Origin: a virus | Taxonomy: Duplodnaviria > Caudoviricetes | IMG/VR virus record: IMGVR_UViG_3300046777_000773 | Location: 1 to 60,347 of that record | Strand: one strand, 5' to 3' | DNA length: 60,347 nucleotides | In this document: one piece after another, positions 1 to 60,347 of the stretch | How the letters are laid out: every line of letters starts with the position of its first letter | Position numbering within the stretch: the stretch's first letter is position 1 | Notes under the pieces: generated by a model | Databases searched by the model: none | Seen by the model: the letters and a program-made list of their open reading frames with translations, nothing else | Told to the model about the DNA's origin: nothing | Translations under genes and position numbers: made by a program

Positions 1-34
1 GCGTCAGTGGTACGGTTCCTCTGGTTCAACCTAA
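1..34 (+). CDS. C-terminal end of major capsid protein (continues from 59462..60347)
   Basis: Window end ...tggcgtc overlaps window start gcgtcag; joined frame reads GWSDWRQWYGSSGST* with TAA at 32-34. Confidence 0.9.
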   Translation, partial: RQWYGSSGST

Positions 35-40
35 TGGGCT

Positions 41-62
41 GGGGACTTCGGTCCCCTTTCCT
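41..62 (+). terminator. Intrinsic terminator/stem-loop after major capsid gene
   Basis: GGGGAC-TTCG-GTCCCC followed by TTTCC. Confidence 0.7.
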
Positions 63-82
63 TCATTCTCAAGGAGAATCAG

Positions 83-526
83 ATGACTACTTTTAGCTTC
101 CCTGTCAACATCGCCAATCACGAACCGGCCTCCGGTAGTGCTGTCGATCTGAAGCAGGCGCGTGTTCCAGGCCGTTACTCTGTAGTCGTGAACACCAGCA
201 AGACCGGCACTGCGGCGGGTACTACTACCATTCCGCTGTTCGTGGCCCCGGCTGGTTCCAACTTCTACGAGTGCGTCCTTGACATCACGACCGCCTACGA
301 CAACGACGACACCAAGTTCACGATTGGCACCGCAGCGAACCCTGCTACCCTGTACGCGGCTACCACCGTGAACACCGCAGGTCGTCGCGCTTACGCTGGC
401 ACTGCCGCTCAAGTCTCCACCAACAGCCTCGTGCTGGCGGCGGACACCACGGTCCAGGCCATCGTGTCTATTACTACTTCGGCTGTGACGGCTGGTTCCG
501 TCATCGTCCACGTTGTGATTGGCTAA
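83..526 (+). CDS. Virion structural protein (putative minor capsid/decoration)
   Basis: AAGGAG RBS; Thr/Ala/Val-rich beta-type protein directly after capsid gene. Confidence 0.6.
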   Translation: MTTFSFPVNIANHEPASGSAVDLKQARVPGRYSVVVNTSKTGTAAGTTTIPLFVAPAGSNFYECVLDITTAYDNDDTKFTIGTAANPATLYAATTVNTAGRRAYAGTAAQVSTNSLVLAADTTVQAIVSITTSAVTAGSVIVHVVIG

Positions 527-534
527 CAAGTGAC

Positions 535-575
535 GGCAGGCTCGCCCTTTGGGTTGGGTCTGCCTCATTTGCTTT
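535..575 (+). terminator. Stem-loop/terminator
   Basis: GGCAGGCTC...GGGTCTGCC followed by T-rich tract. Confidence 0.5.
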
Positions 576-586
576 AGGAGCTTCAC

Positions 587-901
587 ATGCCCGGCATTAA
601 GACTATTCGAGTTATTCCTTTCCAAGTGAGTACCTCGGCCACCACCACGAGCGATCCCATCGACCTCGACTATCGCTTTGACGGTTCGCCCACTCGCACC
701 TTCTGGATCCAGAAGAGCGCCGCCACAGGCCCGTCCATCTTCTTGGAAGCGGCGCCCTACGAGACCGGCCCCTGGATTCCTTTCGCTGAAATCTCTGCTG
801 CCGTGACTACCACACTTGTACAAGTCATCTTTGACGTGCCATATGTGCGTTCGTCCTATGCTGGCGGTGGTCCGCTCGTAACTATCTACGGAGTCGTCTG
901 A
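587..901 (+). CDS. Hypothetical virion protein
   Basis: AGGAG RBS; in structural operon. Confidence 0.6.
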   Translation: MPGIKTIRVIPFQVSTSATTTSDPIDLDYRFDGSPTRTFWIQKSAATGPSIFLEAAPYETGPWIPFAEISAAVTTTLVQVIFDVPYVRSSYAGGGPLVTIYGVV

Positions 902-913
902 GGAGTAGCGCCA

Positions 914-1579
914 ATGGCAACCAGCGGCGTCGCCTCCTTCGATCCAACTTTCGATGACATACTTCAGGATGCGGCTGCCATGGTTGGTGGTGGTCCGCTT
1001 CTTGCTGACGAACTCATCAGCGCCCGCCGTGGTCTCGACTACCTTCTGACCGATCTTCAGAACCGGAACGTCCTTCTCCACAAAATTAAAACCACCGTGG
1101 TACCCGTCTCGGCTTCCGTCAGTTCGCTGACATTTGGGCCTGCAATCTCTGACGTCCTCACGGCTACTGTCCGCACCTCCACCACCGAAATCCTTATGGA
1201 CCGTGATGGCTACGAGCGTTGGGCCGAGATCCCCACCAAGTCCCAGACCGGGCGCCCGACGCGCTACTGGTGGGACCGGCGCCGCGATTCCAATACCATG
1301 AACTTGTGGCCGCTGCCAGACCAGACCTACGACATTGTACTGACAATCCAAAAGAACACCGAAGATACGCTGCGCGCCTTCGATAACATCGACGTGCCCC
1401 GGCGCTTCCTGCCCGCTGTCACTTATGGCCTTGCCTACTGGATTGGCATGCGACGCGGCACACGGGCAGATCCCACCCGGCTCGCTACAATCAAAGCTGA
1501 ATACGAGCGCATGGTGCGGGATGCAATGCGTGAAGACCGCGAACGTGGTCCTTTCCTTCTTAGGATTGGGAGGCGGTAA
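914..1579 (+). CDS. Head-tail adaptor / tail tubular A-like protein
   Basis: GRPTRYWWDR..NLWPLPD and DVPRRFLPAVTYGLAY motifs typical of podovirus adaptors; position. Confidence 0.6.
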   Translation: MATSGVASFDPTFDDILQDAAAMVGGGPLLADELISARRGLDYLLTDLQNRNVLLHKIKTTVVPVSASVSSLTFGPAISDVLTATVRTSTTEILMDRDGYERWAEIPTKSQTGRPTRYWWDRRRDSNTMNLWPLPDQTYDIVLTIQKNTEDTLRAFDNIDVPRRFLPAVTYGLAYWIGMRRGTRADPTRLATIKAEYERMVRDAMREDRERGPFLLRIGRR

Positions 1580-2232
1580 TGGGATACACCTATAGCACAT
1601 TGGTGGCCGATGTCCAAGCGAACATGGAAGAAGATTCCGCCGAGTTCGTCTCAGCCCTGCCCTCCATCATCGAGCGCGCCCAAGGTTATTTGCAGCGGCG
1701 CCTTGACCCCATCAATACGTTCCGGTTCACCGAAATATCTGTTAGCGCCTCCTCACGGACCTTGGCGCTCCCGTCTGATCTGCTCGTTCTCAAGTCCATC
1801 CAAGTTTGCGCCACTGGAGGCTGGACCACTCTGCTAGAGCAGAACAACGAGTTTCTGACGGCTTACTGGCCTGACTATACTTCCTGCGCGCCGACCAAGT
1901 ACTACGCGCCCAAAGACAATGCCACTCTGTTCTTGGCTCCGACGCCCCCTGCGAATACGACGGCCTTGATCGAATACATTCCGCAAGTTACTATCCTGAG
2001 TTCTGCTGCCCCTTCCAACTACTTCTCTGAGCGGGCGGACTCGGCTTTCTTCGCGGCGGCCATGATGTATGCCAATGCTTGGACCAAGAACGCCAATGCG
2101 ATGCAGATCTGGAAGGCTATTGCTGACGACGAACTCGCGACTCTGAACATCGAATACACACGGGCGCGGCGTTCCGACACTTCCAATCGCAACATGGGTT
2201 CGCCTGAGAACACTATCGCAGGGCAGCCCTAA
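1579..2232 (+). CDS. Second adaptor/connector-like virion protein
   Basis: TAATG coupling; LALPSD..KSI, PTKYYA, LFLAPTP motifs; position. Confidence 0.55.
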   Translation: MGYTYSTLVADVQANMEEDSAEFVSALPSIIERAQGYLQRRLDPINTFRFTEISVSASSRTLALPSDLLVLKSIQVCATGGWTTLLEQNNEFLTAYWPDYTSCAPTKYYAPKDNATLFLAPTPPANTTALIEYIPQVTILSSAAPSNYFSERADSAFFAAAMMYANAWTKNANAMQIWKAIADDELATLNIEYTRARRSDTSNRNMGSPENTIAGQP

Positions 2233-2450
2233 TGTCAGTCATGGATATGTGGTCGGTCTGTGACCGATGTGGCTTCGACTACAAACGGCGTGACCTCCGT
2301 AAGGAAACTACCAACTTCGTGGTCTGCGAGTCCTGCTTCGACGGAAGCTTCGACAAGAAGAACCACCCACAGAACTACTCTGCCAAACCGCGTCGTGAAC
2401 TGAAGCTAGTTCCTGATGCCCGTCCTGACCAAACTAACTATGGGTCCTGA
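2232..2450 (+). CDS. Small Zn-finger protein (paralog 1)
   Basis: CDRC...CESC...HPQ; translationally coupled. Confidence 0.7.
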   Translation: MSVMDMWSVCDRCGFDYKRRDLRKETTNFVVCESCFDGSFDKKNHPQNYSAKPRRELKLVPDARPDQTNYGS

Positions 2451-2452
2451 CA

Positions 2453-2764
2453 ATGGCTATGAACGTATGGTCTCTTTGCGATAGGTGTGGCCAGAAATAC
2501 TATCGGCGGCAACTCCACAAAGAGTCCACCAATCTAGTTGTCTGCACTGCCTGCTTCGACGGCGCCTACGATCTCAAGCGGCATCCTCAGAACAGGGGAC
2601 CTTATCCGCGCTTCGAATCCAAGAAAGTTCCAGACGGTCGACCGCAGGCTACCACAGATGCCTACCTAGCTAAAGAGGATACCGGGTTCTTGCTAACCGA
2701 AGACAATCTCAATATCGTGGTGACCCCGGTGCAGTGGAATCCCTCCATGAGTTCGCCGAGCTAG
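2453..2764 (+). CDS. Small Zn-finger protein (paralog 2) with acidic LLTED tail
   Basis: CDRC...CTAC...HPQ; aligns by eye to the previous ORF. Confidence 0.7.
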   Translation: MAMNVWSLCDRCGQKYYRRQLHKESTNLVVCTACFDGAYDLKRHPQNRGPYPRFESKKVPDGRPQATTDAYLAKEDTGFLLTEDNLNIVVTPVQWNPSMSSPS

Positions 2765-2768
2765 TGCC

Positions 2769-3029
2769 ATGGATTTGGCTGCGATGTGGAAAGTCCTCTC
2801 AGACGTATTGTTGCCGCTGGCTTTGGCGTGGGCTGCCTATCTGCACAGGGAACTAAAAGCAATGGACCAGAAGATCGACAAGCTCCACGATGATCACTTC
2901 CGCCACGTAGCCCAGGTCAACAAGGACTTTGCAACCCGTGAGGTAGTCAGCGAGCTTGAAAACAAACTCACAGTTGTGTTAAATAGAATCGACGATAAAG
3001 TCACACGCATCCTTCAGGAGCGCAAGTAA
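2769..3029 (+). CDS. Small membrane-anchored coiled-coil protein
   Basis: N-terminal hydrophobic helix, then heptad pattern. Confidence 0.6.
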   Translation: MDLAAMWKVLSDVLLPLALAWAAYLHRELKAMDQKIDKLHDDHFRHVAQVNKDFATREVVSELENKLTVVLNRIDDKVTRILQERK

Positions 3030-3589
3030 TGCCCTCTACCTATGATCCCCTTTTAAGGCTTGAGCTACAGGCGACCGGCGAGAACGCCACAACCTGGGGC
3101 ACTAAGACCAACAACAACCTCGAACTCATCGCGGCTGCCATTGCAGGCCAGACAACCCTCACGCTGTCCTCTGCTGACGTCTCGCTTACCGAAGCCAACG
3201 CTGCCACCGATCAGGCCCGCGCTGCTATCCTCGTGCTGAACGGCACCCTCATCAACGACGTCAACATCGTGGTGCCCGCTCAGTCCAAGACTTATGCCAT
3301 CCTACGCCAGACCTCGGGCGCCTTCAACATCACCGTCAAGAACCCCACCGGCACTGGCGCAGTCCTTCCCGCCTCTGGCACCGAGATTGTCGTCTGCACC
3401 ACCGCCACCTGTGTCGGTCTTGTAAACTCAGTTGCTTCCCAAGTAGCTTCTGTGTCCGCTCAAGTTTCTATTCTTGGCGTGCAAGTCAGCAACATAGCCA
3501 CATCAGTGTCGGCTTTGCAAACTCAGGTCGACGCTGTGTCGGCTGCTGTTAGCGTCATCAACGCCCTCAATATTCGCATCATCGAGTAA
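3029..3589 (+). CDS. Tail-associated structural protein with VSA-rich coiled-coil C-terminus
   Basis: MPSTY..LRLEL.ATGEN..TWG.KTN.N N-terminus typical of phage tail proteins. Confidence 0.65.
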   Translation: MPSTYDPLLRLELQATGENATTWGTKTNNNLELIAAAIAGQTTLTLSSADVSLTEANAATDQARAAILVLNGTLINDVNIVVPAQSKTYAILRQTSGAFNITVKNPTGTGAVLPASGTEIVVCTTATCVGLVNSVASQVASVSAQVSILGVQVSNIATSVSALQTQVDAVSAAVSVINALNIRIIE

Positions 3590-3591
3590 CC

Positions 3592-5448
3592 ATGTCGGCT
3601 TCGCTCCAAGATCAACGCCTCACAGAACTGAACTTCAAAGTCGGCGTCATCAAAGAGAACACCGAACTGGATGCGACCGGCCATTGGGTCGATGCCGACA
3701 AAATCCGTTTCCGCTTTGGGCGCCCCGAACTTATGGGCGGCTGGCAAAGCGTCATTGACCCCTCGCAGGCCAACAAGATCTCCGGCATCCCGCGCCTCCT
3801 AGATACGCTCCGCAATCGGCTTAGTCAGCAGGCAGCATTCATCGCCACTAACCAGGGTGCTTTTTCTAGCGAGTTGTCGACATTCTACAATATTACGCCC
3901 GTGGTGTCAACCCTTGCGACCTCGGACATTCTGTCAACGACGGCAGGCTCCAACAAGATTGTCGTGTCTGTTTCGGCGCACGGCCTCGTGGACGGCACCC
4001 TCGTAGAGATCGTCTCAGCGGCGGCCACCATCGGCGGCAACGTCGTCATCAACCCGGTGTCTTCTGTTTCGGCTATGTTCCCCGTGAGCGTGGTCGACGC
4101 TAACAGCTTCTCCATTCAAGTATCAACGACGGCTGCGGCAACCTCGGCAGCAACGGGCGGTGCCATCACTATCGGCTTTTGCTACAATGCTGGACCCGAA
4201 GACACCACACAGCAAAGCGGCTGGGGCACCGGCGCGTGGGGCGGGAACTTCGGCTGGAACCAAGCCGCAGGTGCAGTTCCGCTTCCGCTTCGTCTGTGGT
4301 CCGCTGATCTTTGGGGCACCGATTTGTTGGCCGTTCCTTCCAAAGGTCCGCTCATGTATTGGAATACGAGCGCCGGTATCACAGAACGCATGACCATTGT
4401 GACGACCGCGCCCTCCGTCAACCAGATCGTGCGGGTAGCCTCAGAAGCCCGGCACGTCCTGCTTTACGGTACCCACGACGTCAGTGGCTCCTATGATCCG
4501 CTCCTGATTAGGTGGTGCAGCCAAGAAGACTACACCGATTGGACACCGTCGGGCGTCAACAATGCAGGCGACTACGTGCTGCCAAGCCGTGGCTCCGAAA
4601 TCCGCGCCGTCAACCGGGTGCGTGACAAGACCGCCATCCTCACCGACAGTGATCTGTACATCCAGTCCTACATCGCAGGCAACGACGTCTTCGGCTTCGT
4701 GGCAGCAGGCGAACAGTGCGGTGTCATCGCCCGCAATGCAGCCATCGAATATCGCGGCGTCCTTTACTGGATGTCAAACAACGGGCAGTTCTACATGTAC
4801 GATGGGCGCGTGCAACCTCTTGCTTGCACTGTTCTTCGCTTCATCTACGATAACCTAGACGTCAACAATCTCGAAAAAATCTACGCGGGTGCCAATTCCA
4901 CCTTCGACGAGATTGTCTGGTTCTATCCGTCCTCCAGTTCTACGAACGGCGAGAACGACCGCTACGTTATCTACAACACCTCAGAGCGGCACTGGACCAT
5001 CGGCACCATGCCTCGCACGGTCTGGGAAGATAGCGGCACCTTCGAATATCCGCTCGCCCTCAACGACATCCCGTCCAACGTCTACTATCAAGAGTACGGC
5101 TACACTGCTGACACGTCGGCCCTGGCTGCCAATCTTGAGAGCGCCTACTTCGACACGCAAGACGGCAACACCATCATGTTCGCCAACAAGTTTGCTCCTG
5201 ACTTCGGCAACATCTCCGATAACACGCCCTATTCGGGAACCCTTAAGGTATCCTTAATAGCACGCAAGTACCCAGGCGGCGCCGTCACTACCAAGGGTCC
5301 CTTCGCCGTGACGGGCACGACCCAGAAAGTCTCGACCCGCCTGCGTGGCCGTGAGTTCGCTATCCAGATCCAGTCGTCGACCTCCTCCAATGTACCATGG
5401 CGCATGGGGCAGTTCCGTATGGCCATTGAACCGGACGGCCTACGATGA
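3592..5448 (+). CDS. Tail nozzle / stabilization protein (tail tubular B, P22 gp10-like)
   Basis: 618 aa beta-propeller-like; WVDADKIRFRFGRPE, IRWCSQED, EIVWFYP, RLRGR motifs; position. Confidence 0.7.
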   Translation: MSASLQDQRLTELNFKVGVIKENTELDATGHWVDADKIRFRFGRPELMGGWQSVIDPSQANKISGIPRLLDTLRNRLSQQAAFIATNQGAFSSELSTFYNITPVVSTLATSDILSTTAGSNKIVVSVSAHGLVDGTLVEIVSAAATIGGNVVINPVSSVSAMFPVSVVDANSFSIQVSTTAAATSAATGGAITIGFCYNAGPEDTTQQSGWGTGAWGGNFGWNQAAGAVPLPLRLWSADLWGTDLLAVPSKGPLMYWNTSAGITERMTIVTTAPSVNQIVRVASEARHVLLYGTHDVSGSYDPLLIRWCSQEDYTDWTPSGVNNAGDYVLPSRGSEIRAVNRVRDKTAILTDSDLYIQSYIAGNDVFGFVAAGEQCGVIARNAAIEYRGVLYWMSNNGQFYMYDGRVQPLACTVLRFIYDNLDVNNLEKIYAGANSTFDEIVWFYPSSSSTNGENDRYVIYNTSERHWTIGTMPRTVWEDSGTFEYPLALNDIPSNVYYQEYGYTADTSALAANLESAYFDTQDGNTIMFANKFAPDFGNISDNTPYSGTLKVSLIARKYPGGAVTTKGPFAVTGTTQKVSTRLRGREFAIQIQSSTSSNVPWRMGQFRMAIEPDGLR

Positions 5449-5717
5449 CACGGCGCATTTCTTCGAGGTCCTTTCCCGACGCGCCTTCTGAGTGGGATGC
5501 TTCCTCCCGCGATGCGTGGAACTCGCTTATCAGGGTACTGGAGCAAAGCGATCTCTTCGATCAGGGGCGCCGCACCCGGCCTCTCTTCGTAGTCCAAGGC
5601 ACCATTAGCGCGGGCACGACCCTCGATGCGACCAATCCGTCTGTCACTGTCCTGACCCAAGTCGTTGGCAAGCTGCTCCAGGCTCTCCAGTCTAGCAACT
5701 TTGTTGACGTTCGGTAG
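5445..5717 (+). CDS. Hypothetical tail protein
   Basis: ATGA coupling to nozzle gene. Confidence 0.55.
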   Translation: MTRRISSRSFPDAPSEWDASSRDAWNSLIRVLEQSDLFDQGRRTRPLFVVQGTISAGTTLDATNPSVTVLTQVVGKLLQALQSSNFVDVR

Positions 5718-5767
5718 GGTTTATTTTCAACGCATTCCGTGCTATAATGCCGATAAGGAACGCCTAG

Positions 5768-8700
5768 ATGTCAGACAGCTTTTTCAATAACCCTATCGTA
5801 ATGTGGGACGGTCAAGGTAAGACGGCTTCGGATGAAGACACTGTCTACACGATGGGTGGCCTGGATAGCTTGCCTGACGATCAGGGCGACCAAGACGTAG
5901 CTGACTACCTAAGCCGGGCTATTCCAAACATCTCCTTCGACCAATTCACCGGGAGCCTGAACCAGCTTTCTCAGCTATTCCCCGGCGTCCAAGTAAAGCC
6001 TAACTATCAGCCGGGCCTGACCGACATTACCTATACGCGCGGCTACTATGGGACGGCCCCTGACGTTTCACCCGAAGAATATGGTACGAAGTCTGCCGGT
6101 CACCTCTTCTGGTCTCCTCAACGCTACCAGCTTCCCACGGTCGCCCAAACCACCACGACAACCTCGGCGACTTCATCGGGCGTCAGTGAAGAGCAGAACC
6201 TTGAGAACGCGCTTCAGGCTTTCCTTGAAAGCATGTCGTCTGTTGCGCCCGTAACGCCGGTCACTTCTGTTCGGCCCACGACGACCACTACGGCTATATT
6301 CCCGACGACCACTACCACGGCAGTAACGACGCTCACCGATTCGACTGTGACTGCGGTTACCACCACAACAGCAACCTTACCGACCACTACAACGGCAGTC
6401 ATCCCGACAACTACCACAGCAGTTGTAACGGCTTCCACTACTGCCCCCACGACTACTACTGCGACGGTTCCTACTACTGTTACTACTTCTTTGCCAACCA
6501 TGACGGACGACGAAGCATTCGTCAATAAGGTCTACCAAGATTTATTTGAACGTGACGCTGACGCAGGCGGGCTCGACTATTGGACTTCGCAACTTGAGTC
6601 TGGCAAGACCCGCGAGCAAATCATCAAGGACATCTACTCGGGCGCTCAAGGTGCAGACATCGGCGCGCTCCAAGATGAAAATCTGAACCAGTACATTGAA
6701 GACTACGAAGCTTCTCAAGTACCGGAAGCAGAACGCTCTTCGCTCAATCAAATCTACCAGCAGAACTTCGGGCGAGACATCGACAAGGGCGGGCTGGTCT
6801 ACTGGTCCAAAGAATATGACGCGGGCAAGACCCCCGAGCAAATTCGCCAAGCTATTCTTAACGGGGCTCAGGAAGCTGACCGCGCCTACATGCGTACCCG
6901 TTCCCTTGAAGGTTTTACGGCAGACCTGAACAATCAAGTTACGCAGCAGACTGCCACCATTAATACAACGCAAGATGAAGTCAAGGCACTCCGTGATCAA
7001 GCCCAACAAGAAATCAATGACAGCTATTATGTAACATCTGGTTACGAGGGTGCCCAAGAAACTGGTTACGGCATCACTGATCCATACAAGACGACGGTCG
7101 GCGAACAACTGCGTGCGAAGGAAGCTGAACTCACAAATGAACTACGGGACCTTCGCAACACCACTACCAAGCTGAACGACGCCGAGAAGAATTTCGCAGC
7201 CGAAAGCTACAAGGCTAACAACCCGGATGCGGCTGCCTCTAATCTTGATCCGTTCACGCATTTCCTGATCTATGGTCGCGGCGAACAGCCCAGCAATTTC
7301 GTCATGGATGCAGACGCTTACTACCTTGAGCGCAACCCTGACGTAGCCAACTCGGGCCTCGATCCTTACGAACACTATCTGCTTCGTGGCTTTACCGAAG
7401 GGCGTTCTGACGTATATGGCACACCCGAACAAGAGTATCTGCGTGCTTACCCGGATGTTGCTGCCGCTATCCGTGAAGGCCGTTACACATCCGCTGAAGA
7501 TCACTACAAGCGAGTAGGTGCTGCCGAGGGTCGTACCGCTGGTTACGGTCAAGTAGACAACGCCCTCAAGACTGCCACCAACGAATACCTCGAAGAACTC
7601 AAAACATCTTTGCGGCAACCGGGTATTATTGCTGGTCCTCCTCCCCTCTCCACAATCCGTGACAACTTCATCGAGAAGCTCGCTAAAGATTCACCCGGCA
7701 TCCTAAACGCCGTCTCCAAAACCTCTACGGCAATGGAGGGCGCTTCCAGCATTTACAAGGCGGCTGCCAACTCTGCATTGCTTTCGTCTACTTCGGATGC
7801 GTTTGTGCGGGCCGCTGGGTTTGCCAGTAAAGATGCCGCTATTGACGCTCTTATTAACCGCGCTGGCTACACTCCTACCCTAGCGGCAGACCTTGTCAAT
7901 AGTGCTGGTGCTGTTCCTGATGCGGCTGAAGCCCTACTCAACGTCTCAAAATTTGCAGGCAACGATGCTGCCTATGAAGAACTTCTGAGTTCAGTCGACC
8001 AATCTTCTAAGCTTCTGTCGGCCATCGACACTGGGACTATGGCAGATGTCCAAGAAGTTCTTGGGAGCATGCAGGAGTTTGCAGGGGCGGGCAAGGCTTT
8101 CTTCACGGATGCAACTAACGCAGTTGGTCAGTATCTGGGTGTCGAAGGTCTTGGTACCATGGTCGACGGTGCCCTTTCCAGCGGCGTTCCCTATGTCGGC
8201 TTGATTATGGATGCCTTCTCGGCAGACGATTATGACGAGTTTGCTTCCACCGCCGCCGATACCCTAGCAACGGCAGCCGTTACTCAAGCCGCTTCCTATG
8301 CTCTTGCTTCCCTTGGTATCCCTGGCGCCGGTCCTTTCATTGCTGCCGCCATTGCCTTGGATGCCGTCCTTGCAGAAGCTCTAGGCTACGACAGTTTCAT
8401 TCAGGATGCAATCTCTTGGGTCTCCGGTCCCATCGACAACTTCCTAGGCTGGGCTGGCGAAAACATCGGCGACATTTGGAGCGGCATCCAAGATTTCTTC
8501 AGTGATCTCTTTGCCGAGGGTGGGTTGGTTGACTTGCCAGGCGATTCCATGTATAATGCCAACACGCAAGGGGTTCTGCCTGATATCGAAGCTTATGCCC
8601 AGGGCGGGGTCATTCCGTTACCGGGCGGCGGCAAAATTGCCAAGGGACCCGGTGGCGGCCTCGATGACCTGATCCCCACCACGATTGACGGGCGACGGGC

Positions 8701-8890
8701 GGCGGCCCTCTCTGATGGCGAGTTCGTCATTCCCGCTGACGTGGTTTCCATGATGGGCGATGGCTCCACCAACGCAGGTTCGAAGCGCCTTTACGATCTG
8801 GTGCGTCAAGTCCGCCAAGCCAAGACCGGCACCTCCCGTCAAGCGGGTCCGCTACAGGTAGGCAAGATTCTCGAAAGGACTATGAAATGA
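5768..8890 (+). CDS. Large multidomain internal virion protein: Thr-rich tract, two DUF4214-like repeats, NPDV repeats, C-terminal AxGG/GPG-LSDGEFV domain
   Basis: FVNKVYQDLFERDADAGGLDYW; YLERNPDVA..GLDPYEHYL..G..EGR; GPGGGLDDLIP...LSDGEFVIPADVV; upstream TGCTATAAT and AAGGA. Confidence 0.7.
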   Translation: MSDSFFNNPIVMWDGQGKTASDEDTVYTMGGLDSLPDDQGDQDVADYLSRAIPNISFDQFTGSLNQLSQLFPGVQVKPNYQPGLTDITYTRGYYGTAPDVSPEEYGTKSAGHLFWSPQRYQLPTVAQTTTTTSATSSGVSEEQNLENALQAFLESMSSVAPVTPVTSVRPTTTTTAIFPTTTTTAVTTLTDSTVTAVTTTTATLPTTTTAVIPTTTTAVVTASTTAPTTTTATVPTTVTTSLPTMTDDEAFVNKVYQDLFERDADAGGLDYWTSQLESGKTREQIIKDIYSGAQGADIGALQDENLNQYIEDYEASQVPEAERSSLNQIYQQNFGRDIDKGGLVYWSKEYDAGKTPEQIRQAILNGAQEADRAYMRTRSLEGFTADLNNQVTQQTATINTTQDEVKALRDQAQQEINDSYYVTSGYEGAQETGYGITDPYKTTVGEQLRAKEAELTNELRDLRNTTTKLNDAEKNFAAESYKANNPDAAASNLDPFTHFLIYGRGEQPSNFVMDADAYYLERNPDVANSGLDPYEHYLLRGFTEGRSDVYGTPEQEYLRAYPDVAAAIREGRYTSAEDHYKRVGAAEGRTAGYGQVDNALKTATNEYLEELKTSLRQPGIIAGPPPLSTIRDNFIEKLAKDSPGILNAVSKTSTAMEGASSIYKAAANSALLSSTSDAFVRAAGFASKDAAIDALINRAGYTPTLAADLVNSAGAVPDAAEALLNVSKFAGNDAAYEELLSSVDQSSKLLSAIDTGTMADVQEVLGSMQEFAGAGKAFFTDATNAVGQYLGVEGLGTMVDGALSSGVPYVGLIMDAFSADDYDEFASTAADTLATAAVTQAASYALASLGIPGAGPFIAAAIALDAVLAEALGYDSFIQDAISWVSGPIDNFLGWAGENIGDIWSGIQDFFSDLFAEGGLVDLPGDSMYNANTQGVLPDIEAYAQGGVIPLPGGGKIAKGPGGGLDDLIPTTIDGRRAAALSDGEFVIPADVVSMMGDGSTNAGSKRLYDLVRQVRQAKTGTSRQAGPLQVGKILERTMK
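8529..8557 (+). promoter_or_regulatory. Sigma70-type promoter inside a CDS
   Basis: TTGACT-N17-TATAAT. Confidence 0.6.
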
Positions 8891-9879
8891 GCGGCCTTCT
8901 TAGTACAATCTTCGGCATCGGTCCCCAGAAAAGTTCTTCTGGTACCACGCCCACCCTGCCTGGATCTACACAGGCCGCCGTAGACGAACTCATTGCGCGC
9001 ACCCGTGGCTTTGCTGCCGAACCCTACCAGCCTTACGTCGACGCCCAAGGCAATGTCATTCCCCGCGTCGCTGAGTTCACTCCCGATCAGCAGCGTGCCT
9101 TCGAGTCTGCCCGTGGCCTCGCATCCCAAGCCGGTGCCCTGAGCGCCCTTACGCCCGGCCTCGCCCAAGAAGGCATTGCAGCTACACGCGGTCTTGCTAC
9201 CACCCTGCCCGAGACTGACCTCTCCGGTTACATGTCGCCCTATACGCAGGCGGTCCTTGACCCGGCGATCCGCGACATCGAAGAGCGCGCTGCCAAGGAA
9301 CGTCTCCGTCTCGGCCAGCAATCTGCACGCACAGGTTCCTTCGGCGGCTCACGTCAGGCCATTGCGGAATCTGAACTAGAGCGCGGTACCCAGCGCAACA
9401 TCGCCGACGTGTCCGCCCAGCAACGCGCTGCTGCTTACAACCAAGCTCTCGATCAGTTCCGCAAAGACCAAGGGATGATCCCGCAGCTTTATGCGAACAT
9501 GCAGAGCCAACTTGGCACGGGCCTTACGCAGACGCAAGGGGCTTTCGGTTCGATGGTCAATCCGCTCCTTCAGACGGGCGGCCTCCAGCAAGCGCGTGAA
9601 CAGGCCAACCTCGATGTGCTGCGTCAGCAATACGAAGAAGAGCGTGACTTCCCGCTGCGTGGTATCACAGCCTTGCGCCAAACTCTGGGCATCAACCCGC
9701 AGATCCTTGGCCTCGGCACATCCACGCAATCTACGCAGCCGGGCGCCAACCCTCTCACAGCTTTGACGCAGGCTATCAGCGGCGGACCCAAGTTCCTTGA
9801 GAACCTGAAAGTTCTGGGCAAGGAGTTCGGGTTCTACGGGCCTTCTTCTTCGCAGTCGTCTTCGACTACGCAACGGTAA
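8887..9879 (+). CDS. Internal virion / DNA ejection protein
   Basis: Gln/Ala/Gly-rich; YMSPYTQAV..., GSFGGSRQAIAESEL motifs typical of podovirus pilot proteins. Confidence 0.65.
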   Translation: MSGLLSTIFGIGPQKSSSGTTPTLPGSTQAAVDELIARTRGFAAEPYQPYVDAQGNVIPRVAEFTPDQQRAFESARGLASQAGALSALTPGLAQEGIAATRGLATTLPETDLSGYMSPYTQAVLDPAIRDIEERAAKERLRLGQQSARTGSFGGSRQAIAESELERGTQRNIADVSAQQRAAAYNQALDQFRKDQGMIPQLYANMQSQLGTGLTQTQGAFGSMVNPLLQTGGLQQAREQANLDVLRQQYEEERDFPLRGITALRQTLGINPQILGLGTSTQSTQPGANPLTALTQAISGGPKFLENLKVLGKEFGFYGPSSSQSSSTTQR

Positions 9880-9900
9880 TTCAGTTAAGGAACCGTCCCC

Positions 9901-10800
9901 ATGGCTGAACCTTCCCAAGATCCCCTCGGTCCCCTCCGCGCATTGCTTCAGCAATTCACGGGCGGTGGTGGAATGGCTGCCCCTCGGCAAGGACCCGCTC
10001 CAGCGCCTGCACAGCAAGCTGCTCCCGCTCCGACGGTTCCCGCTGTTACGGCTGGATCTGCCAGTGCCACGCCTCCTCCTGAACGAACCCTCCTTGAAAG
10101 GTTGCGTGAGTCCGTAGCGGAGACTGCGACGCCGAGCATGAGTTCCGCTGATAGCTTGGCGGCATTTGCTGCGGGCATGGGCGGTCCTCGGCGCCAAGGC
10201 TTTGTACAAGATTTGCTCGCGGGCATCCAGGCTCAGAACCAATTCGAAGCTGGGCGGCGCGGCGAAATGCGTCAGTCCATCGAAGCTCAAGCTCGCCTCG
10301 CCGAACAAGAACGCAAAGCCGCAATGGAGAAGGCCAAGTTCGCTGAAGAAACTACGCCGGGCACTCTCACGGGCCGCCTTACCGAAGCACGTATCCGCCA
10401 AGCTGATGCTGCTGCTGCCCAAGCCGGTAGGCCAAATCTTCAAATCGTAGGTACGGACGAAGCCACCGGATATGCGATTGCTATGGACCCTAGAACCGGG
10501 GAAACACGCGTATTGTCTGGCGTTCGCCCCACTCGTTCTGAAATAGCAGCCAATGCCGCCGAAGAACGCATTCGTGGACGGGCTTTGTCAAATGCGGCTA
10601 GGGCTGTCGACGAAGAAATGAAATTGAATCCTACGCTTAATCGTGAAAATCGCATCCGCCAATTGTTCCCTGTCTACTTAGAGTTGGCTCGCAGCGAAGA
10701 AAGGGCTGCGTCAGGTGGTGGTGGTGGTAGTCGTTTACCCACTGCTCCTACTGAATCAAATCCTCCTCCGCAACGTATGCAATATCAGCCGCCCCGCTAA
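9901..10800 (+). CDS. Internal virion / ejection protein
   Basis: Helical Ala/Gln-rich; between two ejection-like genes. Confidence 0.55.
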   Translation: MAEPSQDPLGPLRALLQQFTGGGGMAAPRQGPAPAPAQQAAPAPTVPAVTAGSASATPPPERTLLERLRESVAETATPSMSSADSLAAFAAGMGGPRRQGFVQDLLAGIQAQNQFEAGRRGEMRQSIEAQARLAEQERKAAMEKAKFAEETTPGTLTGRLTEARIRQADAAAAQAGRPNLQIVGTDEATGYAIAMDPRTGETRVLSGVRPTRSEIAANAAEERIRGRALSNAARAVDEEMKLNPTLNRENRIRQLFPVYLELARSEERAASGGGGGSRLPTAPTESNPPPQRMQYQPPR

Positions 10801-13800
10801 TGAGTGGTAATTTTGAATTTGAACTGCCTGACGGGCGCGTAATTCTAGTAGAGGGTGCGCCCTCAGCAGAAGCCGCCAAAGAGTTCATGGATGCCCAGTG
10901 GCCTACATTGCGCCGCCAGACGCCTATCCGTGGTTTTGGTGGTAGTGCCAATGAACAATTCTGGAGCCAGCTTGCTGGATTGCCGGGCGCTGCTGAAGCC
11001 GTTGCTGCTGCGGTCAATGCCCCCGAAGCCCGTGACTATCTACGCAGTGTCAGCGAAGGTATCAATGTACCAAATGACCCGCGCACCCGTCCTCCCGAAC
11101 TAAGTGATCTTGTAAGCAGCCGTGCCGTCGCCGCTGTCAAAGCTTACGCAGGGCAAGCTGCCGGGTCAATCGCAGGCATGGTCCCCGGTGCTGTCGCTGG
11201 CGCTGGTGCTGGTTTTCTTGTAGGTGGTCCTGCCGGGGCGGCGGCTGGTGCGCGTATTGCAGCAGGCGGTCAAGCTGCCTTAAGCGGTGTCAGTGAACTT
11301 TATCGCGGCCTCGTTGATGAGGGCGTTGATCCCACCGTTGCAGGCCGCATTGCTATTCCAGTGGGCGCAGCCATCAGCCGTATCGAAAACCGCTATGTCG
11401 AACAGGCCCTTGCTCGCTCGCTTGGTGGTCAGGTATCACAGGACGCAATCGGTCGCCTTGCCCAACGAGTTGTAGGCGGACGTGCGGGTGGCATTCGTCA
11501 AACTGCCGTGGGCGGCGCTGCTTCTGAAATGGCCGGTGAAGCTCTCCGTGAAACAACGCGCGGCGTAGTAACTGGTGAAGCCAATCTACCCGAGCGTCTT
11601 TCGCGCGTAGCTGAAGCAGGCATCGTCGGTACGCTCGGCGGCGCAGGCGTCGGTGCAGCTACACGCATGGCAGGTGGTGCGCCGCCCTCTATTCCAGAAG
11701 GCCAACAAGCCACCCCCGCGCAACCTACAGTTGAACAGGAGCCCGCGCCTACAACCGAAGCCGCGCCCGCGCCGGAAGCTGTTGCACCCGAAGTTGCGCC
11801 TGCACCTGCACCCGCATCGACGCCCGAAGCCGTAGCGCCCACACCTACACCTACGCCCGCGACTGCTGTTCAGCCAGAAGTAACACAGGCCCCCGTCACG
11901 GAAGCTGCCGCTCCTGCACCCGAGGCTCCCCCTCAAACTACACGGGAAGCCGCACCCGCGACTGGTGAAACGGCGGGGCCCGGTATCATTGCCAATCGCC
12001 ATATCGGTAACGTCATTACAGAAATGACCGCCGACGGCTTTACGACAGCGAAGGGCAGCACCTACCAGATCAACGAACAAGGCCAAACTATCCGCACGAA
12101 GTTGTCGCCGGGCAGAGGCCAAGGTACTACTTACGAACCACACAATGCCCTCTATGTGACACCTCAAGATTCTCTTGACTTGCTGACAGATATGCAGGGT
12201 GGCGGCAAGTACCGCTTTGTCGTCAATACTCCCAACGGCCCGCAAGTGTTGGGTCCTGATGAAGTTATCGGAGATCGCCAAGCCGCTATTGCAGTATTCA
12301 ATCCAAGCGGCAGTTTCGATAGGTTCATCAACGCAGAAAAGACGCCTGCCGTTGGCTTGGCTCCAGTTGAATTGCGCTACGATACTGGCCAGACCGAAGC
12401 TGCACCCGCACCCGCACCCGAAGCCGCTGCACCCGCACCTGCGCCTCAGATTACGCCTGAGCAAGAGCAGGGACTCTGGAGGGGCTACAGCCTGAACGCC
12501 GGGCCGGAAGCGCAGAGCCCTATCGTCCAGGCTGCCCGTGATGTTGCGAGCCAGCGTCAACGCCCCTTCACGCGGCCTGAATTTGCTGAGTTCGCGAATG
12601 CTGTTGCAAGTGCCCCTACCCCCGACGCACAGCAGGCAGTGTTACAGAATTACAGCGCACTGCGCCAAGCTCCTACTGCCGACCAAGTCACTCCTGCTGA
12701 AGCCGTCGGTGCGCCGCGCGGTACGCCACAGATGACAGAGCCCGAACGGCAACAAATCAAGGAGCAGATTGACGAGCCTATCATCGGGTCCGTGTTAAAT
12801 TTCTTTGCTTCGCCCATCCTGACTTTGACTAGATTGTCGCGGGCATTCGCGCCGGTACGTACAGCCTTCATGAAATTTACAGCACTGGACAACTTCTATA
12901 AGACAGCGGCGGCAGCTTCTCACAAATCCTTGAACAGCCTAAGCGACGCTTCCAAGCAGAAAGTTATCTTGGGACTGGACAGAGCCCGCCGCGAACGCAA
13001 AGAAATAAACCAAGCAGATTATACTGCTGAAGAACTGAATGCTATCCGTGACTTCCGTTCGCACATGAATTTCATTTACAACAATGCCATTGAAGCGGTA
13101 GCACGCAAGTACTTTGACCCGGCGCTTGCGACTGATCCTGCTCAACGCACCAAGCTGCAAGCCCTGCAAGACAAGCATATGGGCAAGTTCCTTACTGAGA
13201 TTCCAGCGGCAGAACTCAACGCCGTATCGCCTGAAGGAAGCGCGCTTGTAGAAAAGTACAAGGCTGCTCGCGACCCGTTCTTCTTCCCGCAGCGCACATC
13301 AGGTTCCCACTTTGTTGCTGCTTACGAACGCTTGCCGAACGGCAAAAAGAAGTTGGTTGCCCTCTACGGTTACAATCCGTTACGCCCGTGGCAGCGCGCC
13401 CGTGGTTTTGAAAACCCTGAGACTACAGCGATCCGCAAGCTGCGTGAAGAATTTCCTGACGCTAACACCCACTACGTCATGACATCTGGCGTCAAGTTCA
13501 AAAACGACGAGCAGGCTTTCAACTTGAAGCGTGACGGGGATTTCATCAACAAGTACCTCGATAGCTTGCGGGATGTCAGCGGCAAGGAAGGTCGCGAGAT
13601 TATTGACCGCATGTCAGCAGAAATCAAGAAGGCTAACATAGACTCTTTGTTCAAGCCTTACAATGGTATCTTGCGTGCAGTTACACCCGAGAACGCCGTG
13701 GAGTATGCCAGCAACTATTTGCCTGCGTATTACTTGACGGCGGGTCGTCTCAACGCGCGGCTCTACAGCCAAGAAGATTTCGACCAAGCATTCAAGCCGC

Positions 13801-15968
13801 TACGCCCCGAGAACCGCGAACTATTTGAGGGTGTTCTGGCTAACGGAACCGCGCCCGTCGAAGCTTACGGTACGGCACAGACCTTCGTATTCTTTCAGTA
13901 TCTTGGGTTTGCCTTAGATACTGCGGCAGTTAGCGGCCTGCAAATTCCCACCTCAGTGGCGCCTCGCCTAGGACGCGATGGTGGTGTCGCACGTGGATCA
14001 AAGTATTTAACTGAGGCACTGGCCGACTCTCTTTTTGACAAGGCTATTTTCAGCGTCCTCAAGTCTGACCAAGCTTATGCCAAAGCCATCGCCGATAAGC
14101 AAATCCGCAAAGACGAAGCTGACGCTTTGAGGCGCGCTATCCAGCGGGGTGTCTTTGTTCCCACATCGGCTTTCCGTATGCAAGGTAGCGTTTCGGCTGC
14201 TGATGTGCGGGCTGCTGGTATAGCCGACAAGGACGCCGTCAAGTTTGCCAATGGCGTCAACACCGTCGTGGATCTAGCCGGGCGCCCTCTTGCAGCCATC
14301 GAAGAGTTCGGGCGCTCCAGCACATTCATGGCTGCCTATCGGATGGCGCGCGACAATCCAAGCGTAATCGAGCAAGCCAATCGCTATGACAATACCAACT
14401 ACAAGAACGCCGAAGATTATGCGGCAGGTGTAGTATTCGACACTTGGTACACGGGGTCTAGGCTAGACGATCCGGGTTTCCTTCGGCAATTCCCTATCCT
14501 TAATTTGGCTACGCAGTTCATGCGCCCGGTCTTTAAATTTACTGAGACGGTATTGCGCGATGCCACCAAAACTCTGAAAGCTATGGCAGCACGCGACTTG
14601 ACTATGGCTCGCATTGGTGCTATATCTGTGTTCGGCTCCCTAGCTCCGCTTGTTTTATTGGGCGGCATTTGGGCGCTTCCGTTTGCTGACCTTAGTCGCG
14701 AACTGCTTGAGCGCATGCTTAAGACGTTCTTTGACAATCCGTTGGATCTGCGCCTAGAACTGGACCGCGCGATGGGCGGTGGCTACCTGGGCGAGGCTGC
14801 AAACTATGGCTTGCCTTCCGCCTCTAATATCGCCAACCTCTCTAAGCGTATTGCCGTCGACCCGGTTCCCTCCGACACCCTGTTCAGTTGGAGTACGCTT
14901 GCGCTCTTTGGGCCGGGCGGCGATCTGCTCCAGCGCATTCCCAAAACGTATGAGCATTGGAAGCGCGGCGAATACTGGGAAGCTGCGGCTTCCTTCCCCT
15001 TCACTCCGCGCGTAGCTGGCAATGCGATCAAAGGCACGCAGCTTGCTGTTGCCGAAGAGCAATTCACTCAGGCCGGTACACGCTTCATAACGCCCGAACT
15101 GCTAGAGCGTGTGGACAGCAGGCTTGCTGTGCCTTCCAGCGTACGTCAGGCTCTCGGCTTCCCGGCTCCTGAACTAGCCAATGAGCGTGAGTTGTATCGT
15201 CGCCAAAAGGTCATCGACGACGCTACTGATGAAGCCACTAAGTCCATTAACATGGAACTGTCTCGGTTCTACTTGCGCGCTATAGAAGCCCAACGGAACG
15301 GCAACATGGATGAAGCTTACCGGCAGGTTGCTGCTTTGCAAAAGCGTTATGTAGAATTTATTGCCGAACAGCAATCAAAACCCCTCCATCTGCGGGTGAT
15401 TCCTAATATAGACTCGGCACGTGAGCGCGCTCGGCAAGACTTGTTTGGTCGCAGTAGTAATCAAATCCTTCTTGAGGAAACGCGCCGCCAAGCTCGCCCT
15501 GCCCTGCTGCCAATCCTCGAAGAGATGCGTTGGCGCGACCGTCCCGGCTTCGCCGAAGGCGGTGAGGTGCGAGGCGAAGAGAGGTTTCCAGTTAGGCAGC
15601 CATATGAAAGTGAACTGGAGTTTTTTGAAAAGAACCCGAATGTCACGGGTATGGCTGCCGAGGATGGCAAGGTAATCCTGAATCCCTATTCAGATCTATC
15701 GGAACAAGAACGGGAAGCAGTGGTTCTCAATGAACGGGCTAGGCTGGCGATTCGTGAAGGTCTCGTCCCGCCTCCTAACTTTGTGCTGACCCCTGAGCAA
15801 ATGGCAGTCTTTAGCCGTATCAACAATGGGCGCCCTTATGGCAATCCTCAAGTCATTAAGGAAACCTTAGCAGCCCGTATACTGTCAGGTGATCCGTCTG
15901 CTCAAAAGCCTACCCGCGCTCAATTAGAATACGTAGAAGAGTTGCGCCAGGCTCTTAGCGCGCCTTAA
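10800..15968 (+). CDS. Very large internal virion (ejection, polyvalent-like) protein
   Basis: 1722 aa; Gly/Ala hydrophobic N-region, Pro/Ala/Glu linkers, helical body, C-terminal domain after FAEGG. Confidence 0.7.
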   Translation: MSGNFEFELPDGRVILVEGAPSAEAAKEFMDAQWPTLRRQTPIRGFGGSANEQFWSQLAGLPGAAEAVAAAVNAPEARDYLRSVSEGINVPNDPRTRPPELSDLVSSRAVAAVKAYAGQAAGSIAGMVPGAVAGAGAGFLVGGPAGAAAGARIAAGGQAALSGVSELYRGLVDEGVDPTVAGRIAIPVGAAISRIENRYVEQALARSLGGQVSQDAIGRLAQRVVGGRAGGIRQTAVGGAASEMAGEALRETTRGVVTGEANLPERLSRVAEAGIVGTLGGAGVGAATRMAGGAPPSIPEGQQATPAQPTVEQEPAPTTEAAPAPEAVAPEVAPAPAPASTPEAVAPTPTPTPATAVQPEVTQAPVTEAAAPAPEAPPQTTREAAPATGETAGPGIIANRHIGNVITEMTADGFTTAKGSTYQINEQGQTIRTKLSPGRGQGTTYEPHNALYVTPQDSLDLLTDMQGGGKYRFVVNTPNGPQVLGPDEVIGDRQAAIAVFNPSGSFDRFINAEKTPAVGLAPVELRYDTGQTEAAPAPAPEAAAPAPAPQITPEQEQGLWRGYSLNAGPEAQSPIVQAARDVASQRQRPFTRPEFAEFANAVASAPTPDAQQAVLQNYSALRQAPTADQVTPAEAVGAPRGTPQMTEPERQQIKEQIDEPIIGSVLNFFASPILTLTRLSRAFAPVRTAFMKFTALDNFYKTAAAASHKSLNSLSDASKQKVILGLDRARRERKEINQADYTAEELNAIRDFRSHMNFIYNNAIEAVARKYFDPALATDPAQRTKLQALQDKHMGKFLTEIPAAELNAVSPEGSALVEKYKAARDPFFFPQRTSGSHFVAAYERLPNGKKKLVALYGYNPLRPWQRARGFENPETTAIRKLREEFPDANTHYVMTSGVKFKNDEQAFNLKRDGDFINKYLDSLRDVSGKEGREIIDRMSAEIKKANIDSLFKPYNGILRAVTPENAVEYASNYLPAYYLTAGRLNARLYSQEDFDQAFKPLRPENRELFEGVLANGTAPVEAYGTAQTFVFFQYLGFALDTAAVSGLQIPTSVAPRLGRDGGVARGSKYLTEALADSLFDKAIFSVLKSDQAYAKAIADKQIRKDEADALRRAIQRGVFVPTSAFRMQGSVSAADVRAAGIADKDAVKFANGVNTVVDLAGRPLAAIEEFGRSSTFMAAYRMARDNPSVIEQANRYDNTNYKNAEDYAAGVVFDTWYTGSRLDDPGFLRQFPILNLATQFMRPVFKFTETVLRDATKTLKAMAARDLTMARIGAISVFGSLAPLVLLGGIWALPFADLSRELLERMLKTFFDNPLDLRLELDRAMGGGYLGEAANYGLPSASNIANLSKRIAVDPVPSDTLFSWSTLALFGPGGDLLQRIPKTYEHWKRGEYWEAAASFPFTPRVAGNAIKGTQLAVAEEQFTQAGTRFITPELLERVDSRLAVPSSVRQALGFPAPELANERELYRRQKVIDDATDEATKSINMELSRFYLRAIEAQRNGNMDEAYRQVAALQKRYVEFIAEQQSKPLHLRVIPNIDSARERARQDLFGRSSNQILLEETRRQARPALLPILEEMRWRDRPGFAEGGEVRGEERFPVRQPYESELEFFEKNPNVTGMAAEDGKVILNPYSDLSEQEREAVVLNERARLAIREGLVPPPNFVLTPEQMAVFSRINNGRPYGNPQVIKETLAARILSGDPSAQKPTRAQLEYVEELRQALSAP

Positions 15969-15975
15969 TAAATTC

Positions 15976-16004
15976 TTGACAAGTTGCAAGCCTTCAGGTA
16001 TGCT
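15976..16004 (+). promoter_or_regulatory. Sigma70 promoter, probably leaderless transcript
   Basis: TTGACA-N17-TATGCT, then 6 nt to ATG 16011. Confidence 0.7.
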
Positions 16005-16010
16005 GAGGGC

Positions 16011-16781
16011 ATGTCTAAGTTTGCCTACTACATTGGCGTGGACCACCGAGAGCCGGACGCACTGCGAGTTACCGAGGCGTCTGTCCGTGCTTACGCCAGC
16101 AAGCCCATTGAAGTCAAGCACCTAGAACACATTGAACTGCGACGCCGACAACTATTTGATCGGCCCTGGCGCGTCAACGAAGACGGTACATATACTGACG
16201 AACGGGACGGCAAACCATTTAGCGTACAGTTCTCGCATACCCGCTTCCTGACTCCGGTCGTGGCCAAGCTCGACGGCGTCACTGACTGGGCGCTCTTCAC
16301 AGATTGCGATTGGCTGTGGCTCGACGACATTCACAAGCTGCTGCAAGAAGCTGACTCCTCTAAGACGGTCATGGTTGTACCACACCGCTTCGAGCCTGAC
16401 AAGTCCACAAAGATGGATGGCCAAGTACAATCGCGTTACAAGCGTAAAATGTGGTCAGCCCTGATGCTGTGGAATATGAAGTCCAACAAGCTGCCCACCG
16501 TCGAGATGGTGAACGAAGCCACCGGCAACCACCTCCACACCTTCGGCTGGCTGAACGATTCCGACATCGGCTACCTCTCTGAGTCGTGGCATTGGATTCC
16601 CAACTACAGCCCGACCACCGAAGCTGCCCAAGACTCTGAGATGCGGGGCAAGACCGTTCCCGTCAACGCAGTCCACTTCACCTTCGGGCCTCCTGTCGAC
16701 GGCATGATCGACCGCGAACCCACACCCTTTGACAATTTTTGGCATAACGAACTGACGGACGCTTACCACAATGCACGCTAA
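16011..16781 (+). CDS. Glycosyltransferase (GT-A, GT8-like)
   Basis: YIGVDHRE, FSHTRFLTP, ALFTDCDWL (DxD), RKMWSALMLWN, VHFTFGPP. Confidence 0.85.
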   Translation: MSKFAYYIGVDHREPDALRVTEASVRAYASKPIEVKHLEHIELRRRQLFDRPWRVNEDGTYTDERDGKPFSVQFSHTRFLTPVVAKLDGVTDWALFTDCDWLWLDDIHKLLQEADSSKTVMVVPHRFEPDKSTKMDGQVQSRYKRKMWSALMLWNMKSNKLPTVEMVNEATGNHLHTFGWLNDSDIGYLSESWHWIPNYSPTTEAAQDSEMRGKTVPVNAVHFTFGPPVDGMIDREPTPFDNFWHNELTDAYHNAR

Positions 16782-18915
16782 AATCGTAACGACCTTGGGG
16801 CCGGGCGGCTGGGAAACCTATGGTCGCCGCTTCGTCGAATCCTTCATCAAGTTCTGGCCCTCCGAAATGCGTCTCGAAGTGTGGCACCACGATGTCACGG
16901 GCGACTTCCCTGCCTACGACCGTGTCACCTTCCACGCTCTTGAGAAGACGGCCTCCTTCCAGAAGCTGAAAGCCAAGCTGGGCACCCAAGCCAAAGACGG
17001 GCCGACCCTCCAGTATTGCTTCAAGGCTGTGGCTCTTGCCTCTGCTGTAACGCCGGACCTCGACTGGATCGCCTTCATTGACGCCGACACCGAGACCATG
17101 CGGCACGTGGACAGCCAGCTTCTCGATCAGCTTTTCGATGACAAAGTCCACCTGACGTACCTCTATAGGCGTTCGGTTGCGGAAAGCGAAGGCTCGTGGT
17201 TTGCATTCAATGTGGCCACTGTCAAGGGCGCCTCACTACTGGCTGACTACTGGGGTCTCTACGATTCCTTCGAAGCATTCCACTACAAGAAGGCCCATGA
17301 CAACGCGATCCTCGATAGGCTGGTAGTTCTGCACAAGGCGCACGGGCTTCTCGTGAAGGACCTGTCTCCGGGCGCTCTCGGGCTGGACGCATTCCACCAG
17401 TCCCCGCTTGGTGCGTACATGATCCACTACAAGGGGCCGGACAAGCAGACCATCGCCAACCCGGCACTCGGCGCACCCGCCCGCTACGAAACGCTTTGTG
17501 AATTGCTGACTGCTTCCATCAAGGCAACCGGCAAAGCAAACATCGTCGAGGTCGGCACATGGAACGGCAGCCGCGCTATCCAGATGGCCGAAGCTGCCTT
17601 TGCTGCGGGCGCCACTCAAGTGTCCTATGTCGGCTTCGACACCTTCGAGGATGGCAACGACCGCACCCATGAGGGTCACACCAAACCCCATGCCAATTCG
17701 TGGATGGTAGGTAATCGCCTAAACAACTATAGCCGCATGATGTCGCGGAAGGGCTTGACTTTTGACTACACTCTGCTAAAGGGTAACACTCTCGAAACCC
17801 TGCCCCGAGCGGGCGAAGTAGTAAAGGAAGCCACGTTCGCCTACATCGACGGCGGCCATTCCTACGACACAACGAACTCGGACTACCAGCATCTGAAGCA
17901 CGTGCCGTTCGTAGTCTTCGATGATGTGATTGCCGAAGAGGAGGACGGAGCGCCCGAGGGTCCGCGCAAGGTGTGGCAGGAAGCCAAAGGGCAGAAGCGC
18001 CTCATCACCAGTGGCGACGGCTACGCGGGTCTGAAGCAAACCATTTCCTTTGGGGTGGTGGTACGCAAGGGCTACCAGATGCCGGAACTTCGGACCCGCA
18101 TCCAAGTGAAGCCTATCGACTCGGTCGACAAGGGCGAGCAGCTACAACACATTGCCGAGAACGCCAAGGCTTTGCAGAAGTGGATTGGCTGCTACCAAGC
18201 CCACAATAAGACGGCTATCTTCGTGAGTGCCGGGCCGACTGTGCCTCAGTTCCTCGAAGAAATCAAACGGAAGCAGGCTGCGGGCGCCACGATCTTCACA
18301 GTCAAGCATGCGTTTCCGATCCTCAAGAAGGCAGGCATCAATCCAGACTGGACAGTCATCTTAGATCCGCGTCCCATTGACGGCAAGTCCACGCACGGTA
18401 TTATCAGGACCGACTTGTTCGCTGATGCGAAGCCCCGCGATAAGTTCCTGTTTGCGACTATGACGCATCCGTCTGTCCGTACCTACCTTGAGGAGAAGGG
18501 CGCTGATCTATACGGCTGGCACGCTCATACGCAAGCTACCGTAGCAGCAAAGCCCGCAGCCTTCGACATGGGCACCGTGGTCATGGGTGGCACCTGCTCC
18601 GCAACCCGGATTCCGATGCTGGCTTTTGTGATGGGCTTCCGTCGCTATGAGTTCTACGGCTACGACTTCTTCTATCCCGAGGACACTAACCAGGGTGATG
18701 TGAAGCAGGCGCTGATGCGCGTGACTTTGGGCGCCGAGCAGAAGTCCTACCTGACCACAGGTGAACTGGTGGCTGCGATGCAGGATCTGGGGCAGTGGAA
18801 CAAGTGGCTGGTGGAGAACCGGATCTCGGTCACGTTCCACGGCGACGGCGCGGGCAAGACTATCTGGGAGCAGACTGTCAGCAACTACACCCCTCCAGAG
18901 GAGTATCCCTTCTGA
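16771..18915 (+). CDS. Fusion: GT-A glycosyltransferase + class I SAM methyltransferase + DUF115/Maf (MptE-like) domain
   Basis: FIDADT (DxD) and HYKG; VEVGTWNG, GFDTF, YIDGGHSY, VFDD; SAGPTV, ILDP, GGTCSATR..GFR...YGYDF. Confidence 0.8.
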   Translation: MHAKIVTTLGPGGWETYGRRFVESFIKFWPSEMRLEVWHHDVTGDFPAYDRVTFHALEKTASFQKLKAKLGTQAKDGPTLQYCFKAVALASAVTPDLDWIAFIDADTETMRHVDSQLLDQLFDDKVHLTYLYRRSVAESEGSWFAFNVATVKGASLLADYWGLYDSFEAFHYKKAHDNAILDRLVVLHKAHGLLVKDLSPGALGLDAFHQSPLGAYMIHYKGPDKQTIANPALGAPARYETLCELLTASIKATGKANIVEVGTWNGSRAIQMAEAAFAAGATQVSYVGFDTFEDGNDRTHEGHTKPHANSWMVGNRLNNYSRMMSRKGLTFDYTLLKGNTLETLPRAGEVVKEATFAYIDGGHSYDTTNSDYQHLKHVPFVVFDDVIAEEEDGAPEGPRKVWQEAKGQKRLITSGDGYAGLKQTISFGVVVRKGYQMPELRTRIQVKPIDSVDKGEQLQHIAENAKALQKWIGCYQAHNKTAIFVSAGPTVPQFLEEIKRKQAAGATIFTVKHAFPILKKAGINPDWTVILDPRPIDGKSTHGIIRTDLFADAKPRDKFLFATMTHPSVRTYLEEKGADLYGWHAHTQATVAAKPAAFDMGTVVMGGTCSATRIPMLAFVMGFRRYEFYGYDFFYPEDTNQGDVKQALMRVTLGAEQKSYLTTGELVAAMQDLGQWNKWLVENRISVTFHGDGAGKTIWEQTVSNYTPPEEYPF

Positions 18916-19085
18916 TGCCGTTAGCTGTAATGCTGATGCTGGTGCAGTTGGGCTGCGCTATGCAACCGTTTCAAACGCCGCGCGGGGAGGGTTTTGTAGT
19001 GTGGGTCTGCCCTCCCGTCTATGATGATGGCTCTAAGCTGCCGGACGAACTACCCGTTCCAACGCCACCACGGCGGCCTACCTGA
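18915..19085 (+). CDS. Small Pro-rich putative lipoprotein
   Basis: TGATG coupling; hydrophobic N-terminus ending LGC. Confidence 0.45.
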   Translation: MPLAVMLMLVQLGCAMQPFQTPRGEGFVVWVCPPVYDDGSKLPDELPVPTPPRRPT

Positions 19086-19329
19086 ATCGTTTTGCGATGT
19101 TGGCTGCGGAGGCGGGTTGCTTTGAGAATTGCTTGCCCGCTTTCGTGGCTTTCTTTTTGGCAGCGGACGAAGCAGCATACGTACTAGCTGGCATAGCCTT
19201 GATCGCAGCTTCTGGAAGGTATCTCTCACCTGTAGCCTCCGGTCCCTGAGTTGACGGCTTACCAGACTTGGTTCGCCATTTCTGTTTTGTCCAATCTACT
19301 AGCGATTGTTGAGTTTTCTTAAGTGCCAT
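19078..19329 (-). CDS. Conserved small basic phage protein
   Basis: QQSLVDWTKQKWRTKSGKPS...GERYLPE. Confidence 0.7.
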   Translation of the reverse strand: MALKKTQQSLVDWTKQKWRTKSGKPSTQGPEATGERYLPEAAIKAMPASTYAASSAAKKKATKAGKQFSKQPASAANIAKRFR

Positions 19330-19783
19330 CGCCGTAGTTTCCTTTTGTTTCTAGGTATTCAGCGGCCCTACGCAAGATTGTAGGACTGTCTTGAAGCATC
19401 CCTATGGCGCGATTGCATTTCTTGCATAGGATTCCTCTGAATTCCCCTGTCTTATGATTGTGATCAATCGCACTATCCATTTGGCTTATGGTTTCGTAGC
19501 AGACTAAACACTTACCCTCTTGAGCTTCATAAGCGGTTACAAATTCAGCGGGCGTAATGTTATACCTAGCACAGCGTTTAACTAATGTCCAAGCATCACG
19601 CCCGCGATATTCTTTAACGCGATCCTGATTATCGGCGCACCATTTTTTATGGGTCGAATAGTGGCAAGTTTTGCACCACGATTTAAGGAGGTGCTTCATG
19701 TTACCACCTCGTGAACGAAACTCCGTTAACGGCTTTTCGATTTCACATTTGGTGCATTGTTTAACTGCGGTAGCCGCCGCCAC
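19319..19783 (-). mobile_element. Free-standing endonuclease VII-family (HNH-type) homing endonuclease gene
   Basis: N-terminal CxxC..CxxC; CLVC...IDHNHKTGEFRGILCKKCNRAIG; AT-richer than flanks. Confidence 0.8.
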
Positions 19784-19943
19784 GAGCTTTATATTCCTTA
19801 GCTAACATAGCCGCTTTTCTGGCGCTCCACTGCCCCGGACGCCCACCTTTCCCGCCAGCTTTGATCTCTTCAAAGAGAGACTTCCGCATGCCGGGTTTGG
19901 TGTAGACGCCCGCTTCGTTTACGCGTGAAGGCGTTTTAGCCAC
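19761..19943 (-). CDS. Conserved small basic phage protein
   Basis: YTKPGMRK...GGRPGQWSARKA.MLAKEYK..GGGY. Confidence 0.7.
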   Translation of the reverse strand: MAKTPSRVNEAGVYTKPGMRKSLFEEIKAGGKGGRPGQWSARKAAMLAKEYKARGGGYRS

Positions 19944-20088
19944 GCTTCATCAGGCAACCGCCCGCCTTCTTACACGCCGCTGGATTGGGGCAGCCCTTGC
20001 AGGGGACCATGCCGCCCTTCTGCATCTTCACGGCCTTCTTCTTGGCGGGCGGTTGACTTACTTGCTTACTGAAGTTGGAGCGCATCAT
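19936..20088 (-). CDS. 50-aa basic Cys4 peptide with GG motif (not in ORF track)
   Basis: Translated by hand: MMRSNFSKQVSQPPAKKKAVKMQKGGMVPCKGCPNPAACKKAGGCLMKRG. Confidence 0.65.
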   Translation of the reverse strand: MMRSNFSKQVSQPPAKKKAVKMQKGGMVPCKGCPNPAACKKAGGCLMKRG

Positions 20089-20093
20089 AACCA

Positions 20094-20267
20094 CTACTTC
20101 CTCCGCTCATATTGTTTGGACTGTTCTATCATCTTGGCGTATTCTTCGGGAGCTTCCCGCTGCATGGTAGTCTGCATCAAGGTAACCATCTTGATTAATT
20201 CTTGTAGACCCTGAAGCTGCTCTTCAGTGGGCTTACTGAATGGGCGATCCTTGGGAGCTTTAGCCAT
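20094..20267 (-). CDS. 57-aa hypothetical protein (not in ORF track)
   Basis: TAATG coupling; MAKAPKDRPFSKPTEEQLQGLQELIK...ERRK. Confidence 0.6.
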   Translation of the reverse strand: MAKAPKDRPFSKPTEEQLQGLQELIKMVTLMQTTMQREAPEEYAKMIEQSKQYERRK

Positions 20268-20947
20268 TACTTCTTGCGTCCTTTCGCCATCGGCTTTGCA
20301 GCCACACGACCGCCCGCCTTCTTCATGACCGGCTTGCCCATCGGCTTCGCTGCCACCTTGCCACCGGCCTTCTTGGCTACCGGCTTGGCTGCAACCTTAC
20401 CACCCGCTGCCTTCTTGACGACGCCGCCCTTCTTCATGATAGCGCCGGGCATGCCACCAATGTTTGGCCTAGCTCCTGTTGCACTACCCGGCATACCCGG
20501 ACGCGGCACCGGATTCATGCCGCCAGGGCCAATGGGTTGGGCATCAACTGTAAATGGATTGGGGGTGCGCCCGCCGCCAATAGGACGCCCCTGTCCGCCA
20601 GTTCCTATCGGAGAGCCGTCGGGGTTGCGACCCGGAAGCGGGTTTACTGGCGAGTAAATTTTAGGATCGTAATCAACGGCACCGCCACCGCGCGTAAATA
20701 TAGGTTGGCCAGTAGTCGGAAGCGGCATTGGACGCCCTTGACCGCCAGTTCCTGCGGGGGCACCGCCCGGCATCCGGTCAACCGTAAATGGATTGGGGGT
20801 GCGACCGGGAAGCGGCATTGGACGTCCGGGCCGTGCGGGCTGTGGCACCGGGCTAGGCAGCGGTTGTGGTCTTTGCATGCGTTGACGTTCGGCATTATCA
20901 TAAGCCGCTTGCTGCTCAGGAGTTAGATTAACGGGACGACTTACCAT
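20267..20947 (-). CDS. Pro/Gly-rich repeat protein with histone-like Lys/Ala tail
   Basis: Repeats GRTPNPFTVD, GTGGQGRP, GRPMPLP; KKAGGKVAAKP repeats. Confidence 0.7.
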   Translation of the reverse strand: MVSRPVNLTPEQQAAYDNAERQRMQRPQPLPSPVPQPARPGRPMPLPGRTPNPFTVDRMPGGAPAGTGGQGRPMPLPTTGQPIFTRGGGAVDYDPKIYSPVNPLPGRNPDGSPIGTGGQGRPIGGGRTPNPFTVDAQPIGPGGMNPVPRPGMPGSATGARPNIGGMPGAIMKKGGVVKKAAGGKVAAKPVAKKAGGKVAAKPMGKPVMKKAGGRVAAKPMAKGRKK

Positions 20948-20948
20948 G

Positions 20949-21971
20949 TTACTTACCTTTCATCTTAGATAGAGTCTGTGCAAAGCGGGCGCGTTGGCCC
21001 AGCTTACCGGGAGCCTTGGCGGCAGTCGCCAGCTTCTTGGCGGGGATCTTGGCACCGGCCTTGACGCCGAGTTGGGCACGCAATGCACCCGGCTTCTTGA
21101 TGGCCTGCTGAATGAACTTCTTGTTGGTGACTCCACCCTTGGCCATCTTCTTTACGGGAGCCTTGGGTTTCACCATGCCGCCTTTCTTGTAGCCATTGTC
21201 TTCAACGCGGGTAGGATCACGCTGTTGACCAATGCGGGCACCTTCTCTTTCTAGCGCCTTCTCAAAAACTCGTTGAGACCGCTGCGCCGATGCGACGCGA
21301 CCCCTGCGCGCAGTTTCAGTTTCCGCTGCTTCTCTTGCTAGGCGTTCGGGACCACCAGCACCAGGGCCTCGCGTTACCTTTTTAAGATTCAGCATTGCCT
21401 GCTCTGATCGCAAACTGGCGGGCTTATTTTCTTCTTCCATTTCTTTGGCGGCACGAAGCGCCTTTAAGTATTGGTTGTATGTTAGACCAACAGGCCCACG
21501 CTCTTCGGGGCGGTCAGAGTTGTCAACTTCGCCACCCTGAGCATACTTCCGTATCCGGCCACCCTTCTTGTAGTCTTCGGACTCCATCTCGTCATCTTCC
21601 ATCATGGAGCCGTCGGGCATCTTGTGCTTGCCTTTGCCGCCGACTTTGATTTCGATTTCGACCATGCCGCCGCCTTCGTACTTCTTCACGGGACCGCCTT
21701 TCTTGAGGCGTGTGGGTTCCTTTTGCTTCTCGCGGACACGGTTCATGTATTCGAAGTTGTGCGGCGCCATCATGTCTTCGCTACCAACAACGTAGTCAGT
21801 GTCATTGCTACGCTGGAAGGGCACACGCGCCAAGGGGTCCATGGGCCGACGCTCGTTTAGGATTTCGTCTTCGGTCTTGCCACGAGGCATGCGCCTTGGC
21901 GCTGTCCGTGCAGGCGGGGTAGGAGGAAGCGGGAGCGGCTCGCCCCTGCGTTTCGGTTCTTGTGCCATTAC
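20949..21971 (-). CDS. Basic low-complexity protein with six GG motifs
   Basis: LKKGG, YEGGG, YKKGG, YAQGG, YKKGG, MAKGG; C-terminal FIQQAIKKPGALRAQLG..ARFAQTL; start taken as ATG near 21968-21971, uncertain. Confidence 0.65.
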   Translation of the reverse strand, partial: VMAQEPKRRGEPLPLPPTPPARTAPRRMPRGKTEDEILNERRPMDPLARVPFQRSNDTDYVVGSEDMMAPHNFEYMNRVREKQKEPTRLKKGGPVKKYEGGGMVEIEIKVGGKGKHKMPDGSMMEDDEMESEDYKKGGRIRKYAQGGEVDNSDRPEERGPVGLTYNQYLKALRAAKEMEEENKPASLRSEQAMLNLKKVTRGPGAGGPERLAREAAETETARRGRVASAQRSQRVFEKALEREGARIGQQRDPTRVEDNGYKKGGMVKPKAPVKKMAKGGVTNKKFIQQAIKKPGALRAQLGVKAGAKIPAKKLATAAKAPGKLGQRARFAQTLSKMKGK

Positions 21972-22660
21972 TTGCACCCCTTCGCCATGCCACCCTTGGC
22001 ATACATCGCACGACCACCACCCATCATCTTCTTGGGCTTGGAAGTCATGCCACCCTTCATCATCTTCTTGGGCGCGACCTTACCGCCCGACTTCATCTTC
22101 TTGGCTTTCACCATACCACCCTTTTGATAGGCAATGCCCATGCGGTCTGCAATGCGCTTCTCAGTTTCAGTTACCGGCTTCTCGCCCCGTGTCAGGCGCA
22201 GCACAATCTCGTTCAGGTCTTCAGCCGCAGAACGGGAAGCTGCACGGGGACGATTGCTTTCAGATGCCCGACGATTTAGATTGGCACGCATTTCACTCGT
22301 AGTTTCTTCGTACGGCTGAGGCGGCAAATCAGGTAACTCAGTAGGTGAAGGAGCCGCTCGTTGAGGAGCCGGTGCGGAGCGCCGACCAGCAAGACGTTCG
22401 CCGACGGGCTGATTGGTGATTGCGGAACCACGGTTGCGGCGGCGTTCCATCAGCATACGTTCTTCTTCGTCGAACCGGGGCGCAGCCTCCTCGGCCATGC
22501 GAGCGCGGTCTTCCTGGCGACGCTGACCACCACCGGGTGCGGGCGGACCTTGCGTCGAAGGTCTACGCTGGAACATGCGCCGAAGCGCAGCGCCAACAGG
22601 CTCATTGGAAATTCCTGATCTGGCTTCCCCGCCCTCTTGGAACTTGGCTACGCGTTTCAT
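21968..22660 (-). CDS. Basic low-complexity protein with six GG motifs
   Basis: FQEGG, YQKGG, MKSGG, MMKGG, MMGGG, YAKGG. Confidence 0.7.
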   Translation of the reverse strand: MKRVAKFQEGGEARSGISNEPVGAALRRMFQRRPSTQGPPAPGGGQRRQEDRARMAEEAAPRFDEEERMLMERRRNRGSAITNQPVGERLAGRRSAPAPQRAAPSPTELPDLPPQPYEETTSEMRANLNRRASESNRPRAASRSAAEDLNEIVLRLTRGEKPVTETEKRIADRMGIAYQKGGMVKAKKMKSGGKVAPKKMMKGGMTSKPKKMMGGGRAMYAKGGMAKGCK

Positions 22661-23196
22661 TTCTTACGTCCTTTCTTGGAAGATACTTTGCCGCCACGGC
22701 GCAGGTTAGCGCGATCCATTTTAGGTGGCTTGGTTACGTCAATTTCTTCGGGCACAAACTTCATGCGAGGGCGGGTCTTGCGGACCTGCTGTGCAGTCTC
22801 TTCGGGCTGCGAAGGGTAGTTTGTCTGGGGAGCAACACGCTCGATCTCGCGGAGACGTGGCTTCTCAGGATCGTAGACGCCTGTGCTTTCGCTTTCACTT
22901 TCGCGTTCCTTGTCAGCCTTGGCACGCGCCTTGGCTTTCATTTCCTTGGCGAACTGCTGCTCATAGCTGACACCCGGCTCAACGAGATAGTTGGTAAACT
23001 CATTGATGGAGCCGCCCGCCGCGAACTTCTTGGGCTTGCCCGCTTGGCGCAGGGCGATGGCCACGGCTTGCTTGACGGCGGCCTTCTTATTGGGAGGCTT
23101 CGAAGTACCGATACGCCCTGACTTCGAGTAGTCGTCGACCAGGGTACGGATGTTCGAGCTTATGGTCTTTTGGGACTTGCCCTTCTTGAGTGGCAT
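22657..23196 (-). CDS. Basic protein (MPLKKGKSQKTISSNI type) with two GG motifs
   Basis: Conserved-looking N-terminus KQAVAIAL; FAAGGSI, LRRGGKV; GAGG RBS before ATG 23196. Confidence 0.7.
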   Translation of the reverse strand: MPLKKGKSQKTISSNIRTLVDDYSKSGRIGTSKPPNKKAAVKQAVAIALRQAGKPKKFAAGGSINEFTNYLVEPGVSYEQQFAKEMKAKARAKADKERESESESTGVYDPEKPRLREIERVAPQTNYPSQPEETAQQVRKTRPRMKFVPEEIDVTKPPKMDRANLRRGGKVSSKKGRKK

Positions 23197-23207
23197 ATCA
23201 AGATCCT

Positions 23208-23666
23208 CTAATTGAGAAGCAAGCACTCGGCCTGCCTCCGACGTACGAGACCCGGTAGAACACGGCCACCGCCTTTGGTCCACTTCATGAGTTCATCTTG
23301 GGCGCCTTCCCAATCCTGCTCATCAATGCGGCGACGCAGCGTACTGGAACGGTAACGAGGGACACCCAGATTGTAGGCGAAGTCAGTGATGGCACCGAGT
23401 ACCTTGGGGTTGGCAGCTAAATGGGGAGAGGCGCGCAGCACACCAGCCATGTAGGTAGAGACCAGTTCGCCGACTAGCCATTCTTCGGCGGTCTCTTTGG
23501 TGATAGGCGGATCATCCATTGTGACCTTGGTGCCGTCGGGCTTGTTGACTGTGCCGTAGCCAATGGTCGGGTAGCCTGCCGGGCAGATGTAAGGCGTGAG
23601 CCGCAAACCTTCGAAGGTCCGACACAATTGGGCAGCTACCTCGGTGGCTTCAGCGATTGCGCTCAT
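23208..23666 (-). CDS. Endolysin, GH24 lysozyme
   Basis: FEGLRLTPYICPAGYPTIGYG, DFAYNLG, GLVRRRQAE. Confidence 0.9.
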   Translation of the reverse strand: MSAIAEATEVAAQLCRTFEGLRLTPYICPAGYPTIGYGTVNKPDGTKVTMDDPPITKETAEEWLVGELVSTYMAGVLRASPHLAANPKVLGAITDFAYNLGVPRYRSSTLRRRIDEQDWEGAQDELMKWTKGGGRVLPGLVRRRQAECLLLN

Positions 23667-24117
23667 AGACGCGACCCACAAACCAGAAGCTAATGACCAT
23701 GTTGAAGACAGCTAGGTCCTCGGAGTTCCACATGTTGACCAGCACATCTTTCCAGTCACCGCCCTGCTGAATAGCAATCATGTAGGCAGCGATCTTGACG
23801 GCGGCATAAAGACCCAAGAAAGCGTAGGTGACAGTAGGCCGGACCAGCGCAGAAAACGCAGCCACAAACTTACCAGCAGCCTTGGAGGTGGACGACTGTT
23901 CCTTAAAGGCTTCAGCCATCGTATCCATTTCGGCCATGGTCATAGTAGCTTCGGTCTGACGCATAGCTATTTCGCCACGGACCCGAGCAAACTCCATCTC
24001 AGCATTGAGCATGGCCAATTCATGACGGCGCTCATTGCCCTTGTCGAACATCTTGAAGACTTCTGGTGCGAGCCGGAGAACACCCCCGAATACACCGCCA
24101 AGTAAAGTCTCGATCAC
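23650..24117 (-). CDS. Putative holin
   Basis: Hydrophobic helices; LVRPTVTY and ISFWFVGR; adjacent to lysozyme. Confidence 0.6.
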   Translation of the reverse strand: MIETLLGGVFGGVLRLAPEVFKMFDKGNERRHELAMLNAEMEFARVRGEIAMRQTEATMTMAEMDTMAEAFKEQSSTSKAAGKFVAAFSALVRPTVTYAFLGLYAAVKIAAYMIAIQQGGDWKDVLVNMWNSEDLAVFNMVISFWFVGRVYERNR

Positions 24118-24118
24118 G

Positions 24119-24583
24119 CTAGTTCTCCAATACGAAAGTCAAATTCTGGTGGCGCGGATAAGTCACAGTGCGCTCGCCCTCTGGACACTTGTAGGTGATG
24201 GTGGCCAACAGAGTGGCTCGACCGGGTGCAATGGTTTCTTTGTCAGCAATATCAAGTAGATAGGTGAACGTGTCGATCTCGGGTCCGGCTGGTCCAGTGA
24301 AGCGTGTCATGCTGGGGGTGGCTTCGTGGATGACGCTGGCACTGTCGCGGATCGTAACCTTGAAGTCTTGGACGGAGCAGTCATCGCGCTTCTTGATGCG
24401 GGCCACAGTCACAGCCACCGGACTACCGATCTTGGTATCTGCAATGCGGAAATGCTCGGGCGCCCAGACCACGATATCGTTAGTGAAGAAGCCAAATTTT
24501 TCACCTGCCGTGTAGCCACCCACCGCCAAAGCAAATGCAGCCGTAAAGAACTGGACAACTGGCGTAAGCTTGGGTAGCTCCAT
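24119..24583 (-). CDS. Membrane-anchored protein in lysis cassette
   Basis: N-terminal TM helix, beta-rich domain with two Cys. Confidence 0.55.
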   Translation of the reverse strand: MELPKLTPVVQFFTAAFALAVGGYTAGEKFGFFTNDIVVWAPEHFRIADTKIGSPVAVTVARIKKRDDCSVQDFKVTIRDSASVIHEATPSMTRFTGPAGPEIDTFTYLLDIADKETIAPGRATLLATITYKCPEGERTVTYPRHQNLTFVLEN

Positions 24584-24592
24584 GGCACGGCC

Positions 24593-24847
24593 TTAGCAGT
24601 TCCAGGCCCGCAGGCTTTTGTTGATGCGGGAGTTCGGATCGTTGGCCGTCTTAGCGGAAGTAAGCTTCTTCTTCATCCCTTTCATTCGGGCACAGAAGGA
24701 GTCGCGTCGTGGGCCACCCTCTGGTTGAGGAGGCTTGAGGCCGGGCTTGCCGGGGTTCGCTCGGTTGTAGGAGGCACGGCCTTTAGCATTGAGCCCACCG
24801 GACGGGGACTTGCCTTCGGCCCGTTGCCATGCTGGGGTCTTGGCCAT
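24593..24847 (-). CDS. Conserved basic phage protein
   Basis: AWQRAEGKSPSGGLNAKGRASY...RRDSFCARM..SRINKSLRAWNC. Confidence 0.75.
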   Translation of the reverse strand: MAKTPAWQRAEGKSPSGGLNAKGRASYNRANPGKPGLKPPQPEGGPRRDSFCARMKGMKKKLTSAKTANDPNSRINKSLRAWNC

Positions 24848-24853
24848 GCCTCC

Positions 24854-24882
24854 ATTATACTATAGTTAGCTTAATCTTTCAA
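24854..24882 (-). promoter_or_regulatory. Sigma70 promoter of lysis/basic-protein operon, probably leaderless
   Basis: TTGAAA-N17-TATAAT, then 6 nt to ATG 24847. Confidence 0.7.
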
Positions 24883-25642
24883 GACTGATGGACTCGACAT
24901 CGAACTCGCCGGGCGCGTAGAAGTGCAGCAGATGGACGCCATTCCACCACAGCTTCTTGGCAGCCTTGGCGTAGGCGAACTCGCCGTTGGGGTCCACGAA
25001 GCAGCCTGCCACCAGAGCGTGAAGCTTAGTGCCTTCGGCCTTGGTGCGGGTGGCGGTCGACAGCAGATGCGAGTGGCCGCAGACGCAGGAAGTGTGCTGA
25101 GACTTGAGCAGGTTGTTGGCATGGTGATCACCACCCTGGGGCCGACCCATGACACCTGAGACGAAGTAGTGCTGGAAGACTGCGCCGTAGATCTCAGCAG
25201 GCTTGAGGAACTTGTGGAAGTTGATCTTAACGGAAGACCTGTAGGTCTTGATGAGTTGCTGGACAGTCAGGGGGAAGTCCGATGTCAGGAGCCGGTTGTC
25301 GGAAGCCATCCACTTGTTGTAGCGTTCTTCGTGGTTGCCTTCGATGAACTCCACATCGGCGCCCCCGCATGCGTAAGCAATCGAAACAATCTTGTCGAGA
25401 GCATAGAAGCCAGCTTCGATGTCTTTCGAAAGGGACCGCTGATACCAGTGCGGTGAGTTCATGTCATGGGTGCAAAGCGACTCGAAGTCCCACAGGTCAC
25501 CGATGTGAACGACCTTGTCGAGCTTGATGTCCCGCCCTACCAAGAGAGCCAGCAGGTTGTCGAAGCGGCTGAGGTTGTCGCCCGGCATAGCATGCGTGTC
25601 GGGGATCAGGAGGACGGTGCGAGGCTGGAACTTATTCGCCAT
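24866..25642 (-). CDS. Calcineurin-like metallophosphoesterase
   Basis: DTH, GDLWD, GNHE, GHSH motifs. Confidence 0.85.
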   Translation of the reverse strand: MANKFQPRTVLLIPDTHAMPGDNLSRFDNLLALLVGRDIKLDKVVHIGDLWDFESLCTHDMNSPHWYQRSLSKDIEAGFYALDKIVSIAYACGGADVEFIEGNHEERYNKWMASDNRLLTSDFPLTVQQLIKTYRSSVKINFHKFLKPAEIYGAVFQHYFVSGVMGRPQGGDHHANNLLKSQHTSCVCGHSHLLSTATRTKAEGTKLHALVAGCFVDPNGEFAYAKAAKKLWWNGVHLLHFYAPGEFDVESISLERLS

Positions 25643-26006
25643 TGGCTTGGGCCTTCGTGTTGTCGGTGATGAACTTGCTGGTGTAGCCCGCGAGGGGCCG
25701 GTCGTCGAGGAGCCACGGGCCGCTGAACGCATCGAGCAGGATGCACATGTTGGCAGCGACGTGGGCTAGATGAGGGAGGCCCGTCTCGGGATCGTTGTTC
25801 TGACCGTCCCACCAAGCCGTCAGGTGGCGCATCGCCGCATCGTAGTAGGTGGAGGAGGAGACCGGGTCGGTGCGCCAGTTCATGGGGCCATACTTGGCTG
25901 CACCCTTCGTCATGACTTCTCCGATGGCCAGCATAGCGAGGGGCGGAACCTTACTGAGGCCGGGCTTCGCCAGACCGTATTGCGTCTTGGGGTTAGCGTC
26001 CATCAT
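25632..26006 (-). CDS. dATP/dGTP diphosphohydrolase-like protein (DUF5664)
   Basis: GAAKYGPMNWR...AAMRHL.AWWDG...DPETGLPHLAH. Confidence 0.85.
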   Translation of the reverse strand: MMDANPKTQYGLAKPGLSKVPPLAMLAIGEVMTKGAAKYGPMNWRTDPVSSSTYYDAAMRHLTAWWDGQNNDPETGLPHLAHVAANMCILLDAFSGPWLLDDRPLAGYTSKFITDNTKAQANGE

Positions 26007-26188
26007 AGACCCCAGATGAAAGCGAGAATGGAGACTACTCCGCTGACAATCGTGATGTGCATAGCAGCGGCGCCCAGGTAGTCGACCCAAGTATATTCGC
26101 GGGTGTAATGATCTACGTACTGGGCAGCGACTACGGCAATGACGGCAGCCAAGATGGTAACGGTGCAAGCGATTTGGGTGAGGATCAT
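26003..26188 (-). CDS. Small two-TM membrane protein
   Basis: AGGAG RBS; two hydrophobic segments. Confidence 0.55.
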   Translation of the reverse strand: MILTQIACTVTILAAVIAVVAAQYVDHYTREYTWVDYLGAAAMHITIVSGVVSILAFIWGL

Positions 26189-26189
26189 G

Positions 26190-26654
26190 TCAGACTCCTG
26201 TTGAGCCGAGACCGGAGGCCCCGCGTTCTGTGGTTGTGAGGTCGTCGATTTCCACAACTTCGAGTTGGGGGAGGGGCAGGACCATGAGTTGGGCGATACG
26301 CATGCCCGGCTCGATCATGAAGATGTCTTCGGACGGCCACTGCGGGGAGAAGGGATGGCGGGCCAAGATCACTTTGAGTTCGCCACGGTAGTCTTCGTCG
26401 ATCACGCCCGGTGCATTCAAGACTTGCAGGCCCTGCTTGTGGGCGAGGCCAGAGCGCGAGCAAACTAGGCCGACGTGACCGGGGGGAAGCTCGATGGCAA
26501 TGCCGGTGCCAATGGTGCGGCGGGTCCGCATGTCGTCAACCCATGCACGTTCGTCGGCGTAGAGGTCAAAGCAAGCAGCCCCGGCAGTGGCGCGGGTGGG
26601 GAGGATTGCGGTGCTGGAGAGCCGCTTGAACTTTAGAGTCCTAACCATTGGCAT
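26190..26654 (-). CDS. dut: Trimeric dUTPase
   Basis: AACFDL, RSGLA, GVIDEDYRGE, RIAQL, RGASGLGSTG. Confidence 0.95.
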   Translation of the reverse strand: MPMVRTLKFKRLSSTAILPTRATAGAACFDLYADERAWVDDMRTRRTIGTGIAIELPPGHVGLVCSRSGLAHKQGLQVLNAPGVIDEDYRGELKVILARHPFSPQWPSEDIFMIEPGMRIAQLMVLPLPQLEVVEIDDLTTTERGASGLGSTGV

Positions 26655-27088
26655 TCCTTATACTTGGTACGAGGTATCTCGTCAAGCTTATATATGCTCA
26701 ATGGCTTCTTATGTGAAGATGTTTTCGCGTTCTTATAGATCTGTAAGTAAGATAATTCCGCGTTCGGATAAAGGGCCTTGACGATGGGACCGTAGAACTC
26801 AAGGAGTTTCTTGCGGGCCGGGCGCATCCACGACAATTTGATTTCGACTATGCACAGATGATCGTCCGCCAACCAGACCAAAGCATCAGGTTGACAGACG
26901 CCACTTCGCTTGGGCGTTTTGTAGTAGAGCCAAGGCGAAACTTCGATGCGAGGATATAGGGCGACGAGGCGCTTGTGTACTGCCCGCTCGAAAGAGATGC
27001 CCGCCTGTTGGGCCTTGGTTCGTTTCTGTTTAGGGAACTGTGGTACGTAGTCAGCGTGACGTGCAACAACAGGCGAGCCGAGTTTCAT
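26633..27088 (-). CDS. PD-(D/E)XK nuclease (resolvase-like)
   Basis: GISFE...QPDALV...IVEIKL; ATGA coupling at 27088. Confidence 0.65.
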   Translation of the reverse strand: MKLGSPVVARHADYVPQFPKQKRTKAQQAGISFERAVHKRLVALYPRIEVSPWLYYKTPKRSGVCQPDALVWLADDHLCIVEIKLSWMRPARKKLLEFYGPIVKALYPNAELSYLQIYKNAKTSSHKKPLSIYKLDEIPRTKYKECQWLGL

Positions 27089-27420
27089 AGTCCCCCGTTG
27101 TGGAGCTTCTTGAAGAAAGTTGAATCGAGGATCTTGATGGCCAGCGCAAACTGCGAAGCGTGGATGGGCGTGGCGAACACGTGGTTCTCGGAGTAGTCGG
27201 GGTCGGCCACTTCGGGGTTGGAGACTGCCGCGCAGCACACGAAGTACTGGACGTTCGCGAGGTTGTCGTGCAGGAACTTGGTCAGTTCTTTGATGGACTC
27301 AATGACTTCGAGTTGCTCGGGCGAGAACTCAGTGCTGATGGTTTCGCCTTCCGGCAGGGGATGCGGATCAGGAGAGACGATCTTGAACGGCACGATGTTG
27401 TCAGTCGACACAATAACCAC
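27085..27420 (-). CDS. Hypothetical protein
   Basis: AGGAG RBS; operon context. Confidence 0.6.
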   Translation of the reverse strand: MVIVSTDNIVPFKIVSPDPHPLPEGETISTEFSPEQLEVIESIKELTKFLHDNLANVQYFVCCAAVSNPEVADPDYSENHVFATPIHASQFALAIKILDSTFFKKLHNGGL

Positions 27421-27607
27421 TCCTAGCTTTGCCCGCAGGCTGTGTGATGTTGGTACGGATTACCCAGATATTGGTTCCGTTTGACGGGTCGATGGCCTTC
27501 TCTAGCCAAACCTTTACGATGTAGCCACGCTTACGCCACCAGTTACGGATGTCAGCCATGAGCTTGTAGTTAGCTGCACGGTCACTCAGGTAGTCATGCT
27601 TTGCCAT
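27401..27607 (-). CDS. Hypothetical protein
   Basis: Overlapping operon context; IRNWWRKRGY..VW...IRTN. Confidence 0.6.
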   Translation of the reverse strand: MAKHDYLSDRAANYKLMADIRNWWRKRGYIVKVWLEKAIDPSNGTNIWVIRTNITQPAGKARSGYCVD

Positions 27608-29015
27608 TCGGTCTCCACTTCTTCAGGCCACCTTCGCCCTTGCCCCAATTATACCCGACTTCTACGTCGAAAGGAATAATTATTTCACGGGTCACGCCCT
27701 TGATATCAGTCACCGGGAACGGAAACGTCAGGCACTCCAGTACCTGCGGCAGAAGCTCGGCAGCCTTCTCGATCTTCACTTGGCCTAGCACAGCATCGTG
27801 AAGGTTCAGCAGGATCTGGACGTCGCCTTTGCCTTCGAAACGTTCCCAGATATTGTAGATGCCGATGTTCATGAGGACACCGACGCAGTGCTGTGGCACA
27901 AAGGCAATAGCTTCGCGGAGCGTGGCGTCGTCCCAACGGCGGGACCAGAAGGTGCGGCGGATGCCGAAGGGCGTGACCAGATAGCCTTTGGTTTGGAGTT
28001 GATTGGCGACCCATGCGTGCCAGTCGCTGATGCCGGGGAACCGCTTAAAGTACTGGGCTTGGAAAGCTTCAGCAACGGCGGTCTCGACCTTCATCTGCTG
28101 TGCCAGGGTGAACGGTTTTCCATAATAGTTACTGCCATGGGCGCCCCTCTTCGTAATGTCACGATACGAATAACCACGGTAGTATTCGCGTTCAGCAAGC
28201 TCGCGTTCGGGCGGGAAACCAAAGACCATGGAAGCAACCATTGTGTGGGAGTCTCCACCTTCCACTGCGGCGATATAATTTTCATCACCCGAAAGATACG
28301 CAACAATACGAGCTTCCGCCCCTTGTTGATCCGAATAGAAAAGTAGGTATCCGGGATCGGCAACGAAACAGGTGCGCGCTTCCTTTGGTATGTTCTGAAG
28401 GTTACTCCCAATGCGGAAAGGATGTTCACTAGACGATAGTCTGAACGTCTCAGTCCCTGCAATATTAAACGCCGCATGGAAACGGTTACTCGGCGAAAGC
28501 TTCTTGGAGAGGAACTCAATTTGCTTTTCGAGATCGCGGATGCGGAGGATGTGGTTGGCGAAGAAGGCACCGCGCGGGTATTCGCGGGCGATGCGTTCAA
28601 GGATTTCGCGGTCGGTGCCAACTTTGGTTTCTCCTTTCTTGGACTTGGTCTGCTCAGGAATGGCGAGCATTTCGTAGAACAAAACCATAAGCTGGGGTGT
28701 AGAGTTGTGGTTGACGGTCGTGCCCCACAGCTTCTCGCAGACGTAGTCGAAGTTCGCTTGCACCTTATCAGCACGGGCGCGCAAGCCAGCAACCAAGGTG
28801 TCGCGCCGGGCCGTGTCGATCTGGACGCCGCGCCGCATCATGGTCATGATCGGACCCAGCATCAGTTCGCTGTAGCCATAGGTGACCTTGGCCCAGTCAG
28901 GCAGCAGACCCTCATCGTAGATTTCTTTGAGGGCCATCGTCTGCATGGTGTCGAGCGAGTTGTAGATGATCTCCTGATTCTCAGGAGTTGGGGTCAAATC
29001 CGTCAAGATCCGCAT
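27594..29015 (-). CDS. polA: Family A DNA polymerase, catalytic subunit (with ExoIII motif)
   Basis: YNSLD; GTETFRLSS; NLQNIP; motif A SDQQGAEAR; motif B RDITKRGAHGSNYYG; motif C LHDA. Confidence 0.9.
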   Translation of the reverse strand: MRILTDLTPTPENQEIIYNSLDTMQTMALKEIYDEGLLPDWAKVTYGYSELMLGPIMTMMRRGVQIDTARRDTLVAGLRARADKVQANFDYVCEKLWGTTVNHNSTPQLMVLFYEMLAIPEQTKSKKGETKVGTDREILERIAREYPRGAFFANHILRIRDLEKQIEFLSKKLSPSNRFHAAFNIAGTETFRLSSSEHPFRIGSNLQNIPKEARTCFVADPGYLLFYSDQQGAEARIVAYLSGDENYIAAVEGGDSHTMVASMVFGFPPERELAEREYYRGYSYRDITKRGAHGSNYYGKPFTLAQQMKVETAVAEAFQAQYFKRFPGISDWHAWVANQLQTKGYLVTPFGIRRTFWSRRWDDATLREAIAFVPQHCVGVLMNIGIYNIWERFEGKGDVQILLNLHDAVLGQVKIEKAAELLPQVLECLTFPFPVTDIKGVTREIIIPFDVEVGYNWGKGEGGLKKWRPNGKA

Positions 29016-29307
29016 GCGTATCTCCTTTGAGGAACGTGTTCCGCATACGCGATAAGATGTGGAGTGTCAAGGGAGGGCCGTCATATGATTTGGCAAAACG
29101 CCGAACACGCGACGGGTCTAGGTCAGCAGCCAGACATACCTCGTCGAAGTTCTGGGCGGTGGTACCGAACTCTGCGGTAAGCCATGCGTGAGCCTGCCGC
29201 TTATTGACGTGGGCTGCTGGTGTCTTAGGCTCAGAGGTGGCGTCTATGAGTGCTTGGATAATTACGCTTGCCCATAGACGCCGTACTGCTGCATCATCAT
29301 CATTCAT
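28981..29307 (-). CDS. Conserved hypothetical protein between polymerase halves
   Basis: LWASVIIQALIDA...AHAWL...FDEVCLAADLDP. Confidence 0.65.
   Translation of the reverse strand: MNDDDAAVRRLWASVIIQALIDATSEPKTPAAHVNKRQAHAWLTAEFGTTAQNFDEVCLAADLDPSRVRRFAKSYDGPPLTLHILSRMRNTFLKGDTHADLDGFDPNS
29042..29070 (-). promoter_or_regulatory. Promoter for polymerase subunit, inside the upstream CDS
   Basis: TTGACA-N17-TATGCG. Confidence 0.5.
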
Positions 29308-29339
29308 ACTGTAGGAACTTGTAGATAACTACCGACACT

Positions 29340-30284
29340 TTAGTCAATTGAACCTGCCTTATTAAAGTCCTTCTTGGCCTTGGTCCGAAGATGCTTCCAT
29401 GCGCGAGTCGGAATGTGTAGCGAAGCCAGGAAGCCCAGCGACTTTTCCCATTCGGGTTGCCACGCATGGTGCCGAAGCATCGTATCGAATATGTGGCCTT
29501 TGGGTCTTATGCCATAAGCGTTAAGGTATGTCAAGTCATATGTTGCATTATGGAAACCCCATGCGAGGTCGGTGCGCTGGGCCAGGAACCAAAGCCACAT
29601 CCAGATGTCACGCTCATCTTGCTCGGACCAGATGTGCTGGAAGGCGCGGTCCTCCAAGTGTACGTAGAGGCAACGATCTGAAGAGGTAGCCAGCGAGAAC
29701 TCCGTAATGCGGCAGGACTTATTTGTTTCGACGTCGAACACAATCTCGTTGCCGATGTAGCGGGTCGAGAACTCATAGAGGTCAGCGACCGTGTCGGGCA
29801 GGTGGATGGTGCGAGGCCGGTCCTTGTAGCGCGTCTGGACTTTACGCATTGCCGAAGCCACGACGGGACGCTCGGCCCATGCCATGCGCGCATAGATGGT
29901 AGGCGAGTAGGTGGGCACCACTTGCAGGCCGGGCACGAAGGGACTGTCGACGTGGGTGCCGCGATAGGTGTCCAGCTTCACCTCACCCGTCAGGCAGTAC
30001 ATAGCGTGGGCGCCCATGGTCAGGGCCATGTCGTAGCCTTCGAGACTTTTGTGTAGGGCTTCGCGGTCAGCGCGGGCAAGTGCAGTCAAGTCGCCACCTA
30101 CCTTGCCGCCTACGAAAAGCGTGGGCCACTTCGCAGTGTAGGCACGGTGCGCCGTGAAGATGGAGTGGGGCCGAAGCCCCGAGACTTGCATCAACTCCTG
30201 CGTGACCTTCCATTCCCACTCAGAGAGCGGACCGCCCTGCGCGGCGTCGACGGAAGGCCAATCAATTACTAGGGCGATCTTCAA
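29340..30284 (-). CDS. DNA polymerase N-terminal subunit: degenerate UDG-like domain + 3'-5' exonuclease (ExoI/II)
   Basis: MGAHAM..LTG....YRG...VVPTYSP (UDG fold); VFDVET; FHNATYDL; DTML.HH..QPE..KSLGFLAS. Confidence 0.8.
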   Translation of the reverse strand: MKIALVIDWPSVDAAQGGPLSEWEWKVTQELMQVSGLRPHSIFTAHRAYTAKWPTLFVGGKVGGDLTALARADREALHKSLEGYDMALTMGAHAMYCLTGEVKLDTYRGTHVDSPFVPGLQVVPTYSPTIYARMAWAERPVVASAMRKVQTRYKDRPRTIHLPDTVADLYEFSTRYIGNEIVFDVETNKSCRITEFSLATSSDRCLYVHLEDRAFQHIWSEQDERDIWMWLWFLAQRTDLAWGFHNATYDLTYLNAYGIRPKGHIFDTMLRHHAWQPEWEKSLGFLASLHIPTRAWKHLRTKAKKDFNKAGSID

Positions 30285-30363
30285 GGGGCAATTCCAGTTG
30301 ACGAGGGTCTTTGGGTGGAGGCTCAGGCAATGGCCGTTGCGTAGGCACGGTAGCGCGGCACAT
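30262..30363 (-). CDS. 33-aa peptide with QLELPL motif (not in ORF track)
   Basis: TGATG coupling; MCRATVPTQRPLPEPPPKDPRQLELPLEDRPSN. Confidence 0.5.
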   Translation of the reverse strand: MCRATVPTQRPLPEPPPKDPRQLELPLEDRPSN

Positions 30364-30614
30364 CAAGACTTCTCTGTGTCGTGGGTGGCAAGGTCGAGGG
30401 GTTTGACGCCATAGTATTCGAGCAGTTCGTTGACGGCGCCCAGAATCTTCAGGTTGTCGCCGATGTCTTGCCAGTTATGGGGACCGCCTCCGGCAGCGAG
30501 ATGCTTGTGAGCTTGGCGGATGCACCAGATAGCAGTGTCGCCTGTGTTGCGAAGCATAGCAATCATGAACTGGTCAGCCATGTCATCGTCGATGGTGATT
30601 GTTAGGCCCTTCAT
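30363..30614 (-). CDS. Hypothetical protein
   Basis: AAGGA RBS; operon context. Confidence 0.6.
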   Translation of the reverse strand: MKGLTITIDDDMADQFMIAMLRNTGDTAIWCIRQAHKHLAAGGGPHNWQDIGDNLKILGAVNELLEYYGVKPLDLATHDTEKS

Positions 30615-30615
30615 G

Positions 30616-31149
30616 TTAGCGTTCCTTGTAGAAGATGTGGTTGTCTATGCGCGTAGTCCGCTTGAGGTGGCGCCACCCTACCATGGATGTGTCGTGGAAG
30701 TAAAGGGCACCCTTGGTGAGGTCAGGGAAATTTGACATGGCCAGCTTGGCAGACTCCTTTGCTTGCAGCCATTCGTTGACATTCGATGGGGGCAGGTGGC
30801 TGCGCGGGGTGCAGACCCAGGAGAACTGGCAGGTGCGCCCGTTGCGCTGGAAGACTACGTCGCAAATGTCAGCAGGGAAGCGGCGGTCGTTGGCCCTATT
30901 GAGGATCACTTGGCCGACGGCGATCTGCCCTGAGAGGGACTGGCCTCGTGCTTCCCAGTAGATGGCGCGGGTCATGCAGTTCAGGTAGCGGTCGCGGTTG
31001 TTCACGTCGGTCCAGATGTGTTCGACTGGGCTGGGCGGGACGGCGATGGCGGGGAGCGGTTGCCCCCACACCAACACCGCCAGCAGCAGGACCGGCCAGT
31101 AAATCAGGATGTCACGGCCCAGGCGTAGCCGCTGCATGAGACTACTCAT
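30616..31149 (-). CDS. Cell wall hydrolase, SleB/Hydrolase_2 family
   Basis: CMTRAIYWEARG..GQIAVGQVILNR...CQFSW...GALYFH..IDNHIFY; N-terminal TM. Confidence 0.9.
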   Translation of the reverse strand: MSSLMQRLRLGRDILIYWPVLLLAVLVWGQPLPAIAVPPSPVEHIWTDVNNRDRYLNCMTRAIYWEARGQSLSGQIAVGQVILNRANDRRFPADICDVVFQRNGRTCQFSWVCTPRSHLPPSNVNEWLQAKESAKLAMSNFPDLTKGALYFHDTSMVGWRHLKRTTRIDNHIFYKER

Positions 31150-31450
31150 CACAACCCAGCATGTCTGCTTTACTGGGGCGCGTCGCAAAGAAGCCGTCGT
31201 ATTGAGGATACTCCATGTGGAACTTGCGTGCGTAATAAGGCGCCCAGTCATTTGACAATTTGAAGTGGCCTCTCGTGCTTTCGACGGGCGTGTCCCACCG
31301 AATGAAGTGGAAGATGCCGGGTGCGCTGTAGCGTTTACGTCCTCTGGATATGGCCTCGAAGGTATACTTCACGAACATCTCCCACACTTCAGGATTTTCT
31401 GCGTGAAATGTTTCGAAGCTACGCTTAACTTTAATTGGCGTGTCAGTCAT
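31142..31450 (-). CDS. Conserved hypothetical phage protein
   Basis: FHAENPEVW...YSA..IRW...FKLSND..PYYAR. Confidence 0.65.
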   Translation of the reverse strand: MTDTPIKVKRSFETFHAENPEVWEMFVKYTFEAISRGRKRYSAPGIFHFIRWDTPVESTRGHFKLSNDWAPYYARKFHMEYPQYDGFFATRPSKADMLGCDE

Positions 31451-31635
31451 TGAGATTCTCCTTTGGGTTTGTGGCAGGCGGGTTGGCTAGTGAAGACTGC
31501 GATGGGAGCGCCGGGTTTGCCCCACCATTTGGCGGCTGCGTCGTGGATGGCAGGAGTGAGGGCACGAGGGCAAGTGGCGGCGTCAGCGCAATCAGCATGG
31601 AACGGACAGAACGTCATGTCGCGGAAGTGTATCAT
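31447..31635 (-). CDS. Small Cys-rich protein
   Basis: RDMTFC....C.....CPRAL. Confidence 0.6.
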   Translation of the reverse strand: MIHFRDMTFCPFHADCADAATCPRALTPAIHDAAAKWWGKPGAPIAVFTSQPACHKPKGESQ

Positions 31636-31834
31636 TGGGTTCTCCTAATGTGGGAAGGTCGCAGGGTTTAGCTATGATTACAGAAGCCGTCGGCCCTATT
31701 ACCGCTTCCCGCTCTTGCCGTATCTTAGATATTTCTTGAAGGGCTTCTTCGGCATCGGCCTTGGTTGGGAAAGGGAACATGTGGAAGGCACCCACGTTGA
31801 CGAGATACCACCAGCCGCTGATGTTCTTAATCAT
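31592..31834 (-). CDS. Hypothetical protein
   Basis: GGAGG RBS; overlap with neighbours. Confidence 0.5.
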   Translation of the reverse strand: MIKNISGWWYLVNVGAFHMFPFPTKADAEEALQEISKIRQEREAVIGPTASVIIAKPCDLPTLGEPNDTLPRHDVLSVPC

Positions 31835-32180
31835 CTTCCCCTCCTGCCAGGGCGTCATTGATGAAGTCCGACACTTGGTACAGTTCCAAATGACCAAAAT
31901 CTAAATCGACAATCATATCGTCAAGCTTTCGCAGCGCTGCTTCCAGTTTTGCGATGCGGTTGAGGAGGAGGCGGCGGTTAGGAAGGACACGTTCAGGGGC
32001 GATGTCTGGAAAGACTGAACGCCAGATGGATAGTTCTTCCTCGGCTTCGGCAAGGCGTTTGCGGAGGGCGTCATAGGTTACTTCGGGCATGGGTTCTCCT
32101 GCGTTGGCAAGGGCTTCGAGGGCGCGTTGACGGACTTCGTGGGAGGGCACAGTGTCGGTAGCATGAGCGTCGATTATCAT
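31827..32180 (-). CDS. Hypothetical coiled-coil protein
   Basis: ATGA coupling. Confidence 0.55.
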   Translation of the reverse strand: MIIDAHATDTVPSHEVRQRALEALANAGEPMPEVTYDALRKRLAEAEEELSIWRSVFPDIAPERVLPNRRLLLNRIAKLEAALRKLDDMIVDLDFGHLELYQVSDFINDALAGGEDD

Positions 32181-32506
32181 GGCTCTTCCCATTCAATTTT
32201 GACGGTGGCGACTTTAAATATGGAAGAATTTTCAGCGTCTTCCTTGGTCTCATAAATAGTTTCCCCTGTACGATCATCACGATAGATATTGATCCACCCC
32301 TCGCGCTGGGTTTTGCGGTTGCGGATTTCCGGTGATCCGAATACTGGCTCACCATTTTGGTGGTAATATCCAATCCCGCTATGACTTGAGTCTTCGTACT
32401 GTACGACCGTCAGTTTTTCTCCAAGATATATGTAATCTTGGGAAAGAATCCGCGCAGGATTACCATCATACACGGTTTCGATGGGTTTGGTCCAGTCGAT
32501 GGTCAT
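32177..32506 (-). CDS. Hypothetical protein
   Basis: IDWTKPIET..G..ARIL...EGWINIY. Confidence 0.6.
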   Translation of the reverse strand: MTIDWTKPIETVYDGNPARILSQDYIYLGEKLTVVQYEDSSHSGIGYYHQNGEPVFGSPEIRNRKTQREGWINIYRDDRTGETIYETKEDAENSSIFKVATVKIEWEEP

Positions 32507-32733
32507 GTGTTGACTCCCAGCTTGCGAAGGTTGCGACGGATATCTGAATAGTCGTTCAGGGCAGCGCGGTAATCAGAAGCCGAACAGCTAAAGAAATGGA
32601 AGTGAGCTTTGTCGTTGACGTAGTACGTCAGCTTGATGTGCTTGCCTCCACGTCGCACTTCCCACTTGATATTGAACTTCTCAAGCAGGCGCACCGCTGG
32701 GGCTAGGTTCTCTCTTACTTTGCGCTGTAACAT
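32503..32733 (-). CDS. HicA-like small basic protein
   Basis: WEVRRGGKHIKL...SCSASDYRA..N...IRR. Confidence 0.55.
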   Translation of the reverse strand: MLQRKVRENLAPAVRLLEKFNIKWEVRRGGKHIKLTYYVNDKAHFHFFSCSASDYRAALNDYSDIRRNLRKLGVNT

Positions 32734-32744
32734 GAGATCCTCCT

Positions 32745-32781
32745 AAGAAAGAAAGGGGAGCAGACCCTCGCCCACTCCCCT
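32745..32781 (-). terminator. Intrinsic terminator after SSB-like gene
   Basis: AGGGGAG...CTCCCCT followed by TTCTTTCTT on minus strand. Confidence 0.7.
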
Positions 32782-32788
32782 CGACAGA

Positions 32789-33247
32789 CTAGGCTGCCTT
32801 CTTGTTGGTGGTATACCAGTCGACAGAGTAGTAACGAGAGACCGTCAGACGCGGCGTGTTCAGCGCAGTGCCATCACGGTTCTCAGTTTCGTGACCGACA
32901 GTCACCACCACTTCGCTACCCGGCAGGATGTCAAGCGCATCGCGGATGGAGTTACCAACCGTGTCCACATTGATGCGAGACAGACGCTCCTGCACGATAG
33001 GCAGAGACTTCTCCGAGATCCAGAACGTGTCACGGAGGCGGCACTTGGAGAGTTCGACGCCAGTCATATCGTTGCTGTGCATCGGCTCGTTCATGGTGTA
33101 GGTAAGCTCAAGACCCTGCGTACCAGAGTTGGCCTTGACAATCTTCACGGACTGGACCGTGACGAGATAGTCACCAACGGGCGCCTGACGAAAGGCAGGA
33201 CGCTCAGAGGCGGTGGTTGCTACGACGGTGTCGAAAAGGTCAGCCAT
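32789..33247 (-). CDS. Single-stranded DNA-binding protein (DUF669-like)
   Basis: PVGDYLVTV, OB-like pattern; follows Sak4-like ATPase; promoter TTGACA-N17-TATACG at 33322-33294. Confidence 0.6.
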   Translation of the reverse strand: MADLFDTVVATTASERPAFRQAPVGDYLVTVQSVKIVKANSGTQGLELTYTMNEPMHSNDMTGVELSKCRLRDTFWISEKSLPIVQERLSRINVDTVGNSIRDALDILPGSEVVVTVGHETENRDGTALNTPRLTVSRYYSVDWYTTNKKAA

Positions 33248-33336
33248 TGGCTGTGTTCTCCATAAGGGTTGTGTTCACTAAGGAACAGGGCAGCGTATAC
33301 ATCCGGGCCACCACCCTGTCAAGCATGCCCGGAAAA

Positions 33337-34140
33337 TTATTTTCCTGCGACCAAGCGATCCACCATCGAGGCAAGGTCGTAGGGTTCGGTTGCCTTGATG
33401 AGGGTCGGCGCGGAGGTGCGAAGCGAAGCCTTGTCAGTGGCCGCCGTCTTGATGGAACGGTTGCCAGCACGGTCCACTTCCAGATGCCAGATGTCCGAGA
33501 AGTAGGTCTGCATCTTCTTCGAGAACTTGACGCCCACACCGACCGGAACGTCACGCGCCTTGCCGATGATCTTGCCCTGGTCGTCAGTGTCTCCGGTCTG
33601 CATGATGTGCGTCAGCATGATGACCGTGGCACCCATCTTGTTGCCAGTCAGGTGGTCGAGGATAGCGCCGTAGTACTTGCCTGCCACGTTGTAGAGGGAG
33701 CGCCCGTCACGCTTGGCTTCGGGGTCCTCTTGTGCAGCGAGCAACAGGAGTTCACCGAGGAAGGTGCCGCTGTCAATGACGACAACATCCTTCGCAGTCC
33801 ATGAGGTGCAGGGTCCGAGGTCTTCGCCGCCTTCCACCTTCCAATGCTCAAGCATCTTGCAGAACCGACGCATTGCATCGAGTGCTTGCTTGCTGGCGCT
33901 GCCCGTTCCGGCGAACAGGTTGGTGCCCGAGATCTTCGCCGCCGCGTAGGTGCTGACGTAAACGTCGGCTGCATTGTCGCGCAGATACGAGCCAATGACA
34001 CGCGTGTTCTGGTCGAAGTCGTGGATCATGATCCGGTAGCCTGCGTTCGCAAGCTGGGCGAGTGAGCCGGTCTTGCCGGAGGCAGCTTCGCCGCAGAGCA
34101 GGATGCGCGGGGGCAGTTTTGTTTCGCTAAATTTGGGCAT
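33337..34140 (-). CDS. AAA_24 / Sak4-like ATPase
   Basis: GEAASGKT Walker A; VVIDSGT Walker B; MLTH. Confidence 0.75.
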   Translation of the reverse strand: MPKFSETKLPPRILLCGEAASGKTGSLAQLANAGYRIMIHDFDQNTRVIGSYLRDNAADVYVSTYAAAKISGTNLFAGTGSASKQALDAMRRFCKMLEHWKVEGGEDLGPCTSWTAKDVVVIDSGTFLGELLLLAAQEDPEAKRDGRSLYNVAGKYYGAILDHLTGNKMGATVIMLTHIMQTGDTDDQGKIIGKARDVPVGVGVKFSKKMQTYFSDIWHLEVDRAGNRSIKTAATDKASLRTSAPTLIKATEPYDLASMVDRLVAGK

Positions 34141-35023
34141 CGAAAAGGGACTCCGTGATTGAGGGTGTTGTTGGTATGTTGCGGGGATCAGCGGCCCACT
34201 GGCTACAGAATCTTGCGGCAGCGCAGTGATCCATGCAGCGAGTAGCTTCACCCGGACGATGTTCTACATGAAAAGCTACAGAAGTGGAAGCGAATTGTGC
34301 AGCCTCTTCTGGATTATCGAACAGCCTGACGGCACGCACGTTGCCGCGCTTCATGACTGCCCACTTGGCAGGCTTCGCCCAGATGTCTCGCTCGGAACAA
34401 GAGGGAGGTTCGGCTAGCTGGTGAAGGCGGACACGCTCTTCGATGAAGGCGTCGATGGTGTCGTCGTCCCAGACAGGAATGTCGATCTTGTAGCCGGGCG
34501 CAGGAGGGTAACCTGCTGTGGTGCGGGCCTTCCTCTCGCTGAAGTCACGGATGAACACATCGACATGGATCTGGTTGATGACGAGACCCTTCTCCTTTTG
34601 AAGCATGCGCTTGTAGATGTTGGTCTGCTGCACCCACTCCTCGGGGATCTTGCCGTCAGCTACCTTGTAGGCTTTGCAGTTCTTGAGGTCGCGCAAGATG
34701 CCAGGACCGATGAGGACGCCGTCGAACTGACCCTTGATCTTCCAGCCTAGGTAGTGGGTGTAGATAGTCTTCTCGGTCAGCAATTGCAGGTTGCCCGAGG
34801 CTGCCCGTTCTGCGACGACGTGCATAGCTTGACCGTGCAGTGCAGCAAGACGCTGGCTAACATCGACTTCGATCTCATCATCATGCTTCTCTAGCAGGTA
34901 TCGCATCTGAGGCGGGGACAGAAGTCCCGTCACTGAGATGTGGGCATCACCCTTGCTGTAGGTATCGTTCTCTACGGCGGTGACGAATACCTCTGAGACG
35001 TTGTACTTGTTGGTCAGGATCAT
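34127..35023 (-). CDS. PD-(D/E)XK (Cas4/RecB-like) exonuclease
   Basis: ISVTGLLSPP, GQAMH, GQFD, DLK, QTNIY, C-terminal Cys cluster. Confidence 0.8.
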   Translation of the reverse strand: MILTNKYNVSEVFVTAVENDTYSKGDAHISVTGLLSPPQMRYLLEKHDDEIEVDVSQRLAALHGQAMHVVAERAASGNLQLLTEKTIYTHYLGWKIKGQFDGVLIGPGILRDLKNCKAYKVADGKIPEEWVQQTNIYKRMLQKEKGLVINQIHVDVFIRDFSERKARTTAGYPPAPGYKIDIPVWDDDTIDAFIEERVRLHQLAEPPSCSERDIWAKPAKWAVMKRGNVRAVRLFDNPEEAAQFASTSVAFHVEHRPGEATRCMDHCAAARFCSQWAADPRNIPTTPSITESLFDAQI

Positions 35024-35307
35024 AGCACAGTGTCCAGTATGTCTGGCGCCGCCGAGGGCGCGGGTTTCTTTTTGCGTGAGGCGTTGGCCTTCTTCATCTT
35101 GGTCGCAGCCTCCGCTATCGCGGCATCATCGGCGCGTGCCTTCCGGTTCCGCACATTGATCTTGCTGATCTCCTCGATGACCTGTTCCAGATTGGCAGGC
35201 GTCATTTCTTCGGGGTCACGGGCAAAGACCTGGGCGCGGGTCAGCTTCTCTAAAGGAAGAGCAACGCCCCCATCAGCAGCATCGCGTGTATCAGTTTCAT
35301 TTGCCAT
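35020..35307 (-). CDS. Hypothetical protein
   Basis: GGAGAGG RBS; VFARDPE motif. Confidence 0.6.
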   Translation of the reverse strand: MANETDTRDAADGGVALPLEKLTRAQVFARDPEEMTPANLEQVIEEISKINVRNRKARADDAAIAEAATKMKKANASRKKKPAPSAAPDILDTVL

Positions 35308-35554
35308 AGACCTCTCCATGTATCCTGTCATATTCGCGGTGCAGTAAGCCGAGCCAATCACCAAGCGTATCGAGCAAGGCAATGCCCCCCAATTTGTCGA
35401 AGTCTTTGAGGATGACAACCTCCCCTTCGACTGCGTCCATGTCCAAGATCAAGTATCCAACGGGTGTGCTATGCTTGACTTGCTTCTTGCGTTCTTTCGG
35501 GTCGCCATAATCGAGACCGGCTAGCCGGTGTGTTCTGAATGAAACATCATCCAT
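35297..35554 (-). CDS. Hypothetical protein
   Basis: AAGGA RBS; operon context. Confidence 0.55.
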   Translation of the reverse strand: MDDVSFRTHRLAGLDYGDPKERKKQVKHSTPVGYLILDMDAVEGEVVILKDFDKLGGIALLDTLGDWLGLLHREYDRIHGEVYGK

Positions 35555-35714
35555 GTGATGATCCTTTGCGTATAGGTTTGGTGGCCCGCCATATCCAATG
35601 ATGGGCCTTTCTTATGTTGGTGGTCTCGTGGACTACCTGATTGTCAGGAAGCCTGACTTCGACGCGCCCATCCGAGGACCGACGCACCATCAGGTAGCCA
35701 CGATAGACCTTCAT
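35547..35714 (-). CDS. 55-aa hypothetical protein (not in ORF track)
   Basis: ATGA coupling; MKVYRGYLMVRRSSDGRVEV... Confidence 0.5.
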   Translation of the reverse strand: MKVYRGYLMVRRSSDGRVEVRLPDNQVVHETTNIRKAHHWIWRATKPIRKGSSHG

Positions 35715-35962
35715 TTCGTGACGCCAAGAAACCTGAAGTGTTCGATCAGCTTGAGCAGTTCGTGATGCGCCAGTTCCAGCTTCCCGTTCAGATCATGGTG
35801 CTTGGCCCAGCTTTCGGAGCAGCTAGGCAGGCTTTCTTGAAGGCGCTCAAGGTCGTCATTGATCATGGCACCAACGGTGGCCGCGTCCTGCATAGCCTCC
35901 TCGATAGCCCACTCCTGCTCCGACATGTTGACGTAGTCAGGTTCGCCGCGAATCGTATCCAT
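35711..35962 (-). CDS. Hypothetical acidic protein
   Basis: AAGGAGG RBS; TGATG coupling. Confidence 0.6.
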   Translation of the reverse strand: MDTIRGEPDYVNMSEQEWAIEEAMQDAATVGAMINDDLERLQESLPSCSESWAKHHDLNGKLELAHHELLKLIEHFRFLGVTK

Positions 35963-36189
35963 CAGATGATATCCTCCTTGTAACGGTAAGCCTCGCAGGC
36001 TGCGAGAACATTCAGAATGCCCTTGGCTGTAGCACAATGCTTGCTCGTCGCCAAGCGGTAGGTAAGGTAGGTGCCGGACTTGGCAAGCTCGTCATAGTCC
36101 CGCGCCATCTCCTCAAGTAACCCCATGATCTGCCCCTCCAGCTTGAGGAAGGGATGCTTCTGGAGGTCGGTTGCCCGACCAGTCCTCAT
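35962..36189 (-). CDS. Hypothetical protein
   Basis: ATGA coupling at 36189. Confidence 0.55.
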   Translation of the reverse strand: MRTGRATDLQKHPFLKLEGQIMGLLEEMARDYDELAKSGTYLTYRLATSKHCATAKGILNVLAACEAYRYKEDII

Positions 36190-36284
36190 GCTAAACGCCA
36201 TAGCTTGCGCCCCCACCGAATGTAGATCCAACCCAAAGCCCCCCGCCTGATACGGGGGAACCAGTAGAACGGACGCTGGGCCAT
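36186..36284 (-). CDS. 32-aa Trp/Arg-rich cationic peptide (not in ORF track)
   Basis: MAQRPFYWFPRIRRGALGWIYIRWGRKLWRLA; coupled at both ends. Confidence 0.55.
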   Translation of the reverse strand: MAQRPFYWFPRIRRGALGWIYIRWGRKLWRLA

Positions 36285-36649
36285 CACGATACCCGCATCA
36301 TGCGAATGCCGTCAGACTCACGGCGCAAGTGAACGCGCAAGTCAGGGGCGTGGTAGCGCATGCCGTTCACAACCTTGGCCGCCTCGGCTACGCCCATGGC
36401 AGGGTTGGCATGGGGCACCAGCTTTTCCTGACCCACTTCAAGGGACCGGATGATGGCTGTCAGGTTGTCACGGGTGGCCGAGTAGCGGGGCGTGTAGTCA
36501 GGCGCCAGAACCTCGGGCGTCTTGATGTCAGGCTTCTTCAGTTCGGCCTTGGGCTTGCGCGGCTTGGGTGCGGTAGCTTCCAGCTTGGCGAGGTCGGTCA
36601 AGGGGATACGCAGCTTGAGGCGGCCCAGCGAAATTGACAGGTGCTTCAT
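36284..36649 (-). CDS. Basic, putative DNA-binding early protein
   Basis: RSLEVGQ...IRMMRVS pattern; AAGGA RBS. Confidence 0.55.
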   Translation of the reverse strand: MKHLSISLGRLKLRIPLTDLAKLEATAPKPRKPKAELKKPDIKTPEVLAPDYTPRYSATRDNLTAIIRSLEVGQEKLVPHANPAMGVAEAAKVVNGMRYHAPDLRVHLRRESDGIRMMRVS

Positions 36650-36663
36650 GATCGGCTTCCTTC

Positions 36664-36774
36664 TCAGGCGTTGATAGCGTCGACGACAATGAGCGTCATC
36701 GAAACCCACAGCAGCAGGTTCAGGGAAATGAGGGTGGCCAGGATTGCCTTTTCCATGATAGGGTTTTCGAACAT
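36664..36774 (-). CDS. Small single-TM peptide
   Basis: AAGGAG RBS; hydrophobic core. Confidence 0.45.
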   Translation of the reverse strand: MFENPIMEKAILATLISLNLLLWVSMTLIVVDAINA

Positions 36775-36941
36775 TAGATGATCTCCTTGCTTGCGCCGCT
36801 TGATTGCGACAACACCTACATAGCCCAGTCGCAAGAGGATTGAAAGATAATTTTGGTTAAGCATCACATTTCAAATAGTTACAGGTTGCAATTAAAGCTA
36901 CCTCTCAGGATCAAGGTGGTGCGCGGGAGCGCCCAAGGGGG

Positions 36942-36970
36942 TTGCATTTCCAGCCGGTTTGTTTTAAAAT
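36942..36970 (+). promoter_or_regulatory. Promoter firing into origin-like element 1
   Basis: TTGCAT-N17-TAAAAT. Confidence 0.5.
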
Positions 36971-37029
36971 GAAGGTTCCTTCCACCCTTCCGTGGTCCGT
37001 CCATATACTTTACAAACGACAATCAAATA

Positions 37030-37256
37030 AGACCCTCACCAGACCCTCACCAGAGACTTTCCTTATGGCATCAGCAACAAATGCAAAAGGTGAGAAAGTG
37101 AGAGTGGTGAGGGACCATCTTCCCCTATTGAAAAGAGATATATAATATATAAAAGAACCCGAAACGGCGCTCACCATTCTCACCTGGGTGGATTCTCCTT
37201 ACATATCAATGACTTGCCCGGTGATGGTTTACAAACGACACTCACCAACCCTCACG
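37030..37256. repeat. Iteron-like element 1 (putative origin)
   Basis: CTCAC x2, GTGAG x3, TATATAATATATAAAAGA core, CTCACC x2, TCAATGACTT, CTCAC x2. Confidence 0.65.
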
Positions 37257-37297
37257 GGCGCGGGGTATTTAGCATTTGTAAAGTATCTGGCCCAGGC

Positions 37298-37370
37298 AAA
37301 AAGAAACCCCGCCGGAAGCCTAAGCCGCCAGACGGGGTCCCCGCGAAGCATTGCTGCCACGCCTTGTGGT
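37298..37370 (-). ncRNA. Candidate sRNA-2 (~73 nt)
   Basis: TTGCAT-N17-TACATA (37405-37377); GC hairpin + TTTCTTTTT terminator; no ORF. Confidence 0.5.
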
Positions 37371-37446
37371 GGTTTCTATGTAGCAGCGTGCGCCCCACAA
37401 TGCAACCCCCGGATTCCTTAAATTGTGTAAAGTACCTGGCGCGGGT

Positions 37447-37548
37447 AAAAAGAAACCGGGCGCCCTTTCGAGCAACCCGGTCTAAGTTTACAAGGGGAAT
37501 GTGCCGCCGAGGGGATAGTCAGAAAGCAAAGGAGGAACCCCGGCGACC
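37447..37548 (-). ncRNA. Candidate sRNA-1 (~100 nt) with anti-SD loop
   Basis: TTGTGA-N17-TATATA (37582-37554); 10-bp stem enclosing UUCCUCCUUU; terminator CCGGG...CCCGG-TTTCTTTTT. Confidence 0.6.
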
Positions 37549-37576
37549 CTCACTATATAGCAGAGGCGCGCTTCCT

Positions 37577-37759
37577 TCACAAGGGGGTTGTGTGCCATTT
37601 TATTTTGTGCGCCGCATGCACGTCGACACTGGCCTTGTAAATGAGCCACGTTACAATACGCAACAAGTCATCTGGGTCTGGCGGCAGGGCGCTGCGCTGT
37701 AGATACTCATGCAGGATGGCGCTTGCGTCCGCCTTACTCATGCCCTCTGGCAGTAACAT
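37577..37759 (-). CDS. Hypothetical early protein
   Basis: AAGGA RBS within repeated leader. Confidence 0.5.
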   Translation of the reverse strand: MLLPEGMSKADASAILHEYLQRSALPPDPDDLLRIVTWLIYKASVDVHAAHKIKWHTTPL

Positions 37760-37761
37760 GG

Positions 37762-38004
37762 TCAGGATTCCTTTACATTTGTTACGGATTCTAGCTCGGG
37801 CAGATCGACATAATAATGGTATTCGATTTCATCTGCTTCGCAGCCCGGCACGTAGTGCCAGCCCTTGATGTATTTGTTGGCGGCGCGGTCATGGGCTACG
37901 TCCTTCGCGGCCTCCTCGCTGGACGCCCACACGTCGACGCACGCTGTGTAAAGCTTGGTTATGGTGCGTTCTATTTGCACCTTGTAAAGCTTCGATTCTG
38001 TCAT
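37762..38004 (-). CDS. Hypothetical early protein
   Basis: VDVWASSEEAA..VA pattern; repeated leader. Confidence 0.6.
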   Translation of the reverse strand: MTESKLYKVQIERTITKLYTACVDVWASSEEAAKDVAHDRAANKYIKGWHYVPGCEADEIEYHYYVDLPELESVTNVKES

Positions 38005-38040
38005 AGCCAAGATTCCTTTACATTTGTTAAGGGTTGCGGG

Positions 38041-38352
38041 TTACCATACGCCAAGAGCTTCTAGGTTCTGGCGGTCTCTATCCATAGCAATGCGGAGATC
38101 GCGTGGCAATACGTCAAAGAAAGCCACGATTTCCTTGTGAACCGCGCGCTGTTCTGGCGTCATGAATAGCAGCGCAGCAAGGCTTGCCTTGTAGGGATTG
38201 CAGGCAAGCATTGCGCCCTGCCATGCGGCATAGGCTAGGGTGTTGCTTGGCGGGGCTTGCGCTAACAGCCTGCTTTTGCGCTGGCCTTTTTTGACAAGCG
38301 CATCACGCAGGGCTTGCGCGGCATTGTCGGAAAGCTTGGCGGTGATGGTCAT
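38041..38352 (-). CDS. Hypothetical early protein
   Basis: GGGAG RBS; C-terminal DRDRQNLEALGVW. Confidence 0.6.
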   Translation of the reverse strand: MTITAKLSDNAAQALRDALVKKGQRKSRLLAQAPPSNTLAYAAWQGAMLACNPYKASLAALLFMTPEQRAVHKEIVAFFDVLPRDLRIAMDRDRQNLEALGVW

Positions 38353-38355
38353 GGT

Positions 38356-38550
38356 TTATTGCTCCCAAGGGAAGGATGTTTTACCGCGCGCGATTGCGTG
38401 GCGGGCATAGGCTTGATCGCGTAGGCGTGTCAGTTTTTCGATAGCGCGCTTGTCACCATACCGGATTGCATCGCGCAAAGCATGGGCATGGCGTTGTGCG
38501 GTGGCAAGGTGGCGTGCGGCAAGGCGCGTATTGCGGATGATTTCAGACAT
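38356..38550 (-). CDS. Basic hypothetical early protein
   Basis: AAGGAG RBS. Confidence 0.5.
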   Translation of the reverse strand: MSEIIRNTRLAARHLATAQRHAHALRDAIRYGDKRAIEKLTRLRDQAYARHAIARGKTSFPWEQ

Positions 38551-38551
38551 A

Positions 38552-39232
38552 TTAGGCTCCTTTCGCAATGGCGGCGGCGGCGCGCTTGCTGGCGCCATGG
38601 GCAGGGAAGCCGACAATTACAGCCCTGTCCCTTACCGCGCAAAGCTTGCAGGACATGCATGTGACGTCGTCGCGATAGGTAGCCGGGCATGTGACTACCC
38701 TGCGGCCCTCTGGCGTGACGGTATCAGCGCGTTGCCCTTCTGGTGCATCTAGCACAACCACAACAGGACCAATATCAAGCGCCGCCAGCGTATCGGCATG
38801 GTCTAGCGTGTTGGCGCTTAGGTTTACCGTGAAACCCATGTTGTTTGCGTAGGCGATAAGAGTAGCGTTGTCGGCATGGGCGGGGGGCTTGTGCGTGTAG
38901 GTGAAGCCGCGGCGCCCGATGTTGGCTTCAATGAGCTTGCACATAGCTTGGCGGTTTATGGTATCGCCCTCGCCCGGCAAATCGCCCGCTTGGTTGTGGC
39001 GCCATAGCGTTCCCTCTGGCAGGGCAGCGATGCTATCGCAAAGGGCTTCCAATGTTCCGCCCGCCTTGCCTTCTGTTACTTTGCGCCAATGGATTGCCAA
39101 TGGCCCGCCGGATGCGTAGCACCCCTTGGCAGAAAGCGGGCAGGATGGCGGGCACGTGGTCGCGCTTGTCGTGGTGACAGGGATAGGCCCTGTTTTCACG
39201 TTTCGGCTTTTGGGCGTGAAATGGTAATACAT
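38552..39232 (-). CDS. Gp88-like, radical-SAM-fold-like Fe-S protein
   Basis: S.N.KTG, CPPSCPLSAKGCYA, RHNQAGD, FTYTH, NLSA, C-terminal CPA..C..C..C, GFPAHG. Confidence 0.65.
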   Translation of the reverse strand: MYYHFTPKSRNVKTGPIPVTTTSATTCPPSCPLSAKGCYASGGPLAIHWRKVTEGKAGGTLEALCDSIAALPEGTLWRHNQAGDLPGEGDTINRQAMCKLIEANIGRRGFTYTHKPPAHADNATLIAYANNMGFTVNLSANTLDHADTLAALDIGPVVVVLDAPEGQRADTVTPEGRRVVTCPATYRDDVTCMSCKLCAVRDRAVIVGFPAHGASKRAAAAIAKGA

Positions 39233-39247
39233 AGGTGTGGGGTCCTT

Positions 39248-39451
39248 TCAGATGCTTTCCAATTCACGGGTTAAATCGGCAATGTGCAAGCGCAATTCCA
39301 TGCGGCGTGCGTCTAGGGCGGCTTCGGCGGCTTCGCGTGTCTTGAACCATTGGCGGGGTGGGGAACCCATGGTGTAGTCTGAAATATAGCCTGGGGGTTC
39401 ATACCATACGCCACCATGTGAGCATCCATAAAGACGGCCTTTGTTTGTCAT
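39248..39451 (-). CDS. Hypothetical early protein
   Basis: AAGGA RBS; FKTREAAEAAL. Confidence 0.55.
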   Translation of the reverse strand: MTNKGRLYGCSHGGVWYEPPGYISDYTMGSPPRQWFKTREAAEAALDARRMELRLHIADLTRELESI

Positions 39452-39499
39452 AGCGTGGTTTCCTTTGGAGTGGCGTGATTGCCTGAGACACAATAGAGC

Positions 39500-40020
39500 A
39501 TCAAAGGGAAGGGATTGGAAGCCCCTTTCGATTAAATTGTGATAAGTAATTTTGGGTAAATGTTGTGAGGGGTTAATAAGTAGGAAGCTATCTATTGCCT
39601 GCTATTTTAGGGGAAGCTAATATAAAGGTATGTGCATAGGTTTGTGGAAATTAGGACCGATCCGGACCTATCTCCCGCACGCATAGCTCCCGCCAAGCCA
39701 TGCGCGTAACGCATACCTCACATAAGTGTGACATATTTACAACACATGGCCCACCCCGCGAAAGAAACATAACAAAAGTAAACTATTATCGCATGCAGGA
39801 TTTGTGCCAGACGCGCACGCGGGCAATACCCGAGTCGCGGAGTCGGGAATGTAATGTTATAACGTAACGGCGCGGGGTGTTTGCAAACCGTTAATTAATT
39901 TATGGCAATTTCCTGGCGCGGGGGGTAGCCCGGGGCGGGGGCGGAAAAATGTGGCCGGTCAGGGTCTTTGTCAGTATGCCCCTACCAAAATCGCGCGTAT
40001 TTTTAGACTTGCCACATTTT
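39500..40020. other. Non-coding AT-rich/palindromic region; possible genome terminus or packaging region
   Basis: No ORF; many short palindromes; G-run followed by AAAAAT near 39920-39950; near the point where the arms diverge. Confidence 0.35.
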
Positions 40021-40028
40021 CGCCACAA

Positions 40029-40229
40029 TCACCCTAGGCTATCCGCCCACTCCTGAAGCCGATCCCGCTCCTCCGGCGCTGGCAACTCAGGCAACTCGCT
40101 TTGACCCTTAATGCCCAGGCGCCCCTCGACCACCTTCAGACGCACCTTCAGATCCCAGACCATCCGGTGTAAGTCCATCGCCACATTCAATGCGACCATC
40201 TGCCTAACCTCTTCTTTACCTACTGGCAT
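40029..40229 (-). CDS. Hypothetical protein, probably leaderless
   Basis: TTGACG-N17-TACAGG (40263-40235), 5 nt to ATG. Confidence 0.5.
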   Translation of the reverse strand: MPVGKEEVRQMVALNVAMDLHRMVWDLKVRLKVVEGRLGIKGQSELPELPAPEERDRLQEWADSLG

Positions 40230-40295
40230 ACTTCCCTGTACCATGGCCGGACCCGCACGTCAACCCCGGGCTAGATACTTTACAAAAGTAAAGCA

Positions 40296-40570
40296 TTCAC
40301 CTATACCCGGCGCTGGTGAGTTTCCATTTGTAAAGTTCACCAGATTCTCACCACTAAAAGCTCAATGTTTTCAAGCGGATAGCTCAAAAGTGAGAATGGT
40401 GAGCGTGGTGAGGGTACCCTTTCTATAAGAAAAGAAGGTATATAATATATATAAAAGAGGTCGAAAACACGCTCACCTCTCTCACCTCTCACTTGCCCAA
40501 TGATTTCAATGACTTAGCTGGCGCCCGTTGGTGAGGGCCTCTTGGGGACTTCTCACCTCTCACCTCACTT
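40296..40570. repeat. Iteron-like element 2 (putative origin)
   Basis: Same order as element 1: (T/C)TCACC x2, GTGAG x3, TATATAATATATATAAAAGA, CTCAC x3, TCAATGACTT, GGTGAGGG, CTCAC x3. Confidence 0.65.
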
Positions 40571-40705
40571 GCCCGATGCGCGCACTTTTGGCAGGGTAGA
40601 CTTCTGTATAGCACAAGTCAAGCTGAAAATCAAGCCCTCGTTTCCCGACGGGTCCCGCGCAGACGCGCCCTTGACATTGCCGGGCAGCGATGCTATATTC
40701 CCCTT

Positions 40706-40936
40706 GCTGGTCCGGTCTCGTCCAAGCACACGGGGTGACTGGTCCGGCACAAACTCTTGGTTACGATTGGGAAGGGAACCTTTCGTCGCGGCGCCGCAGC
40801 CAAGGGGGACTACCTAAGAAGGACACTAAGTCCTCGTTCGACTACAAACTAGAATGTCATTGTACGCCTACATTGTTCCTTGCTCCTAGCCCCCAGGGTC
40901 CCTGCTCGCGACAGGACAAACCCTGGGGGTTCTTTA
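40706..40936 (+). ncRNA. Candidate structured ncRNA (~230 nt)
   Basis: TTGACA-N17-TATATT (40671-40699); several stems; terminator CCCCCAGGG...CCCTGGGGG-TTCTTT. Confidence 0.55.
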
Positions 40937-40992
40937 TTGACAGGCCCCGTGCCTTTTGGTACAAAGGCCATCCACACGCAAGGAGCAAACCC

Positions 40993-41190
40993 GTGGACAA
41001 AACCTATGATCGCTTCGACTTCGAGCAATCCATCATGCAGTGTTGGGGCGTAGTCGACGACCTCAAAGCTTTCCACAAAGCCAACGCCCCTCTCGACACC
41101 TACGAGGCTCTGGCCAAAGTCTACCAACAACATTTTGAACACCTCTGGGCTATCTTCGAATACCTTCTTGAAGAGGGCAAGTTGGTATGA
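40993..41190 (+). CDS. Conserved hypothetical protein
   Basis: TTGACA-N17-TACAAA promoter; AAGGAG RBS; DRFDFEQSIMQCW.VVDDL. Confidence 0.7.
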   Translation: MDKTYDRFDFEQSIMQCWGVVDDLKAFHKANAPLDTYEALAKVYQQHFEHLWAIFEYLLEEGKLV

Positions 41191-41396
41191 GCGATTCCAT
41201 GGAACTGACCCATCAGGACCTCGTCGAAGCCTTTGACCGGGTTATACAGCAACTCAAGGTCATCGACAGCTCCAAAATCTTCACGACCCTTAACGTGGGC
41301 ATGTTCGACATCGAAGACGCCGTCCGGGTCCTAACCGGCTTCAAAGGCAAACTCATCGTCGACGCCCATACGAAAGGTATCCTCGAATGGAAGTAA
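41187..41396 (+). CDS. Hypothetical protein
   Basis: ATGA coupling. Confidence 0.6.
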   Translation: MSDSMELTHQDLVEAFDRVIQQLKVIDSSKIFTTLNVGMFDIEDAVRVLTGFKGKLIVDAHTKGILEWK

Positions 41397-41443
41397 CCTA
41401 CCTCAACCACATGGGCACCGACCTCTTGCAATTTACCATCTAA
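41387..41443 (+). pseudogene. Orphaned original 5' end of thyX
   Basis: MEVTYLNHMGTDL matches MEVVYLNHMGDDR of thyX at 41917. Confidence 0.8.
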
Positions 41444-41475
41444 GGTGGTAAACTGTTCCTTAGTTATAAGGAGGT
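41426..41475 (+). promoter_or_regulatory. Endonuclease promoter plus RBS-occluding hairpin
   Basis: TTGCAA-N17-TAAACT; TCCTTA-GTTA-TAAGGA stem over AAGGAGG. Confidence 0.65.
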
Positions 41476-41479
41476 CTAT

Positions 41480-41926
41480 ATGATCTGTAAAGGTTGTCTG
41501 CAAGACAAACACGAAGAATCTTTTGTTTTGCGTAAGGATAGGTCAGGGCGGCGCCGTCCATATTGCAATGACTGCCGCAATAACGTAGAACGCGCCCGAT
41601 ACGAGAACCATAGACGGCTACAACCTTTTAAATTGCGTTGTAGTCGGGCACGGGCTAGGGCTAAGTTTTTAAAGGTTCCCTTTGACTTAACCCCGGCGTA
41701 TTTGGAAAGTATTTGGACAGGGCAGTGTCCTGTATTAAAGTGCCCAATCCATTGGAGTACTGACCGTAAAAATGAGTACGCGGCAGAGCTTGATAGGCAC
41801 GTTCCTAGCTTAGGATATGTTAAAGGTAACGTAACCTTTTTAGCTAGAAAGGCTAATAGACTGAAGAACAATTCTACTGTAGAAGAACTGACCAACCTTC
41901 TGGAATGGATGAAACAATGGAAGTAG
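41480..41926 (+). mobile_element. Free-standing His-Me finger/HNH-like homing endonuclease gene
   Basis: CxxC..CxxC; CPVL; LDR...LGYVKGNV....KAN.LK; AT-rich. Confidence 0.8.
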
Positions 41927-42555
41927 TGTATCTTAATCATATGGGTGATGACCGTATGGTCGTCAATGCGGCCCGTGTGTCCTTTGGCAAGCGCACCATG
42001 GAGTTCCGCCTGGGCAAGGACGATCGCCTCATTAAGTACTTGGCGCGTCACAACCATACGCTGCCCTTCGCCCATCCGCAAGTGCAGTTCCACTTCAAGG
42101 CGCCTCTGTTCGTGGCCCGGCAACTGGCCAAGCACCAAGTAGGCTTTGTGTGGTCCGAGATCAGCCGTCGCTATGTGAAGGACGAGCCCGAACTATACTG
42201 GCCCAATAAGTGGCGCAAGGCAGCGGCAGACATCAAGCAGGGCAGCAGCCAGGAGGAGTTCACAGATCCCTTCGGCTCGGCTCTGCGTGCCCATACGACG
42301 GCCCGTGCGCTGGTGTGGGACTATAGGCGTCTGGTGCAGGATGGCATGTGCCCCGAACAGGCCCGGATGATTTTGCCGCAAAATATGTACACTGAGTGGC
42401 ATTGGACGGGTTCCCTTTTGGGCTGGAGTCGTGTATGGAACCTCCGTGTCAAGTTTGATGCCCAGGCCGAGACAAGAGAGGTAGTAGAAATGATTGGTCC
42501 GATTATGGAGAAGCTATTCCCTTACAGTTGGAAATCATTAACCAACTCGGACTAG
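41917..42555 (+). CDS. thyX: Flavin-dependent thymidylate synthase
   Basis: VVNAARVSF, H..PF.H, FVARQLAKH, SEISRRY, PEQARMILPQ, AQAE. Confidence 0.95.
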   Translation: MEVVYLNHMGDDRMVVNAARVSFGKRTMEFRLGKDDRLIKYLARHNHTLPFAHPQVQFHFKAPLFVARQLAKHQVGFVWSEISRRYVKDEPELYWPNKWRKAAADIKQGSSQEEFTDPFGSALRAHTTARALVWDYRRLVQDGMCPEQARMILPQNMYTEWHWTGSLLGWSRVWNLRVKFDAQAETREVVEMIGPIMEKLFPYSWKSLTNSD

Positions 42556-42608
42556 AAAATCCCAACAACCTCTGCTATACTGGTTATTCACCCCCAATAG
42601 GAGCTAAT

Positions 42609-44636
42609 ATGCGTAATTCGCCTGAATTGCGTACGCCTTCAGTGCGTGCTGCAACCATTACCCGTCGCACCTACTCTCGCCCTCTGGAAGGCGGCGGCTT
42701 TGAAAGCTGGGACGACATCGTCGGTCGCGTCATCAGCCACCAGCGTTGGCTCTGGCAGCGTGCCCTCGGCGACCAGCCCCTCAGCAAGGCGCAAGAGAAC
42801 GAACTCGAAGAACTGCGTGAAGTGCTGCTGAAGCGTAGCGGTTCTGTGTCCGGGCGTACCCTGTGGCTGGGTGGCACTGAGGTGGCCAAGCGCCGTGAAG
42901 CCTCAATGTTCAACTGTGCCTTCACCAAGATCGAGACCGTCCATGACGTCGTTGATGCCTTCTGGCTCCTGCTACAAGGGTGTGGCGTGGGGTTCGAACC
43001 CATTGTCGGTACGCTCAACGGCTTTACTGCGCCGATGGAAATCGAGGTGGTCCGGTCACAGCGTCATCTACTGGAACAGAAGAAAGGACGCGAAACCAAT
43101 GTCGAAACTCATACCCAAGAGAACGGCAAGGAAGTCTGGACAATTACTGTGGGTGATAGCGCAGAGGCGTGGGCCAAGTCGGTGGGTAAGATGCTCGCTG
43201 GTAAGCGGAAGGCTGACGTTCTACGACTTGACTTCTCGCAAATTCGTCCCAGCGGCCAGCGTCTTAAAGGCTATGGGTGGATTTCGTCGGGTGATGAGAC
43301 TTTTGCACCGGCAATGCAGCGTATCGCAGAAATTCTCAACGCTCGCGCTGGTCATCTCCTTTCCCGAATCGACATCCTCGACGTCCTCAACCACCTCGGT
43401 ACAACCCTCTCCTCACGCCGCTCGGCTGAAATTGCGCTCGTTCCTTATGGCGATGCCGAATGGGTAGACTTCGCTAAAGCCAAGAAGGACTTCTGGGTCC
43501 ACAATAACTTCCACCGCCAGCAGTCCAACAATTCCGTAGCCTTCCACTCGAAGCCCTCACGCGACGACATCGCGGGTCTGTTCGACATGATGCAGGAAGC
43601 GGGCGGTTCCGAGCCGGGCTTCATCAACTTCGTCGAGGGTAAGCGTCGCGGTCCCTGGATGTCGGGCGTGAACCCGTGCGCTGAGATCCTGCTGCCCAAC
43701 AAAGGCTTCTGTAATCTGGTCGAAATCAACTTGTCGCACTTCAACGGTCGGGATGCCATCAAGCTGTGGCGCACGGCTGAGTTGTTGGCTCGCGCCAATT
43801 ACCGTCAGACTTGCGTGAATTTGGTGGATGGCGTCCTTCAGCGCGCATGGCATGAGAACAATGAGTTCCTCCGGCTGTGCGGTGTGGGCGTGACGGGCGT
43901 TGCCGAATGGGAACCGGCGAGCGATCCTGACGTGTGGCGTATGCTGCGCGACAAGGTGAAGCGGGCTGCCAACAAAATGGCCGACGAACTGGGTCTGCCG
44001 CGTCCCAAGGCGGTCACTACGGTCAAGCCGTCGGGCACCCTGTCCAAGATTATGGACACTACTGAGGGCGTTCATAAGCCGCTGGGCCGCTACATCTTCA
44101 ACAATGTGCGTTTCAGCAAGCATGACCCCTTTGTGAACGAGCTTATTGCCGCTAATTTCCGCGTCTTCGAGGACCCGTCTAGCCCGGATGCGGTGCTGGT
44201 GACGTTCCCGGTGGCCTATCCTCGGGTCAAGATGGACGAAGTTGACGGTAAGTTCGTGAACTTGGAGCCTGCTACGGTCCAGTTGGCCCGCTACAAGACC
44301 ATGATGGACAACTATGTGGACCATAACTGCTCGGTCACCATCAGCTACAGCCCCGAAGAAGCCCCGGCAATCGTGGATTGGCTTCACGAGAACTGGGATT
44401 CCTACGTCGGCGTGAGCTTCTTGTACCGGACGGACCCCACCAAGACGGCCAAGGACCTAGGTTACCTGTATTTGCCCCAGGAAGTGGTCACTAAAGAGGC
44501 GTATGACGCCTACGTAGCCACCCTGAAGCCCCTCAACGGGCAGGAAATCGGTACTCAGGAGCTTGTGGAGGCCGCTGATGACTACGAAATCGACGCTGGC
44601 ACGGAATGTGCAACCGGCGCCTGTCCCGTTCGCTAA
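42609..44636 (+). CDS. nrdJ: Class II (AdoCbl) ribonucleoside-triphosphate reductase
   Basis: RRTYSR, SGRTLW, FNC, NPCAEI, CNL, TTVKPSGT, C-terminal CATGACP; no small subunit gene. Confidence 0.9.
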   Translation: MRNSPELRTPSVRAATITRRTYSRPLEGGGFESWDDIVGRVISHQRWLWQRALGDQPLSKAQENELEELREVLLKRSGSVSGRTLWLGGTEVAKRREASMFNCAFTKIETVHDVVDAFWLLLQGCGVGFEPIVGTLNGFTAPMEIEVVRSQRHLLEQKKGRETNVETHTQENGKEVWTITVGDSAEAWAKSVGKMLAGKRKADVLRLDFSQIRPSGQRLKGYGWISSGDETFAPAMQRIAEILNARAGHLLSRIDILDVLNHLGTTLSSRRSAEIALVPYGDAEWVDFAKAKKDFWVHNNFHRQQSNNSVAFHSKPSRDDIAGLFDMMQEAGGSEPGFINFVEGKRRGPWMSGVNPCAEILLPNKGFCNLVEINLSHFNGRDAIKLWRTAELLARANYRQTCVNLVDGVLQRAWHENNEFLRLCGVGVTGVAEWEPASDPDVWRMLRDKVKRAANKMADELGLPRPKAVTTVKPSGTLSKIMDTTEGVHKPLGRYIFNNVRFSKHDPFVNELIAANFRVFEDPSSPDAVLVTFPVAYPRVKMDEVDGKFVNLEPATVQLARYKTMMDNYVDHNCSVTISYSPEEAPAIVDWLHENWDSYVGVSFLYRTDPTKTAKDLGYLYLPQEVVTKEAYDAYVATLKPLNGQEIGTQELVEAADDYEIDAGTECATGACPVR

Positions 44637-44805
44637 GATAAGGAGTCCGTGTCGTGGAATATGCCATCTTATTGGGGGTGCCTATGACCGCCGCTGTGGT
44701 GGTTGCCTCCGTACTACTGAGGAAATTGAAAACTGGAGCCGATATTCTGATGAAGAACGGCAAGGTATCCTCCGGTTACTACCACTAAGGGCCATTGAGG
44801 CTTGA
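44608..44805 (+). CDS. DUF1289 Cys-rich protein
   Basis: SPCRGIC...CGGCLRT.EEI.NW. Confidence 0.75.
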   Translation: MQPAPVPFAKIRSPCRGICHLIGGAYDRRCGGCLRTTEEIENWSRYSDEERQGILRLLPLRAIEA

Positions 44806-44860
44806 CTTTAAGGAGCCAGTGGGGTAATATCCTGCTGGCTTCTTCTATTTGGGGGTACCC

Positions 44861-45028
44861 ATGAAGTACACGGTTACATATGACGACGGGGTCTGGGTAT
44901 TTACCCTAGAATCCACTGATCCGGCGTCAGACTACTACGAAGAGTGGGAAATTACCGACGAAGCTGAGGCCAAAACCATAGCCGCAGAACTAATTGACGA
45001 AATTACAGAAGTAGATGACGATGAATAA
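44861..45028 (+). CDS. 55-aa very acidic protein (not in ORF track)
   Basis: MKYTVTYDDGVWVFTLESTDPASDYYEEWEITDEAEAKTIAAELIDEITEVDDDE; promoter TTGACT-N17-TAATAT. Confidence 0.6.
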   Translation: MKYTVTYDDGVWVFTLESTDPASDYYEEWEITDEAEAKTIAAELIDEITEVDDDE

Positions 45029-45266
45029 CACCACTTCAGAGGCTATCGAACAATTCCAAGACATGGTGGATCTGGACCGGAAGGTCGCTAGCGTCATCTC
45101 TAAGGTGCTGGCCCGGTCGCCCCATGCGGTTCTGATTGCCTGGGAAGAAGACGGCGGGGTCAAGGCTACTAGCGTCCCCTTCTCGGCCTGCCTCGTCAAG
45201 GGCATGGTAGATACCCTCTTTGATATGGTCTTCGAACCAGCGGACGATGATGAACCCCCTGAATAG
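45015..45266 (+). CDS. Hypothetical acidic protein
   Basis: Overlap with upstream ORF. Confidence 0.55.
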   Translation: MTMNNTTSEAIEQFQDMVDLDRKVASVISKVLARSPHAVLIAWEEDGGVKATSVPFSACLVKGMVDTLFDMVFEPADDDEPPE

Positions 45267-45353
45267 CCTTACCTTTGCGTGTTGGAACGGGTGGATTTTC
45301 CTCCGCAAGTGTGCTATACTTGCCACTAAGTTCCTTCAAATAAAGAGGTAAGC

Positions 45354-47681
45354 GTGGCTACGGCACAGAAAATTTCGCAGCTTACCACGGCAGGTCCATT
45401 GACCGGCGCCGAACTTGTGCCTGTTGTCCAGAACTCCGGTACCCTCCAAACCACCGTATCTGCCCTCAAAGCCTACACTATTGTATCCATTACGCCTGAA
45501 ATCTCGGCCCTTAATACGCGTGTCGACCAAGTCTCTGCGCTAATATCTTCTAATGCTGTTGCCATCGCATCATTGTCTGCCCAAGTGTCGGGGGCTTTGG
45601 TGGCGGTGGCTTCCCTCAGTGCAGCAGTATCCACGCTTACTATCCGCGTCGATGATGTTTCTGCCATAGCTACCTCCATCGGAGCCGTCGTCTCCACTTT
45701 TGACACTCGCATCTCAGATGTGTCGGCGGCAGTCGTCTCTGTCAATGAAGTAGTGTCTGCTCTCGATATTCGTGTAAGCGATGTATCAGCGGCAGTAGTG
45801 TCTGTCAACAATGTGGTCTCGGCTTTAGAGGTTCGCGTCAGCAGCGTATCAGCCGTAGCCTCTGCCAACACAGCAGCCATAGCCAACGTATCTGCTCTAG
45901 TATCGGCGGTAGATGTCAGGGTTGCAGCCGTCTCAGCCTCGGTTTCTGCCCTTAACGTACAGATGGTGCAGGCCCTTGCCTCCATTTCAGCTATCAATTC
46001 TGTACTTGCTACCATCGACACATCGGCTATCACCGGCTTAGAAGTCCGCGTTTCTACCCTTGAAATCCGGGTCACCGACGTATCGGCCTCAGTATCGGCG
46101 CTCCAAGTCCAGCTTAACGCCGTATCTGCTCTGACGTCCGTCAATGCCGCTGCCATCACCTCCATCAATGCAGTCGTCTCGACCAAAGTCAATCGCGTCG
46201 GCGACTACATGGACAGCGTCCAGTACATCGAGTTCGACACCTCCACTGTCATTGCGACTTCAGTTGGGCGCCTGTCTTGGGACATTGATTATGGTACTCT
46301 CGACATCGGTCTTTCTGGTGGTAATGCTAACGTACTCGTCGGCCAGCGTCAAGTAGCCTACGTCTACAACAACACAGCGGCTACTATCGAAAAGGGCAAG
46401 GTTGTCGAAGTCACAGGGGCTTCAGGTCAGCGCCTCACCGTCAAGTTAGCCCAGGCCAACAGCGACGCCAACAGTGCCACTATTCTCGGCATCATGCTTG
46501 AGACGGTCTCTGTAAACAATTCTGGTTACGTAGGCACCAACGGCATTATTCGCAACGTCGACACAGGTGCCTTCACTGATGGTCAGATTGTTTACTTGTC
46601 TCCGGTCTCGGCGGGTGAACTTACCGCTACTAAGCCCGTCGCCCCGCAGCACCTAGTCCTTATCGGCTACGTGGTCAAGGGCGGTTCGGTCGGTGCAGGT
46701 TCCATCTACGTCAATACCCAAAACGGCTACGAACTGGGTGAACTGCACGACGTCAAAGTCTCCTCCAGCCTTTCCATCGCCAACAATGAAGTCCTCGCAT
46801 ACAATACCAGCGCAGGTGTCTGGACCAACTCCACCGTCCTAATCGAGACCCAGGCTTCCATTTCGGTTCTCCAGATTCAAGTCGATGCAGTATCCGCAGC
46901 AACCTCTGTAAACGCCGCTCATATTGCTGCCGTCAGCGCCTCAGTCAGCGCCCTCCAAATCCAAGTGGATGCTGTCTCGGTTGCTACCTCAGTCAATGCT
47001 GCTGCTATCACTTCTGTTAATGCAGTAATCTCGGCTCTCGACACTCGGGTCGGTGCAGTCTCTGCGGCCACTTCCGTAAACGCTGTAGCCATTGCTGCCG
47101 TTGCCGCTTCGGTCTCCGTTCTCCAAATCCAAGTCGACGCAGTCTCAGCAGCTACTTCTGTCAATGCAGTAGCTATTGCAGCCGTCTCCGCAGTCGTAAG
47201 CACCCTCCAAATCCAAGTCAATGAGGTATCGGCGGCAGTCTCAGCAGCTTTAGTATCGGTAAGTCAGCGGGTCCTCAAGGCTGGTGATACGATGTCTGGC
47301 GAACTGAACATGGCTGACAATCTGGTTACGCGGCCCAAGTTCAAGGACTACGCACTCCAAGTCGTTACACGGGCCAGTGCTTCTGCTACCACCACGCTCG
47401 ACCTGACCGAAGGTAACTTCTTTGCTATTCGTGCAGCAGGCAGTACTACCTTTGTGTTCGCCAATCCTCCGGTCTCCTCTGCCAATGGTCCGGCTGGTGG
47501 GGGCTTCATCTTAGAACTTCAGAATGGCGGGGCAGCTACAGTCACTTGGCCTGCGGCAGTTGATTGGCCGGGTGGTACAGCGCCTACGCTCACATCCAGC
47601 GGCTATGACGTATTCGTCTTCATCACTGACGATGGTGGTACTGTCTGGCGCGGTGTTCAATCCATGAAAGATAGCAAGTAG
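45354..47681 (+). CDS. Long tail fibre with VSA-rich coiled-coil shafts
   Basis: KISQL N-terminus, heptad repeats, central ELGELHDV domain, C-terminal TWP..V.WPGGTAP domain; upstream TGCTATACT. Confidence 0.8.
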   Translation: MATAQKISQLTTAGPLTGAELVPVVQNSGTLQTTVSALKAYTIVSITPEISALNTRVDQVSALISSNAVAIASLSAQVSGALVAVASLSAAVSTLTIRVDDVSAIATSIGAVVSTFDTRISDVSAAVVSVNEVVSALDIRVSDVSAAVVSVNNVVSALEVRVSSVSAVASANTAAIANVSALVSAVDVRVAAVSASVSALNVQMVQALASISAINSVLATIDTSAITGLEVRVSTLEIRVTDVSASVSALQVQLNAVSALTSVNAAAITSINAVVSTKVNRVGDYMDSVQYIEFDTSTVIATSVGRLSWDIDYGTLDIGLSGGNANVLVGQRQVAYVYNNTAATIEKGKVVEVTGASGQRLTVKLAQANSDANSATILGIMLETVSVNNSGYVGTNGIIRNVDTGAFTDGQIVYLSPVSAGELTATKPVAPQHLVLIGYVVKGGSVGAGSIYVNTQNGYELGELHDVKVSSSLSIANNEVLAYNTSAGVWTNSTVLIETQASISVLQIQVDAVSAATSVNAAHIAAVSASVSALQIQVDAVSVATSVNAAAITSVNAVISALDTRVGAVSAATSVNAVAIAAVAASVSVLQIQVDAVSAATSVNAVAIAAVSAVVSTLQIQVNEVSAAVSAALVSVSQRVLKAGDTMSGELNMADNLVTRPKFKDYALQVVTRASASATTTLDLTEGNFFAIRAAGSTTFVFANPPVSSANGPAGGGFILELQNGGAATVTWPAAVDWPGGTAPTLTSSGYDVFVFITDDGGTVWRGVQSMKDSK

Positions 47682-47689
47682 GGAATCCC

Positions 47690-48163
47690 ATGGCAACCTA
47701 TAAAATCAGCGGCCTTACATCTGCTACAGCGGTTTCGGCCACCGACCTCTTCGAAATCTCCAAGGTATCGGTCTCCGCCTACGGCTCTCGCCAAGTTACC
47801 GGCGCCCTGCTTCGCACCTATGCCCTGACCGAAATCTCGGGCTACACCCTTGCGCGGACTTCGCTTGCCAACGTCTCTGCGACCACGACCCTCGATCTCG
47901 CCAGCGCCAACTTCTTCTCGGCTCAAGTCAGCGGCAGCACCACCTGGGTCTTCGCCAACCCGCCCACCAGCACCGTTGCCGCAGGCTTTATCCTTGAGCT
48001 TACCAATGGTGGCGGCTATACCAACACATGGCCGTCAGCAGTCAAGTGGCCTAACGGTACTGCTCCCACGATCACAACCAGCGGCACCGACGTCTTCACG
48101 TTCATCACCGATGATGGCGGCGTCATTTGGCGCGGTGTCCAATCCATGCAGGACTCCAAGTAA
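47690..48163 (+). CDS. Short paralog of the long tail fibre
   Basis: Same KIS.L N-module and ...FITDDGG..WRGVQSM.DSK C-module, no shaft. Confidence 0.75.
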   Translation: MATYKISGLTSATAVSATDLFEISKVSVSAYGSRQVTGALLRTYALTEISGYTLARTSLANVSATTTLDLASANFFSAQVSGSTTWVFANPPTSTVAAGFILELTNGGGYTNTWPSAVKWPNGTAPTITTSGTDVFTFITDDGGVIWRGVQSMQDSK

Positions 48164-50169
48164 TGCTCCTCGTCGAAAAGCTCCTCGGCTCTTCTTCTGC
48201 CGTCGCCGCCAACTACATCGAAGACGTCTTCTCGACGTATCTGTATACGGGTAACGGCGGGACGCAGACGATCACAAATGGGATTGATCTAAGCACCAAG
48301 GGCGGATTAGTCTGGGTCAAGTCACGTGGCTCTGCCGTAGATAATGTTGTTTATGATACCGCTAGAGGTGTGGGGACTTCAGCAACCGGCGGAGCAAATC
48401 AACTAGTAACAAATACCGCTAACGGAACATCTAATGGTAGCTCTGGTGTAGGTGCTAGAGATTATTTAAGTGCCTTTAACTCAGATGGGTTTACCGTGGT
48501 ATACGGTAGTGGCAGTGCCACAGGCCAAGTTATGAATGATGGTACCATTAACTTTACCTCTTGGACTTTCCGCAAGCAGGCGAAGTTTTTTGATGTTGTG
48601 ACTTGGACCGGCGACGGCACAACCCCGCGTGTCATTTCTCATAACTTAGGCTCTGTCCCCGGCTGCATTATCGCTAAGCGCACTGATTTGGCGGGGGATT
48701 GGTATGTCTATCACCGCCGCTTAAATGGTGGCACGAATCCAGAACAATACTGGACATTGCTCAATACAACTGGCGCAACACAAGGCCCCGGCAGCATCTG
48801 GGGAACAACCGCGCCAACCTCCACCGGATTCAATGTCGGCTCTGCACTAAACACCCTTCCCGGCTCTGGCATCACACCAACCTATGTGGCTTACGTCTTT
48901 GCCCATGATGCAGGCGGCTTTGGCGCTACCGGCACGGACAATGTGATTAGCTGCGGGTCGTTTACGACTAACGGCAGCGGCAATGCGACGGTGAACTTAG
49001 GATATGAGCCGCAATTTGTCTTAATGAAAACTACATCAGGAACAGGAAATTGGTTCTTGTTTGACAGCATGAGAGGCATGACAACAAGTTCCAGTCCTTA
49101 TTTGTTTGCAGACACCAGTAATGCCGAAGCGACGAACTCGCTGTTTACGGTTCAGCCCACAGCTACTGGTTTTGATGTCAAGTTTGGCTCGCTTTCTGGG
49201 ACGCTAATCTACATCGCCATCCGCCGTGGCCCGATGAAGACGCCGACTACGGGGACGAGTGTGTTTAGTCCGATTGCGTCAAGTGCTGCGACAGGAACCA
49301 CGCTGACAACCGGCTTCCCAGTTGACGCGCAAATCTTCAGCTTACGCACCGGAACTACCAACAAAAACAACACTTATGACAGGTTGCGGGGCGTTAGTTC
49401 CACAACAACCGAATCTGGCGTTCGCCTCATTACCAGTTCAACGGCAGCAGAAACCGCCGCTGGTAATGAAACTAGGCTTTGGGATAACACCAGCTTTCAG
49501 ATGCCATCTACGTTTGGAGGTGCCAGCACAGTCTTCTGGAACTTCCGCCGCGCCCCTGGCTTCTTTGATGTGGTGTGTTATACGGGGAATGGAGTAAGCA
49601 ATAGAATAGTGCCACACAATCTTGGCGTGGCTTTTGAATTGGCTTTTATTAAAAAAAGATCAGCAACGGAAAATTGGGCCGCGTGGTGTACAGATTATTC
49701 CATGTTTGGGTTAAACTCTTCAAATGCGGCGTCGTCTGGTTATCCACTTAACAGCAAAGAAACAGGCATTGATGTAACCAATATTGTTGGGCCGCTTTCA
49801 TCTCCGAATGGTTGTAATACATCAAGTGCAACCTACGTCGCCTACCTCTTCGCCACAGTCGCAGGCGTATCCAAGGTCTTCAGTTATACGGGCAACGGTT
49901 CAAACCAAACAATCAATTGTGGCTTCACGGGCGGAGCGCGCTTTGTCCTTATTAAAAGAACAGACTCTACAGGGAACTGGACCGTTTTTGATAGCGCGCG
50001 TGGGATTGTGGCGGGCAATGATCCCTACCTCCTCCTCAATTCAACCGCCGCCGAAGTTACTACCCTTGATGTTGTTGATACGGACAGTAGCGGCTTCATC
50101 GTAAATCAAGAAGTTAACACCAATCTTAACGTAAACAATGCCACCTACATCGGGCTGGCCATAGCGTAA
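48163..50169 (+). CDS. Receptor-binding tail fibre/spike
   Basis: Repeated YTGNG, FFDVV.(Y/W)TG, HNLG, IK(R/K) modules; mosaic composition. Confidence 0.75.
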   Translation: MLLVEKLLGSSSAVAANYIEDVFSTYLYTGNGGTQTITNGIDLSTKGGLVWVKSRGSAVDNVVYDTARGVGTSATGGANQLVTNTANGTSNGSSGVGARDYLSAFNSDGFTVVYGSGSATGQVMNDGTINFTSWTFRKQAKFFDVVTWTGDGTTPRVISHNLGSVPGCIIAKRTDLAGDWYVYHRRLNGGTNPEQYWTLLNTTGATQGPGSIWGTTAPTSTGFNVGSALNTLPGSGITPTYVAYVFAHDAGGFGATGTDNVISCGSFTTNGSGNATVNLGYEPQFVLMKTTSGTGNWFLFDSMRGMTTSSSPYLFADTSNAEATNSLFTVQPTATGFDVKFGSLSGTLIYIAIRRGPMKTPTTGTSVFSPIASSAATGTTLTTGFPVDAQIFSLRTGTTNKNNTYDRLRGVSSTTTESGVRLITSSTAAETAAGNETRLWDNTSFQMPSTFGGASTVFWNFRRAPGFFDVVCYTGNGVSNRIVPHNLGVAFELAFIKKRSATENWAAWCTDYSMFGLNSSNAASSGYPLNSKETGIDVTNIVGPLSSPNGCNTSSATYVAYLFATVAGVSKVFSYTGNGSNQTINCGFTGGARFVLIKRTDSTGNWTVFDSARGIVAGNDPYLLLNSTAAEVTTLDVVDTDSSGFIVNQEVNTNLNVNNATYIGLAIA

Positions 50170-50178
50170 GAGGACATC

Positions 50179-50619
50179 ATGGAAATTCGCATTCAAGCTA
50201 CGGGAGCAGTTGTGACGGAGCAAGAGTTCCGTTCCATGTTCCCCAACACCAGCCTTCCCGTTCCCTTAACGGAGGCAGCTATCAACGGTCTCGGCGGCGA
50301 CATCGTCTTCGAAGGCCCCCAACCCGTCGCTACTCGCTACCAGACTGTAGTCCGTCAAGGCGTCATCCAGCTAGGCGACAAGTGGTACACCAACTATGTA
50401 GCGGTCGACCTGTCCCCGGAAGCTTGCACAGCCCTTGACGAGCAGCAAGCATCTGCTGTCCGTGCTGACCGCAACGCCCGCCTTGCAGCCTGCGACTGGA
50501 CTCAAGTAGCCGATGCCCCTGTCGACAAGACCGTGTGGGCTACCTACCGTCAAGAGCTTCGGGACATCTCCTCTCAGCCGGGCTTCCCTTGGGAAATTAC
50601 TTGGCCGACCAGTCCGTAG
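50179..50619 (+). CDS. Tail fibre assembly chaperone
   Basis: VRADRNARLAACDWTQ..D...WATYRQELRDI..QPGFP...WP. Confidence 0.85.
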   Translation: MEIRIQATGAVVTEQEFRSMFPNTSLPVPLTEAAINGLGGDIVFEGPQPVATRYQTVVRQGVIQLGDKWYTNYVAVDLSPEACTALDEQQASAVRADRNARLAACDWTQVADAPVDKTVWATYRQELRDISSQPGFPWEITWPTSP

Positions 50620-50666
50620 TGAGATTAGGTGAGAATCTTGACACACCCTCACCTTCAATGTATGGT
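50619..50666 (+). promoter_or_regulatory. Promoter of helicase-like gene overlapped by GTGAG/CTCAC repeats
   Basis: GTGAG x2, then TTGACA-N17-TATGGT with CTCACC in the spacer. Confidence 0.65.
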
Positions 50667-50692
50667 AGGCTTCTTCACAAGGAGTCTCGTGC

Positions 50693-52165
50693 ATGTCAGA
50701 AAAAGTCAACCGCGTTCAGCTTTTGAACGACGCTAAAGCCCAGCTTACACCGTGGACTACCGAGGACGGTCGTCTCTTCTTGGACTACACTGACCTCGGC
50801 ACGCGGCGTACCATGGCCATCACCTCACAAGGCAATTGTGATTTCCGTGGTTGGTTCTCAGCTTTCTGCGTCGACCAAATCAACCTCGTGCCCAATGGGG
50901 ACCTCATCAACTCTGCCCAAACCTACTTCGCGCATTGGACACGCACCCGTGGCCCGAAGCTCAAGGACTTCATTCGCGTAGGCGGCAAGATCGGCGAACT
51001 CTACATCGACACGGGCAATGACGCTAACGACGCTTGGCGCATCACTCCCGAAGGCATTGATCTTGTAAAGGGCGGCCCTACCCATATCCGCATGTTGCGT
51101 GGCGCCGGTATGTTGCCTCTGGCAGACCCTGACTTCTCAGCCCCGCCTTGCGAGTTCCCCAAGCTTCTCCGCAAGTACATCGCCTCCGATGACGACACCC
51201 TGATGCTTCTGACCGCTTGGGTCTTGGGTTGCCTCCGTCCCGAAGGTCCCTATCCTGTCCTGACCATCTCAGGCGAACAAGGCTCTGGTAAGTCTACCGT
51301 CCTCCGGCTGCTGCGTCGTATCATGGACCCGCACGCCCTCGATATGCGTACCCCGCCCGAAGACCAGCGTGACCTGCAAGCCATGGTTCGCAACTCCTTC
51401 GTGCTTGCCTTCGACAACGTCTCCTTCATTTCCAACAAGATGTCGGATGCGCTGTGCGTCATCAGCACCGGCACCGGCGCTCAGGGCGGGCGTGCCCTCT
51501 ACACCAACGCCGAAGAGTCCGCAGTCCGCGTGTGTAGGCCCGTGGCCATGAACGGCATCCCCGACGTCGTCGAGCGCGGTGACTTGGTGGACCGCTCCAT
51601 CCACGTGCATCTGCCCCGCATCGACTCGCATCTGCGTCGTGACGATTCCGAGTTCTGGACCTGCTTCCATGCTGACCATCCGCGCCTTCTTGGCTCGCTT
51701 ATGAATGCAGCATTGAAAGCTATGCAGAACTATGGTAATGTAGTCTTGGCTGAAAAGCCGCGCATGTCTGCGTTTGCAGTGTGGGCCGTCGCCGCCGAAC
51801 AGGCATTTGGATGGGAGCCCGGTCGCCTTATGGAAGTCTATAAGAACAACCGTTCGGCAGCCGAATCTCAGATGCTGGAGTTCAATGGCATGGCTTCCGC
51901 GCTGCTTCGTATGATGGCAAAACAGAAGGAATTTTCAGGAACCTATTCGGACCTGATTGGACAGTTGGAGATGAATGTAGGCCCGCGCGAGCGTTTGCCC
52001 CAGACTTCACATAGCGTTGCCGCTGAACTCAAGCGTATCCGTCCCGCTCTTGAGCGTCAGGGTTTGCGCTTCTTCAATGCTGGGCGCTCGGGGGCTTCTG
52101 ACCAGAAGGGTCGTTCACGCATCTCCATCGTGCGCCAGGATGATGATGAGCCTGCGGTTACATGA
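50693..52165 (+). CDS. P-loop ATPase, helicase/initiator-like (helicase part of primase-helicase type)
   Basis: GEQGSGKST, AFDNVS, RALYTN, MNGI, DLVDRS; C-terminal winged-helix-like region. Confidence 0.7.
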   Translation: MSEKVNRVQLLNDAKAQLTPWTTEDGRLFLDYTDLGTRRTMAITSQGNCDFRGWFSAFCVDQINLVPNGDLINSAQTYFAHWTRTRGPKLKDFIRVGGKIGELYIDTGNDANDAWRITPEGIDLVKGGPTHIRMLRGAGMLPLADPDFSAPPCEFPKLLRKYIASDDDTLMLLTAWVLGCLRPEGPYPVLTISGEQGSGKSTVLRLLRRIMDPHALDMRTPPEDQRDLQAMVRNSFVLAFDNVSFISNKMSDALCVISTGTGAQGGRALYTNAEESAVRVCRPVAMNGIPDVVERGDLVDRSIHVHLPRIDSHLRRDDSEFWTCFHADHPRLLGSLMNAALKAMQNYGNVVLAEKPRMSAFAVWAVAAEQAFGWEPGRLMEVYKNNRSAAESQMLEFNGMASALLRMMAKQKEFSGTYSDLIGQLEMNVGPRERLPQTSHSVAAELKRIRPALERQGLRFFNAGRSGASDQKGRSRISIVRQDDDEPAVT

Positions 52166-52878
52166 CAGACGAGCCCTACGTTCCCAAAGTCTCCACTAAA
52201 AAGAAGCCCGCTTACTACGAAACAGCCAAGAAGCGGCTCAAGGAACGTATGGGCAATCCACCCTCACAGGGTGACCGGATCGCCAAGTACAAACGCGAAC
52301 TGCGTGAACTGAACATCCACAAGCCGGGTCACGGCATTCGCGCAGAAAACGTCAAGGCGATCCGAAACCTCAAAGAACACCTACGCGAAACTTGGCAGGC
52401 GTCTTGGGACAAGATCAACAAGATCAAGCGCCTGACCCCCAAGCAAGTCGAGTTCGCCCGCCAATACGCTCTGAATGGGCGCACCAACAAATGCGGTGCC
52501 ATGCGTCTAGCGGGCTACGATTCAGCCAATCCAGCGGTCCTCCTGTCGATGGCTAACAAGAATCTATCGCTTCCCAACTTCAATGACCTAGTTACAGCCT
52601 TCGAGATCGAGGAGAAAGCCCGTATGAAAATCAACGTCGAAGACGTCGTCAAGTGGTTCAACGACATCGCCACCCAGGCTATGGCATCGGGCGACTTCAC
52701 CAATGCTAACCGCGCCATGGAAAACCTTGCCAAGTACCTGGGCATGTTCGTCGAAAAGAAAGAAATCACTCACCGCACTATCCACTCCAAAGAAGAACTG
52801 GATACCCGCATCAGCGAACTGACCGCGATCCTCAAAGAAGCAGAGCCTGACATTGAGCGAAAACTCCGCATCCACTAA
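52162..52878 (+). CDS. terS: Terminase small subunit
   Basis: LTPKQVEFARQY...AMRLAGY; AMENLAKYLGMFVEK; precedes TerL. Confidence 0.8.
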   Translation: MTDEPYVPKVSTKKKPAYYETAKKRLKERMGNPPSQGDRIAKYKRELRELNIHKPGHGIRAENVKAIRNLKEHLRETWQASWDKINKIKRLTPKQVEFARQYALNGRTNKCGAMRLAGYDSANPAVLLSMANKNLSLPNFNDLVTAFEIEEKARMKINVEDVVKWFNDIATQAMASGDFTNANRAMENLAKYLGMFVEKKEITHRTIHSKEELDTRISELTAILKEAEPDIERKLRIH

Positions 52879-54406
52879 AGAAGACAAGCTCCTTCAACTA
52901 AAGGCCGAACTGGCTGACGCCCTCCACCAGAAAGCAGTACTGGAGGCGCAAGAGGACTTCTACGTTTTCGTCAAGCTACTAGCGCCCCTTATGTTGGACG
53001 GGAACGACTATCGGGACGGGCGCCACATCGAAGCTATCGCCGCTACCCTTCAGGAAGTAGACCGTGGCCTCGTCGACCGCCTGATGCTGGCCCTACCACC
53101 CGGCTCCATGAAGTCCGTCCTCCTGATGCTCTTCACGGCTTGGTGTATGGGCCGTCACCCGACATGGCGCTTCATGTGGATCTCGCACACCACCGACAAA
53201 GCCGTCGAATGTTCTGGCCGAATCCGCGACTTGGTGCGCTCATCTGAGTATCAAGAGATTTTTCCGGGCGTCCACATCCGCGACGACATGTCTGGCGTCA
53301 CCGGCTGGAAGCTGACCACAGGCGGGTCGTTCATGCCAGCGGGTGCGGGCAAGTCCATCGCCGGTTACCGCTTCAACTTGGGCATCCTCGACGACCCCCT
53401 CTCCGAACAGACCGCCAAGTCCGACACCGAGCGCGAGCGCGTCAACAACTGGTATGGCCCCGGCTTCCGTTCCCGTAAACTGCCCGACTCCCGGATTGTG
53501 CTGGTGAATACGCGCTGGCACGTGCGCGACCTTTCCGGCTTCCTCCTCGATAAGGCTGCCCGCAATCCCCGCGTCGATCAGTGGGAAGTGATCTCCATCC
53601 CGGCCATCCTCGACAAGCCCGCAGCCGACTACCTGATGCTGCCCGAGAACGAGTCCTATTGGCCAGAGTTCATCACCATGGATGACCTGATCGCTACCCG
53701 CGAAGGCTTGTCGCGTGCTGACTGGGGCGCCCTGTATATGCAGACCCCGACCGGCGAGGATGGCAACGTTTTCAATAAGGACGACTTCCAAGACTGGGAT
53801 GAAGACGACCCGCCTGAATGCGACGAAATCATCCAGACCCTGGACACGGCGTTCTCCACCAAAGCTAAAGCGGACTACTCGGTCATTCAGACCTGGGGTA
53901 TCTTCCACCTGACGTTCACGGACGAGAAAGGCTTTGAATATCAAGAGCCTAACGCCATCCTCCTCAACCAAGTCCGTGGTCGATGGTCGTTCCCTCAACT
54001 CCGGGCAGCCGCCAAAGAGCAATACAACATGTTCAAGCCTGACCGAATGATTATCGAAAATAAGGCATCGGGTCAGTCCCTTATTCAGGACTTGAGGCTT
54101 AACAAGTTGCCCGTATTGCCTTTTCAGCCAGATCGTGATAAAGTGGCCCGTGCCCATGCCGTAAGTGGTATCGTGGAGCGGCAGCGCGTCTGGCTTCCCT
54201 TGAAGAAGAAGTTTGCTGCTGAACTCCTGCAAGAAGCCCTCGAATTTCCAAAGGGCGCCCACGATGACGCTGTCGACTCTATGGTCATGGCCCTCCTCTA
54301 CTTGAGGCGCCGCTATGAACTCACCCAAGAGACGGTCAGCCAACCTGAAACCAACGCCCGTCGTCGATCTTTCAAAAGCTATTGGAGCCAAATGACCCAT
54401 GTCTGA
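52853..54406 (+). CDS. terL: Terminase large subunit
   Basis: LPPGSMKS, ILDDP, TRWH..DL.G, DTA, IENKASG, FPKGAHDDAVD. Confidence 0.95.
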   Translation: MSENSASTKEDKLLQLKAELADALHQKAVLEAQEDFYVFVKLLAPLMLDGNDYRDGRHIEAIAATLQEVDRGLVDRLMLALPPGSMKSVLLMLFTAWCMGRHPTWRFMWISHTTDKAVECSGRIRDLVRSSEYQEIFPGVHIRDDMSGVTGWKLTTGGSFMPAGAGKSIAGYRFNLGILDDPLSEQTAKSDTERERVNNWYGPGFRSRKLPDSRIVLVNTRWHVRDLSGFLLDKAARNPRVDQWEVISIPAILDKPAADYLMLPENESYWPEFITMDDLIATREGLSRADWGALYMQTPTGEDGNVFNKDDFQDWDEDDPPECDEIIQTLDTAFSTKAKADYSVIQTWGIFHLTFTDEKGFEYQEPNAILLNQVRGRWSFPQLRAAAKEQYNMFKPDRMIIENKASGQSLIQDLRLNKLPVLPFQPDRDKVARAHAVSGIVERQRVWLPLKKKFAAELLQEALEFPKGAHDDAVDSMVMALLYLRRRYELTQETVSQPETNARRRSFKSYWSQMTHV

Positions 54407-56735
54407 AAACCTCGATACCACGCCCGATATGGAATTTGAGTTCTCCGAAGAGACCCTTGAGCTAGACGCGCCCGAGGAGATCGTCGAAGTCGACATGTCC
54501 TTTGGCGCCAATCTTGCCCTAGCCATCGAAGACGCCATCCTAAATGACATCGGCTCCGCTCGTCAAGACGCCCTCCAGAACATCAAGAACTCCCGCCAAC
54601 AGTGGGAAGAGAAGATCAAGCAGGGCATCAAGTACCTTGGCCTCAACACCGAAGGCGAAGGCAATGTAGACGTCGAAGGCGCTTGCACCGCAGTCCACCC
54701 GCTCCTGATCGAGAACGTCGTCAAGTTCCAAGCCAAAGCCATCCAAGAGTTGTGGCCCGCCAAGGGTCCCGTCCGCACCAAGATCCGTGGCTATGTAGAC
54801 ATTCCCCGCGAGCAGATCGCCCAGCGCGTCCGCACCTACATGAACTATCAGCTTACTGAGCAGGTGCCCGGCTTCTACAGCGACCTTGAGCGCAACTTGT
54901 TCCGCGTGGGCTTCATGGGCACGGGCATCCGCAAGGCTGGCTGGAATGGCTCTACCCAGACGCCCGACCCCACCATCATCTACGCTGAGAACTTCTACGT
55001 CGAACCCTCGGTCACGCACCTGAAGGACGCCGAAGAATACATCGAAGTGATGGAACTGTCCCCGCGCAAGATGGACAACCTGATCGCCTCCGATACCTTC
55101 CGCGCGATAGCCGAGAACGACTCAGAAGAAGTCCTCGACACCAACGAAATCACTGAAGCCATCGCCAATGCCCAAGGCTTCGACATGTCCCTTGAGCGCA
55201 AGGGTTTCTCGGTCGGCGAGTCCCACTGCTACCTCGACCTAGACGGCGCTGACCATCTGCTGCCCGAAGGTGGCATGGCGCCCTACATCGTCCACTTCAA
55301 CACCAAGACTGGCAACGTCTACTCGATCCGGCGCAACTGGCGCGAGGGCGACCCGTCCATGACGAAGCGCCTCTGGTACACCATCGACCAATTCATTCCC
55401 GCGTTCGGCATCTACGGCTTAGGCTACGTCCATCTGATCGGCGACCTTGCCGCAGCTTCTAGCGCCGCCCTCCGTGCCTTGGTCGACTCAGGTCAGTACG
55501 CCAACTGGACAGCGGGCTTCAAATCCCAAGACGCCAAGTTCTCCGACTCCGACACCCCGCTTGGTTTCGGTGAGTTCCGTGACGTGAACCTGAGCCCCGA
55601 AGAACTCCAGAAGGCGTTCCTCCCGCTCCCCACCAAAGAACCCTCCCAAACTTTGTTCTCGCTCCTCCGTTACATGGTGGACTCGGGCCAGAAGTTCGCG
55701 GACTCTGCTGACGAGGTCGTGGCCAATAGCACCAACTACGGCCCGGCTGCAACTACCCTAGCTTTGCTTGAAGCTTCGCAGCGGTTCTACTCCTCGATCC
55801 ACAAGCGCCTTCACCAGTCGCAGGGCGAGTTCCTGAAGCTGATTGGGGAACTGAACTTTGAGAACCTGCCGGACCTAGTCAACTTTGTGGTAGGCGCCGA
55901 GAACCAATACGTCCAGCGCACGGACTTCAATCCGCAAGTCGTCGACGTCATTCCGGCCTCTGACCCCAATGCCCTCACCGAGTCGCAGCGGGTGGCCAAG
56001 GCACAGATCGAACTGAATACGGCCCAGCAGTTCCCGCAACTTCACAACATGGAAGAAGCCTTGCGGCGTTACTACGCGGCTCTGGGTGTAGAGGGTATCG
56101 ACAAACTTCTCGTGAACCCGGAAGCCGAAGCAGTCAGCGCGGACCCCCTCACGGAAGTCCAGGCAGCTATGCGCGGCAAGCCCATCAAAGCACAACTGGG
56201 TCAGAACCACGCGGCTCACATCGCCGTCAAGACTGCCTTCCTCCAAGCGCCTCAGATGCAGGGCGTCAACGATCCCACGGTCGCCATGGGTCAGCAGCTT
56301 TTGAATGCCAACATTGCTGAACACAAGGTCCTGATGTTCGTGGCCCAAGCTATGCAACTGGCACAGCAGATGGGTATGCCTATCGAAGATGAAAACGTGC
56401 AGGCGCAGATCGCCACGCAGCTTATTCAGATCTCTAACGAAAGCAACCCGCAGCAACAGCAGGCCAACATCGAGCAGCAGATGATCCAGCTACAGGCCGC
56501 TGAACTCGAAATGGCCGGTCAGCGCATCCAGTCGCAGGATGTACGCGAAGCGGCCAAGATCGCCCAGAAGAACCGGGAACTTGACCTCAAAGAGACGGAC
56601 ATGCTGCTCAAGGCGCAAAACTCCCAGAAGCGTAACCAGATCGACGCCTCTGCGAAAATACTTGACAACTCTGCAAAATTAGCGGATATTCAAGCCCAAA
56701 GACTTGCTGAGAGGGCTAACGCACCTACTACATGA
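54399..56735 (+). CDS. Portal protein
   Basis: SRQQWE, HPLLIE..VKFQA, YMNYQL, YGLGYVHLIG, IHKRLH; Gln-rich barrel; follows TerL. Confidence 0.85.
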   Translation: MSENLDTTPDMEFEFSEETLELDAPEEIVEVDMSFGANLALAIEDAILNDIGSARQDALQNIKNSRQQWEEKIKQGIKYLGLNTEGEGNVDVEGACTAVHPLLIENVVKFQAKAIQELWPAKGPVRTKIRGYVDIPREQIAQRVRTYMNYQLTEQVPGFYSDLERNLFRVGFMGTGIRKAGWNGSTQTPDPTIIYAENFYVEPSVTHLKDAEEYIEVMELSPRKMDNLIASDTFRAIAENDSEEVLDTNEITEAIANAQGFDMSLERKGFSVGESHCYLDLDGADHLLPEGGMAPYIVHFNTKTGNVYSIRRNWREGDPSMTKRLWYTIDQFIPAFGIYGLGYVHLIGDLAAASSAALRALVDSGQYANWTAGFKSQDAKFSDSDTPLGFGEFRDVNLSPEELQKAFLPLPTKEPSQTLFSLLRYMVDSGQKFADSADEVVANSTNYGPAATTLALLEASQRFYSSIHKRLHQSQGEFLKLIGELNFENLPDLVNFVVGAENQYVQRTDFNPQVVDVIPASDPNALTESQRVAKAQIELNTAQQFPQLHNMEEALRRYYAALGVEGIDKLLVNPEAEAVSADPLTEVQAAMRGKPIKAQLGQNHAAHIAVKTAFLQAPQMQGVNDPTVAMGQQLLNANIAEHKVLMFVAQAMQLAQQMGMPIEDENVQAQIATQLIQISNESNPQQQQANIEQQMIQLQAAELEMAGQRIQSQDVREAAKIAQKNRELDLKETDMLLKAQNSQKRNQIDASAKILDNSAKLADIQAQRLAERANAPTT

Positions 56736-56923
56736 AGTTACTATCGGACTACGTTGCAGAAGTACAGAAGCGTATAGACCGCGAAAAAGATTCTTTGGCT
56801 AGGGGGTCAGCGACCTCCTACGATGAATACGCTCGCATATGCGGCGTTATAACCGGCTTGGGTCTTGCCGTCAACATCTTAAAAGACCTCTTCCAATCGA
56901 CACCATTTGAGGAAAGGGACTAA
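56732..56923 (+). CDS. Conserved hypothetical protein
   Basis: LARGSA.SYDEY...CG.I.GL; between portal and GroES. Confidence 0.65.
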   Translation: MKLLSDYVAEVQKRIDREKDSLARGSATSYDEYARICGVITGLGLAVNILKDLFQSTPFEERD

Positions 56924-57339
56924 TGCTTACCACCCGCGCGCCTCTCGACGGGGCCATCTCTAATGACCAGTGGATCTCGGCGGACGAAGTTCCAGACCCG
57001 ACGCCACTGCCACGGATTCCCGGTGTGGGGATTCTTGTCCGGCCTGTGCCCATTCGGCGCAAGACTGCGGGCGGTATCCTCCTTCCCGACACGTTCCGTG
57101 AAGACCGTGAATACCTCAACACTGTGGGTCGCGTCCTTGCTTTGGGCGAACTCGCGTTCGTGGATGAAGATATATACCGAAAGGGTCCTTGGGTCAAGCC
57201 CGGCGACCACATCGTATATTCCAAGCTTGCTGGCCAGAAGATCTTTTGGAAGGGCGTGAAGCTCCTCCTCATCAAAGCTTCCAGCATCGAGCTTGTAGTC
57301 GACACCCCCGAATACCTCGACTCAAATTTCAAGGAATAA
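56923..57339 (+). CDS. groES: Co-chaperonin GroES (Cpn10)
   Basis: ILVRP....KTAGGILLPD, GRVLALG, WVKPGD.I.YSK.AG. Confidence 0.85.
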   Translation: MLTTRAPLDGAISNDQWISADEVPDPTPLPRIPGVGILVRPVPIRRKTAGGILLPDTFREDREYLNTVGRVLALGELAFVDEDIYRKGPWVKPGDHIVYSKLAGQKIFWKGVKLLLIKASSIELVVDTPEYLDSNFKE

Positions 57340-57342
57340 CCC

Positions 57343-58344
57343 ATGTCCGAATCCGGCTATCAAGAACTCGATCTTGACAATCCTGGCAAATCACCTCCCG
57401 AAGCAGAAGCGTCCGACATCGAGATCGTTGAAGAGACGCCCGCTCAAGAAGCTCCTGAAGCGGTTCCCGAAACTCCCGCTGACGCTCGGCAAGCCACAGT
57501 TTCCGAAGACGATGATTCCGACGAGAGCGATAGTGCATCTGACGAATCTCCCTCCGAACGCAAGAAGCTAACACGAAGCCAGCGCCTCAAGAACCAGCGG
57601 GATGCTTATGCCAGACAATTGGCCGAAGCGCAAGCTCGCATGCAGGCTCTTGAGAGTCGTGCGCGTAAAGCTGAAGCTCAAGCCAACGAAGGCGCTGCTA
57701 TCGGTTTCGATCTCTACATCAAGCAACTCGATACCTCGATGCAGGCTCTGCGCCGGGACTTCGATGCTGCCTATGATGCTGGCGACCGTGACAAGATCTT
57801 TGAGATCCAGCAACAAATCGCTACCATCACGGCGGCCAAGGCGCAAGCTGAAAAGGATCGTAGGGACATCCCTACCAAGACAGCCGCGCCCACAAAAGAA
57901 GTACGGAAGCCGCTTCCCGCTTCACCCCAAGAACCGCCCAAGCGAACCCCCAGCCCGGCAGCAGTCGAGTGGTACGAGCGCAACAAAGACTGGTTCAACA
58001 AGGATGCAGTCCTTACGGCCAGTGCCCGCGTGATCGACCAGCAAATGGTTCGTGATGGCTTTGCGCCTGACGACCCGGACTACTTCGAGGAACTGGACAA
58101 GCGCCTCCAGAAGGAGTTCCCCCAGAAGTTTGGTCGCCCGCCAGGACGCCCGCCCGCCAACAACCCTACCATCCAGAACCGCTCGGCCCCGGCCCCGGCG
58201 CCCGGCAAAATCCGCGTGACCATCACTCAGGCTGACCGGGACATGGCAAATCATCTCGGCATCTCAGTGGAGCAGTACGCCCGTGAGAAAGCCAAGACTG
58301 AACGTGCCGCCCAGACCACCAGCCAATACACGGAGATTCTGTAA
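57343..58344 (+). CDS. Capsid scaffolding protein
   Basis: Acidic N-terminus, coiled coil, W..RN.WF, YF.ELDKRL, LGIS.EQYA. Confidence 0.7.
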   Translation: MSESGYQELDLDNPGKSPPEAEASDIEIVEETPAQEAPEAVPETPADARQATVSEDDDSDESDSASDESPSERKKLTRSQRLKNQRDAYARQLAEAQARMQALESRARKAEAQANEGAAIGFDLYIKQLDTSMQALRRDFDAAYDAGDRDKIFEIQQQIATITAAKAQAEKDRRDIPTKTAAPTKEVRKPLPASPQEPPKRTPSPAAVEWYERNKDWFNKDAVLTASARVIDQQMVRDGFAPDDPDYFEELDKRLQKEFPQKFGRPPGRPPANNPTIQNRSAPAPAPGKIRVTITQADRDMANHLGISVEQYAREKAKTERAAQTTSQYTEIL

Positions 58345-58835
58345 TGAAAAACAAAATGTTCGCGGCCCCCAACAACGCCGTCGATGAAGCACTTGAAAAT
58401 TCATTAGATATGGAGTATACTCCTCCTAATGCGCTAGAAATCCCCCCGATGCCCGACGCAGATGCGTTCGTCTATAGATGGATTCGCTTCCGGGTTGGGG
58501 ACCAAGATGACTTTAATAGCATCTCCCAGCGCATGAGGGAAGGGTGGTCATTCGTCCCCATCGAGGAAGTTCCTGATGGTTACGTTTTCCCCGGACTCGA
58601 AAGTAAGATTTCTGCTTTGGCAGGCGCGGCAATCAACGGCGACCTCGTGTTCGCAAAGCTGCCTCGACGGAAAGCGGAAGCCATCCAGAAGTGGGCCGAA
58701 GACAGGGCCATTCAAGCGGAGCAGGCTTTCGATCTGAAGACAATCAGCTATGAAGACGGTTCGGGCCGTACCCAACGCTTTGCCAATGAAGGTTCAAAAC
58801 GCTTTTCCAGAGGGCGACGTCCCTCGTTTGGATAA
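58344..58835 (+). CDS. Conserved head-module protein
   Basis: YRWIR...NSISQRMREGW.FV; contains promoter TTGAAA-N17-TATACT (58393-58421). Confidence 0.65.
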   Translation: MKNKMFAAPNNAVDEALENSLDMEYTPPNALEIPPMPDADAFVYRWIRFRVGDQDDFNSISQRMREGWSFVPIEEVPDGYVFPGLESKISALAGAAINGDLVFAKLPRRKAEAIQKWAEDRAIQAEQAFDLKTISYEDGSGRTQRFANEGSKRFSRGRRPSFG

Positions 58836-58854
58836 CACATAAAGGAGGATAAAG

Positions 58855-59445
58855 GTGGCACAGTCTTTTGCCCCGTTCGGTCTCCGCGCTATTGCTGCCC
58901 TCGGCACGCATGGCAACGAAGTCCGCGCTTATCCGCTCCCCAATGGCGCTAACTGCCCTGACCTCGGTAAGGGGTCTCCGGTAAAGCTGTCGGGTGGCGT
59001 TATTACGTCTGCTGGTACAGGTGGCGGCCCGCTTCTGGGTGTTGCTGCTGGCTTCGCTTGGATCGACCCGACCACGAAGCAACCCCAGCTTAAGAACTCA
59101 ATCCCCGCAGATACGTCTTCGGCTGGCCTGTACGACGGTTCCGACCGCCCGACCGCCTATGTCGTGGACAATCCGTTCGCGCTCTTCATGATTCAGGCTG
59201 ACGCTTCCGTTACGGCGGGCGACCTCGGTCTCAACTTTGATGTGACTGCGGCGGGCGGCGATGTCAACTCGGTGTACGGTACGTCCCAGTATGCACTGGA
59301 TGCGTCCACTCGTACCTCTGCGGTTGGCACTGCTGTGAAGCTTGTGGGTCTGGCCAACATTGTCGACAACAACTGGGGCGATCCGTACCCGGTCCTGATC
59401 GTCAAGCTGAATGGTCCGATCCTCCAGCAGGTTTCTGCGGCTTAA
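58855..59445 (+). CDS. Capsid decoration/cement protein
   Basis: APFGLR, G.PVKL, LLGV..G, VVDNP..LF.IQAD; precedes capsid gene. Confidence 0.65.
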   Translation: MAQSFAPFGLRAIAALGTHGNEVRAYPLPNGANCPDLGKGSPVKLSGGVITSAGTGGGPLLGVAAGFAWIDPTTKQPQLKNSIPADTSSAGLYDGSDRPTAYVVDNPFALFMIQADASVTAGDLGLNFDVTAAGGDVNSVYGTSQYALDASTRTSAVGTAVKLVGLANIVDNNWGDPYPVLIVKLNGPILQQVSAA

Positions 59446-59461
59446 TAGGGGGACATAGCAA

Positions 59462-60347
59462 ATGACTATTTTGACTCGCGCACAGTTTGCGAAGCAGCTT
59501 GTTCCCGGCCTCAATGCCATCTTCGGTACGGCTTATAAGAGCATCGACAACGAACACACTCCGCTGTTCGACGTTGAGCGTTCCGACCGTTCGTTCGAAG
59601 AAGAAGTGTTGATGACGGGTTTTGGTACGGCCCCGGTCAAGTCGGAAGGCGATCAGGTGTTCTTCGACACCGCGTCTGAAGCTTGGACGAGCCGCTACAC
59701 CCACGAAACCGTTGCCATGGCTTTCGCCATCACCGAAGAAGCTATCGAGGATAACCTCTATGGCACGACCGGCAAGATGAAGGCGAATGCGATGGGCCGC
59801 GCTATGGCGAACGCCAAGCAGGTGAAGGCCGCTAACGTCTTCAACAACGGCTTCTCCACCAGCGCCCTGTATGCTGGCGGCGACGGCAAGCCTCTCTTCG
59901 CTACGGACCACCCCACGCTGGCGGCTGGTACGCAGTCCAACAAGGTTAGCTCGGACTTGTCCGAAACTGCCCTTGAAGCGGCCCTTATCAACATCTCGTT
60001 GACCAAGGATGACCGTGGCCTGCTGATTGGCGCCCGCGCTGTGAGCCTGCACATTCCGCCGCAGCTTCAGTTCGTTGCTCACCGTATCCTGTTCTCGGAC
60101 CTCCGCGTCGGTACGGCTGACAATGACACGAACGCTATGAAGGACATGGGCCTGTTCTCGAAGGGCTACACCGTCAACCATCGCTTCACGGACACCAACG
60201 GTTGGTTCATTCGCACTGACGTGCCGAACGGTACCAAGATGTTTGTCCGTGCTCCGCTGGCTACCAAGGACGATGTGGACTTCCTGACCGGCAACATGCG
60301 CTACAAGGCTCGCGAGCGTTACAGCTTTGGCTGGTCTGATTGGCGTC
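59462..60347 (+). CDS. Major capsid protein (continues at 1..34; missing from ORF track)
   Basis: Translated by hand: MTILTRAQFAKQLVPGLNAIFG...SDRSFEEE...RYTHETVAMAFAITEEAIEDNLY...GGDGKPLF...YKARERYSFGWSD. Confidence 0.9.
   Translation, partial: MTILTRAQFAKQLVPGLNAIFGTAYKSIDNEHTPLFDVERSDRSFEEEVLMTGFGTAPVKSEGDQVFFDTASEAWTSRYTHETVAMAFAITEEAIEDNLYGTTGKMKANAMGRAMANAKQVKAANVFNNGFSTSALYAGGDGKPLFATDHPTLAAGTQSNKVSSDLSETALEAALINISLTKDDRGLLIGARAVSLHIPPQLQFVAHRILFSDLRVGTADNDTNAMKDMGLFSKGYTVNHRFTDTNGWFIRTDVPNGTKMFVRAPLATKDDVDFLTGNMRYKARERYSFGWSDWR

What the first reader, a model, noticed from the sequence alone, without database searches (positions are those of the whole stretch)
19936..23196. A shared hydrophobic-x-x-GG-x-hydrophobic motif in seven proteins: possible packaging or processing signal
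Seen: five basic, low-complexity ORFs in one operon carry about 20 copies (e.g. FQEGGEA, YQKGGMV, YAKGGMA, LKKGGPV, YKKGGRI, YAQGGEV, FAAGGSI, LRRGGKV, MKKGGVV, MQKGGMV). The same motif occurs in the two large internal virion proteins (FAEGGLV ~8510, YAQGGVI ~8594, FAEGGEV ~15549). It often sits at the border between unrelated segments. Known: adenovirus protease cuts (M/I/L)xGG in basic core proteins, ASFV protease cuts GG|X in polyproteins, and [FY]AxGG occurs in tape-measure C-termini. Inference: the motif marks cargo for capsid loading or ejection, or is a maturation cleavage site that releases DNA-condensing or effector peptides. I recognise no dedicated protease gene.
Basis: partly seen in the sequence, partly recalled or inferred. 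Interest (0 to 1): 0.85.

Follow-up and report, generated by a model that had tools for sequence, protein, structure and literature searches.

The report
Gly-Gly joint motif fencing protein cassettes
A short conserved peptide containing two glycines marks the seams between swappable pieces in seven proteins of this uncultured phage, and the same kind of seam is where phage T5 cuts its tail ruler protein, so it may be a general hinge or cutting mark in proteins that phages inject.

Summary
The window is a whole 60,347-bp podophage genome related to HTVC023P/CRP-901. Five basic ORFs (pI 10.1-11.7), co-oriented with a holin-like gene and a lysozyme gene, hold 15 strict copies of [FYML]xxGGx[VILMA]. 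Shuffles predict 0.5-0.6, and 0 of 2000 reach 15. A relaxed pattern finds 22 copies. The two large internal proteins carry canonical copies.

The motif is a selected joint between cassettes. In relatives the GG pairs are invariant while the flanks are hypervariable, and cassettes are gained, lost and reordered at the motif. Of 34 homologs of the 1722-aa protein, 19 end 2 residues before its motif. In 33 of 50 viral loci, similarity to the 1040-aa protein's C-terminal cassette begins at one of its two motifs.

The mass-spectrometry-mapped maturation cut of T5 tape measure pb2 falls directly before A-E-G-G. R-A-x-G-G is kept in four diverged T5-family proteins. Lambda gpH and JBD30 tape measures have [FY]AxGG in the matching region.

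No protease gene was found. Cleavage, virion packaging and the role of the five ORFs remain unshown. My verdict is a new variant of the tape-measure C-terminal processing joint, here spread over an operon of cassette strings.

The parts
22657..23196 (-). ORF o208 (179 aa from the conserved Met; the longest ORF would run to 23283). An N-terminal module like small phage proteins of phrog_2423 is followed by joint FAAGGSI (23025-23005), a hypervariable stretch, then joint LRRGGKV (22704-22684) and a basic tail.
   Evidence: In alignment A2 of 22 sequences both GG pairs and V171 are invariant while the region between them is hypervariable with indels.
21968..22660 (-). ORF o230 (230 aa). Joint FQEGGEA lies at residues 7-13 (22642-22622). 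The C-terminal tail holds five more copies (22129-21983): YQKGGMV, MKSGGKV, MMKGGMT, MMGGGRA, YAKGGMA. The protein ends in GCK.
   Evidence: 42 relatives of 44-508 aa are mosaics. Of the 19 sequences I read, 17 end in the same GCK tail.
20949..21977 (-). ORF o342 (342 aa; the database gene call is 313 aa from Met30). Four cassettes (B, C, I, A) are separated by three double joints: LKKGGPV + YEGGGMV (21707-21660), YKKGGRI + YAQGGEV (21572-21525), YKKGGMV + MAKGGVT (21191-21126).
   Evidence: In the AlphaFold2 model the joints lie in or beside low-confidence coil, and cassettes I and A are helical.
20267..20947 (-). ORF o226 (226 aa, pI 11.7). A Pro/Gly-rich body is followed by a tail with MKKGGVV (20437-20417) and three K-K/A-A-G-G-K/R-V copies (20413-20303). 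In relatives this tail is fused to o342-like proteins.
   Evidence: fusion seen in P0007 and in locus L003.
19936..20094 (-). ORF o52 (52 aa, four Cys) with MQKGGMV (20025-20005) and KKAGGCL (19971-19951).
   Evidence: a 57-aa counterpart lies in L003.
20094..20267 (-). ORF o57 (57 aa) inside the same gene string. It has no joint copy.
   Evidence: counterpart in L003.
5768..8890 (+). The 1040-aa internal (ejection, tape-measure-like) protein. Joints are FAEGGLV (8510-8530) and YAQGGVI (8594-8614). The conserved C-terminal cassette that follows contains SDGEFVIPADVV (about 8594-8887).
   Evidence: hhalign of the cassette profile against the JBD30 tape measure C-terminus gives probability 74.5%, E 2.7e-5 over 37 columns. 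The Caulobacter phage GB2A counterpart is annotated as a tape measure.
10800..15968 (+). The 1722-aa internal virion protein. Joint FAEGGEV (15549-15569) precedes a 139-aa C-terminal cassette (15549-15965) that is an add-on module.
   Evidence: Of 34 homologs, 19 end at query residue 1581, and 10 carry only the cassette, set in other proteins.
23208..24117 (-). Lysozyme gene (23208-23681) and holin-like membrane protein gene (23650-24117), directly upstream of the five ORFs on the same strand.
   Evidence: Pfam Phage_lysozyme E 3.8e-33; phrog_6637 E 1.4e-36 with a weak holin hit. In relative L003 these two genes sit between the o208-like and o230-like genes.
24854..24882 (-). Promoter-like site (TTGAAA, 17-nt spacer, TATAAT; 11 of 12 matches) upstream of the gene string 24583 to 19078. 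No minus-strand terminator-like site lies within the string.
   Evidence: This is a consensus match only.

Best explanation
The motif is a selected short linear 'joint' lying in disordered, basic linker segments. Its consensus is (K/R)(K/R)-[Y>L,M,F]-[K/A/Q]-x-G-G-x-[V>I,A]-(K/R).

Shown:
- The joint fences small cassettes in the five operon proteins.
- It precedes the C-terminal cassettes of both large internal proteins.
- Among relatives, cassettes are added, lost, permuted or encoded as separate small genes at these joints, while the joint itself is conserved.
- Joints often come in pairs with a polarity. A basic 'tail' flavour ([YLM]-K/R-K/R-G-G) closes the upstream cassette. A 'head' flavour ([FY]-A/Q-E/Q-G-G) opens the next cassette in about half of the pairs.
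- The head flavour resembles what stands in front of the C-terminal fragment of siphophage tape measures, and in T5 the maturation cut falls inside it.

Inferred:
- In this podophage the joints are processing or hinge sites of proteins that are loaded into the virion and ejected.
- The two large proteins would shed or expose C-terminal fragments of about 97-138 aa, as T5 pb2 and lambda gpH do.
- The five ORFs would be polyprotein-like strings of small basic cargo units.
- The cutting activity would be a host enzyme or assembly-triggered self-cleavage, because the phage shows no protease.

My odds: selected inter-cassette joint about 0.85; same kind of joint as in tape measures about 0.6; actually cut in this phage about 0.3; the five ORFs are virion cargo about 0.35.
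For: Enrichment:
- 15 copies against 0.5-0.6 expected.
- In the best 120 of 165 o342 relatives, 300 copies against 16.8 expected from shuffles. These relatives were found with a motif-bearing query, so the count is not independent.

Selection:
- Both GG pairs and V171 are invariant in 22 aligned o208-family sequences while the stretch between them is hypervariable.
- Motif codons vary.

Cassette behaviour:
- Splitting at motifs and clustering the pieces gives strings such as B*.*C*.*I*.*A (window), B*.*I*.*C*.*A, B*.*C*.*F*A, B*.*C*.*A and .*L*.*C*.*I*.*A.
- 72 of 143 internal BLAST breakpoints in the o342 family fall in joint zones that make up 27% of the protein's length.
- Cassette A exists alone as a 59-aa gene that starts at the cassette border (L004), and in HTVC027P as an 88-aa gene with one joint in front of it.

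Polarity:
- Of 112 distinct double joints, 55 are basic-then-nonbasic and 9 are the reverse.
- Copies within 20 aa of a C-terminus: 86 basic, 2 nonbasic. Copies within 8 aa of an N-terminus: 24 nonbasic, 13 basic.

Large proteins:
- 19 of 34 homologs of the 1722-aa protein stop at query residue 1581, with the motif at 1584. Four of the 10 cassette-only homologs begin within 2 residues of 1584.
- In 33 of 50 viral loci, similarity to the 1040-aa C-terminus begins within 5 residues of F915 or Y943, behind unrelated upstream parts.

Tape-measure link:
- T5 pb2 is cut after R1127 (PMC10038345 passage), and the next residues are AEGG, in a 1219-aa protein with only five GG contexts.
- R-A-x-G-G is kept in 4 of 4 readable diverged T5-family proteins.
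- Lambda gpH has FATGG at 733-737. A cut there would give 79.8 + 12.5 kDa, against the roughly 78 and 14 kDa quoted in PMC12617516.
- JBD30 has FASGG and HATGG flanking an SNDEF element.

Structure:
- In the AlphaFold2 model the joints lie in or beside low-confidence coil between helical cassettes.
Against: - No cleavage, packaging or ejection datum exists for this phage or its relatives. The papers I searched on HTVC023P/027P and CRP-901 gave none.
- No protease family appears in 65 ORFs.
- Only one cut, in T5, is mapped to the residue. There the residue before the cut is Arg, whereas here it would be Tyr, Phe, Leu or Met.
- Many copies sit 8-12 residues apart in tails, or 4-6 residues from an N-terminus. 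Cutting there would release only tiny peptides.
- The breakpoint test shows no enrichment in the o230 family: 13 of 37 against a 39% zone.
- No operon cassette was found within 2.5 kb of the 50 loci that carry the ejection-protein C-terminal cassette, so nothing ties the five ORFs physically to virion proteins.
- The genes lie in a lysis gene string, not in the head or tail module.
- The likeness to lambda's C-terminal element is weak (hhalign probability 2.3%), and the cassette profile finds no PDB sequence.
Confidence: 0.45

Rival explanations
1. Docking or 'velcro' motif. The joints are multivalent binding sites that pair with each other or with one virion component. Through them the five basic proteins and the two large proteins co-assemble into the internal core. 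No cutting is involved.
For: - The copies are many, tandem and set in disordered segments, as in multivalent linear motifs.
- They occur at extreme N- and C-termini, where cutting would achieve little.
- The same motif is shared by exactly the proteins expected inside the particle.
Against: - No partner is known.
- Sipho-, myo- and podophage proteins that carry the motif share no obvious common reader.
- Monomer models give no structure for the motif.
- The T5 cut at the motif shows that at least one such site is processed.
Confidence: 0.2
2. Lysis helpers. The five polycationic proteins act with the holin-like protein and the lysozyme on the cell envelope, for example as outer-membrane disruptors standing in for missing spanins. 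In this reading the motif is an envelope-binding element, which would also suit tape-measure tips.
For: - The genes follow the holin-like and lysozyme genes on one strand behind one promoter-like site.
- In relative L003 the lysis genes lie between the o208-like and o230-like genes.
- In HTVC023P small basic ORFs follow the M15 endolysin, and in HTVC027P they surround a homolog of the holin-like protein.
- I saw no lipobox or spanin-like pair in the ORFs of the region.
- A cationic phage peptide that replaces spanins is described in bioRxiv 10.1101/515445 (abstract in a search listing).
Against: - About 1,030 residues of mostly disordered protein is far more than the 56-aa disruptin type (that size is recalled, not read).
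- None of the five has a signal peptide or membrane segment, judged by eye.
- Cassette A is also found fused to a GreA-family protein and to an HNH nuclease, which points to the cytoplasm and nucleic acids.
- In HTVC027P the cluster sits between the portal and GroES/scaffold genes.
Confidence: 0.12
3. DNA-condensing or nucleic-acid-binding proteins in which the basic G-G element itself contacts nucleic acid. The function may be in the infected cell or in the capsid.
For: - pI is 10.1-11.7.
- The tails are lysine/alanine/proline-rich with repeated K-K-A-G-G-K-V units.
- Cassette A occurs fused to GreA-family and HNH proteins.
Against: - This does not explain the same motif in non-basic surroundings in the two large proteins and in tape measures.
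- No known DNA-binding family is matched.
Confidence: 0.1
4. Passive flexible linker. G-G with flanking residues is merely a permissive place where insertions are tolerated, so cassettes accumulate there. There is no reader and no cut.
For: - Cassette gain, loss and reordering at the joints.
- Disorder in the models.
Against: - A passive linker would not keep an aromatic residue three places before GG and Val or Ile two places after it. Across 298 copies the first position is Y 55%, L 16%, M 14%, F 14%, and the last is V 76%.
- It would not keep invariant GG and V among hypervariable flanks.
- It would not show a head/tail polarity.
Confidence: 0.1
5. Compositional artefact of lysine- and glycine-rich low-complexity sequence.
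For: The ORFs are rich in K, G and M.
Against: 0 of 2000 shuffles reach the observed count, even when residues are shuffled only within 30-aa windows. The motif is also conserved in relatives.
Confidence: 0.01

Closest known systems
Maturation cut of phage T5 tape measure protein pb2 (pb2 into pb2* plus pb2C; Linares et al. 2023, PMC10038345; passages read)
   Same: The cut after R1127 lies directly before A-E-G-G, and a G-E-x-G-x-E-V-V element follows. R-A-x-G-G is conserved in diverged relatives. The fragment released is 92 aa, comparable with the 97-138 aa that lie behind the joints of the two large proteins here.
   Different: T5 has Arg, not an aromatic residue, before the cut. T5 has one site, not about 20. 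T5 is a siphophage tail protein, whereas this phage is a podophage and most copies are in small operon proteins. No cut has been shown here.
Lambda gpH processing to gpH* and gpHC (PMC12617516; passages read). That paper states that how the cleavage is catalysed is unknown.
   Same: gpH has F-A-T-G-G at 733-737 and Y-A-T-G-G at 778-782 flanking an R-G-E-F-V element, inside the glycine-rich region where a fragment of about 14 kDa is removed.
   Different: The lambda cut site is not mapped to the residue. Profile similarity of the window's cassette to gpH is weak (probability 2.3%).
JBD30 tape measure C-terminus (PMC11445458; passages read)
   Same: F-A-S-G-G, then G-T-G-T-S-D-S-I-P and S-N-D-E-F, then H-A-T-G-G. 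This is the same order of elements as in the 1040-aa protein here, and hhalign gives probability 74.5%.
   Different: The authors propose, by prediction only, a cut at residue 1066, which is not at either motif. Nothing has been measured.
GG-type maturation sites of adenovirus protease and ASFV pS273R
   Same: A Gly-Gly pair with a nearby hydrophobic residue in basic core proteins or polyproteins.
   Different: The register differs (hydrophobic residue three, not two, places before GG). No cysteine protease of those families is in the genome. The one mapped phage cut lies before A-x-G-G, not after GG.
Cassette-bearing tape measures noted earlier in this scan (e1-5966203, e1-6052916; AI notes)
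   Same: Short glycine motifs fence inserted modules, and relatives gain or lose modules at the motifs.
   Different: Those cases lie inside single giant tape measures. Here the cassettes are spread over five small genes of a podophage, as well as the two large proteins.

Membership tests
Tape-measure C-terminal processing joint (T5 pb2 type) | A-x-G-G immediately after the cut position, preceded by Arg or an aromatic residue | tested here: met
   FAEGG (two copies) and YAQGG in the large proteins; YAQGG, FAAGG, YAKGG and FQEGG in the operon. T5 family: R-A-x-G-G in 5 of 5 readable sequences.
Tape-measure C-terminal processing joint (T5 pb2 type) | The joint lies roughly 90-140 residues from the C-terminus of an ejected protein | tested here: met
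   125 and 97 aa (1040-aa protein) and 138 aa (1722-aa protein), against 92 aa in T5 and 120 aa in lambda if it is cut at F733. This does not apply to most operon copies.
Tape-measure C-terminal processing joint (T5 pb2 type) | The joint is followed by a G-E-x-x-x-V type element (T5 GEHGTEVV, lambda RGEFV, JBD30 NDEFM) | tested here: inconclusive
   Met in the 1040-aa protein (SDGEFVIPADVV). Absent behind the 1722-aa joint and in all five operon ORFs.
Tape-measure C-terminal processing joint (T5 pb2 type) | The protein is actually cleaved at the joint in virions | not testable with these tools
   Needs virion mass spectrometry. No proteome of this phage group was found in the papers searched.
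Adenain / ASFV-type GG|X maturation site | A hydrophobic M/I/L residue two places before G-G (recalled consensus) | tested here: not met
   Only 2 of the 22 relaxed copies (MMKGG, MMGGG) fit. In the others that place holds K, A, Q, E or R.
Adenain / ASFV-type GG|X maturation site | A cognate cysteine protease encoded by the virus | tested here: not met
   No peptidase family among 65 ORFs in Pfam. The ORFs between portal and capsid give no protease match in Pfam or among PDB sequences.
Double-glycine leader peptides (peptidase-containing ABC transporter substrates) | A single N-terminal leader ending in G-G, plus a C39-peptidase transporter | tested here: not met
   Copies are internal and multiple. 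No C39 or ABC exporter gene was found.
T4-type capsid targeting sequence (recalled) | A short N-terminal leader removed by the prohead protease | tested here: inconclusive
   o230 and several relatives start with four to six residues followed by F-Q-E-G-G. There is no prohead protease and no evidence of removal.
Disruptin-type lysis peptide | A small cationic protein encoded with holin and endolysin in a spanin-less phage | tested here: inconclusive
   Position and charge fit. Size and disorder do not. No sequence comparison with the described peptide was made.

The most novel reading that the evidence does not exclude
A common processing code for proteins that tailed phages eject. In this reading the joint ([R/F/Y]-A/K-x-G-G-x-[V/I]) is the site at which tape measures of siphophages and internal proteins of podophages are cut without a phage protease. 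This phage group would extend the code to an operon of polyproteins, which are chopped into a cocktail of small basic helical or metal-binding peptides delivered with the DNA. The code would also explain why new cassettes can be plugged in at the joints.
Probability: 0.22. Interest if true: 0.85.

Novelty: new variant of a known kind. Interest (0 to 1): 0.62.

Why it matters
Only the tape measures of T5 and lambda are known to be cut in the particle, and how the lambda cut is catalysed is stated to be unknown (PMC12617516). Here the single residue-mapped cut, in T5, coincides with a conserved A-x-G-G joint. The same joint recurs in lambda and JBD30, in two podophage internal proteins and about 20 times in five small genes. 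That makes the old question directly testable by mutating the joint in T5 or lambda.

It also gives a simple sequence mark for predicting the processed C-terminal fragments of ejection proteins in uncultured phages. It identifies a set of fast-evolving, swappable cassettes that may be injected cargo. Two full-text searches found no paper describing the motif.

Tried and rejected
- Pfam, including E up to 10, gave no family for any of the five ORFs. PHROGs matched only the N-terminal 21 residues of o208.
- Foldseek of the o342 model against PDB gave nothing at E <= 0.001.
- The ESM Atlas placed cassette A only among unnamed viral clusters of 67-89 aa.
- AlphaFold2 of o342 (mean pLDDT 63) and of the 1040-aa C-terminal cassette (mean pLDDT 55.7) gave no structure for the motif. 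The idea that it is a fixed beta element of a fold therefore found no support, but it is not excluded.
- Co-folding the 1040-aa C-terminus with the o342 junction region returned 'no answer' (score 0.00, below the mark). This says nothing either way.
- PDB sequence searches with the 1040-aa C-terminus and with its profile found nothing meaningful.
- Protease hunt: the 333-aa ORF after GroES is acidic and coiled-coil-like, so it looks like a scaffold. The 163- and 196-aa ORFs before the capsid gene gave no matches.
- The link from operon cassettes to virion proteins failed: BLAST of 213 family proteins against all frames of 50 loci gave no hit.
- The breakpoint test was negative for the o230 family.
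- The DNA search of the region against phage records returned only a 163-bp match to Methylophilales phage MEP402.
- Close-relative locus search for o342 gave only 2 loci.
- Papers on HTVC027P, CRP-901 and HTVC023P-type phages held nothing on these genes in the passages searched. Their supplementary tables were not opened.
- One T5-family hit (L061) could not be read in any frame and was dropped.
- I considered recombination at repeated DNA as the cause of shuffling and set it aside, because the motif codons differ.

Full report
What the window is. The window is the whole record of 60,347 bases, one contig. The capsid gene runs across the two ends of the contig, so the assembly is circularly closed or permuted. 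Pfam and PHROGs show a tailed phage with small and large terminase subunits, a portal, a GroES-like co-chaperonin, a Mu gpT-like capsid protein, an SU10-type adaptor, a split family-A DNA polymerase and a ribonucleotide reductase. By portal tblastn the nearest named phages are Roseobacter phages CRP-901/902 and Pelagibacter phages HTVC027P/HTVC023P at 32-36% identity. Caulobacter and Planktothrix podophages follow.

The observation. The minus strand carries, in order: an ORF with an N-terminal membrane segment (24119-24583), a holin-like gene (23650-24117), a lysozyme gene (23208-23681), the ORFs I call o208, o230, o342, o226, o57 and o52, a phrog_17747 gene, an endonuclease VII gene and a phrog_14910 gene. 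A promoter-like site (11 of 12 matches) lies at 24882-24854. No minus-strand terminator-like site interrupts the string.

The strict regex finds 15 copies in o208, o230, o342, o226 and o52. Shuffles predict 0.47 (whole protein) or 0.64 (within 30-aa windows), and 0 of 2000 shuffles reach 15. A relaxed pattern finds 22 copies. The other 47 ORFs hold 13 copies against about 5 expected, and 10 of the 13 lie in structural or portal genes. The canonical copies FAEGGLV, YAQGGVI and FAEGGEV are at 8510, 8594 and 15549. The ORFs have pI 10.1-11.7. Motif codons differ from copy to copy. Third-position differences dominate in comparison with a related contig. The frames are therefore coding, and selection acts on the peptide.

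The motif is a conserved joint between exchangeable cassettes. The best 120 of 165 relatives of o342 hold 300 strict copies against 16.8 expected. This set was recruited with a motif-bearing query, so the count is not independent. Across 298 copies the residue frequencies are: first position Y 55%, L 16%, M 14%, F 14%; then K/A/Q; then K/E/A; then G; then G; then any residue; then V 76%, I 11%, A 9%. Basic residues lie on both sides.

Cutting each protein at its motifs and clustering the 383 pieces of 14 aa or more gives cassette strings. The window protein reads B*.*C*.*I*.*A. Relatives read B*.*I*.*C*.*A, B*.*C*.*F*A, B*.*C*.*A.*L*.*C*.*I*.*A and .*K*.*C*.*F*A, where a star is a motif and a dot a short spacer. 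In the o342 family, 72 of 143 internal BLAST breakpoints fall within joint zones that cover 27% of the protein. In the o230 family the same test is negative, with 13 of 37 against a 39% zone.

I aligned o208 with 21 of its 50 other hits. Both G-G pairs and the following Val are invariant. The region between them is hypervariable, with indels and inserted extra double joints. The 42 relatives of o230 range from 44 to 508 aa, and 17 of the 19 I read end in the same motif-rich tail.

The same cassettes occur as separate small genes in other phages. HTVC027P has small basic ORFs, several carrying joint-like copies, between its portal and GroES genes. HTVC023P has such ORFs after its M15 endolysin. 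Contig L004 encodes cassette A alone as a 59-aa gene that starts at the cassette border.

Double joints have a polarity. Of 112 distinct pairs, 55 are basic-then-nonbasic and 9 are the reverse. Copies near C-termini are basic in 86 cases against 2 nonbasic. Copies near N-termini are more often of the [FY]-A/Q-E-G-G kind, 24 against 13. In the AlphaFold2 model of o342, built on a 47-row alignment with mean pLDDT 63, the joints lie in or beside low-confidence coil. Cassettes I and A are helical.

The two large proteins show the same behaviour. Among 34 homologs of the last 243 residues of the 1722-aa protein, 5 run through to the end. Nineteen stop at query residue 1581, two residues before F1584. 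Ten carry only the 139-aa C-terminal cassette, placed inside other proteins, two of which have cell-wall hydrolase domains. Four of those ten alignments begin within two residues of F1584. One homolog has, in front of the cassette, a stretch much like the T5 cut region: G-R-A-E-G-G, and soon after it G-E-K-G-P-E-V-V.

For the 1040-aa protein I retrieved 50 viral loci encoding relatives of its last 396 residues. In 10 of them similarity begins at query residues 266-273 (F915 is 271). In 23 it begins at 296-301 (Y943 is 299). In 11 it begins much further upstream, in 1 at 281, and in 5 weak ones at 311-320. The parts upstream of the joint are unrelated, and the host ORFs range from 160 to 1097 aa. 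The cassette itself is strongly conserved, with 25 invariant columns in 28 sequences.

Link to tape measures. Lambda gpH has F-A-T-G-G at 733-737 and Y-A-T-G-G at 778-782 around an R-G-E-F-V element. The JBD30 tape measure has F-A-S-G-G, then S-D-S-I-P and S-N-D-E-F, then H-A-T-G-G. The profile of the window's cassette aligns to the JBD30 C-terminus with probability 74.5% (E 2.7e-5, 37 columns), but to lambda only weakly (probability 2.3%). It finds no PDB sequence. The Caulobacter phage GB2A counterpart is annotated as a tape measure.

The key point concerns T5. Linares et al. located the pb2 maturation cut after R1127 by mass spectrometry (PMC10038345, passage read). In the T5 sequence the residues after R1127 are A-E-G-G, followed by G-E-H-G-T-E-V-V, and the 1219-aa protein has only five G-G contexts. 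Four diverged T5-family tape measures at 37-70% identity all keep R-A-x-G-G there, while the flanks drift. A fifth hit could not be read.

For lambda, PMC12617516 (passages read) says three things. [quoted passage not shown] Only T5 and lambda tape measures are known to be cut. How the cut is catalysed is unknown. A cut before A734 would give 79.8 and 12.5 kDa, close to the quoted figures of about 78 and 14 kDa. For JBD30 a cut at residue 1066 has only been predicted, and that position is not at a motif.

What this means. Shown: the motif is real, selected at the peptide level, and marks cassette borders in three independent protein families of this phage. The same type of joint stands at the one residue-mapped tape-measure cut. 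Inferred: the joints here are processing or hinge sites of ejected proteins, and the five ORFs are strings of small cargo units.

Several facts count against the inference.
- The genome shows no protease family among 65 ORFs. The ORFs between portal and capsid look like scaffold-type proteins or give no match.
- The residue before the T5 cut is Arg, not an aromatic residue.
- Many copies are too close together, or too near a terminus, for cutting to release anything useful.
- Nothing links the operon cassettes to virion proteins.
- The genes lie within a lysis gene string. In relative L003 the holin-like and lysozyme genes even sit between two of them.

The rivals therefore remain open: a multivalent docking motif, lysis helpers of the cationic-peptide kind (bioRxiv 10.1101/515445, abstract seen), nucleic-acid binding, or a merely permissive linker. 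The last fits poorly with the conserved aromatic and Val positions and with the polarity.

Comparison with the known, and novelty. The adenovirus/ASFV analogy fails on register and on the absence of a protease. The joint does not fit double-glycine leaders or the T4 targeting leader either. The closest known thing is the C-terminal processing region of tape measures.

Earlier notes of this scan (e1-5966203, e1-6052916) reported glycine motifs fencing cassettes inside giant tape measures and pointed to lambda. I re-derived the lambda motif myself. New here are the exact T5 coincidence, its conservation in relatives, the truncation pattern in the 1722-aa family, the start-of-homology pattern in 50 loci, and the head/tail polarity.

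Two full-text searches found no paper describing the motif. The library lacks most subscription journals, so this is not proof of absence.

I rate the finding a new variant of a known kind. Interest is 0.62: the motif is certain, its mechanism is open, and a simple experiment in T5 or lambda would test it.

Noticed in passing
window 25632-26168 (-): This ORF carries the N-terminal domain of dATP/dGTP diphosphohydrolase (Pfam dGTP_diPhyd_N, E 8e-30). I recall that family from phages that replace adenine in their DNA. No PurZ-like gene was looked for.
   Followed up: no
window 16771-18915 (+): The 714-aa protein at the end of the structural block combines a methyltransferase domain with an MptE-like (Maf-type) domain. 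It may be a virion-protein or sugar-modifying enzyme.
   Followed up: no
window 21663-21580 (-), cassette C of o342, and relatives: This is a Met/His/Asp-rich cassette (K-H-K-M-P-D-G-S-M-M followed by an acidic run). Together with the Met-rich tails and the Cys-bearing ends (GCK; four Cys in o52), it suggests metal binding. The cassette recurs in many relatives.
   Followed up: no
proteins P0042, P0066, P0100: The helical basic cassette A (K-K-P-G-A-L-R..., G-K-L-G-Q-R-A-R-F) is also found fused to a GreA-family protein, an HNH nuclease and a NeuB-family protein. Atlas neighbours are unnamed viral proteins of 67-89 aa.
   Followed up: partly
loci L019-L057: A highly conserved C-terminal cassette of about 95 aa (G-P-G-G-G-L-D-D-L-I-P, S-D-G-E-F-V-I-P-A-D-V-V-S-M-M-G-D-G-S, K-T-G-T) ends very different proteins of 160-1097 aa, many with Gly/Asp-rich low-complexity bodies. 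It looks like a shared anchoring or address module of ejected proteins.
   Followed up: partly
window 23000-24900 (-): No spanin-like pair or lipobox ORF is evident next to the holin-like and lysozyme genes. The first gene of the string (24119-24583) has an N-terminal membrane segment and no family match.
   Followed up: partly
window 59462-60347 joined to 1-85 (+): The major capsid gene (323 aa) is split by the ends of the contig, so the record is a complete circularly permuted or circularly assembled genome.
   Followed up: yes
window 27594-29015 and 29340-30284 (-): The family-A DNA polymerase domain and a weak 3'-5' exonuclease match lie in two separate ORFs about 300 bp apart.
   Followed up: no
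window 19761-19943 and 19078-19329 (-): Two further small basic genes at the end of the string belong to PHROG families of unknown function (phrog_17747, phrog_14910). They have G-G runs but no joint of the described form.
   Followed up: no

Follow-up and report, generated by a model that had tools for sequence, protein, structure and literature searches.

A probable promoter-to-terminator small-RNA gene, optional among relatives, in the control region of uncultured freshwater phages

The DNA analyzed here, a linear IMG/VR virus record of 60,347 nt (IMGVR_UViG_3300046777_000773, rated 73% complete and hereafter called the window), carries in its 1.7-kb divergent control region, immediately to the right of an origin-like element, a unit that is very probably a genuine standalone RNA gene, because its promoter is unique in the window, its terminator is strong, 307 nt of it are identical in a metagenomic relative, its first hairpin is unchanged at 45 of 45 positions in a second relative, contigs from RNA libraries match it and a coding function is excluded. 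From the promoter and the terminator we infer where the RNA begins and ends (Table 1), and we tentatively prefer, at rather less than even confidence, a mechanism in which the RNA would pair with the ribosome-binding site of the gene that follows, in the manner of the c4 RNA of phage P1.

Table 1. Features of the small-RNA unit and of the start of the rightward operon (positions in the window)
Feature	Position	Strand	Description
Promoter P1	40671-40699	+	TTGACA (40671-40676), 17-nt spacer, extended -10 TGcTATATT (40691-40699)
Predicted RNA	40706-40936	+	231 nt; predicted start 7 nt after the -10, predicted end in the terminator U-tract
Stem 1	40706-40748	+	16-bp hairpin with G-U pairs and one U-U mismatch; loop AAGCACAC
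Hairpin 2	40754-40806	+	Branched, optional; in the minimum-energy fold
Weakly structured middle	40807-40872	+	Includes a small AGGAC/GUCCU hairpin
CU-rich stretch UUGUUCCUUGCUCCUAGC	40873-40890	+	Complementary to the ribosome-binding site 40978-40988
Intrinsic terminator	40890-40938	+	Hairpin 40890-40929, then UUCUUUAUU
Promoter P2	40937-40965	+	TTGACA-N17-TACAAA, TGg before the -10; serves the next operon
Proposed target ribosome-binding site GCAAGGAGCAA	40978-40988	+	Before GTG 40993
65-aa gene	GTG 40993 to 41190	+	First gene of the rightward operon; proposed target

The minus strand between about 19.3 and 39.2 kb carries replication genes (a DNA polymerase in two ORFs, an exonuclease and a Sak4-like protein), and the plus strand from position 40,993 carries two small genes, an endonuclease VII-like gene, thymidylate synthase and ribonucleotide reductase, followed by tail-fibre-like proteins, the terminase and the portal. 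The polymerase is split into two minus-strand ORFs within 27594-30284, about 320 nt apart, of which 27594-29015 covers profile positions 808-1235 and 29340-30284 covers positions 565-779. The phage looks like an uncultured, freshwater, podovirus-like virus with a lytic appearance; its nearest isolates by large terminase are Pelagibacter phages of the HTVC023P type, at only 37% identity. The 65-aa protein is conserved across six aligned sequences and matched no PHROG, Pfam or PADLOC family, and the stop codon of its gene overlaps the ATG (41187) of the next, 69-aa gene. The two small downstream proteins had no PADLOC match of note, and the neighbouring genes gave no convincing defence-related match.

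The preliminary description of this DNA had proposed a near-consensus promoter, a strong terminator and a new promoter for the next gene directly behind it, and all three were recovered. P1 (TTGACA-N17-TATATT) matches the sigma-70 consensus at 11 of 12 positions with a TG preceding the -10, and the 60,347 nt of the window contain a single instance of TTGACA-N14-TGnTAnnnT, against 0.01 expected. The terminator arms (40890-40899 and 40920-40929, 10 nt each) are 100% complementary and followed by TTCTTTATT, and the corresponding 53-nt piece has a predicted folding energy of -27.7 kcal/mol (z -3.57), equalled by 1 of 200 shuffles. In the IMG/VR relative L102 the hexamers of P1 (-35 and -10) and of P2 are each identical at 6 of 6 positions, the spacers at 12 of 17 and 15 of 17, respectively, and the terminator at 44 of 47; in the metagenome contig L016 both P1 hexamers are kept with a diverged spacer, and the P2 hexamers are kept too. 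Hexamers retained while spacers vary in both relatives are the pattern expected of working promoters. P2 aligns with the sole promoter of a third relative, L008. Just upstream of P1, a small hairpin sequence (40641-40670; GGGTCCC..GCAGACGCGCCC) is similar to the terminator region 40890-40936 upstream of P2, which hints that the RNA unit arose by duplication of a promoter region; it also resembles a GGGTCCCTGCC stretch in L008.

Relatives of the unit were rare in the collections searched. Among GenBank phages, neither blastn with 40300-41200 nor tblastn with the 65-aa protein returned a match, five viral-contig loci encoding relatives of this protein (41-43% identity) had no DNA in common with the RNA, and exact RNA patterns had no match in viral contigs or genome contigs. 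Matches of 20-mers in two Mycobacterium-type genome-contig records shared only 21 nt and were taken as chance, and a further one in locus L098 extended over 20 nt only. A metagenome scan with the 65-aa protein alignment matched 357 stretches, of which 124 encode a relative and 80 were kept; by nhmmer, the RNA was present in one of 94 fetched loci with the 65-aa family, namely L016. L102 was found by a gapped stem-1 pattern, four of whose five matches were unrelated coding repeats, and L008 through a neighbouring 226-aa gene.

L016 is 100% identical to the window over 307 nt (40691-40997, plus strand), a block whose left end is the extended -10 of P1 and which reaches two bases beyond the start codon, while its flanks are identical at 254 of 413 columns on the left (61.5%) and 137 of 190 on the right (72%). 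Recombination surely contributed to this identity, since it also covers positions of the P2 spacer that vary in other relatives. L102, which is 68-82% identical to the window over 12 kb, carries P1, stem 1, a 38-nt linker, the terminator, P2 and the gene, and would encode a 131-nt short form (fold z -2.85; 2 of 200 shuffles as good) without hairpin 2 and with most of the middle part 40807-40872 missing. Stem 1 is identical there at 45 of 45 positions, loop included, and lies within the longest identical run between the two records (48 nt, 40703-40750, among 6405 aligned positions); the next-longest, of 41 nt, is inside ribonucleotide reductase. L008 shares the origin-like element and the small genes with the window, and a stretch of 476 nt in the window is matched by 274 nt in L008, where a single TTGACA-N17-TATATA promoter lies directly before the ribosome-binding site and GTG; by this alignment L008 lacks the RNA unit. 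The parts common to the long and short forms are stem 1, the CU-rich stretch before the terminator and the terminator itself, and stem 1 is the only module that stays unchanged, loop included, across the long, middle and short forms. Judged by these comparisons, the RNA body is the most conserved stretch of the region, and the unit is an optional, moron-like module that is long, middle or short in some relatives and absent in one.

Phage morons are promoter-to-terminator units found in one phage and absent from its relatives. The unit described here resembles them as a self-contained insertion between two conserved features that occurs in the window, L016 and L102 and not in L008, and it differs in that its cargo is a non-coding RNA instead of a protein gene and the phage is not known as temperate. 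The abstract of PMC7067206 uses the term moron.

Other parts of the region vary as well. The origin-like element (40330-40620) consists of inverted GTGAG.../CTCAC... arrays (40390-40407 versus 40468-40485) that enclose an AT-rich core, together with CTCACCTCT repeats; a second, partial copy, 77% identical, lies at 37086-37185, and L007 and L008 also have two copies. A 32-nt box between this element and P1 (40579-40610) is identical in L016, where it forms the second-longest identical run of the alignment, and partly kept in L008 and L102. The segment 40012-40316, with a 71-codon minus-strand ORF (40029-40244) that belongs to no family, is missing in L016, in which the flanks join directly, and is another control-region indel. 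An endonuclease VII/HNH-like gene at 41480-41926 (phrog_3322, 1.5e-28) is absent from L008, where thymidylate synthase directly follows the small genes, and from the aligned L102 record, and looks like a mobile insertion.

Parts of 40660-41000 were present in 20 of the 24 listed sequencing runs, which come from 15 studies and are mostly of freshwater origin; five of these 20 runs contain half or more of the words sampled, and another count, of RNA libraries, gives six, in which the shares are small. Four runs (two DNA, two RNA) were aligned on 40400-41250, with a bias in placement because the runs were found using this stretch. In the two DNA runs the flanks were covered as well, and in one of them (X3) record 9 joins the long-form RNA to L102-like upstream sequence and record 13 has a form skipping 40603-41029, as in L008. 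In both RNA runs, from two studies, the contigs (five in X15, one in X17) were confined to 40706-40884, off the 680 nt of flanking sequence, which speaks to presence in RNA libraries and not to strand, ends or level. Their alignments begin at 40706, 40714 and 40715 and end at or before 40884, with adapter letters after 40856 and 40884; the CU-rich end and the terminator are uncovered, and this gap (40885-40936) may stem from assembly and gives no evidence on the 3' end. In one RNA contig 40754-40823 is replaced by eight letters (joint 40753 to 40824), which yields a middle form without hairpin 2; the middle part 40807-40872 is represented among the RNA contigs. Record 1 of X15 has adapter letters and then, directly before 40706, 23 letters whose likeness is to stem 1 (its 3' arm and loop) and not to P1; they could represent a tandem hairpin of another variant or a cDNA artefact.

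The interval had been said to hold only an 11-codon ORF, a statement that proved partly right: this ORF exists at 40854-40889 (MSLYAYIVPCS), and from the ATG at 40690 a frame of 166 codons also extends across the entire interval to 41190, in the reading frame of GTG 40993. That ATG sits in the spacer of P1, upstream of the predicted RNA start, and the long frame matched no PHROG family. Relatives in the sequencing runs break it by 1-nt insertions near 40787 and by the 70-to-8 replacement (net -62 nt), and the counterpart frame in L102 has 77 codons and is out of frame with the gene, so that the interval is considered non-coding. In one run the 11-codon ORF loses its stop (40889 G>T) and takes a non-synonymous change (40867 C>A).

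Structure prediction gave a mixed picture. Stem 1 folds at -23.1 kcal/mol with z -2.73 and none of 200 shuffles as good, and its reverse strand has z +0.90; hairpin 2 reaches a z of only -1.46, the piece 40807-40888 one of +0.23 and the 179-nt piece 40706-40884 one of -0.27, and the fold of the whole 231-nt RNA does not exceed chance (z -1.48; equalled by 16 of 200 shuffles). Under this folding model, above-chance structure appears limited to stem 1 and the terminator. All three stems named in the preliminary description can form; GCUGGUCCGGUC/GACUGGUCCGGC and CUCUUGGUU/AGCCAAGGG are part of the minimum-energy fold, which in place of the third, GGACU/AGUCC, uses AGGAC/GUCCU. No compensatory base-pair change was seen among the sequences compared, which are too alike. 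Among the variant sites listed in the RNA, five of six fall where the fold leaves the base unpaired, which holds for 40% of all positions. The RNA holds no tandem repeat (40706-40936), and no paralogue of it was found elsewhere in the 60-kb window.

The preliminary description could assign the RNA to no known family, and this held in a covariance-model search. None of the 4227 families of Rfam 15 reached its gathering threshold on the whole window, and at E<=10 the seven weak matches on 40300-41100 left the RNA body free; on 40700-40940 one match remained at that cutoff, NsiR1, which covers the terminator hairpin only and scores 11.7 bits against a threshold of 39. Together with the conserved body, the kept promoter hexamers, the broken ORF and the RNA-library contigs, this supports a standalone RNA that belongs to no described family. 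Word searches of the literature, as distinct from sequence searches, found no description of this RNA; PMC10690425 reports 10,006 candidate RNAs.

Several specific likenesses were considered and set aside. The first letters of the RNA, GCUGGUCCG, with GACUGG on the other arm, recall what we take to be the Ro-binding helix of Y RNA or YrlA; there was no Rfam match to these RNAs even at E<=10, the 5' end pairs locally within 45 nt and not with the 3' end, and TROVE had no match in the window (controls positive in 2 of 14 genomes). For a type III toxin-antitoxin system with a ToxI-like RNA, there is no tandem repeat in the RNA, the downstream proteins lack a notable PADLOC match, and the 65-aa family is present in 94 fetched loci and the RNA in one of them (L016). 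A packaging RNA of the phi29 type, whose model we count as part of the Rfam library searched, gave no Rfam match of any kind, and the nearest isolates by terminase are the distant HTVC023P-type phages mentioned above; nothing here resembles a packaging RNA, and the packaging role once suggested gains no specific support. A CsrA-type sponge was likewise set aside, the GGA motifs not being kept in the short form.

According to the mechanism that we tentatively prefer, transcription from the strong host-type promoter P1 would yield a non-coding RNA of about 231 nt ending at the intrinsic terminator, and P2 would then start the rightward operon. The CU-rich stretch just before the terminator may pair with the ribosome-binding site of the first gene of this operon, acting in trans on P2 transcripts or in cis on transcripts that read through from P1. 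Such pairing would restrain translation of the 65-aa gene and, given the overlap of its stop with the start of the 69-aa gene, the block could spread to the latter; the invariant 5' hairpin would provide stability or bind a protein. The kept parts (stem 1, the CU-rich stretch and the terminator) correspond, by analogy, to the layout of a base-pairing small RNA.

In the window, the CU-rich stretch can form 11 bp, including one G-U, with its own ribosome-binding site, a value reached by 2 of 2000 shuffles, and the counterpart in L102 forms 10 Watson-Crick pairs with its own site, which none of 2000 shuffles reach; the two pairings use different registers, and the sequences being homologous, they are not independent tests. 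The stretch is unpaired with a probability of only 0.3-0.5 in the predicted ensemble. In a genome-wide duplex scan the proposed site was not near the top, and in a test of full-length duplexes the window showed no significance, 412 of 500 shuffled targets doing as well, and L102 a weak signal (24 of 500); beside the stretch of 10-11 bp, these duplex tests gave no second conserved contact between the RNA and its target. The motif GCAAGGAG was not enriched (3 found against 2.28 expected), and neither was CTGGTCCGG (17 against 17.4). One of the three copies of GCAAGGAG is the ribosome-binding site of the leftward gene that starts at 36774, whose ATG is preceded (36772-36790, minus strand) by AAGCAAGGAG, the same extended ribosome-binding motif as in the 65-aa gene; on motif identity, this gene could be a second target.

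The c4 RNA acts by two-seed pairing around a ribosome-binding site and is processed by RNase P from an operon transcript. In PMC8198154 the operon order in P1 is c4-icd-ant, with a C4 binding site before icd, and PMC2864571 describes the c4 antisense RNA as RF01695, occurring in Proteobacteria and phages. Like c4 of P1 and P7, the RNA proposed here lies directly upstream, on the same strand, of the gene whose ribosome-binding region it would mask, with effects passed on to a downstream gene. Unlike c4, it has no match to the RF01695 model, it is equipped with a promoter and a terminator and would not be excised from an operon transcript, it measures 131-231 nt compared with less than 100 nt, and the phage looks lytic and podovirus-like, not P1-like. 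As to seeds, one complementary stretch was found, in the window and in L102.

The same features may be read as those of a protein-binding decoy or sponge in which the invariant stem 1 would be the working part and capture a protein of the host or of a defence system, with a secondary place for the variable middle modules and the CU-rich stretch. We consider this explanation unlikely and still worth weighing; an anti-defence decoy was among the earlier suggestions and gains no specific support. The constancy of stem 1 in all three forms, its place within the longest identical run of the region and its strong strand specificity speak for such a binder, a very strong P1 fits a stoichiometric binder, and the RNA contig with letters before 40706 hints at a second, stem-1-like copy upstream. 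Against this stand the lack of a known partner protein and of a TROVE/Rsr gene in the window, neighbouring genes with no convincing defence-related match, no matches to protein-binding RNAs in Rfam, and GGA motifs that are not kept in the short form. An extension of this explanation, which we rate as improbable, would see the invariant 45-nt hairpin as the working end of a new modular class of phage RNAs that titrates or redirects a host RNA-binding or defence protein, produced in bulk from a consensus promoter, widespread in freshwater phages and tuned by swappable middle modules. For such a class, the tandem-hairpin hint, with a read start inside the loop, would indicate processing of a repeat array.

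In phage lambda, the arrangement pR'-6S RNA-tR' places a strong constitutive promoter and a terminated transcript of about 200 nt at the head of the late operon. The present unit shares the strong host-type promoter, the terminated transcript of about this length and the position at the head of a long one-directional operon running into structural genes, and in transcripts that read through the terminator the ribosome-binding site could be masked by the CU-rich element; P1 might be the real operon promoter, and the 231 nt with the terminator a cis-acting attenuator or antitermination leader of which the short RNA is a terminated by-product. We regard this as decidedly unlikely. Here, unlike in lambda, a second promoter lies behind the terminator, its hexamers kept in L016 and L102, and the leader is absent in L008, which drives the same gene from one promoter. 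Moreover, no upstream complement of a terminator arm is kept in the short form, no riboswitch family matches, and neither of two Q-type antiterminator families (PF03589 and PF06530) was found in this record rated 73% complete.

It is very unlikely that the unit is a functionless mosaic block, made of a promoter duplication and filler and conserved through recent recombination only. The 100% identity with L016, which includes the variable P2 spacer positions, the resemblance between the sequence before P1 (GGGTCCC...) and the terminator region, which hints at duplication, and the dispensability of the unit in L008 would all fit. Recombination of this kind would not readily account for stem 1 being unchanged also in L102, elsewhere 68-82% identical, for the listed changes falling mostly at unpaired positions, or for parts of the stretch being present in most of the listed runs and in 15 studies.

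A replication-related role, with transcription from P1 activating the neighbouring origin-like element or the RNA priming it, was suggested earlier and appears highly improbable. The unit lies about 130-350 nt from the iteron-like CTCACC/GGTGAG arrays that flank the AT-rich core, which is what this role has in its favour. Specific support did not emerge: transcription is directed away from the AT-rich core, L008 has the origin-like element and no RNA, the second copy at 37086-37185 has no such unit beside it, and activation by transcription alone needs no invariant RNA sequence. Finally, a protein product, either the 166-codon frame as an N-terminal extension of the 65-aa protein or the 11-codon peptide, is hardly credible, since the frame that stays open for 101 codons upstream of GTG 40993 starts inside P1, matches no PHROG family and is interrupted or shifted in relatives, and the short ORF is not maintained.

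To our knowledge, a role has been assigned to few small RNAs from lytic or environmental phages, and to hardly any from uncultured freshwater phages. In the RNA described here the structure of the gene is clear, its modules can be mapped from the long, middle and short forms that occur in nature, and several studies have RNA libraries with traces of it. Besides, thanks to its consensus sigma-70 promoter and plain terminator, no knowledge of the host is needed to examine the proposed masking in a laboratory strain. Altogether, the unit is in all likelihood a genuine small-RNA gene that runs from promoter to terminator and is optional among these uncultured freshwater phages, with a putative function suggested by the predicted pairing with the first gene of the rightward operon; should the invariant hairpin bind a host factor instead, a new route of phage takeover or anti-defence would be indicated.

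Follow-up and report, generated by a model that had tools for sequence, protein, structure and literature searches.

Serine-rich repeat glycoproteins (SRRPs) rely on a GtfA/GtfB initiating pair together with an accessory Sec system, and GT8-family enzymes extend the Fap1-type SRRP glycan. In Fap1 itself, the (E/V/I)S repeats are O-glycosylated on serine in the cytoplasm, according to an excerpt of PMC3601411. The acceptors of flagellin O-glycosylation are described, in an excerpt of PMC3765264, as exposed serine and threonine residues. For phages, a secondary statement in the excerpt of PMC12619734 places the glycans of mycobacteriophages on the C-termini of capsid and tail-tube subunits. Our literature search yielded no paper that describes glycosylation of phage fibres of the Maf type or directed by V-S-A.

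We analyzed a stretch of 60,347 nucleotides from a virus of the Caudoviricetes (IMG/VR record IMGVR_UViG_3300046777_000773; hereafter, the window). Its initial annotation had noted that the tripeptide Val-Ser-Ala (VSA) is enriched across surface virion proteins thought to be unrelated, and had proposed that it is selected as a glycosylation site used by the phage's own glycosyltransferases. Our results establish for certain that VSA is mostly the repeating signature of a coiled-coil tail fibre. The reading that we prefer, with a probability of roughly 0.55, is that the tripeptide is a structural signature, that its excess outside the fibre is a habit of the lineage and that the serines are unmodified. 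The features concerned are the following:

45354..47681, + strand: long tail fibre of 775 aa, with PHROG tail-fibre matches on its C-terminus
45441..46178, + strand: N-terminal coiled-coil shaft of the fibre (aa 30-275), with 15 of its 24 VSA
46866..47273, + strand: C-terminal coiled-coil shaft of the fibre (aa 505-640), with 8 of its 24 VSA, of the same repeat family and of the type LQIQVDAVSAATSVNA
47690..48163, + strand: fibre paralogue of 157 aa, with the anchor and the C-terminal domain but without the shaft; 3 VSA
3419..3589, + strand: shaft module with 3 VSA, forming the C-terminal ~55 aa of a 186-aa short-fibre-like protein (ORF 3029-3589)
50179-50619: tail-fibre assembly chaperone gene, downstream of the fibre genes

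We counted VSA over a curated gene set that leaves out ORFs shorter than 45 aa and in which the split between virion and non-virion proteins is our own, based on PHROGs and Pfam matches and gene position. The genome contains 41 VSA, of which the fibre holds 24, the other virion proteins 16 (4.06 expected) and the non-virion proteins one (3.03 expected). The fibre count agrees with the earlier estimate by eye of more than 20; 2.57 are expected from the fibre's own composition (p ~1e-15) and 3.7-4.0 under local shuffles. The counts previously given for the proteins at 47690, 3029 and 3592 (the nozzle), three VSA each, were reproduced, as were the VSA in the adaptors (one in 914 and two in 1579), the QQVSAA C-terminus of the decoration protein at 58855 and the presence of ISA in 587 and 5445. 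A comparison of structural with non-structural proteins, suggested as a check, thus yields an excess in the former and a low count in the latter. The remark that VSA is rare in enzymes is accurate, and the sole non-virion VSA lies within a glycine-rich strand of the Maf-like protein, but this rarity is generic: the non-virion proteins of four outgroup podophages likewise hold 7 VSA for 11.9 expected, and we therefore rejected enzyme depletion as evidence. A DNA-level repeat was also rejected, since Tandem Repeats Finder detected nothing in the fibre gene. The 24 VSA of the fibre are encoded by 17 different 9-mers, which indicates that selection acts on the protein; outside the fibre, 14 different 9-mers encode 16 VSA.

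The fibre is laid out as an N-terminal anchor, an N shaft (aa ~30-275), a central beta domain (aa ~276-504), a C shaft (aa ~505-640) and a C-terminal beta domain. The two shafts hold 23 of the 24 VSA, 13 at heptad positions a-b-c and 10 at d-e-f; the register is V(a)S(b)A(c)L(d) or V(d)S(e)A(f), with valine at core positions a or d, serine at b or e and alanine at c or f. In both shafts, hydrophobic power peaks at 3.5 and at its 2.35 harmonic, the periodicity of a heptad repeat. A profile of 739 unique repeat units from 120 proteins of the family reads V81 S89 A73 L100 ... V78 S83 A82, and its core residues (V81/V71/I50 at a; L100/V78 at d) are hydrophobic and largely beta-branched. The AlphaFold model of the fibre monomer, of low confidence (mean pLDDT 43), places helices at residues 47-123, 140-275, 497-569 and 579-635 and beta structure elsewhere. 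The best PDB sequence matches of the N shaft, both trimeric coiled-coil virus fibres, are the reovirus sigma-1 tail (6gao; E 2e-4), whose aligned segment is likewise rich in serine beside the core residues, and the P22-type tail needle gp26 (4lin; E 6e-4).

The shaft is shared well beyond this genome. Fibre orthologues at nine IMG/VR loci contain 8-33 VSA each, and the shaft is common to 156 protein clusters at E<=1e-5; C-terminal domains of several kinds were found among the 20 shaft-sharing clusters that we inspected. Different fibre families present different top tripeptides (ALS, 71 and 55 times; TSI, 31 times). The protein at 47690 is 64% identical to the fibre over 110 aa by BLASTP (E 8e-46; N-terminus, E 0.004). 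None of its three VSA aligns with a VSA of the fibre, and five orthologues (87-96% identity) keep all three. The C-terminal module of the 3029 protein matches the fibre shaft by BLASTP (E 2e-5 and 2e-4) and also has a PHROG tail-fibre match; it is swapped out in three relatives (G001, G003 and G005). The string reported as common to this protein and the fibre is indeed present, as VSALQTQVDAVSAA in the former and as VSALQIQVDAVSVA, VSVLQIQVDAVSAA and VSTLQIQVNEVSAA in the latter. The proteins at 3029 and 47690 are, respectively, the carrier of a fibre shaft module and a fibre paralogue, and hence not unrelated folds; for both, the description as unrelated, non-homologous proteins was wrong.

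These results suggest that the fibre comprises two long alpha-helical shafts forming a coiled coil that is most likely, and presumably, trimeric. Each shaft is built from a unit of about 28 residues and four heptads, VVSALEIRVSxVSA..S.NAAAITS.NN, in which valine occupies core a or d and the following serine and alanine face outward (b/c or e/f). This module recurs through a large family of mosaic fibres, in which it is duplicated, rearranged and swapped, and it also lies at the end of the 3029 protein. Since the shaft module in the fibre and in the 3029 protein accounts for 26 of the 41 VSA of the genome, no modification is needed to explain them. Periodicity, register, module homology and conservation across the family are direct observations, and we infer the trimeric state and the absence of serine modification.

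Two properties of the shaft surface count against this preferred reading. Serine at b and e is conserved more tightly (89% and 83% of the 739 units) than the core valine (81% and 78%), and threonine makes up about 1% at the first serine position and is too infrequent at the second to rank among its six commonest residues. Such strict serine at outward positions of a coiled coil is unusual. Charge is nearly absent from the shafts (31 D/E/K/R in 382 aa). Position f, normally the most exposed of the heptad, is Ile or Val in 89% of the repeat units, and the b/c/f face of the shaft is Ser/Ala/Ala. These last two features, together with the low charge, would fit some other selective cause of an outward Ser-Ala face, or a different modification of serine, with the sites outside the fibre being unrelated. 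The shaft might, for example, join a six-helix bundle or a bundle between fibres, or pack against the capsid or against the chaperone encoded at 50179-50619, whose gene follows those of the fibres. We consider this explanation unlikely, as it leaves the clade-specific excess in the nozzle and the adaptors unexplained.

We then considered the VSA found outside the shaft modules, many of them in these proteins:

914..2232, + strand: two adaptor-region proteins, 914-1579 (one VSA) and 1579-2232 (two VSA)
3592..5448, + strand: nozzle-like protein of 618 aa (phrog_3287), with three VSA (0.41 expected) at aa 127, 141 and 159
58855..59445, + strand: head-module protein adjoining the major capsid gene (phrog_37556), ending in QQVSAA

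Virion proteins outside the shaft modules hold 13 VSA for 3.8 expected, a number reached by none of 1000 local shuffles, and the five remaining orderings of V, S and A occur 2-6 times each. The initial annotation had named the loss of enrichment outside the coiled coil as evidence against its proposal: the excess persists there, but drops from about 9-fold to about 3-fold. It is concentrated in the nozzle, the adaptors and small tail proteins. Non-internal virion proteins contain 10 VSA for 2.0 expected (p 5e-5) and internal ones 3 for 1.84. Under the preferred reading, this smaller excess would reflect a habit in the sequences of outer tail proteins that is peculiar to the lineage; the excess itself (13 vs 3.8; 10 vs 2.0) is left unexplained.

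This persistence beyond the coiled coil, in outer rather than internal proteins, speaks for a tentative alternative, every step of which we infer: the serine of VSA would be a preferred O-glycosylation acceptor on the outer virion proteins, modified by the phage's own enzymes. The over-representation beyond composition that an acceptor sequon should present was observed, and it is weaker under a dipeptide-aware null (13 vs 7.3 in the window; 11 vs 5.7 and 9 vs 5.5 in G006 and G008, two phages of a divergent clade). The bias of the V-S and S-A dipeptides explains about half of the non-fibre excess, which argues against an acceptor role. So does the conservation of the sites, which is no better than background among the non-fibre VSA: 4-6 of 9-10 are kept, compared with 37-47% of all triplets. 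Both VSA of the 1579 protein, which matches PF24175 (SU10_adaptor), are kept in 4/4 close relatives, and EFVSA is shared with G006; the C-terminal VSA of the 58855 protein is also kept in 4/4 close relatives, with VTA and VTT at this place in G006 and G008.

A third possibility is that the non-fibre excess results from chance and shared ancestry and that only the fibre repeat is real. VSA was picked after reading the genome, 4-6 of the sites are common to close relatives, and without the 47690 protein the excess is reduced to 10 VSA for 3.6 expected (p 0.004-0.007), ranking 29 of 8000 tripeptides in the window, at a p that about 32 tripeptides are expected to reach. We nevertheless regard this possibility as very improbable, because the excess is replicated at mostly different sites in the divergent clade (G006: 11 vs 4.0, p 0.003; G008: 9 vs 3.2, p 0.006). 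The nozzle gives a similar picture, with three VSA in each of three lineages for 0.24-0.41 expected: nozzle homologues of the phages with the transferase gene pair described below present 3, 3, 2, 1 and 1 VSA, at other positions in G006 and G008, and the outgroup nozzles present 0, 0, 0 and 1. Outgroups and controls remain at expectation.

This divergent clade is a distant one: its nozzle is only 30% identical to that of the window and its GC-content is 44-45%, 11 points below the 55.8% of the window. Among GenBank phages, megablast retrieved no close relatives. The virion proteins of the four outgroup podophages contain 15 VSA for 15.8 expected (O/E 0.95), with none in their adaptors, and 254 control phage proteins yield an O/E of 0.92-1.13. 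A general property of phage virions can thus be rejected, and so can an effect of nucleotide composition, since the enriched clades lie at 55.8% and 44-45% GC. When the window and G006 were pooled, VSA ranked 2nd of 8000 tripeptides, and VTA, ISA, LSA, ASA, VSS and VST were not consistently raised. The recurrence in the divergent clade, the absence in outgroups and controls and the pooled rank all count against a purely structural signature. An excess that is specific to VSA, that depends neither on GC nor on the DNA word used and that is kept up by site turnover in the divergent clade argues for an acceptor role.

The premise that the phage encodes glycosyltransferases holds, with two adjacent candidate genes located where the late operon ends:

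15984..16781, + strand: divergent GT8-like (GT-A type) candidate glycosyltransferase, 256-265 aa
16771..18915, + strand: three-part protein of 714 aa, with an N-terminal domain, a Methyltransf_24/TylF-like domain and an MptE-like (Maf-type) domain

In a protein language-model atlas, the GT8-like protein lies nearest to clusters labelled "glycosyltransferase" (0.98, 217/256), and homologues in GenBank bear the annotation nucleotide-diphospho-sugar transferase or glycosyltransferase. PF01501 is matched by 5 of 25 aligned family members (best 1.6e-6), and a precomputed PF01501 assignment exists for 1 of 98 homologues; the window protein itself matches no Pfam family. GT8 enzymes present a DxD motif for metal and nucleotide-sugar binding and a late conserved histidine. 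Both features were found here, with D98-x-D100 and H222 invariant in the 25 sequences, and a weak PDB match to WbbM (6u4b; E 0.31) aligns on the D98/D100/H222 blocks. The structural model (mean pLDDT 36.6) was unusable for fold assignment. The 714-aa protein exceeds the gathering score of PF01973 (58.5 bits, cut-off 34.6; aa 457-637) and the cut-off of PF13578 (35.5 bits, cut-off 26.3), and matches TylF with E 0.003. The NCBIfam PseD model matches it at the domain level (E 1.8e-10), with 40 bits for a cut-off of 670, so that full-length equivalence to this characterised Maf was rejected. Its sole PDB match is 5mu5 (E 0.057 over 55 residues), which we take to be the Maf of Magnetospirillum. The N-terminal domain contains an invariant D-A-D; a GT2-like assignment was not retained, the match being below threshold (E 0.2).

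The adjacent GT8-like and methyltransferase/Maf-like genes are present in both enriched clades and in none of the four outgroups, as expected if the pair modified VSA. The pair was found at 36 IMG/VR loci of the window's clade and in 4/5 records of the distant clade (3/3 of the near-complete ones), the 714-aa protein occurring at the same numbers of loci and records. None of the outgroups was recovered in searches for either gene. One contig (L090) stops before the region expected to contain the pair, and longer records of the same clade were used in its place. Co-variation of the motif with the type of glycosyltransferase, proposed earlier as a check, takes the form of two enriched clades with the pair and four outgroups that are not enriched, and amounts to a single phylogenetic contrast. 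Indeed, the major capsid proteins of the two enriched clades are 60-62% identical, compared with 52-57% to the outgroups, and the clades are sister groups. A further confounder of the co-variation is whether a phage has the VSA-type fibre in the first place. Also against an acceptor role, HTVC027P encodes another annotated glycosyltransferase and presents no VSA excess. The conservation of the candidate pair still counts against an unmodified structural signature.

A sugar-attachment role for VSA is possible but unproven, given that the smaller outer-tail excess occurs only in relatives with the two sugar-transferase genes. In such a scheme, the sugar would come from nucleotide sugars made by the host, its transfer being the task of the GT8-like protein, the Maf-like domain or both and its methylation that of the fused TylF-like methyltransferase; glycosylation would take place in the cytoplasm before assembly. 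VSA in the fibre would then serve two purposes, the valine holding the coiled coil and the outward serine bearing a glycan, and the conservation of shaft serine above core valine would follow. Burial of the serines had been suggested as evidence against modification; the shaft serines lie not in the core but at heptad positions b, which is exposed, and e. In trimers, however, position e is partly buried and only partly exposed, and a glycan would be awkward at the 10 of 23 shaft serines located there. Pfam scans found no genes for nucleotide-sugar or nonulosonate synthesis in the window, and the targets of the transferases could instead be DNA or structures of the host surface. Flagellin (PMC3765264), Fap1 (PMC3601411) and mycobacteriophages (PMC12619734) provide precedents in the excerpts cited, and the excerpt of PMC3765264 gives no sequon for Maf-type enzymes. 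The proposed selection for a glycosylation site therefore stands in part: the excess outside the coiled coil and the transferase genes fit it, but most of the counts are a consequence of the heptad repeat. It is conceivable, though doubtful, that these widespread, uncultured, aquatic SU10-like podophages sugar-coat their fibres, nozzle and adaptor with a two-gene system of their own that recognizes a VSA context, one set into the outer side of the fibre coiled coil and dispersed over the remaining outer tail proteins.

If this were true, VSA would be the first sequon-like motif for O-glycosylation of phage virions and would supply a Maf-type enzyme with its first substrate context other than flagellin, and, more broadly, a defined protein acceptor context for Maf-type and GT8-type enzymes. 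Phage-encoded virion glycosylation would then cover not only the capsids and tail tubes of mycobacteriophages but also the apparatus with which abundant aquatic podophages bind their receptors, with a bearing on fibre-host recognition and on the stickiness of phages in water. If the serines are unmodified, as we prefer, the analysis still documents a large mosaic fibre family whose members share one Ser/Ala-faced coiled-coil module with unusually little charge, together with an uncharacterised pair of transferases that is conserved in the late operon, and offers a worked example of a repeat mimicking a sequon.

The fibre resembles Fap1 in that serine follows valine (valine, glutamate or isoleucine in Fap1) within a repetitive fibre. 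The repeats of SRRPs, in contrast, are long alternating dipeptide arrays and not coiled coils. With a heptad repeat in its shaft and no GtfA/GtfB-type family detected in the window by Pfam scans, the fibre does not belong to the serine-rich repeat glycoproteins. The 714-aa protein shares with the Maf enzymes of flagellin an MptE-like domain above cut-off and a domain-level match to PseD, but it is fused to a methyltransferase and to an extra N-terminal domain, its PseD score is 40 bits relative to 670, and the window contains neither a flagellin nor a nonulosonate pathway. The phage shares with mycobacteriophage glycosylation (Freeman et al. 2023) the location of the glycosyltransferase genes, within the structural operon or next to it, and the proposal that its own virion proteins serve as substrates; it differs in the enzyme families and in the candidate sites, which in this podophage are V-S-A motifs internal to the fibre, nozzle and adaptor. 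The match to the coiled-coil fibres 6gao and 4lin is weak and compositional, and the shaft of the window differs from them by an outward face of nearly pure Ser/Ala, few charges, conservation of serine above valine and Ile/Val at f. It nonetheless shares with these fibres the heptad periodicity, the beta-branched or hydrophobic residues at a and d and a polar surface rich in Ser/Thr/Asn.

The tripeptide Val-Ser-Ala (VSA), proposed in the initial annotation to be a glycosylation sequon on surface virion proteins, was found 41 times in our curated gene set: 24 times in the long fibre (2.57 expected), 16 times in other virion proteins (4.06 expected) and once in non-virion proteins (3.03 expected), the ORF calls and virion/non-virion classes being our own. 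Recounting the translated genes confirmed all the VSA counts of the annotation. All p-values for VSA enrichment are nominal. The features concerned are:

45354-47681 (+): long tail fibre, 775 aa
3592-5448 (+): nozzle-like protein, 618 aa
914-1579 and 1579-2232 (+): adaptors
15984-16781 (+): putative GT8-like protein
16771-18915 (+): methyltransferase/Maf-like protein, 714 aa

The record is a complete virus of 60,347 bases and is the genome of an SU10-like podophage. Megablast found no relative among GenBank phages, and protein searches returned only distant aquatic relatives (~30% identity). The genes are arranged as follows:

~40 kb to the record end and on to ~19 kb (+): late genes, with ThyX, ribonucleotide reductase, three fibre genes, assembly chaperone, terminase, portal, head genes, adaptors, nozzle-like protein and ejection proteins
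19-39.5 kb (-): replication and lysis genes

The genome has two endonuclease VII-like genes at separate places (19319-19783, -; 41480-41926, +). The first is missing at the syntenic place in the relatives G001, G002 and G003, which suggests a mobile homing-type insertion.

We observed that 23 of the 24 fibre VSA lie inside two shafts (aa ~30-275 and ~505-640), whose hydrophobic residues recur every 3.5 residues with a 2.35 harmonic. Val occupies a core position, with 13 of the shaft VSA in register a-b-c and 10 in d-e-f. The nearest solved sequences to the shaft are trimeric coiled-coil fibres (reovirus sigma-1 tail, E 2e-4; tail needle gp26, E 6e-4), and both shafts are helical in a monomer model of low confidence (pLDDT 43). 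At the DNA level the 24 VSA are spelled by 17 distinct 9-mers, and no repeat in the fibre gene was reported by Tandem Repeats Finder, indicating that the constraint acts on the protein. The remaining VSA is in LSPVSAGEL (fibre aa 415-421; window 46596-46616), which lies in the central beta domain, outside the repeat, and is conserved there, being invariant or nearly so across 22 aligned fibres. The heptad repeat fully accounts for the VSA counts of the fibre.

A repeat profile was built from 739 unique units of 120 family proteins. The Ser following the core Val is conserved at 89% and 83% at its two positions, relative to 81% and 78% for Val itself and 73% and 82% for the following Ala. At the first Ser position Thr accounts for ~1%, and at the second it does not rank among the top six residues; across the 382 aa of the shafts, just 31 residues are charged. 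That Ser is kept above the core Val, with Thr scarce and few charges, favors the sequon proposal. At heptad position f, where exposure would be expected, 89% of repeat units unusually have Ile or Val, and Ser and Ala make up the entire b/c/f face (window 45441-46178 and 46866-47273). Together these suggest that something packs against the outer side of the coiled coil. We consider it improbable that such packing, or some other selective cause, rather than the structural repeat or sugar attachment, lies behind the Ser/Ala face of the shaft.

The annotation had described the VSA-bearing proteins as unrelated. This does not hold for two of them: the last ~50 residues of the short-fibre-like protein at 3029 are the same shaft module as in the fibre (E 2e-5), and the protein at 47690 is a shaft-less fibre paralogue (64% identity over 110 aa). 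Enrichment persists outside the coiled coil. Without the fibre and the 3029 module, the virion proteins contain 13 VSA relative to 3.8 expected; local shuffles gave ~4 and none of 1000 reached 13, while V, S and A in each of the five alternative orders occur 2-6 times. Chance is considered a very improbable source of the non-fibre excess. When 47690 was also dropped, 10 remained relative to 3.6 (nominal p 0.004-0.007), a rank of 29 of 8000 that is unremarkable taken alone. Within the window, it is the non-internal virion proteins that carry the excess (10 vs 2.0; nominal p 5e-5), the ejection, portal and scaffold proteins presenting 3 VSA vs 1.84. The enrichment is specific to VSA: VTA, ISA, LSA, ASA, VSS and VST show no consistent rise, and TSA, also ~2x, is high in some outgroups as well.

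TTT (22 vs 5.7) and PAP (15 vs 3.5) exceed VSA in over-representation in the virion set. Two large internal or ejection-type proteins carry Thr/Pro-rich low-complexity linkers (5768-8890, aa 128-245; 10800-15968, aa 315-350 and 536-624). Such tracts are classical O-glycosylation substrates.

Four close relatives retain the non-fibre excess (6-10 vs ~2.4), but 4-6 of the sites are inherited, and conservation of these sites is no better than background (37-47%, all triplets). Across 254 proteins of unrelated phage contigs, the observed/expected ratio of VSA was 1.13, or 0.92 without giant fibres. We then compared a distant clade, reached through the contig L090, whose nozzle and major capsid are 30% and 60-62% identical to those of the window (GC-content 44-45% vs 55.8%). 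With one VSA-rich fibre per genome set aside, the late block presented 11 VSA vs 3.98 in G006 and 9 vs 3.20 in G008, and the rest of the genome 1 vs 2.35 and 0 vs 2.29. Most positions differ from the window: all three nozzle sites are different and one adaptor site is common. Four outgroup podophages (DSL-LC04, HTVC027P, 023Pt_psg01 and Pag-Yong1; nozzle identity 29-33%) showed no excess in their virion blocks (15 vs 15.8), with 7 vs 11.9 in non-virion proteins. In the enriched group the nozzle homologues contain 3, 3, 3, 2, 1 and 1 VSA, relative to 0, 0, 0 and 1 for outgroups; the adaptor homologues contain 2, 2, 1, 2, 2 and 2, relative to 0, 0 and 0.

The 15984-16781 product is probably a divergent GT8-like protein: its language-model atlas lead is to glycosyltransferase clusters, PF01501 is matched by 5 of 25 relatives, the family keeps an invariant DxD and late His, a weak WbbM match aligns on these blocks, and GenBank homologues are annotated as sugar transferases. 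Its downstream neighbor (16771-18915) contains Methyltransf_24/TylF-like and MptE-like (Maf-type) domains, with a domain-level PseD match and a sole PDB match (5mu5, E 0.057). Judging from sequence, its aa 1-230 (window 16771-17460) may form a third GT-A-like module, with a D-A-D after a hydrophobic strand that is invariant across both clades and a sub-threshold match to Glycos_transf_2 (E 0.2). No sugar-nucleotide synthesis genes were found in the window. A PF18909 dATP/dGTP diphosphohydrolase-like domain, dUTPase and ThyX co-occur (25632-26168, 26190-26654 and 41905-42555), which points to nucleotide-pool remodelling and perhaps to modification of the DNA; DNA so modified would compete as a target for the transferases.

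A query with the Maf-like protein retrieved 36 loci from the window's clade that carry the pair, which is also present in 4 of 5 records of the distant clade, including all three near-complete ones. Neither the GT8-like nor the Maf-like search returned any of the four outgroups; HTVC027P has a different annotated glycosyltransferase. In three of these outgroups, oxygenase genes lie within the fibre gene block; these may represent a different fibre modification:

L186, 5604-6224: 2OG-Fe(II) oxygenase, DSL-LC04
L187, 42580-43173: 2OG-Fe(II) oxygenase, HTVC027P
L189, 43176-45094: 2OG-Fe(II) oxygenase, 023Pt_psg01

The non-fibre excess looks real and clade-specific and appears to track the pair, as would be expected of an acceptor motif for sugar attachment. 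Both clades with the pair are enriched and the four outgroups are not; however, the enriched clades are sisters and offer a single evolutionary contrast, which is confounded with possession of a VSA-type fibre. A dipeptide-aware null also halves the excess (13 vs 7.3 in the window, 11 vs 5.7 in G006, 9 vs 5.5 in G008). We consider the acceptor role, drawn from sequence patterns, possible but doubtful, and favor a purely structural reading of VSA (probability of about 0.55).

The fibre shaft is a mobile module. It is common to 156 protein clusters (E<=1e-5), with C-terminal domains of several kinds among the 20 examined, and all nine IMG/VR fibre orthologues keep 8-33 VSA despite differing shaft length and order. 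The pair of putative transferase genes recurs in an unrelated myophage, Pelagibacter phage Mosig (MT647606.1, 128084-129333), where the GT8-like homologue directly adjoins a homologue to the 714-aa protein's N-terminal domain. The giant repeat fibres of other phages have dominant tripeptides of their own:

L081, 6361-15709: 3115 aa, ALS x71
L088, 12275-17513: 1745 aa, ALS x55
L090, 8902-13867: 1654 aa, TSI x31

This indicates that a heavily over-represented tripeptide is ordinary in such proteins.
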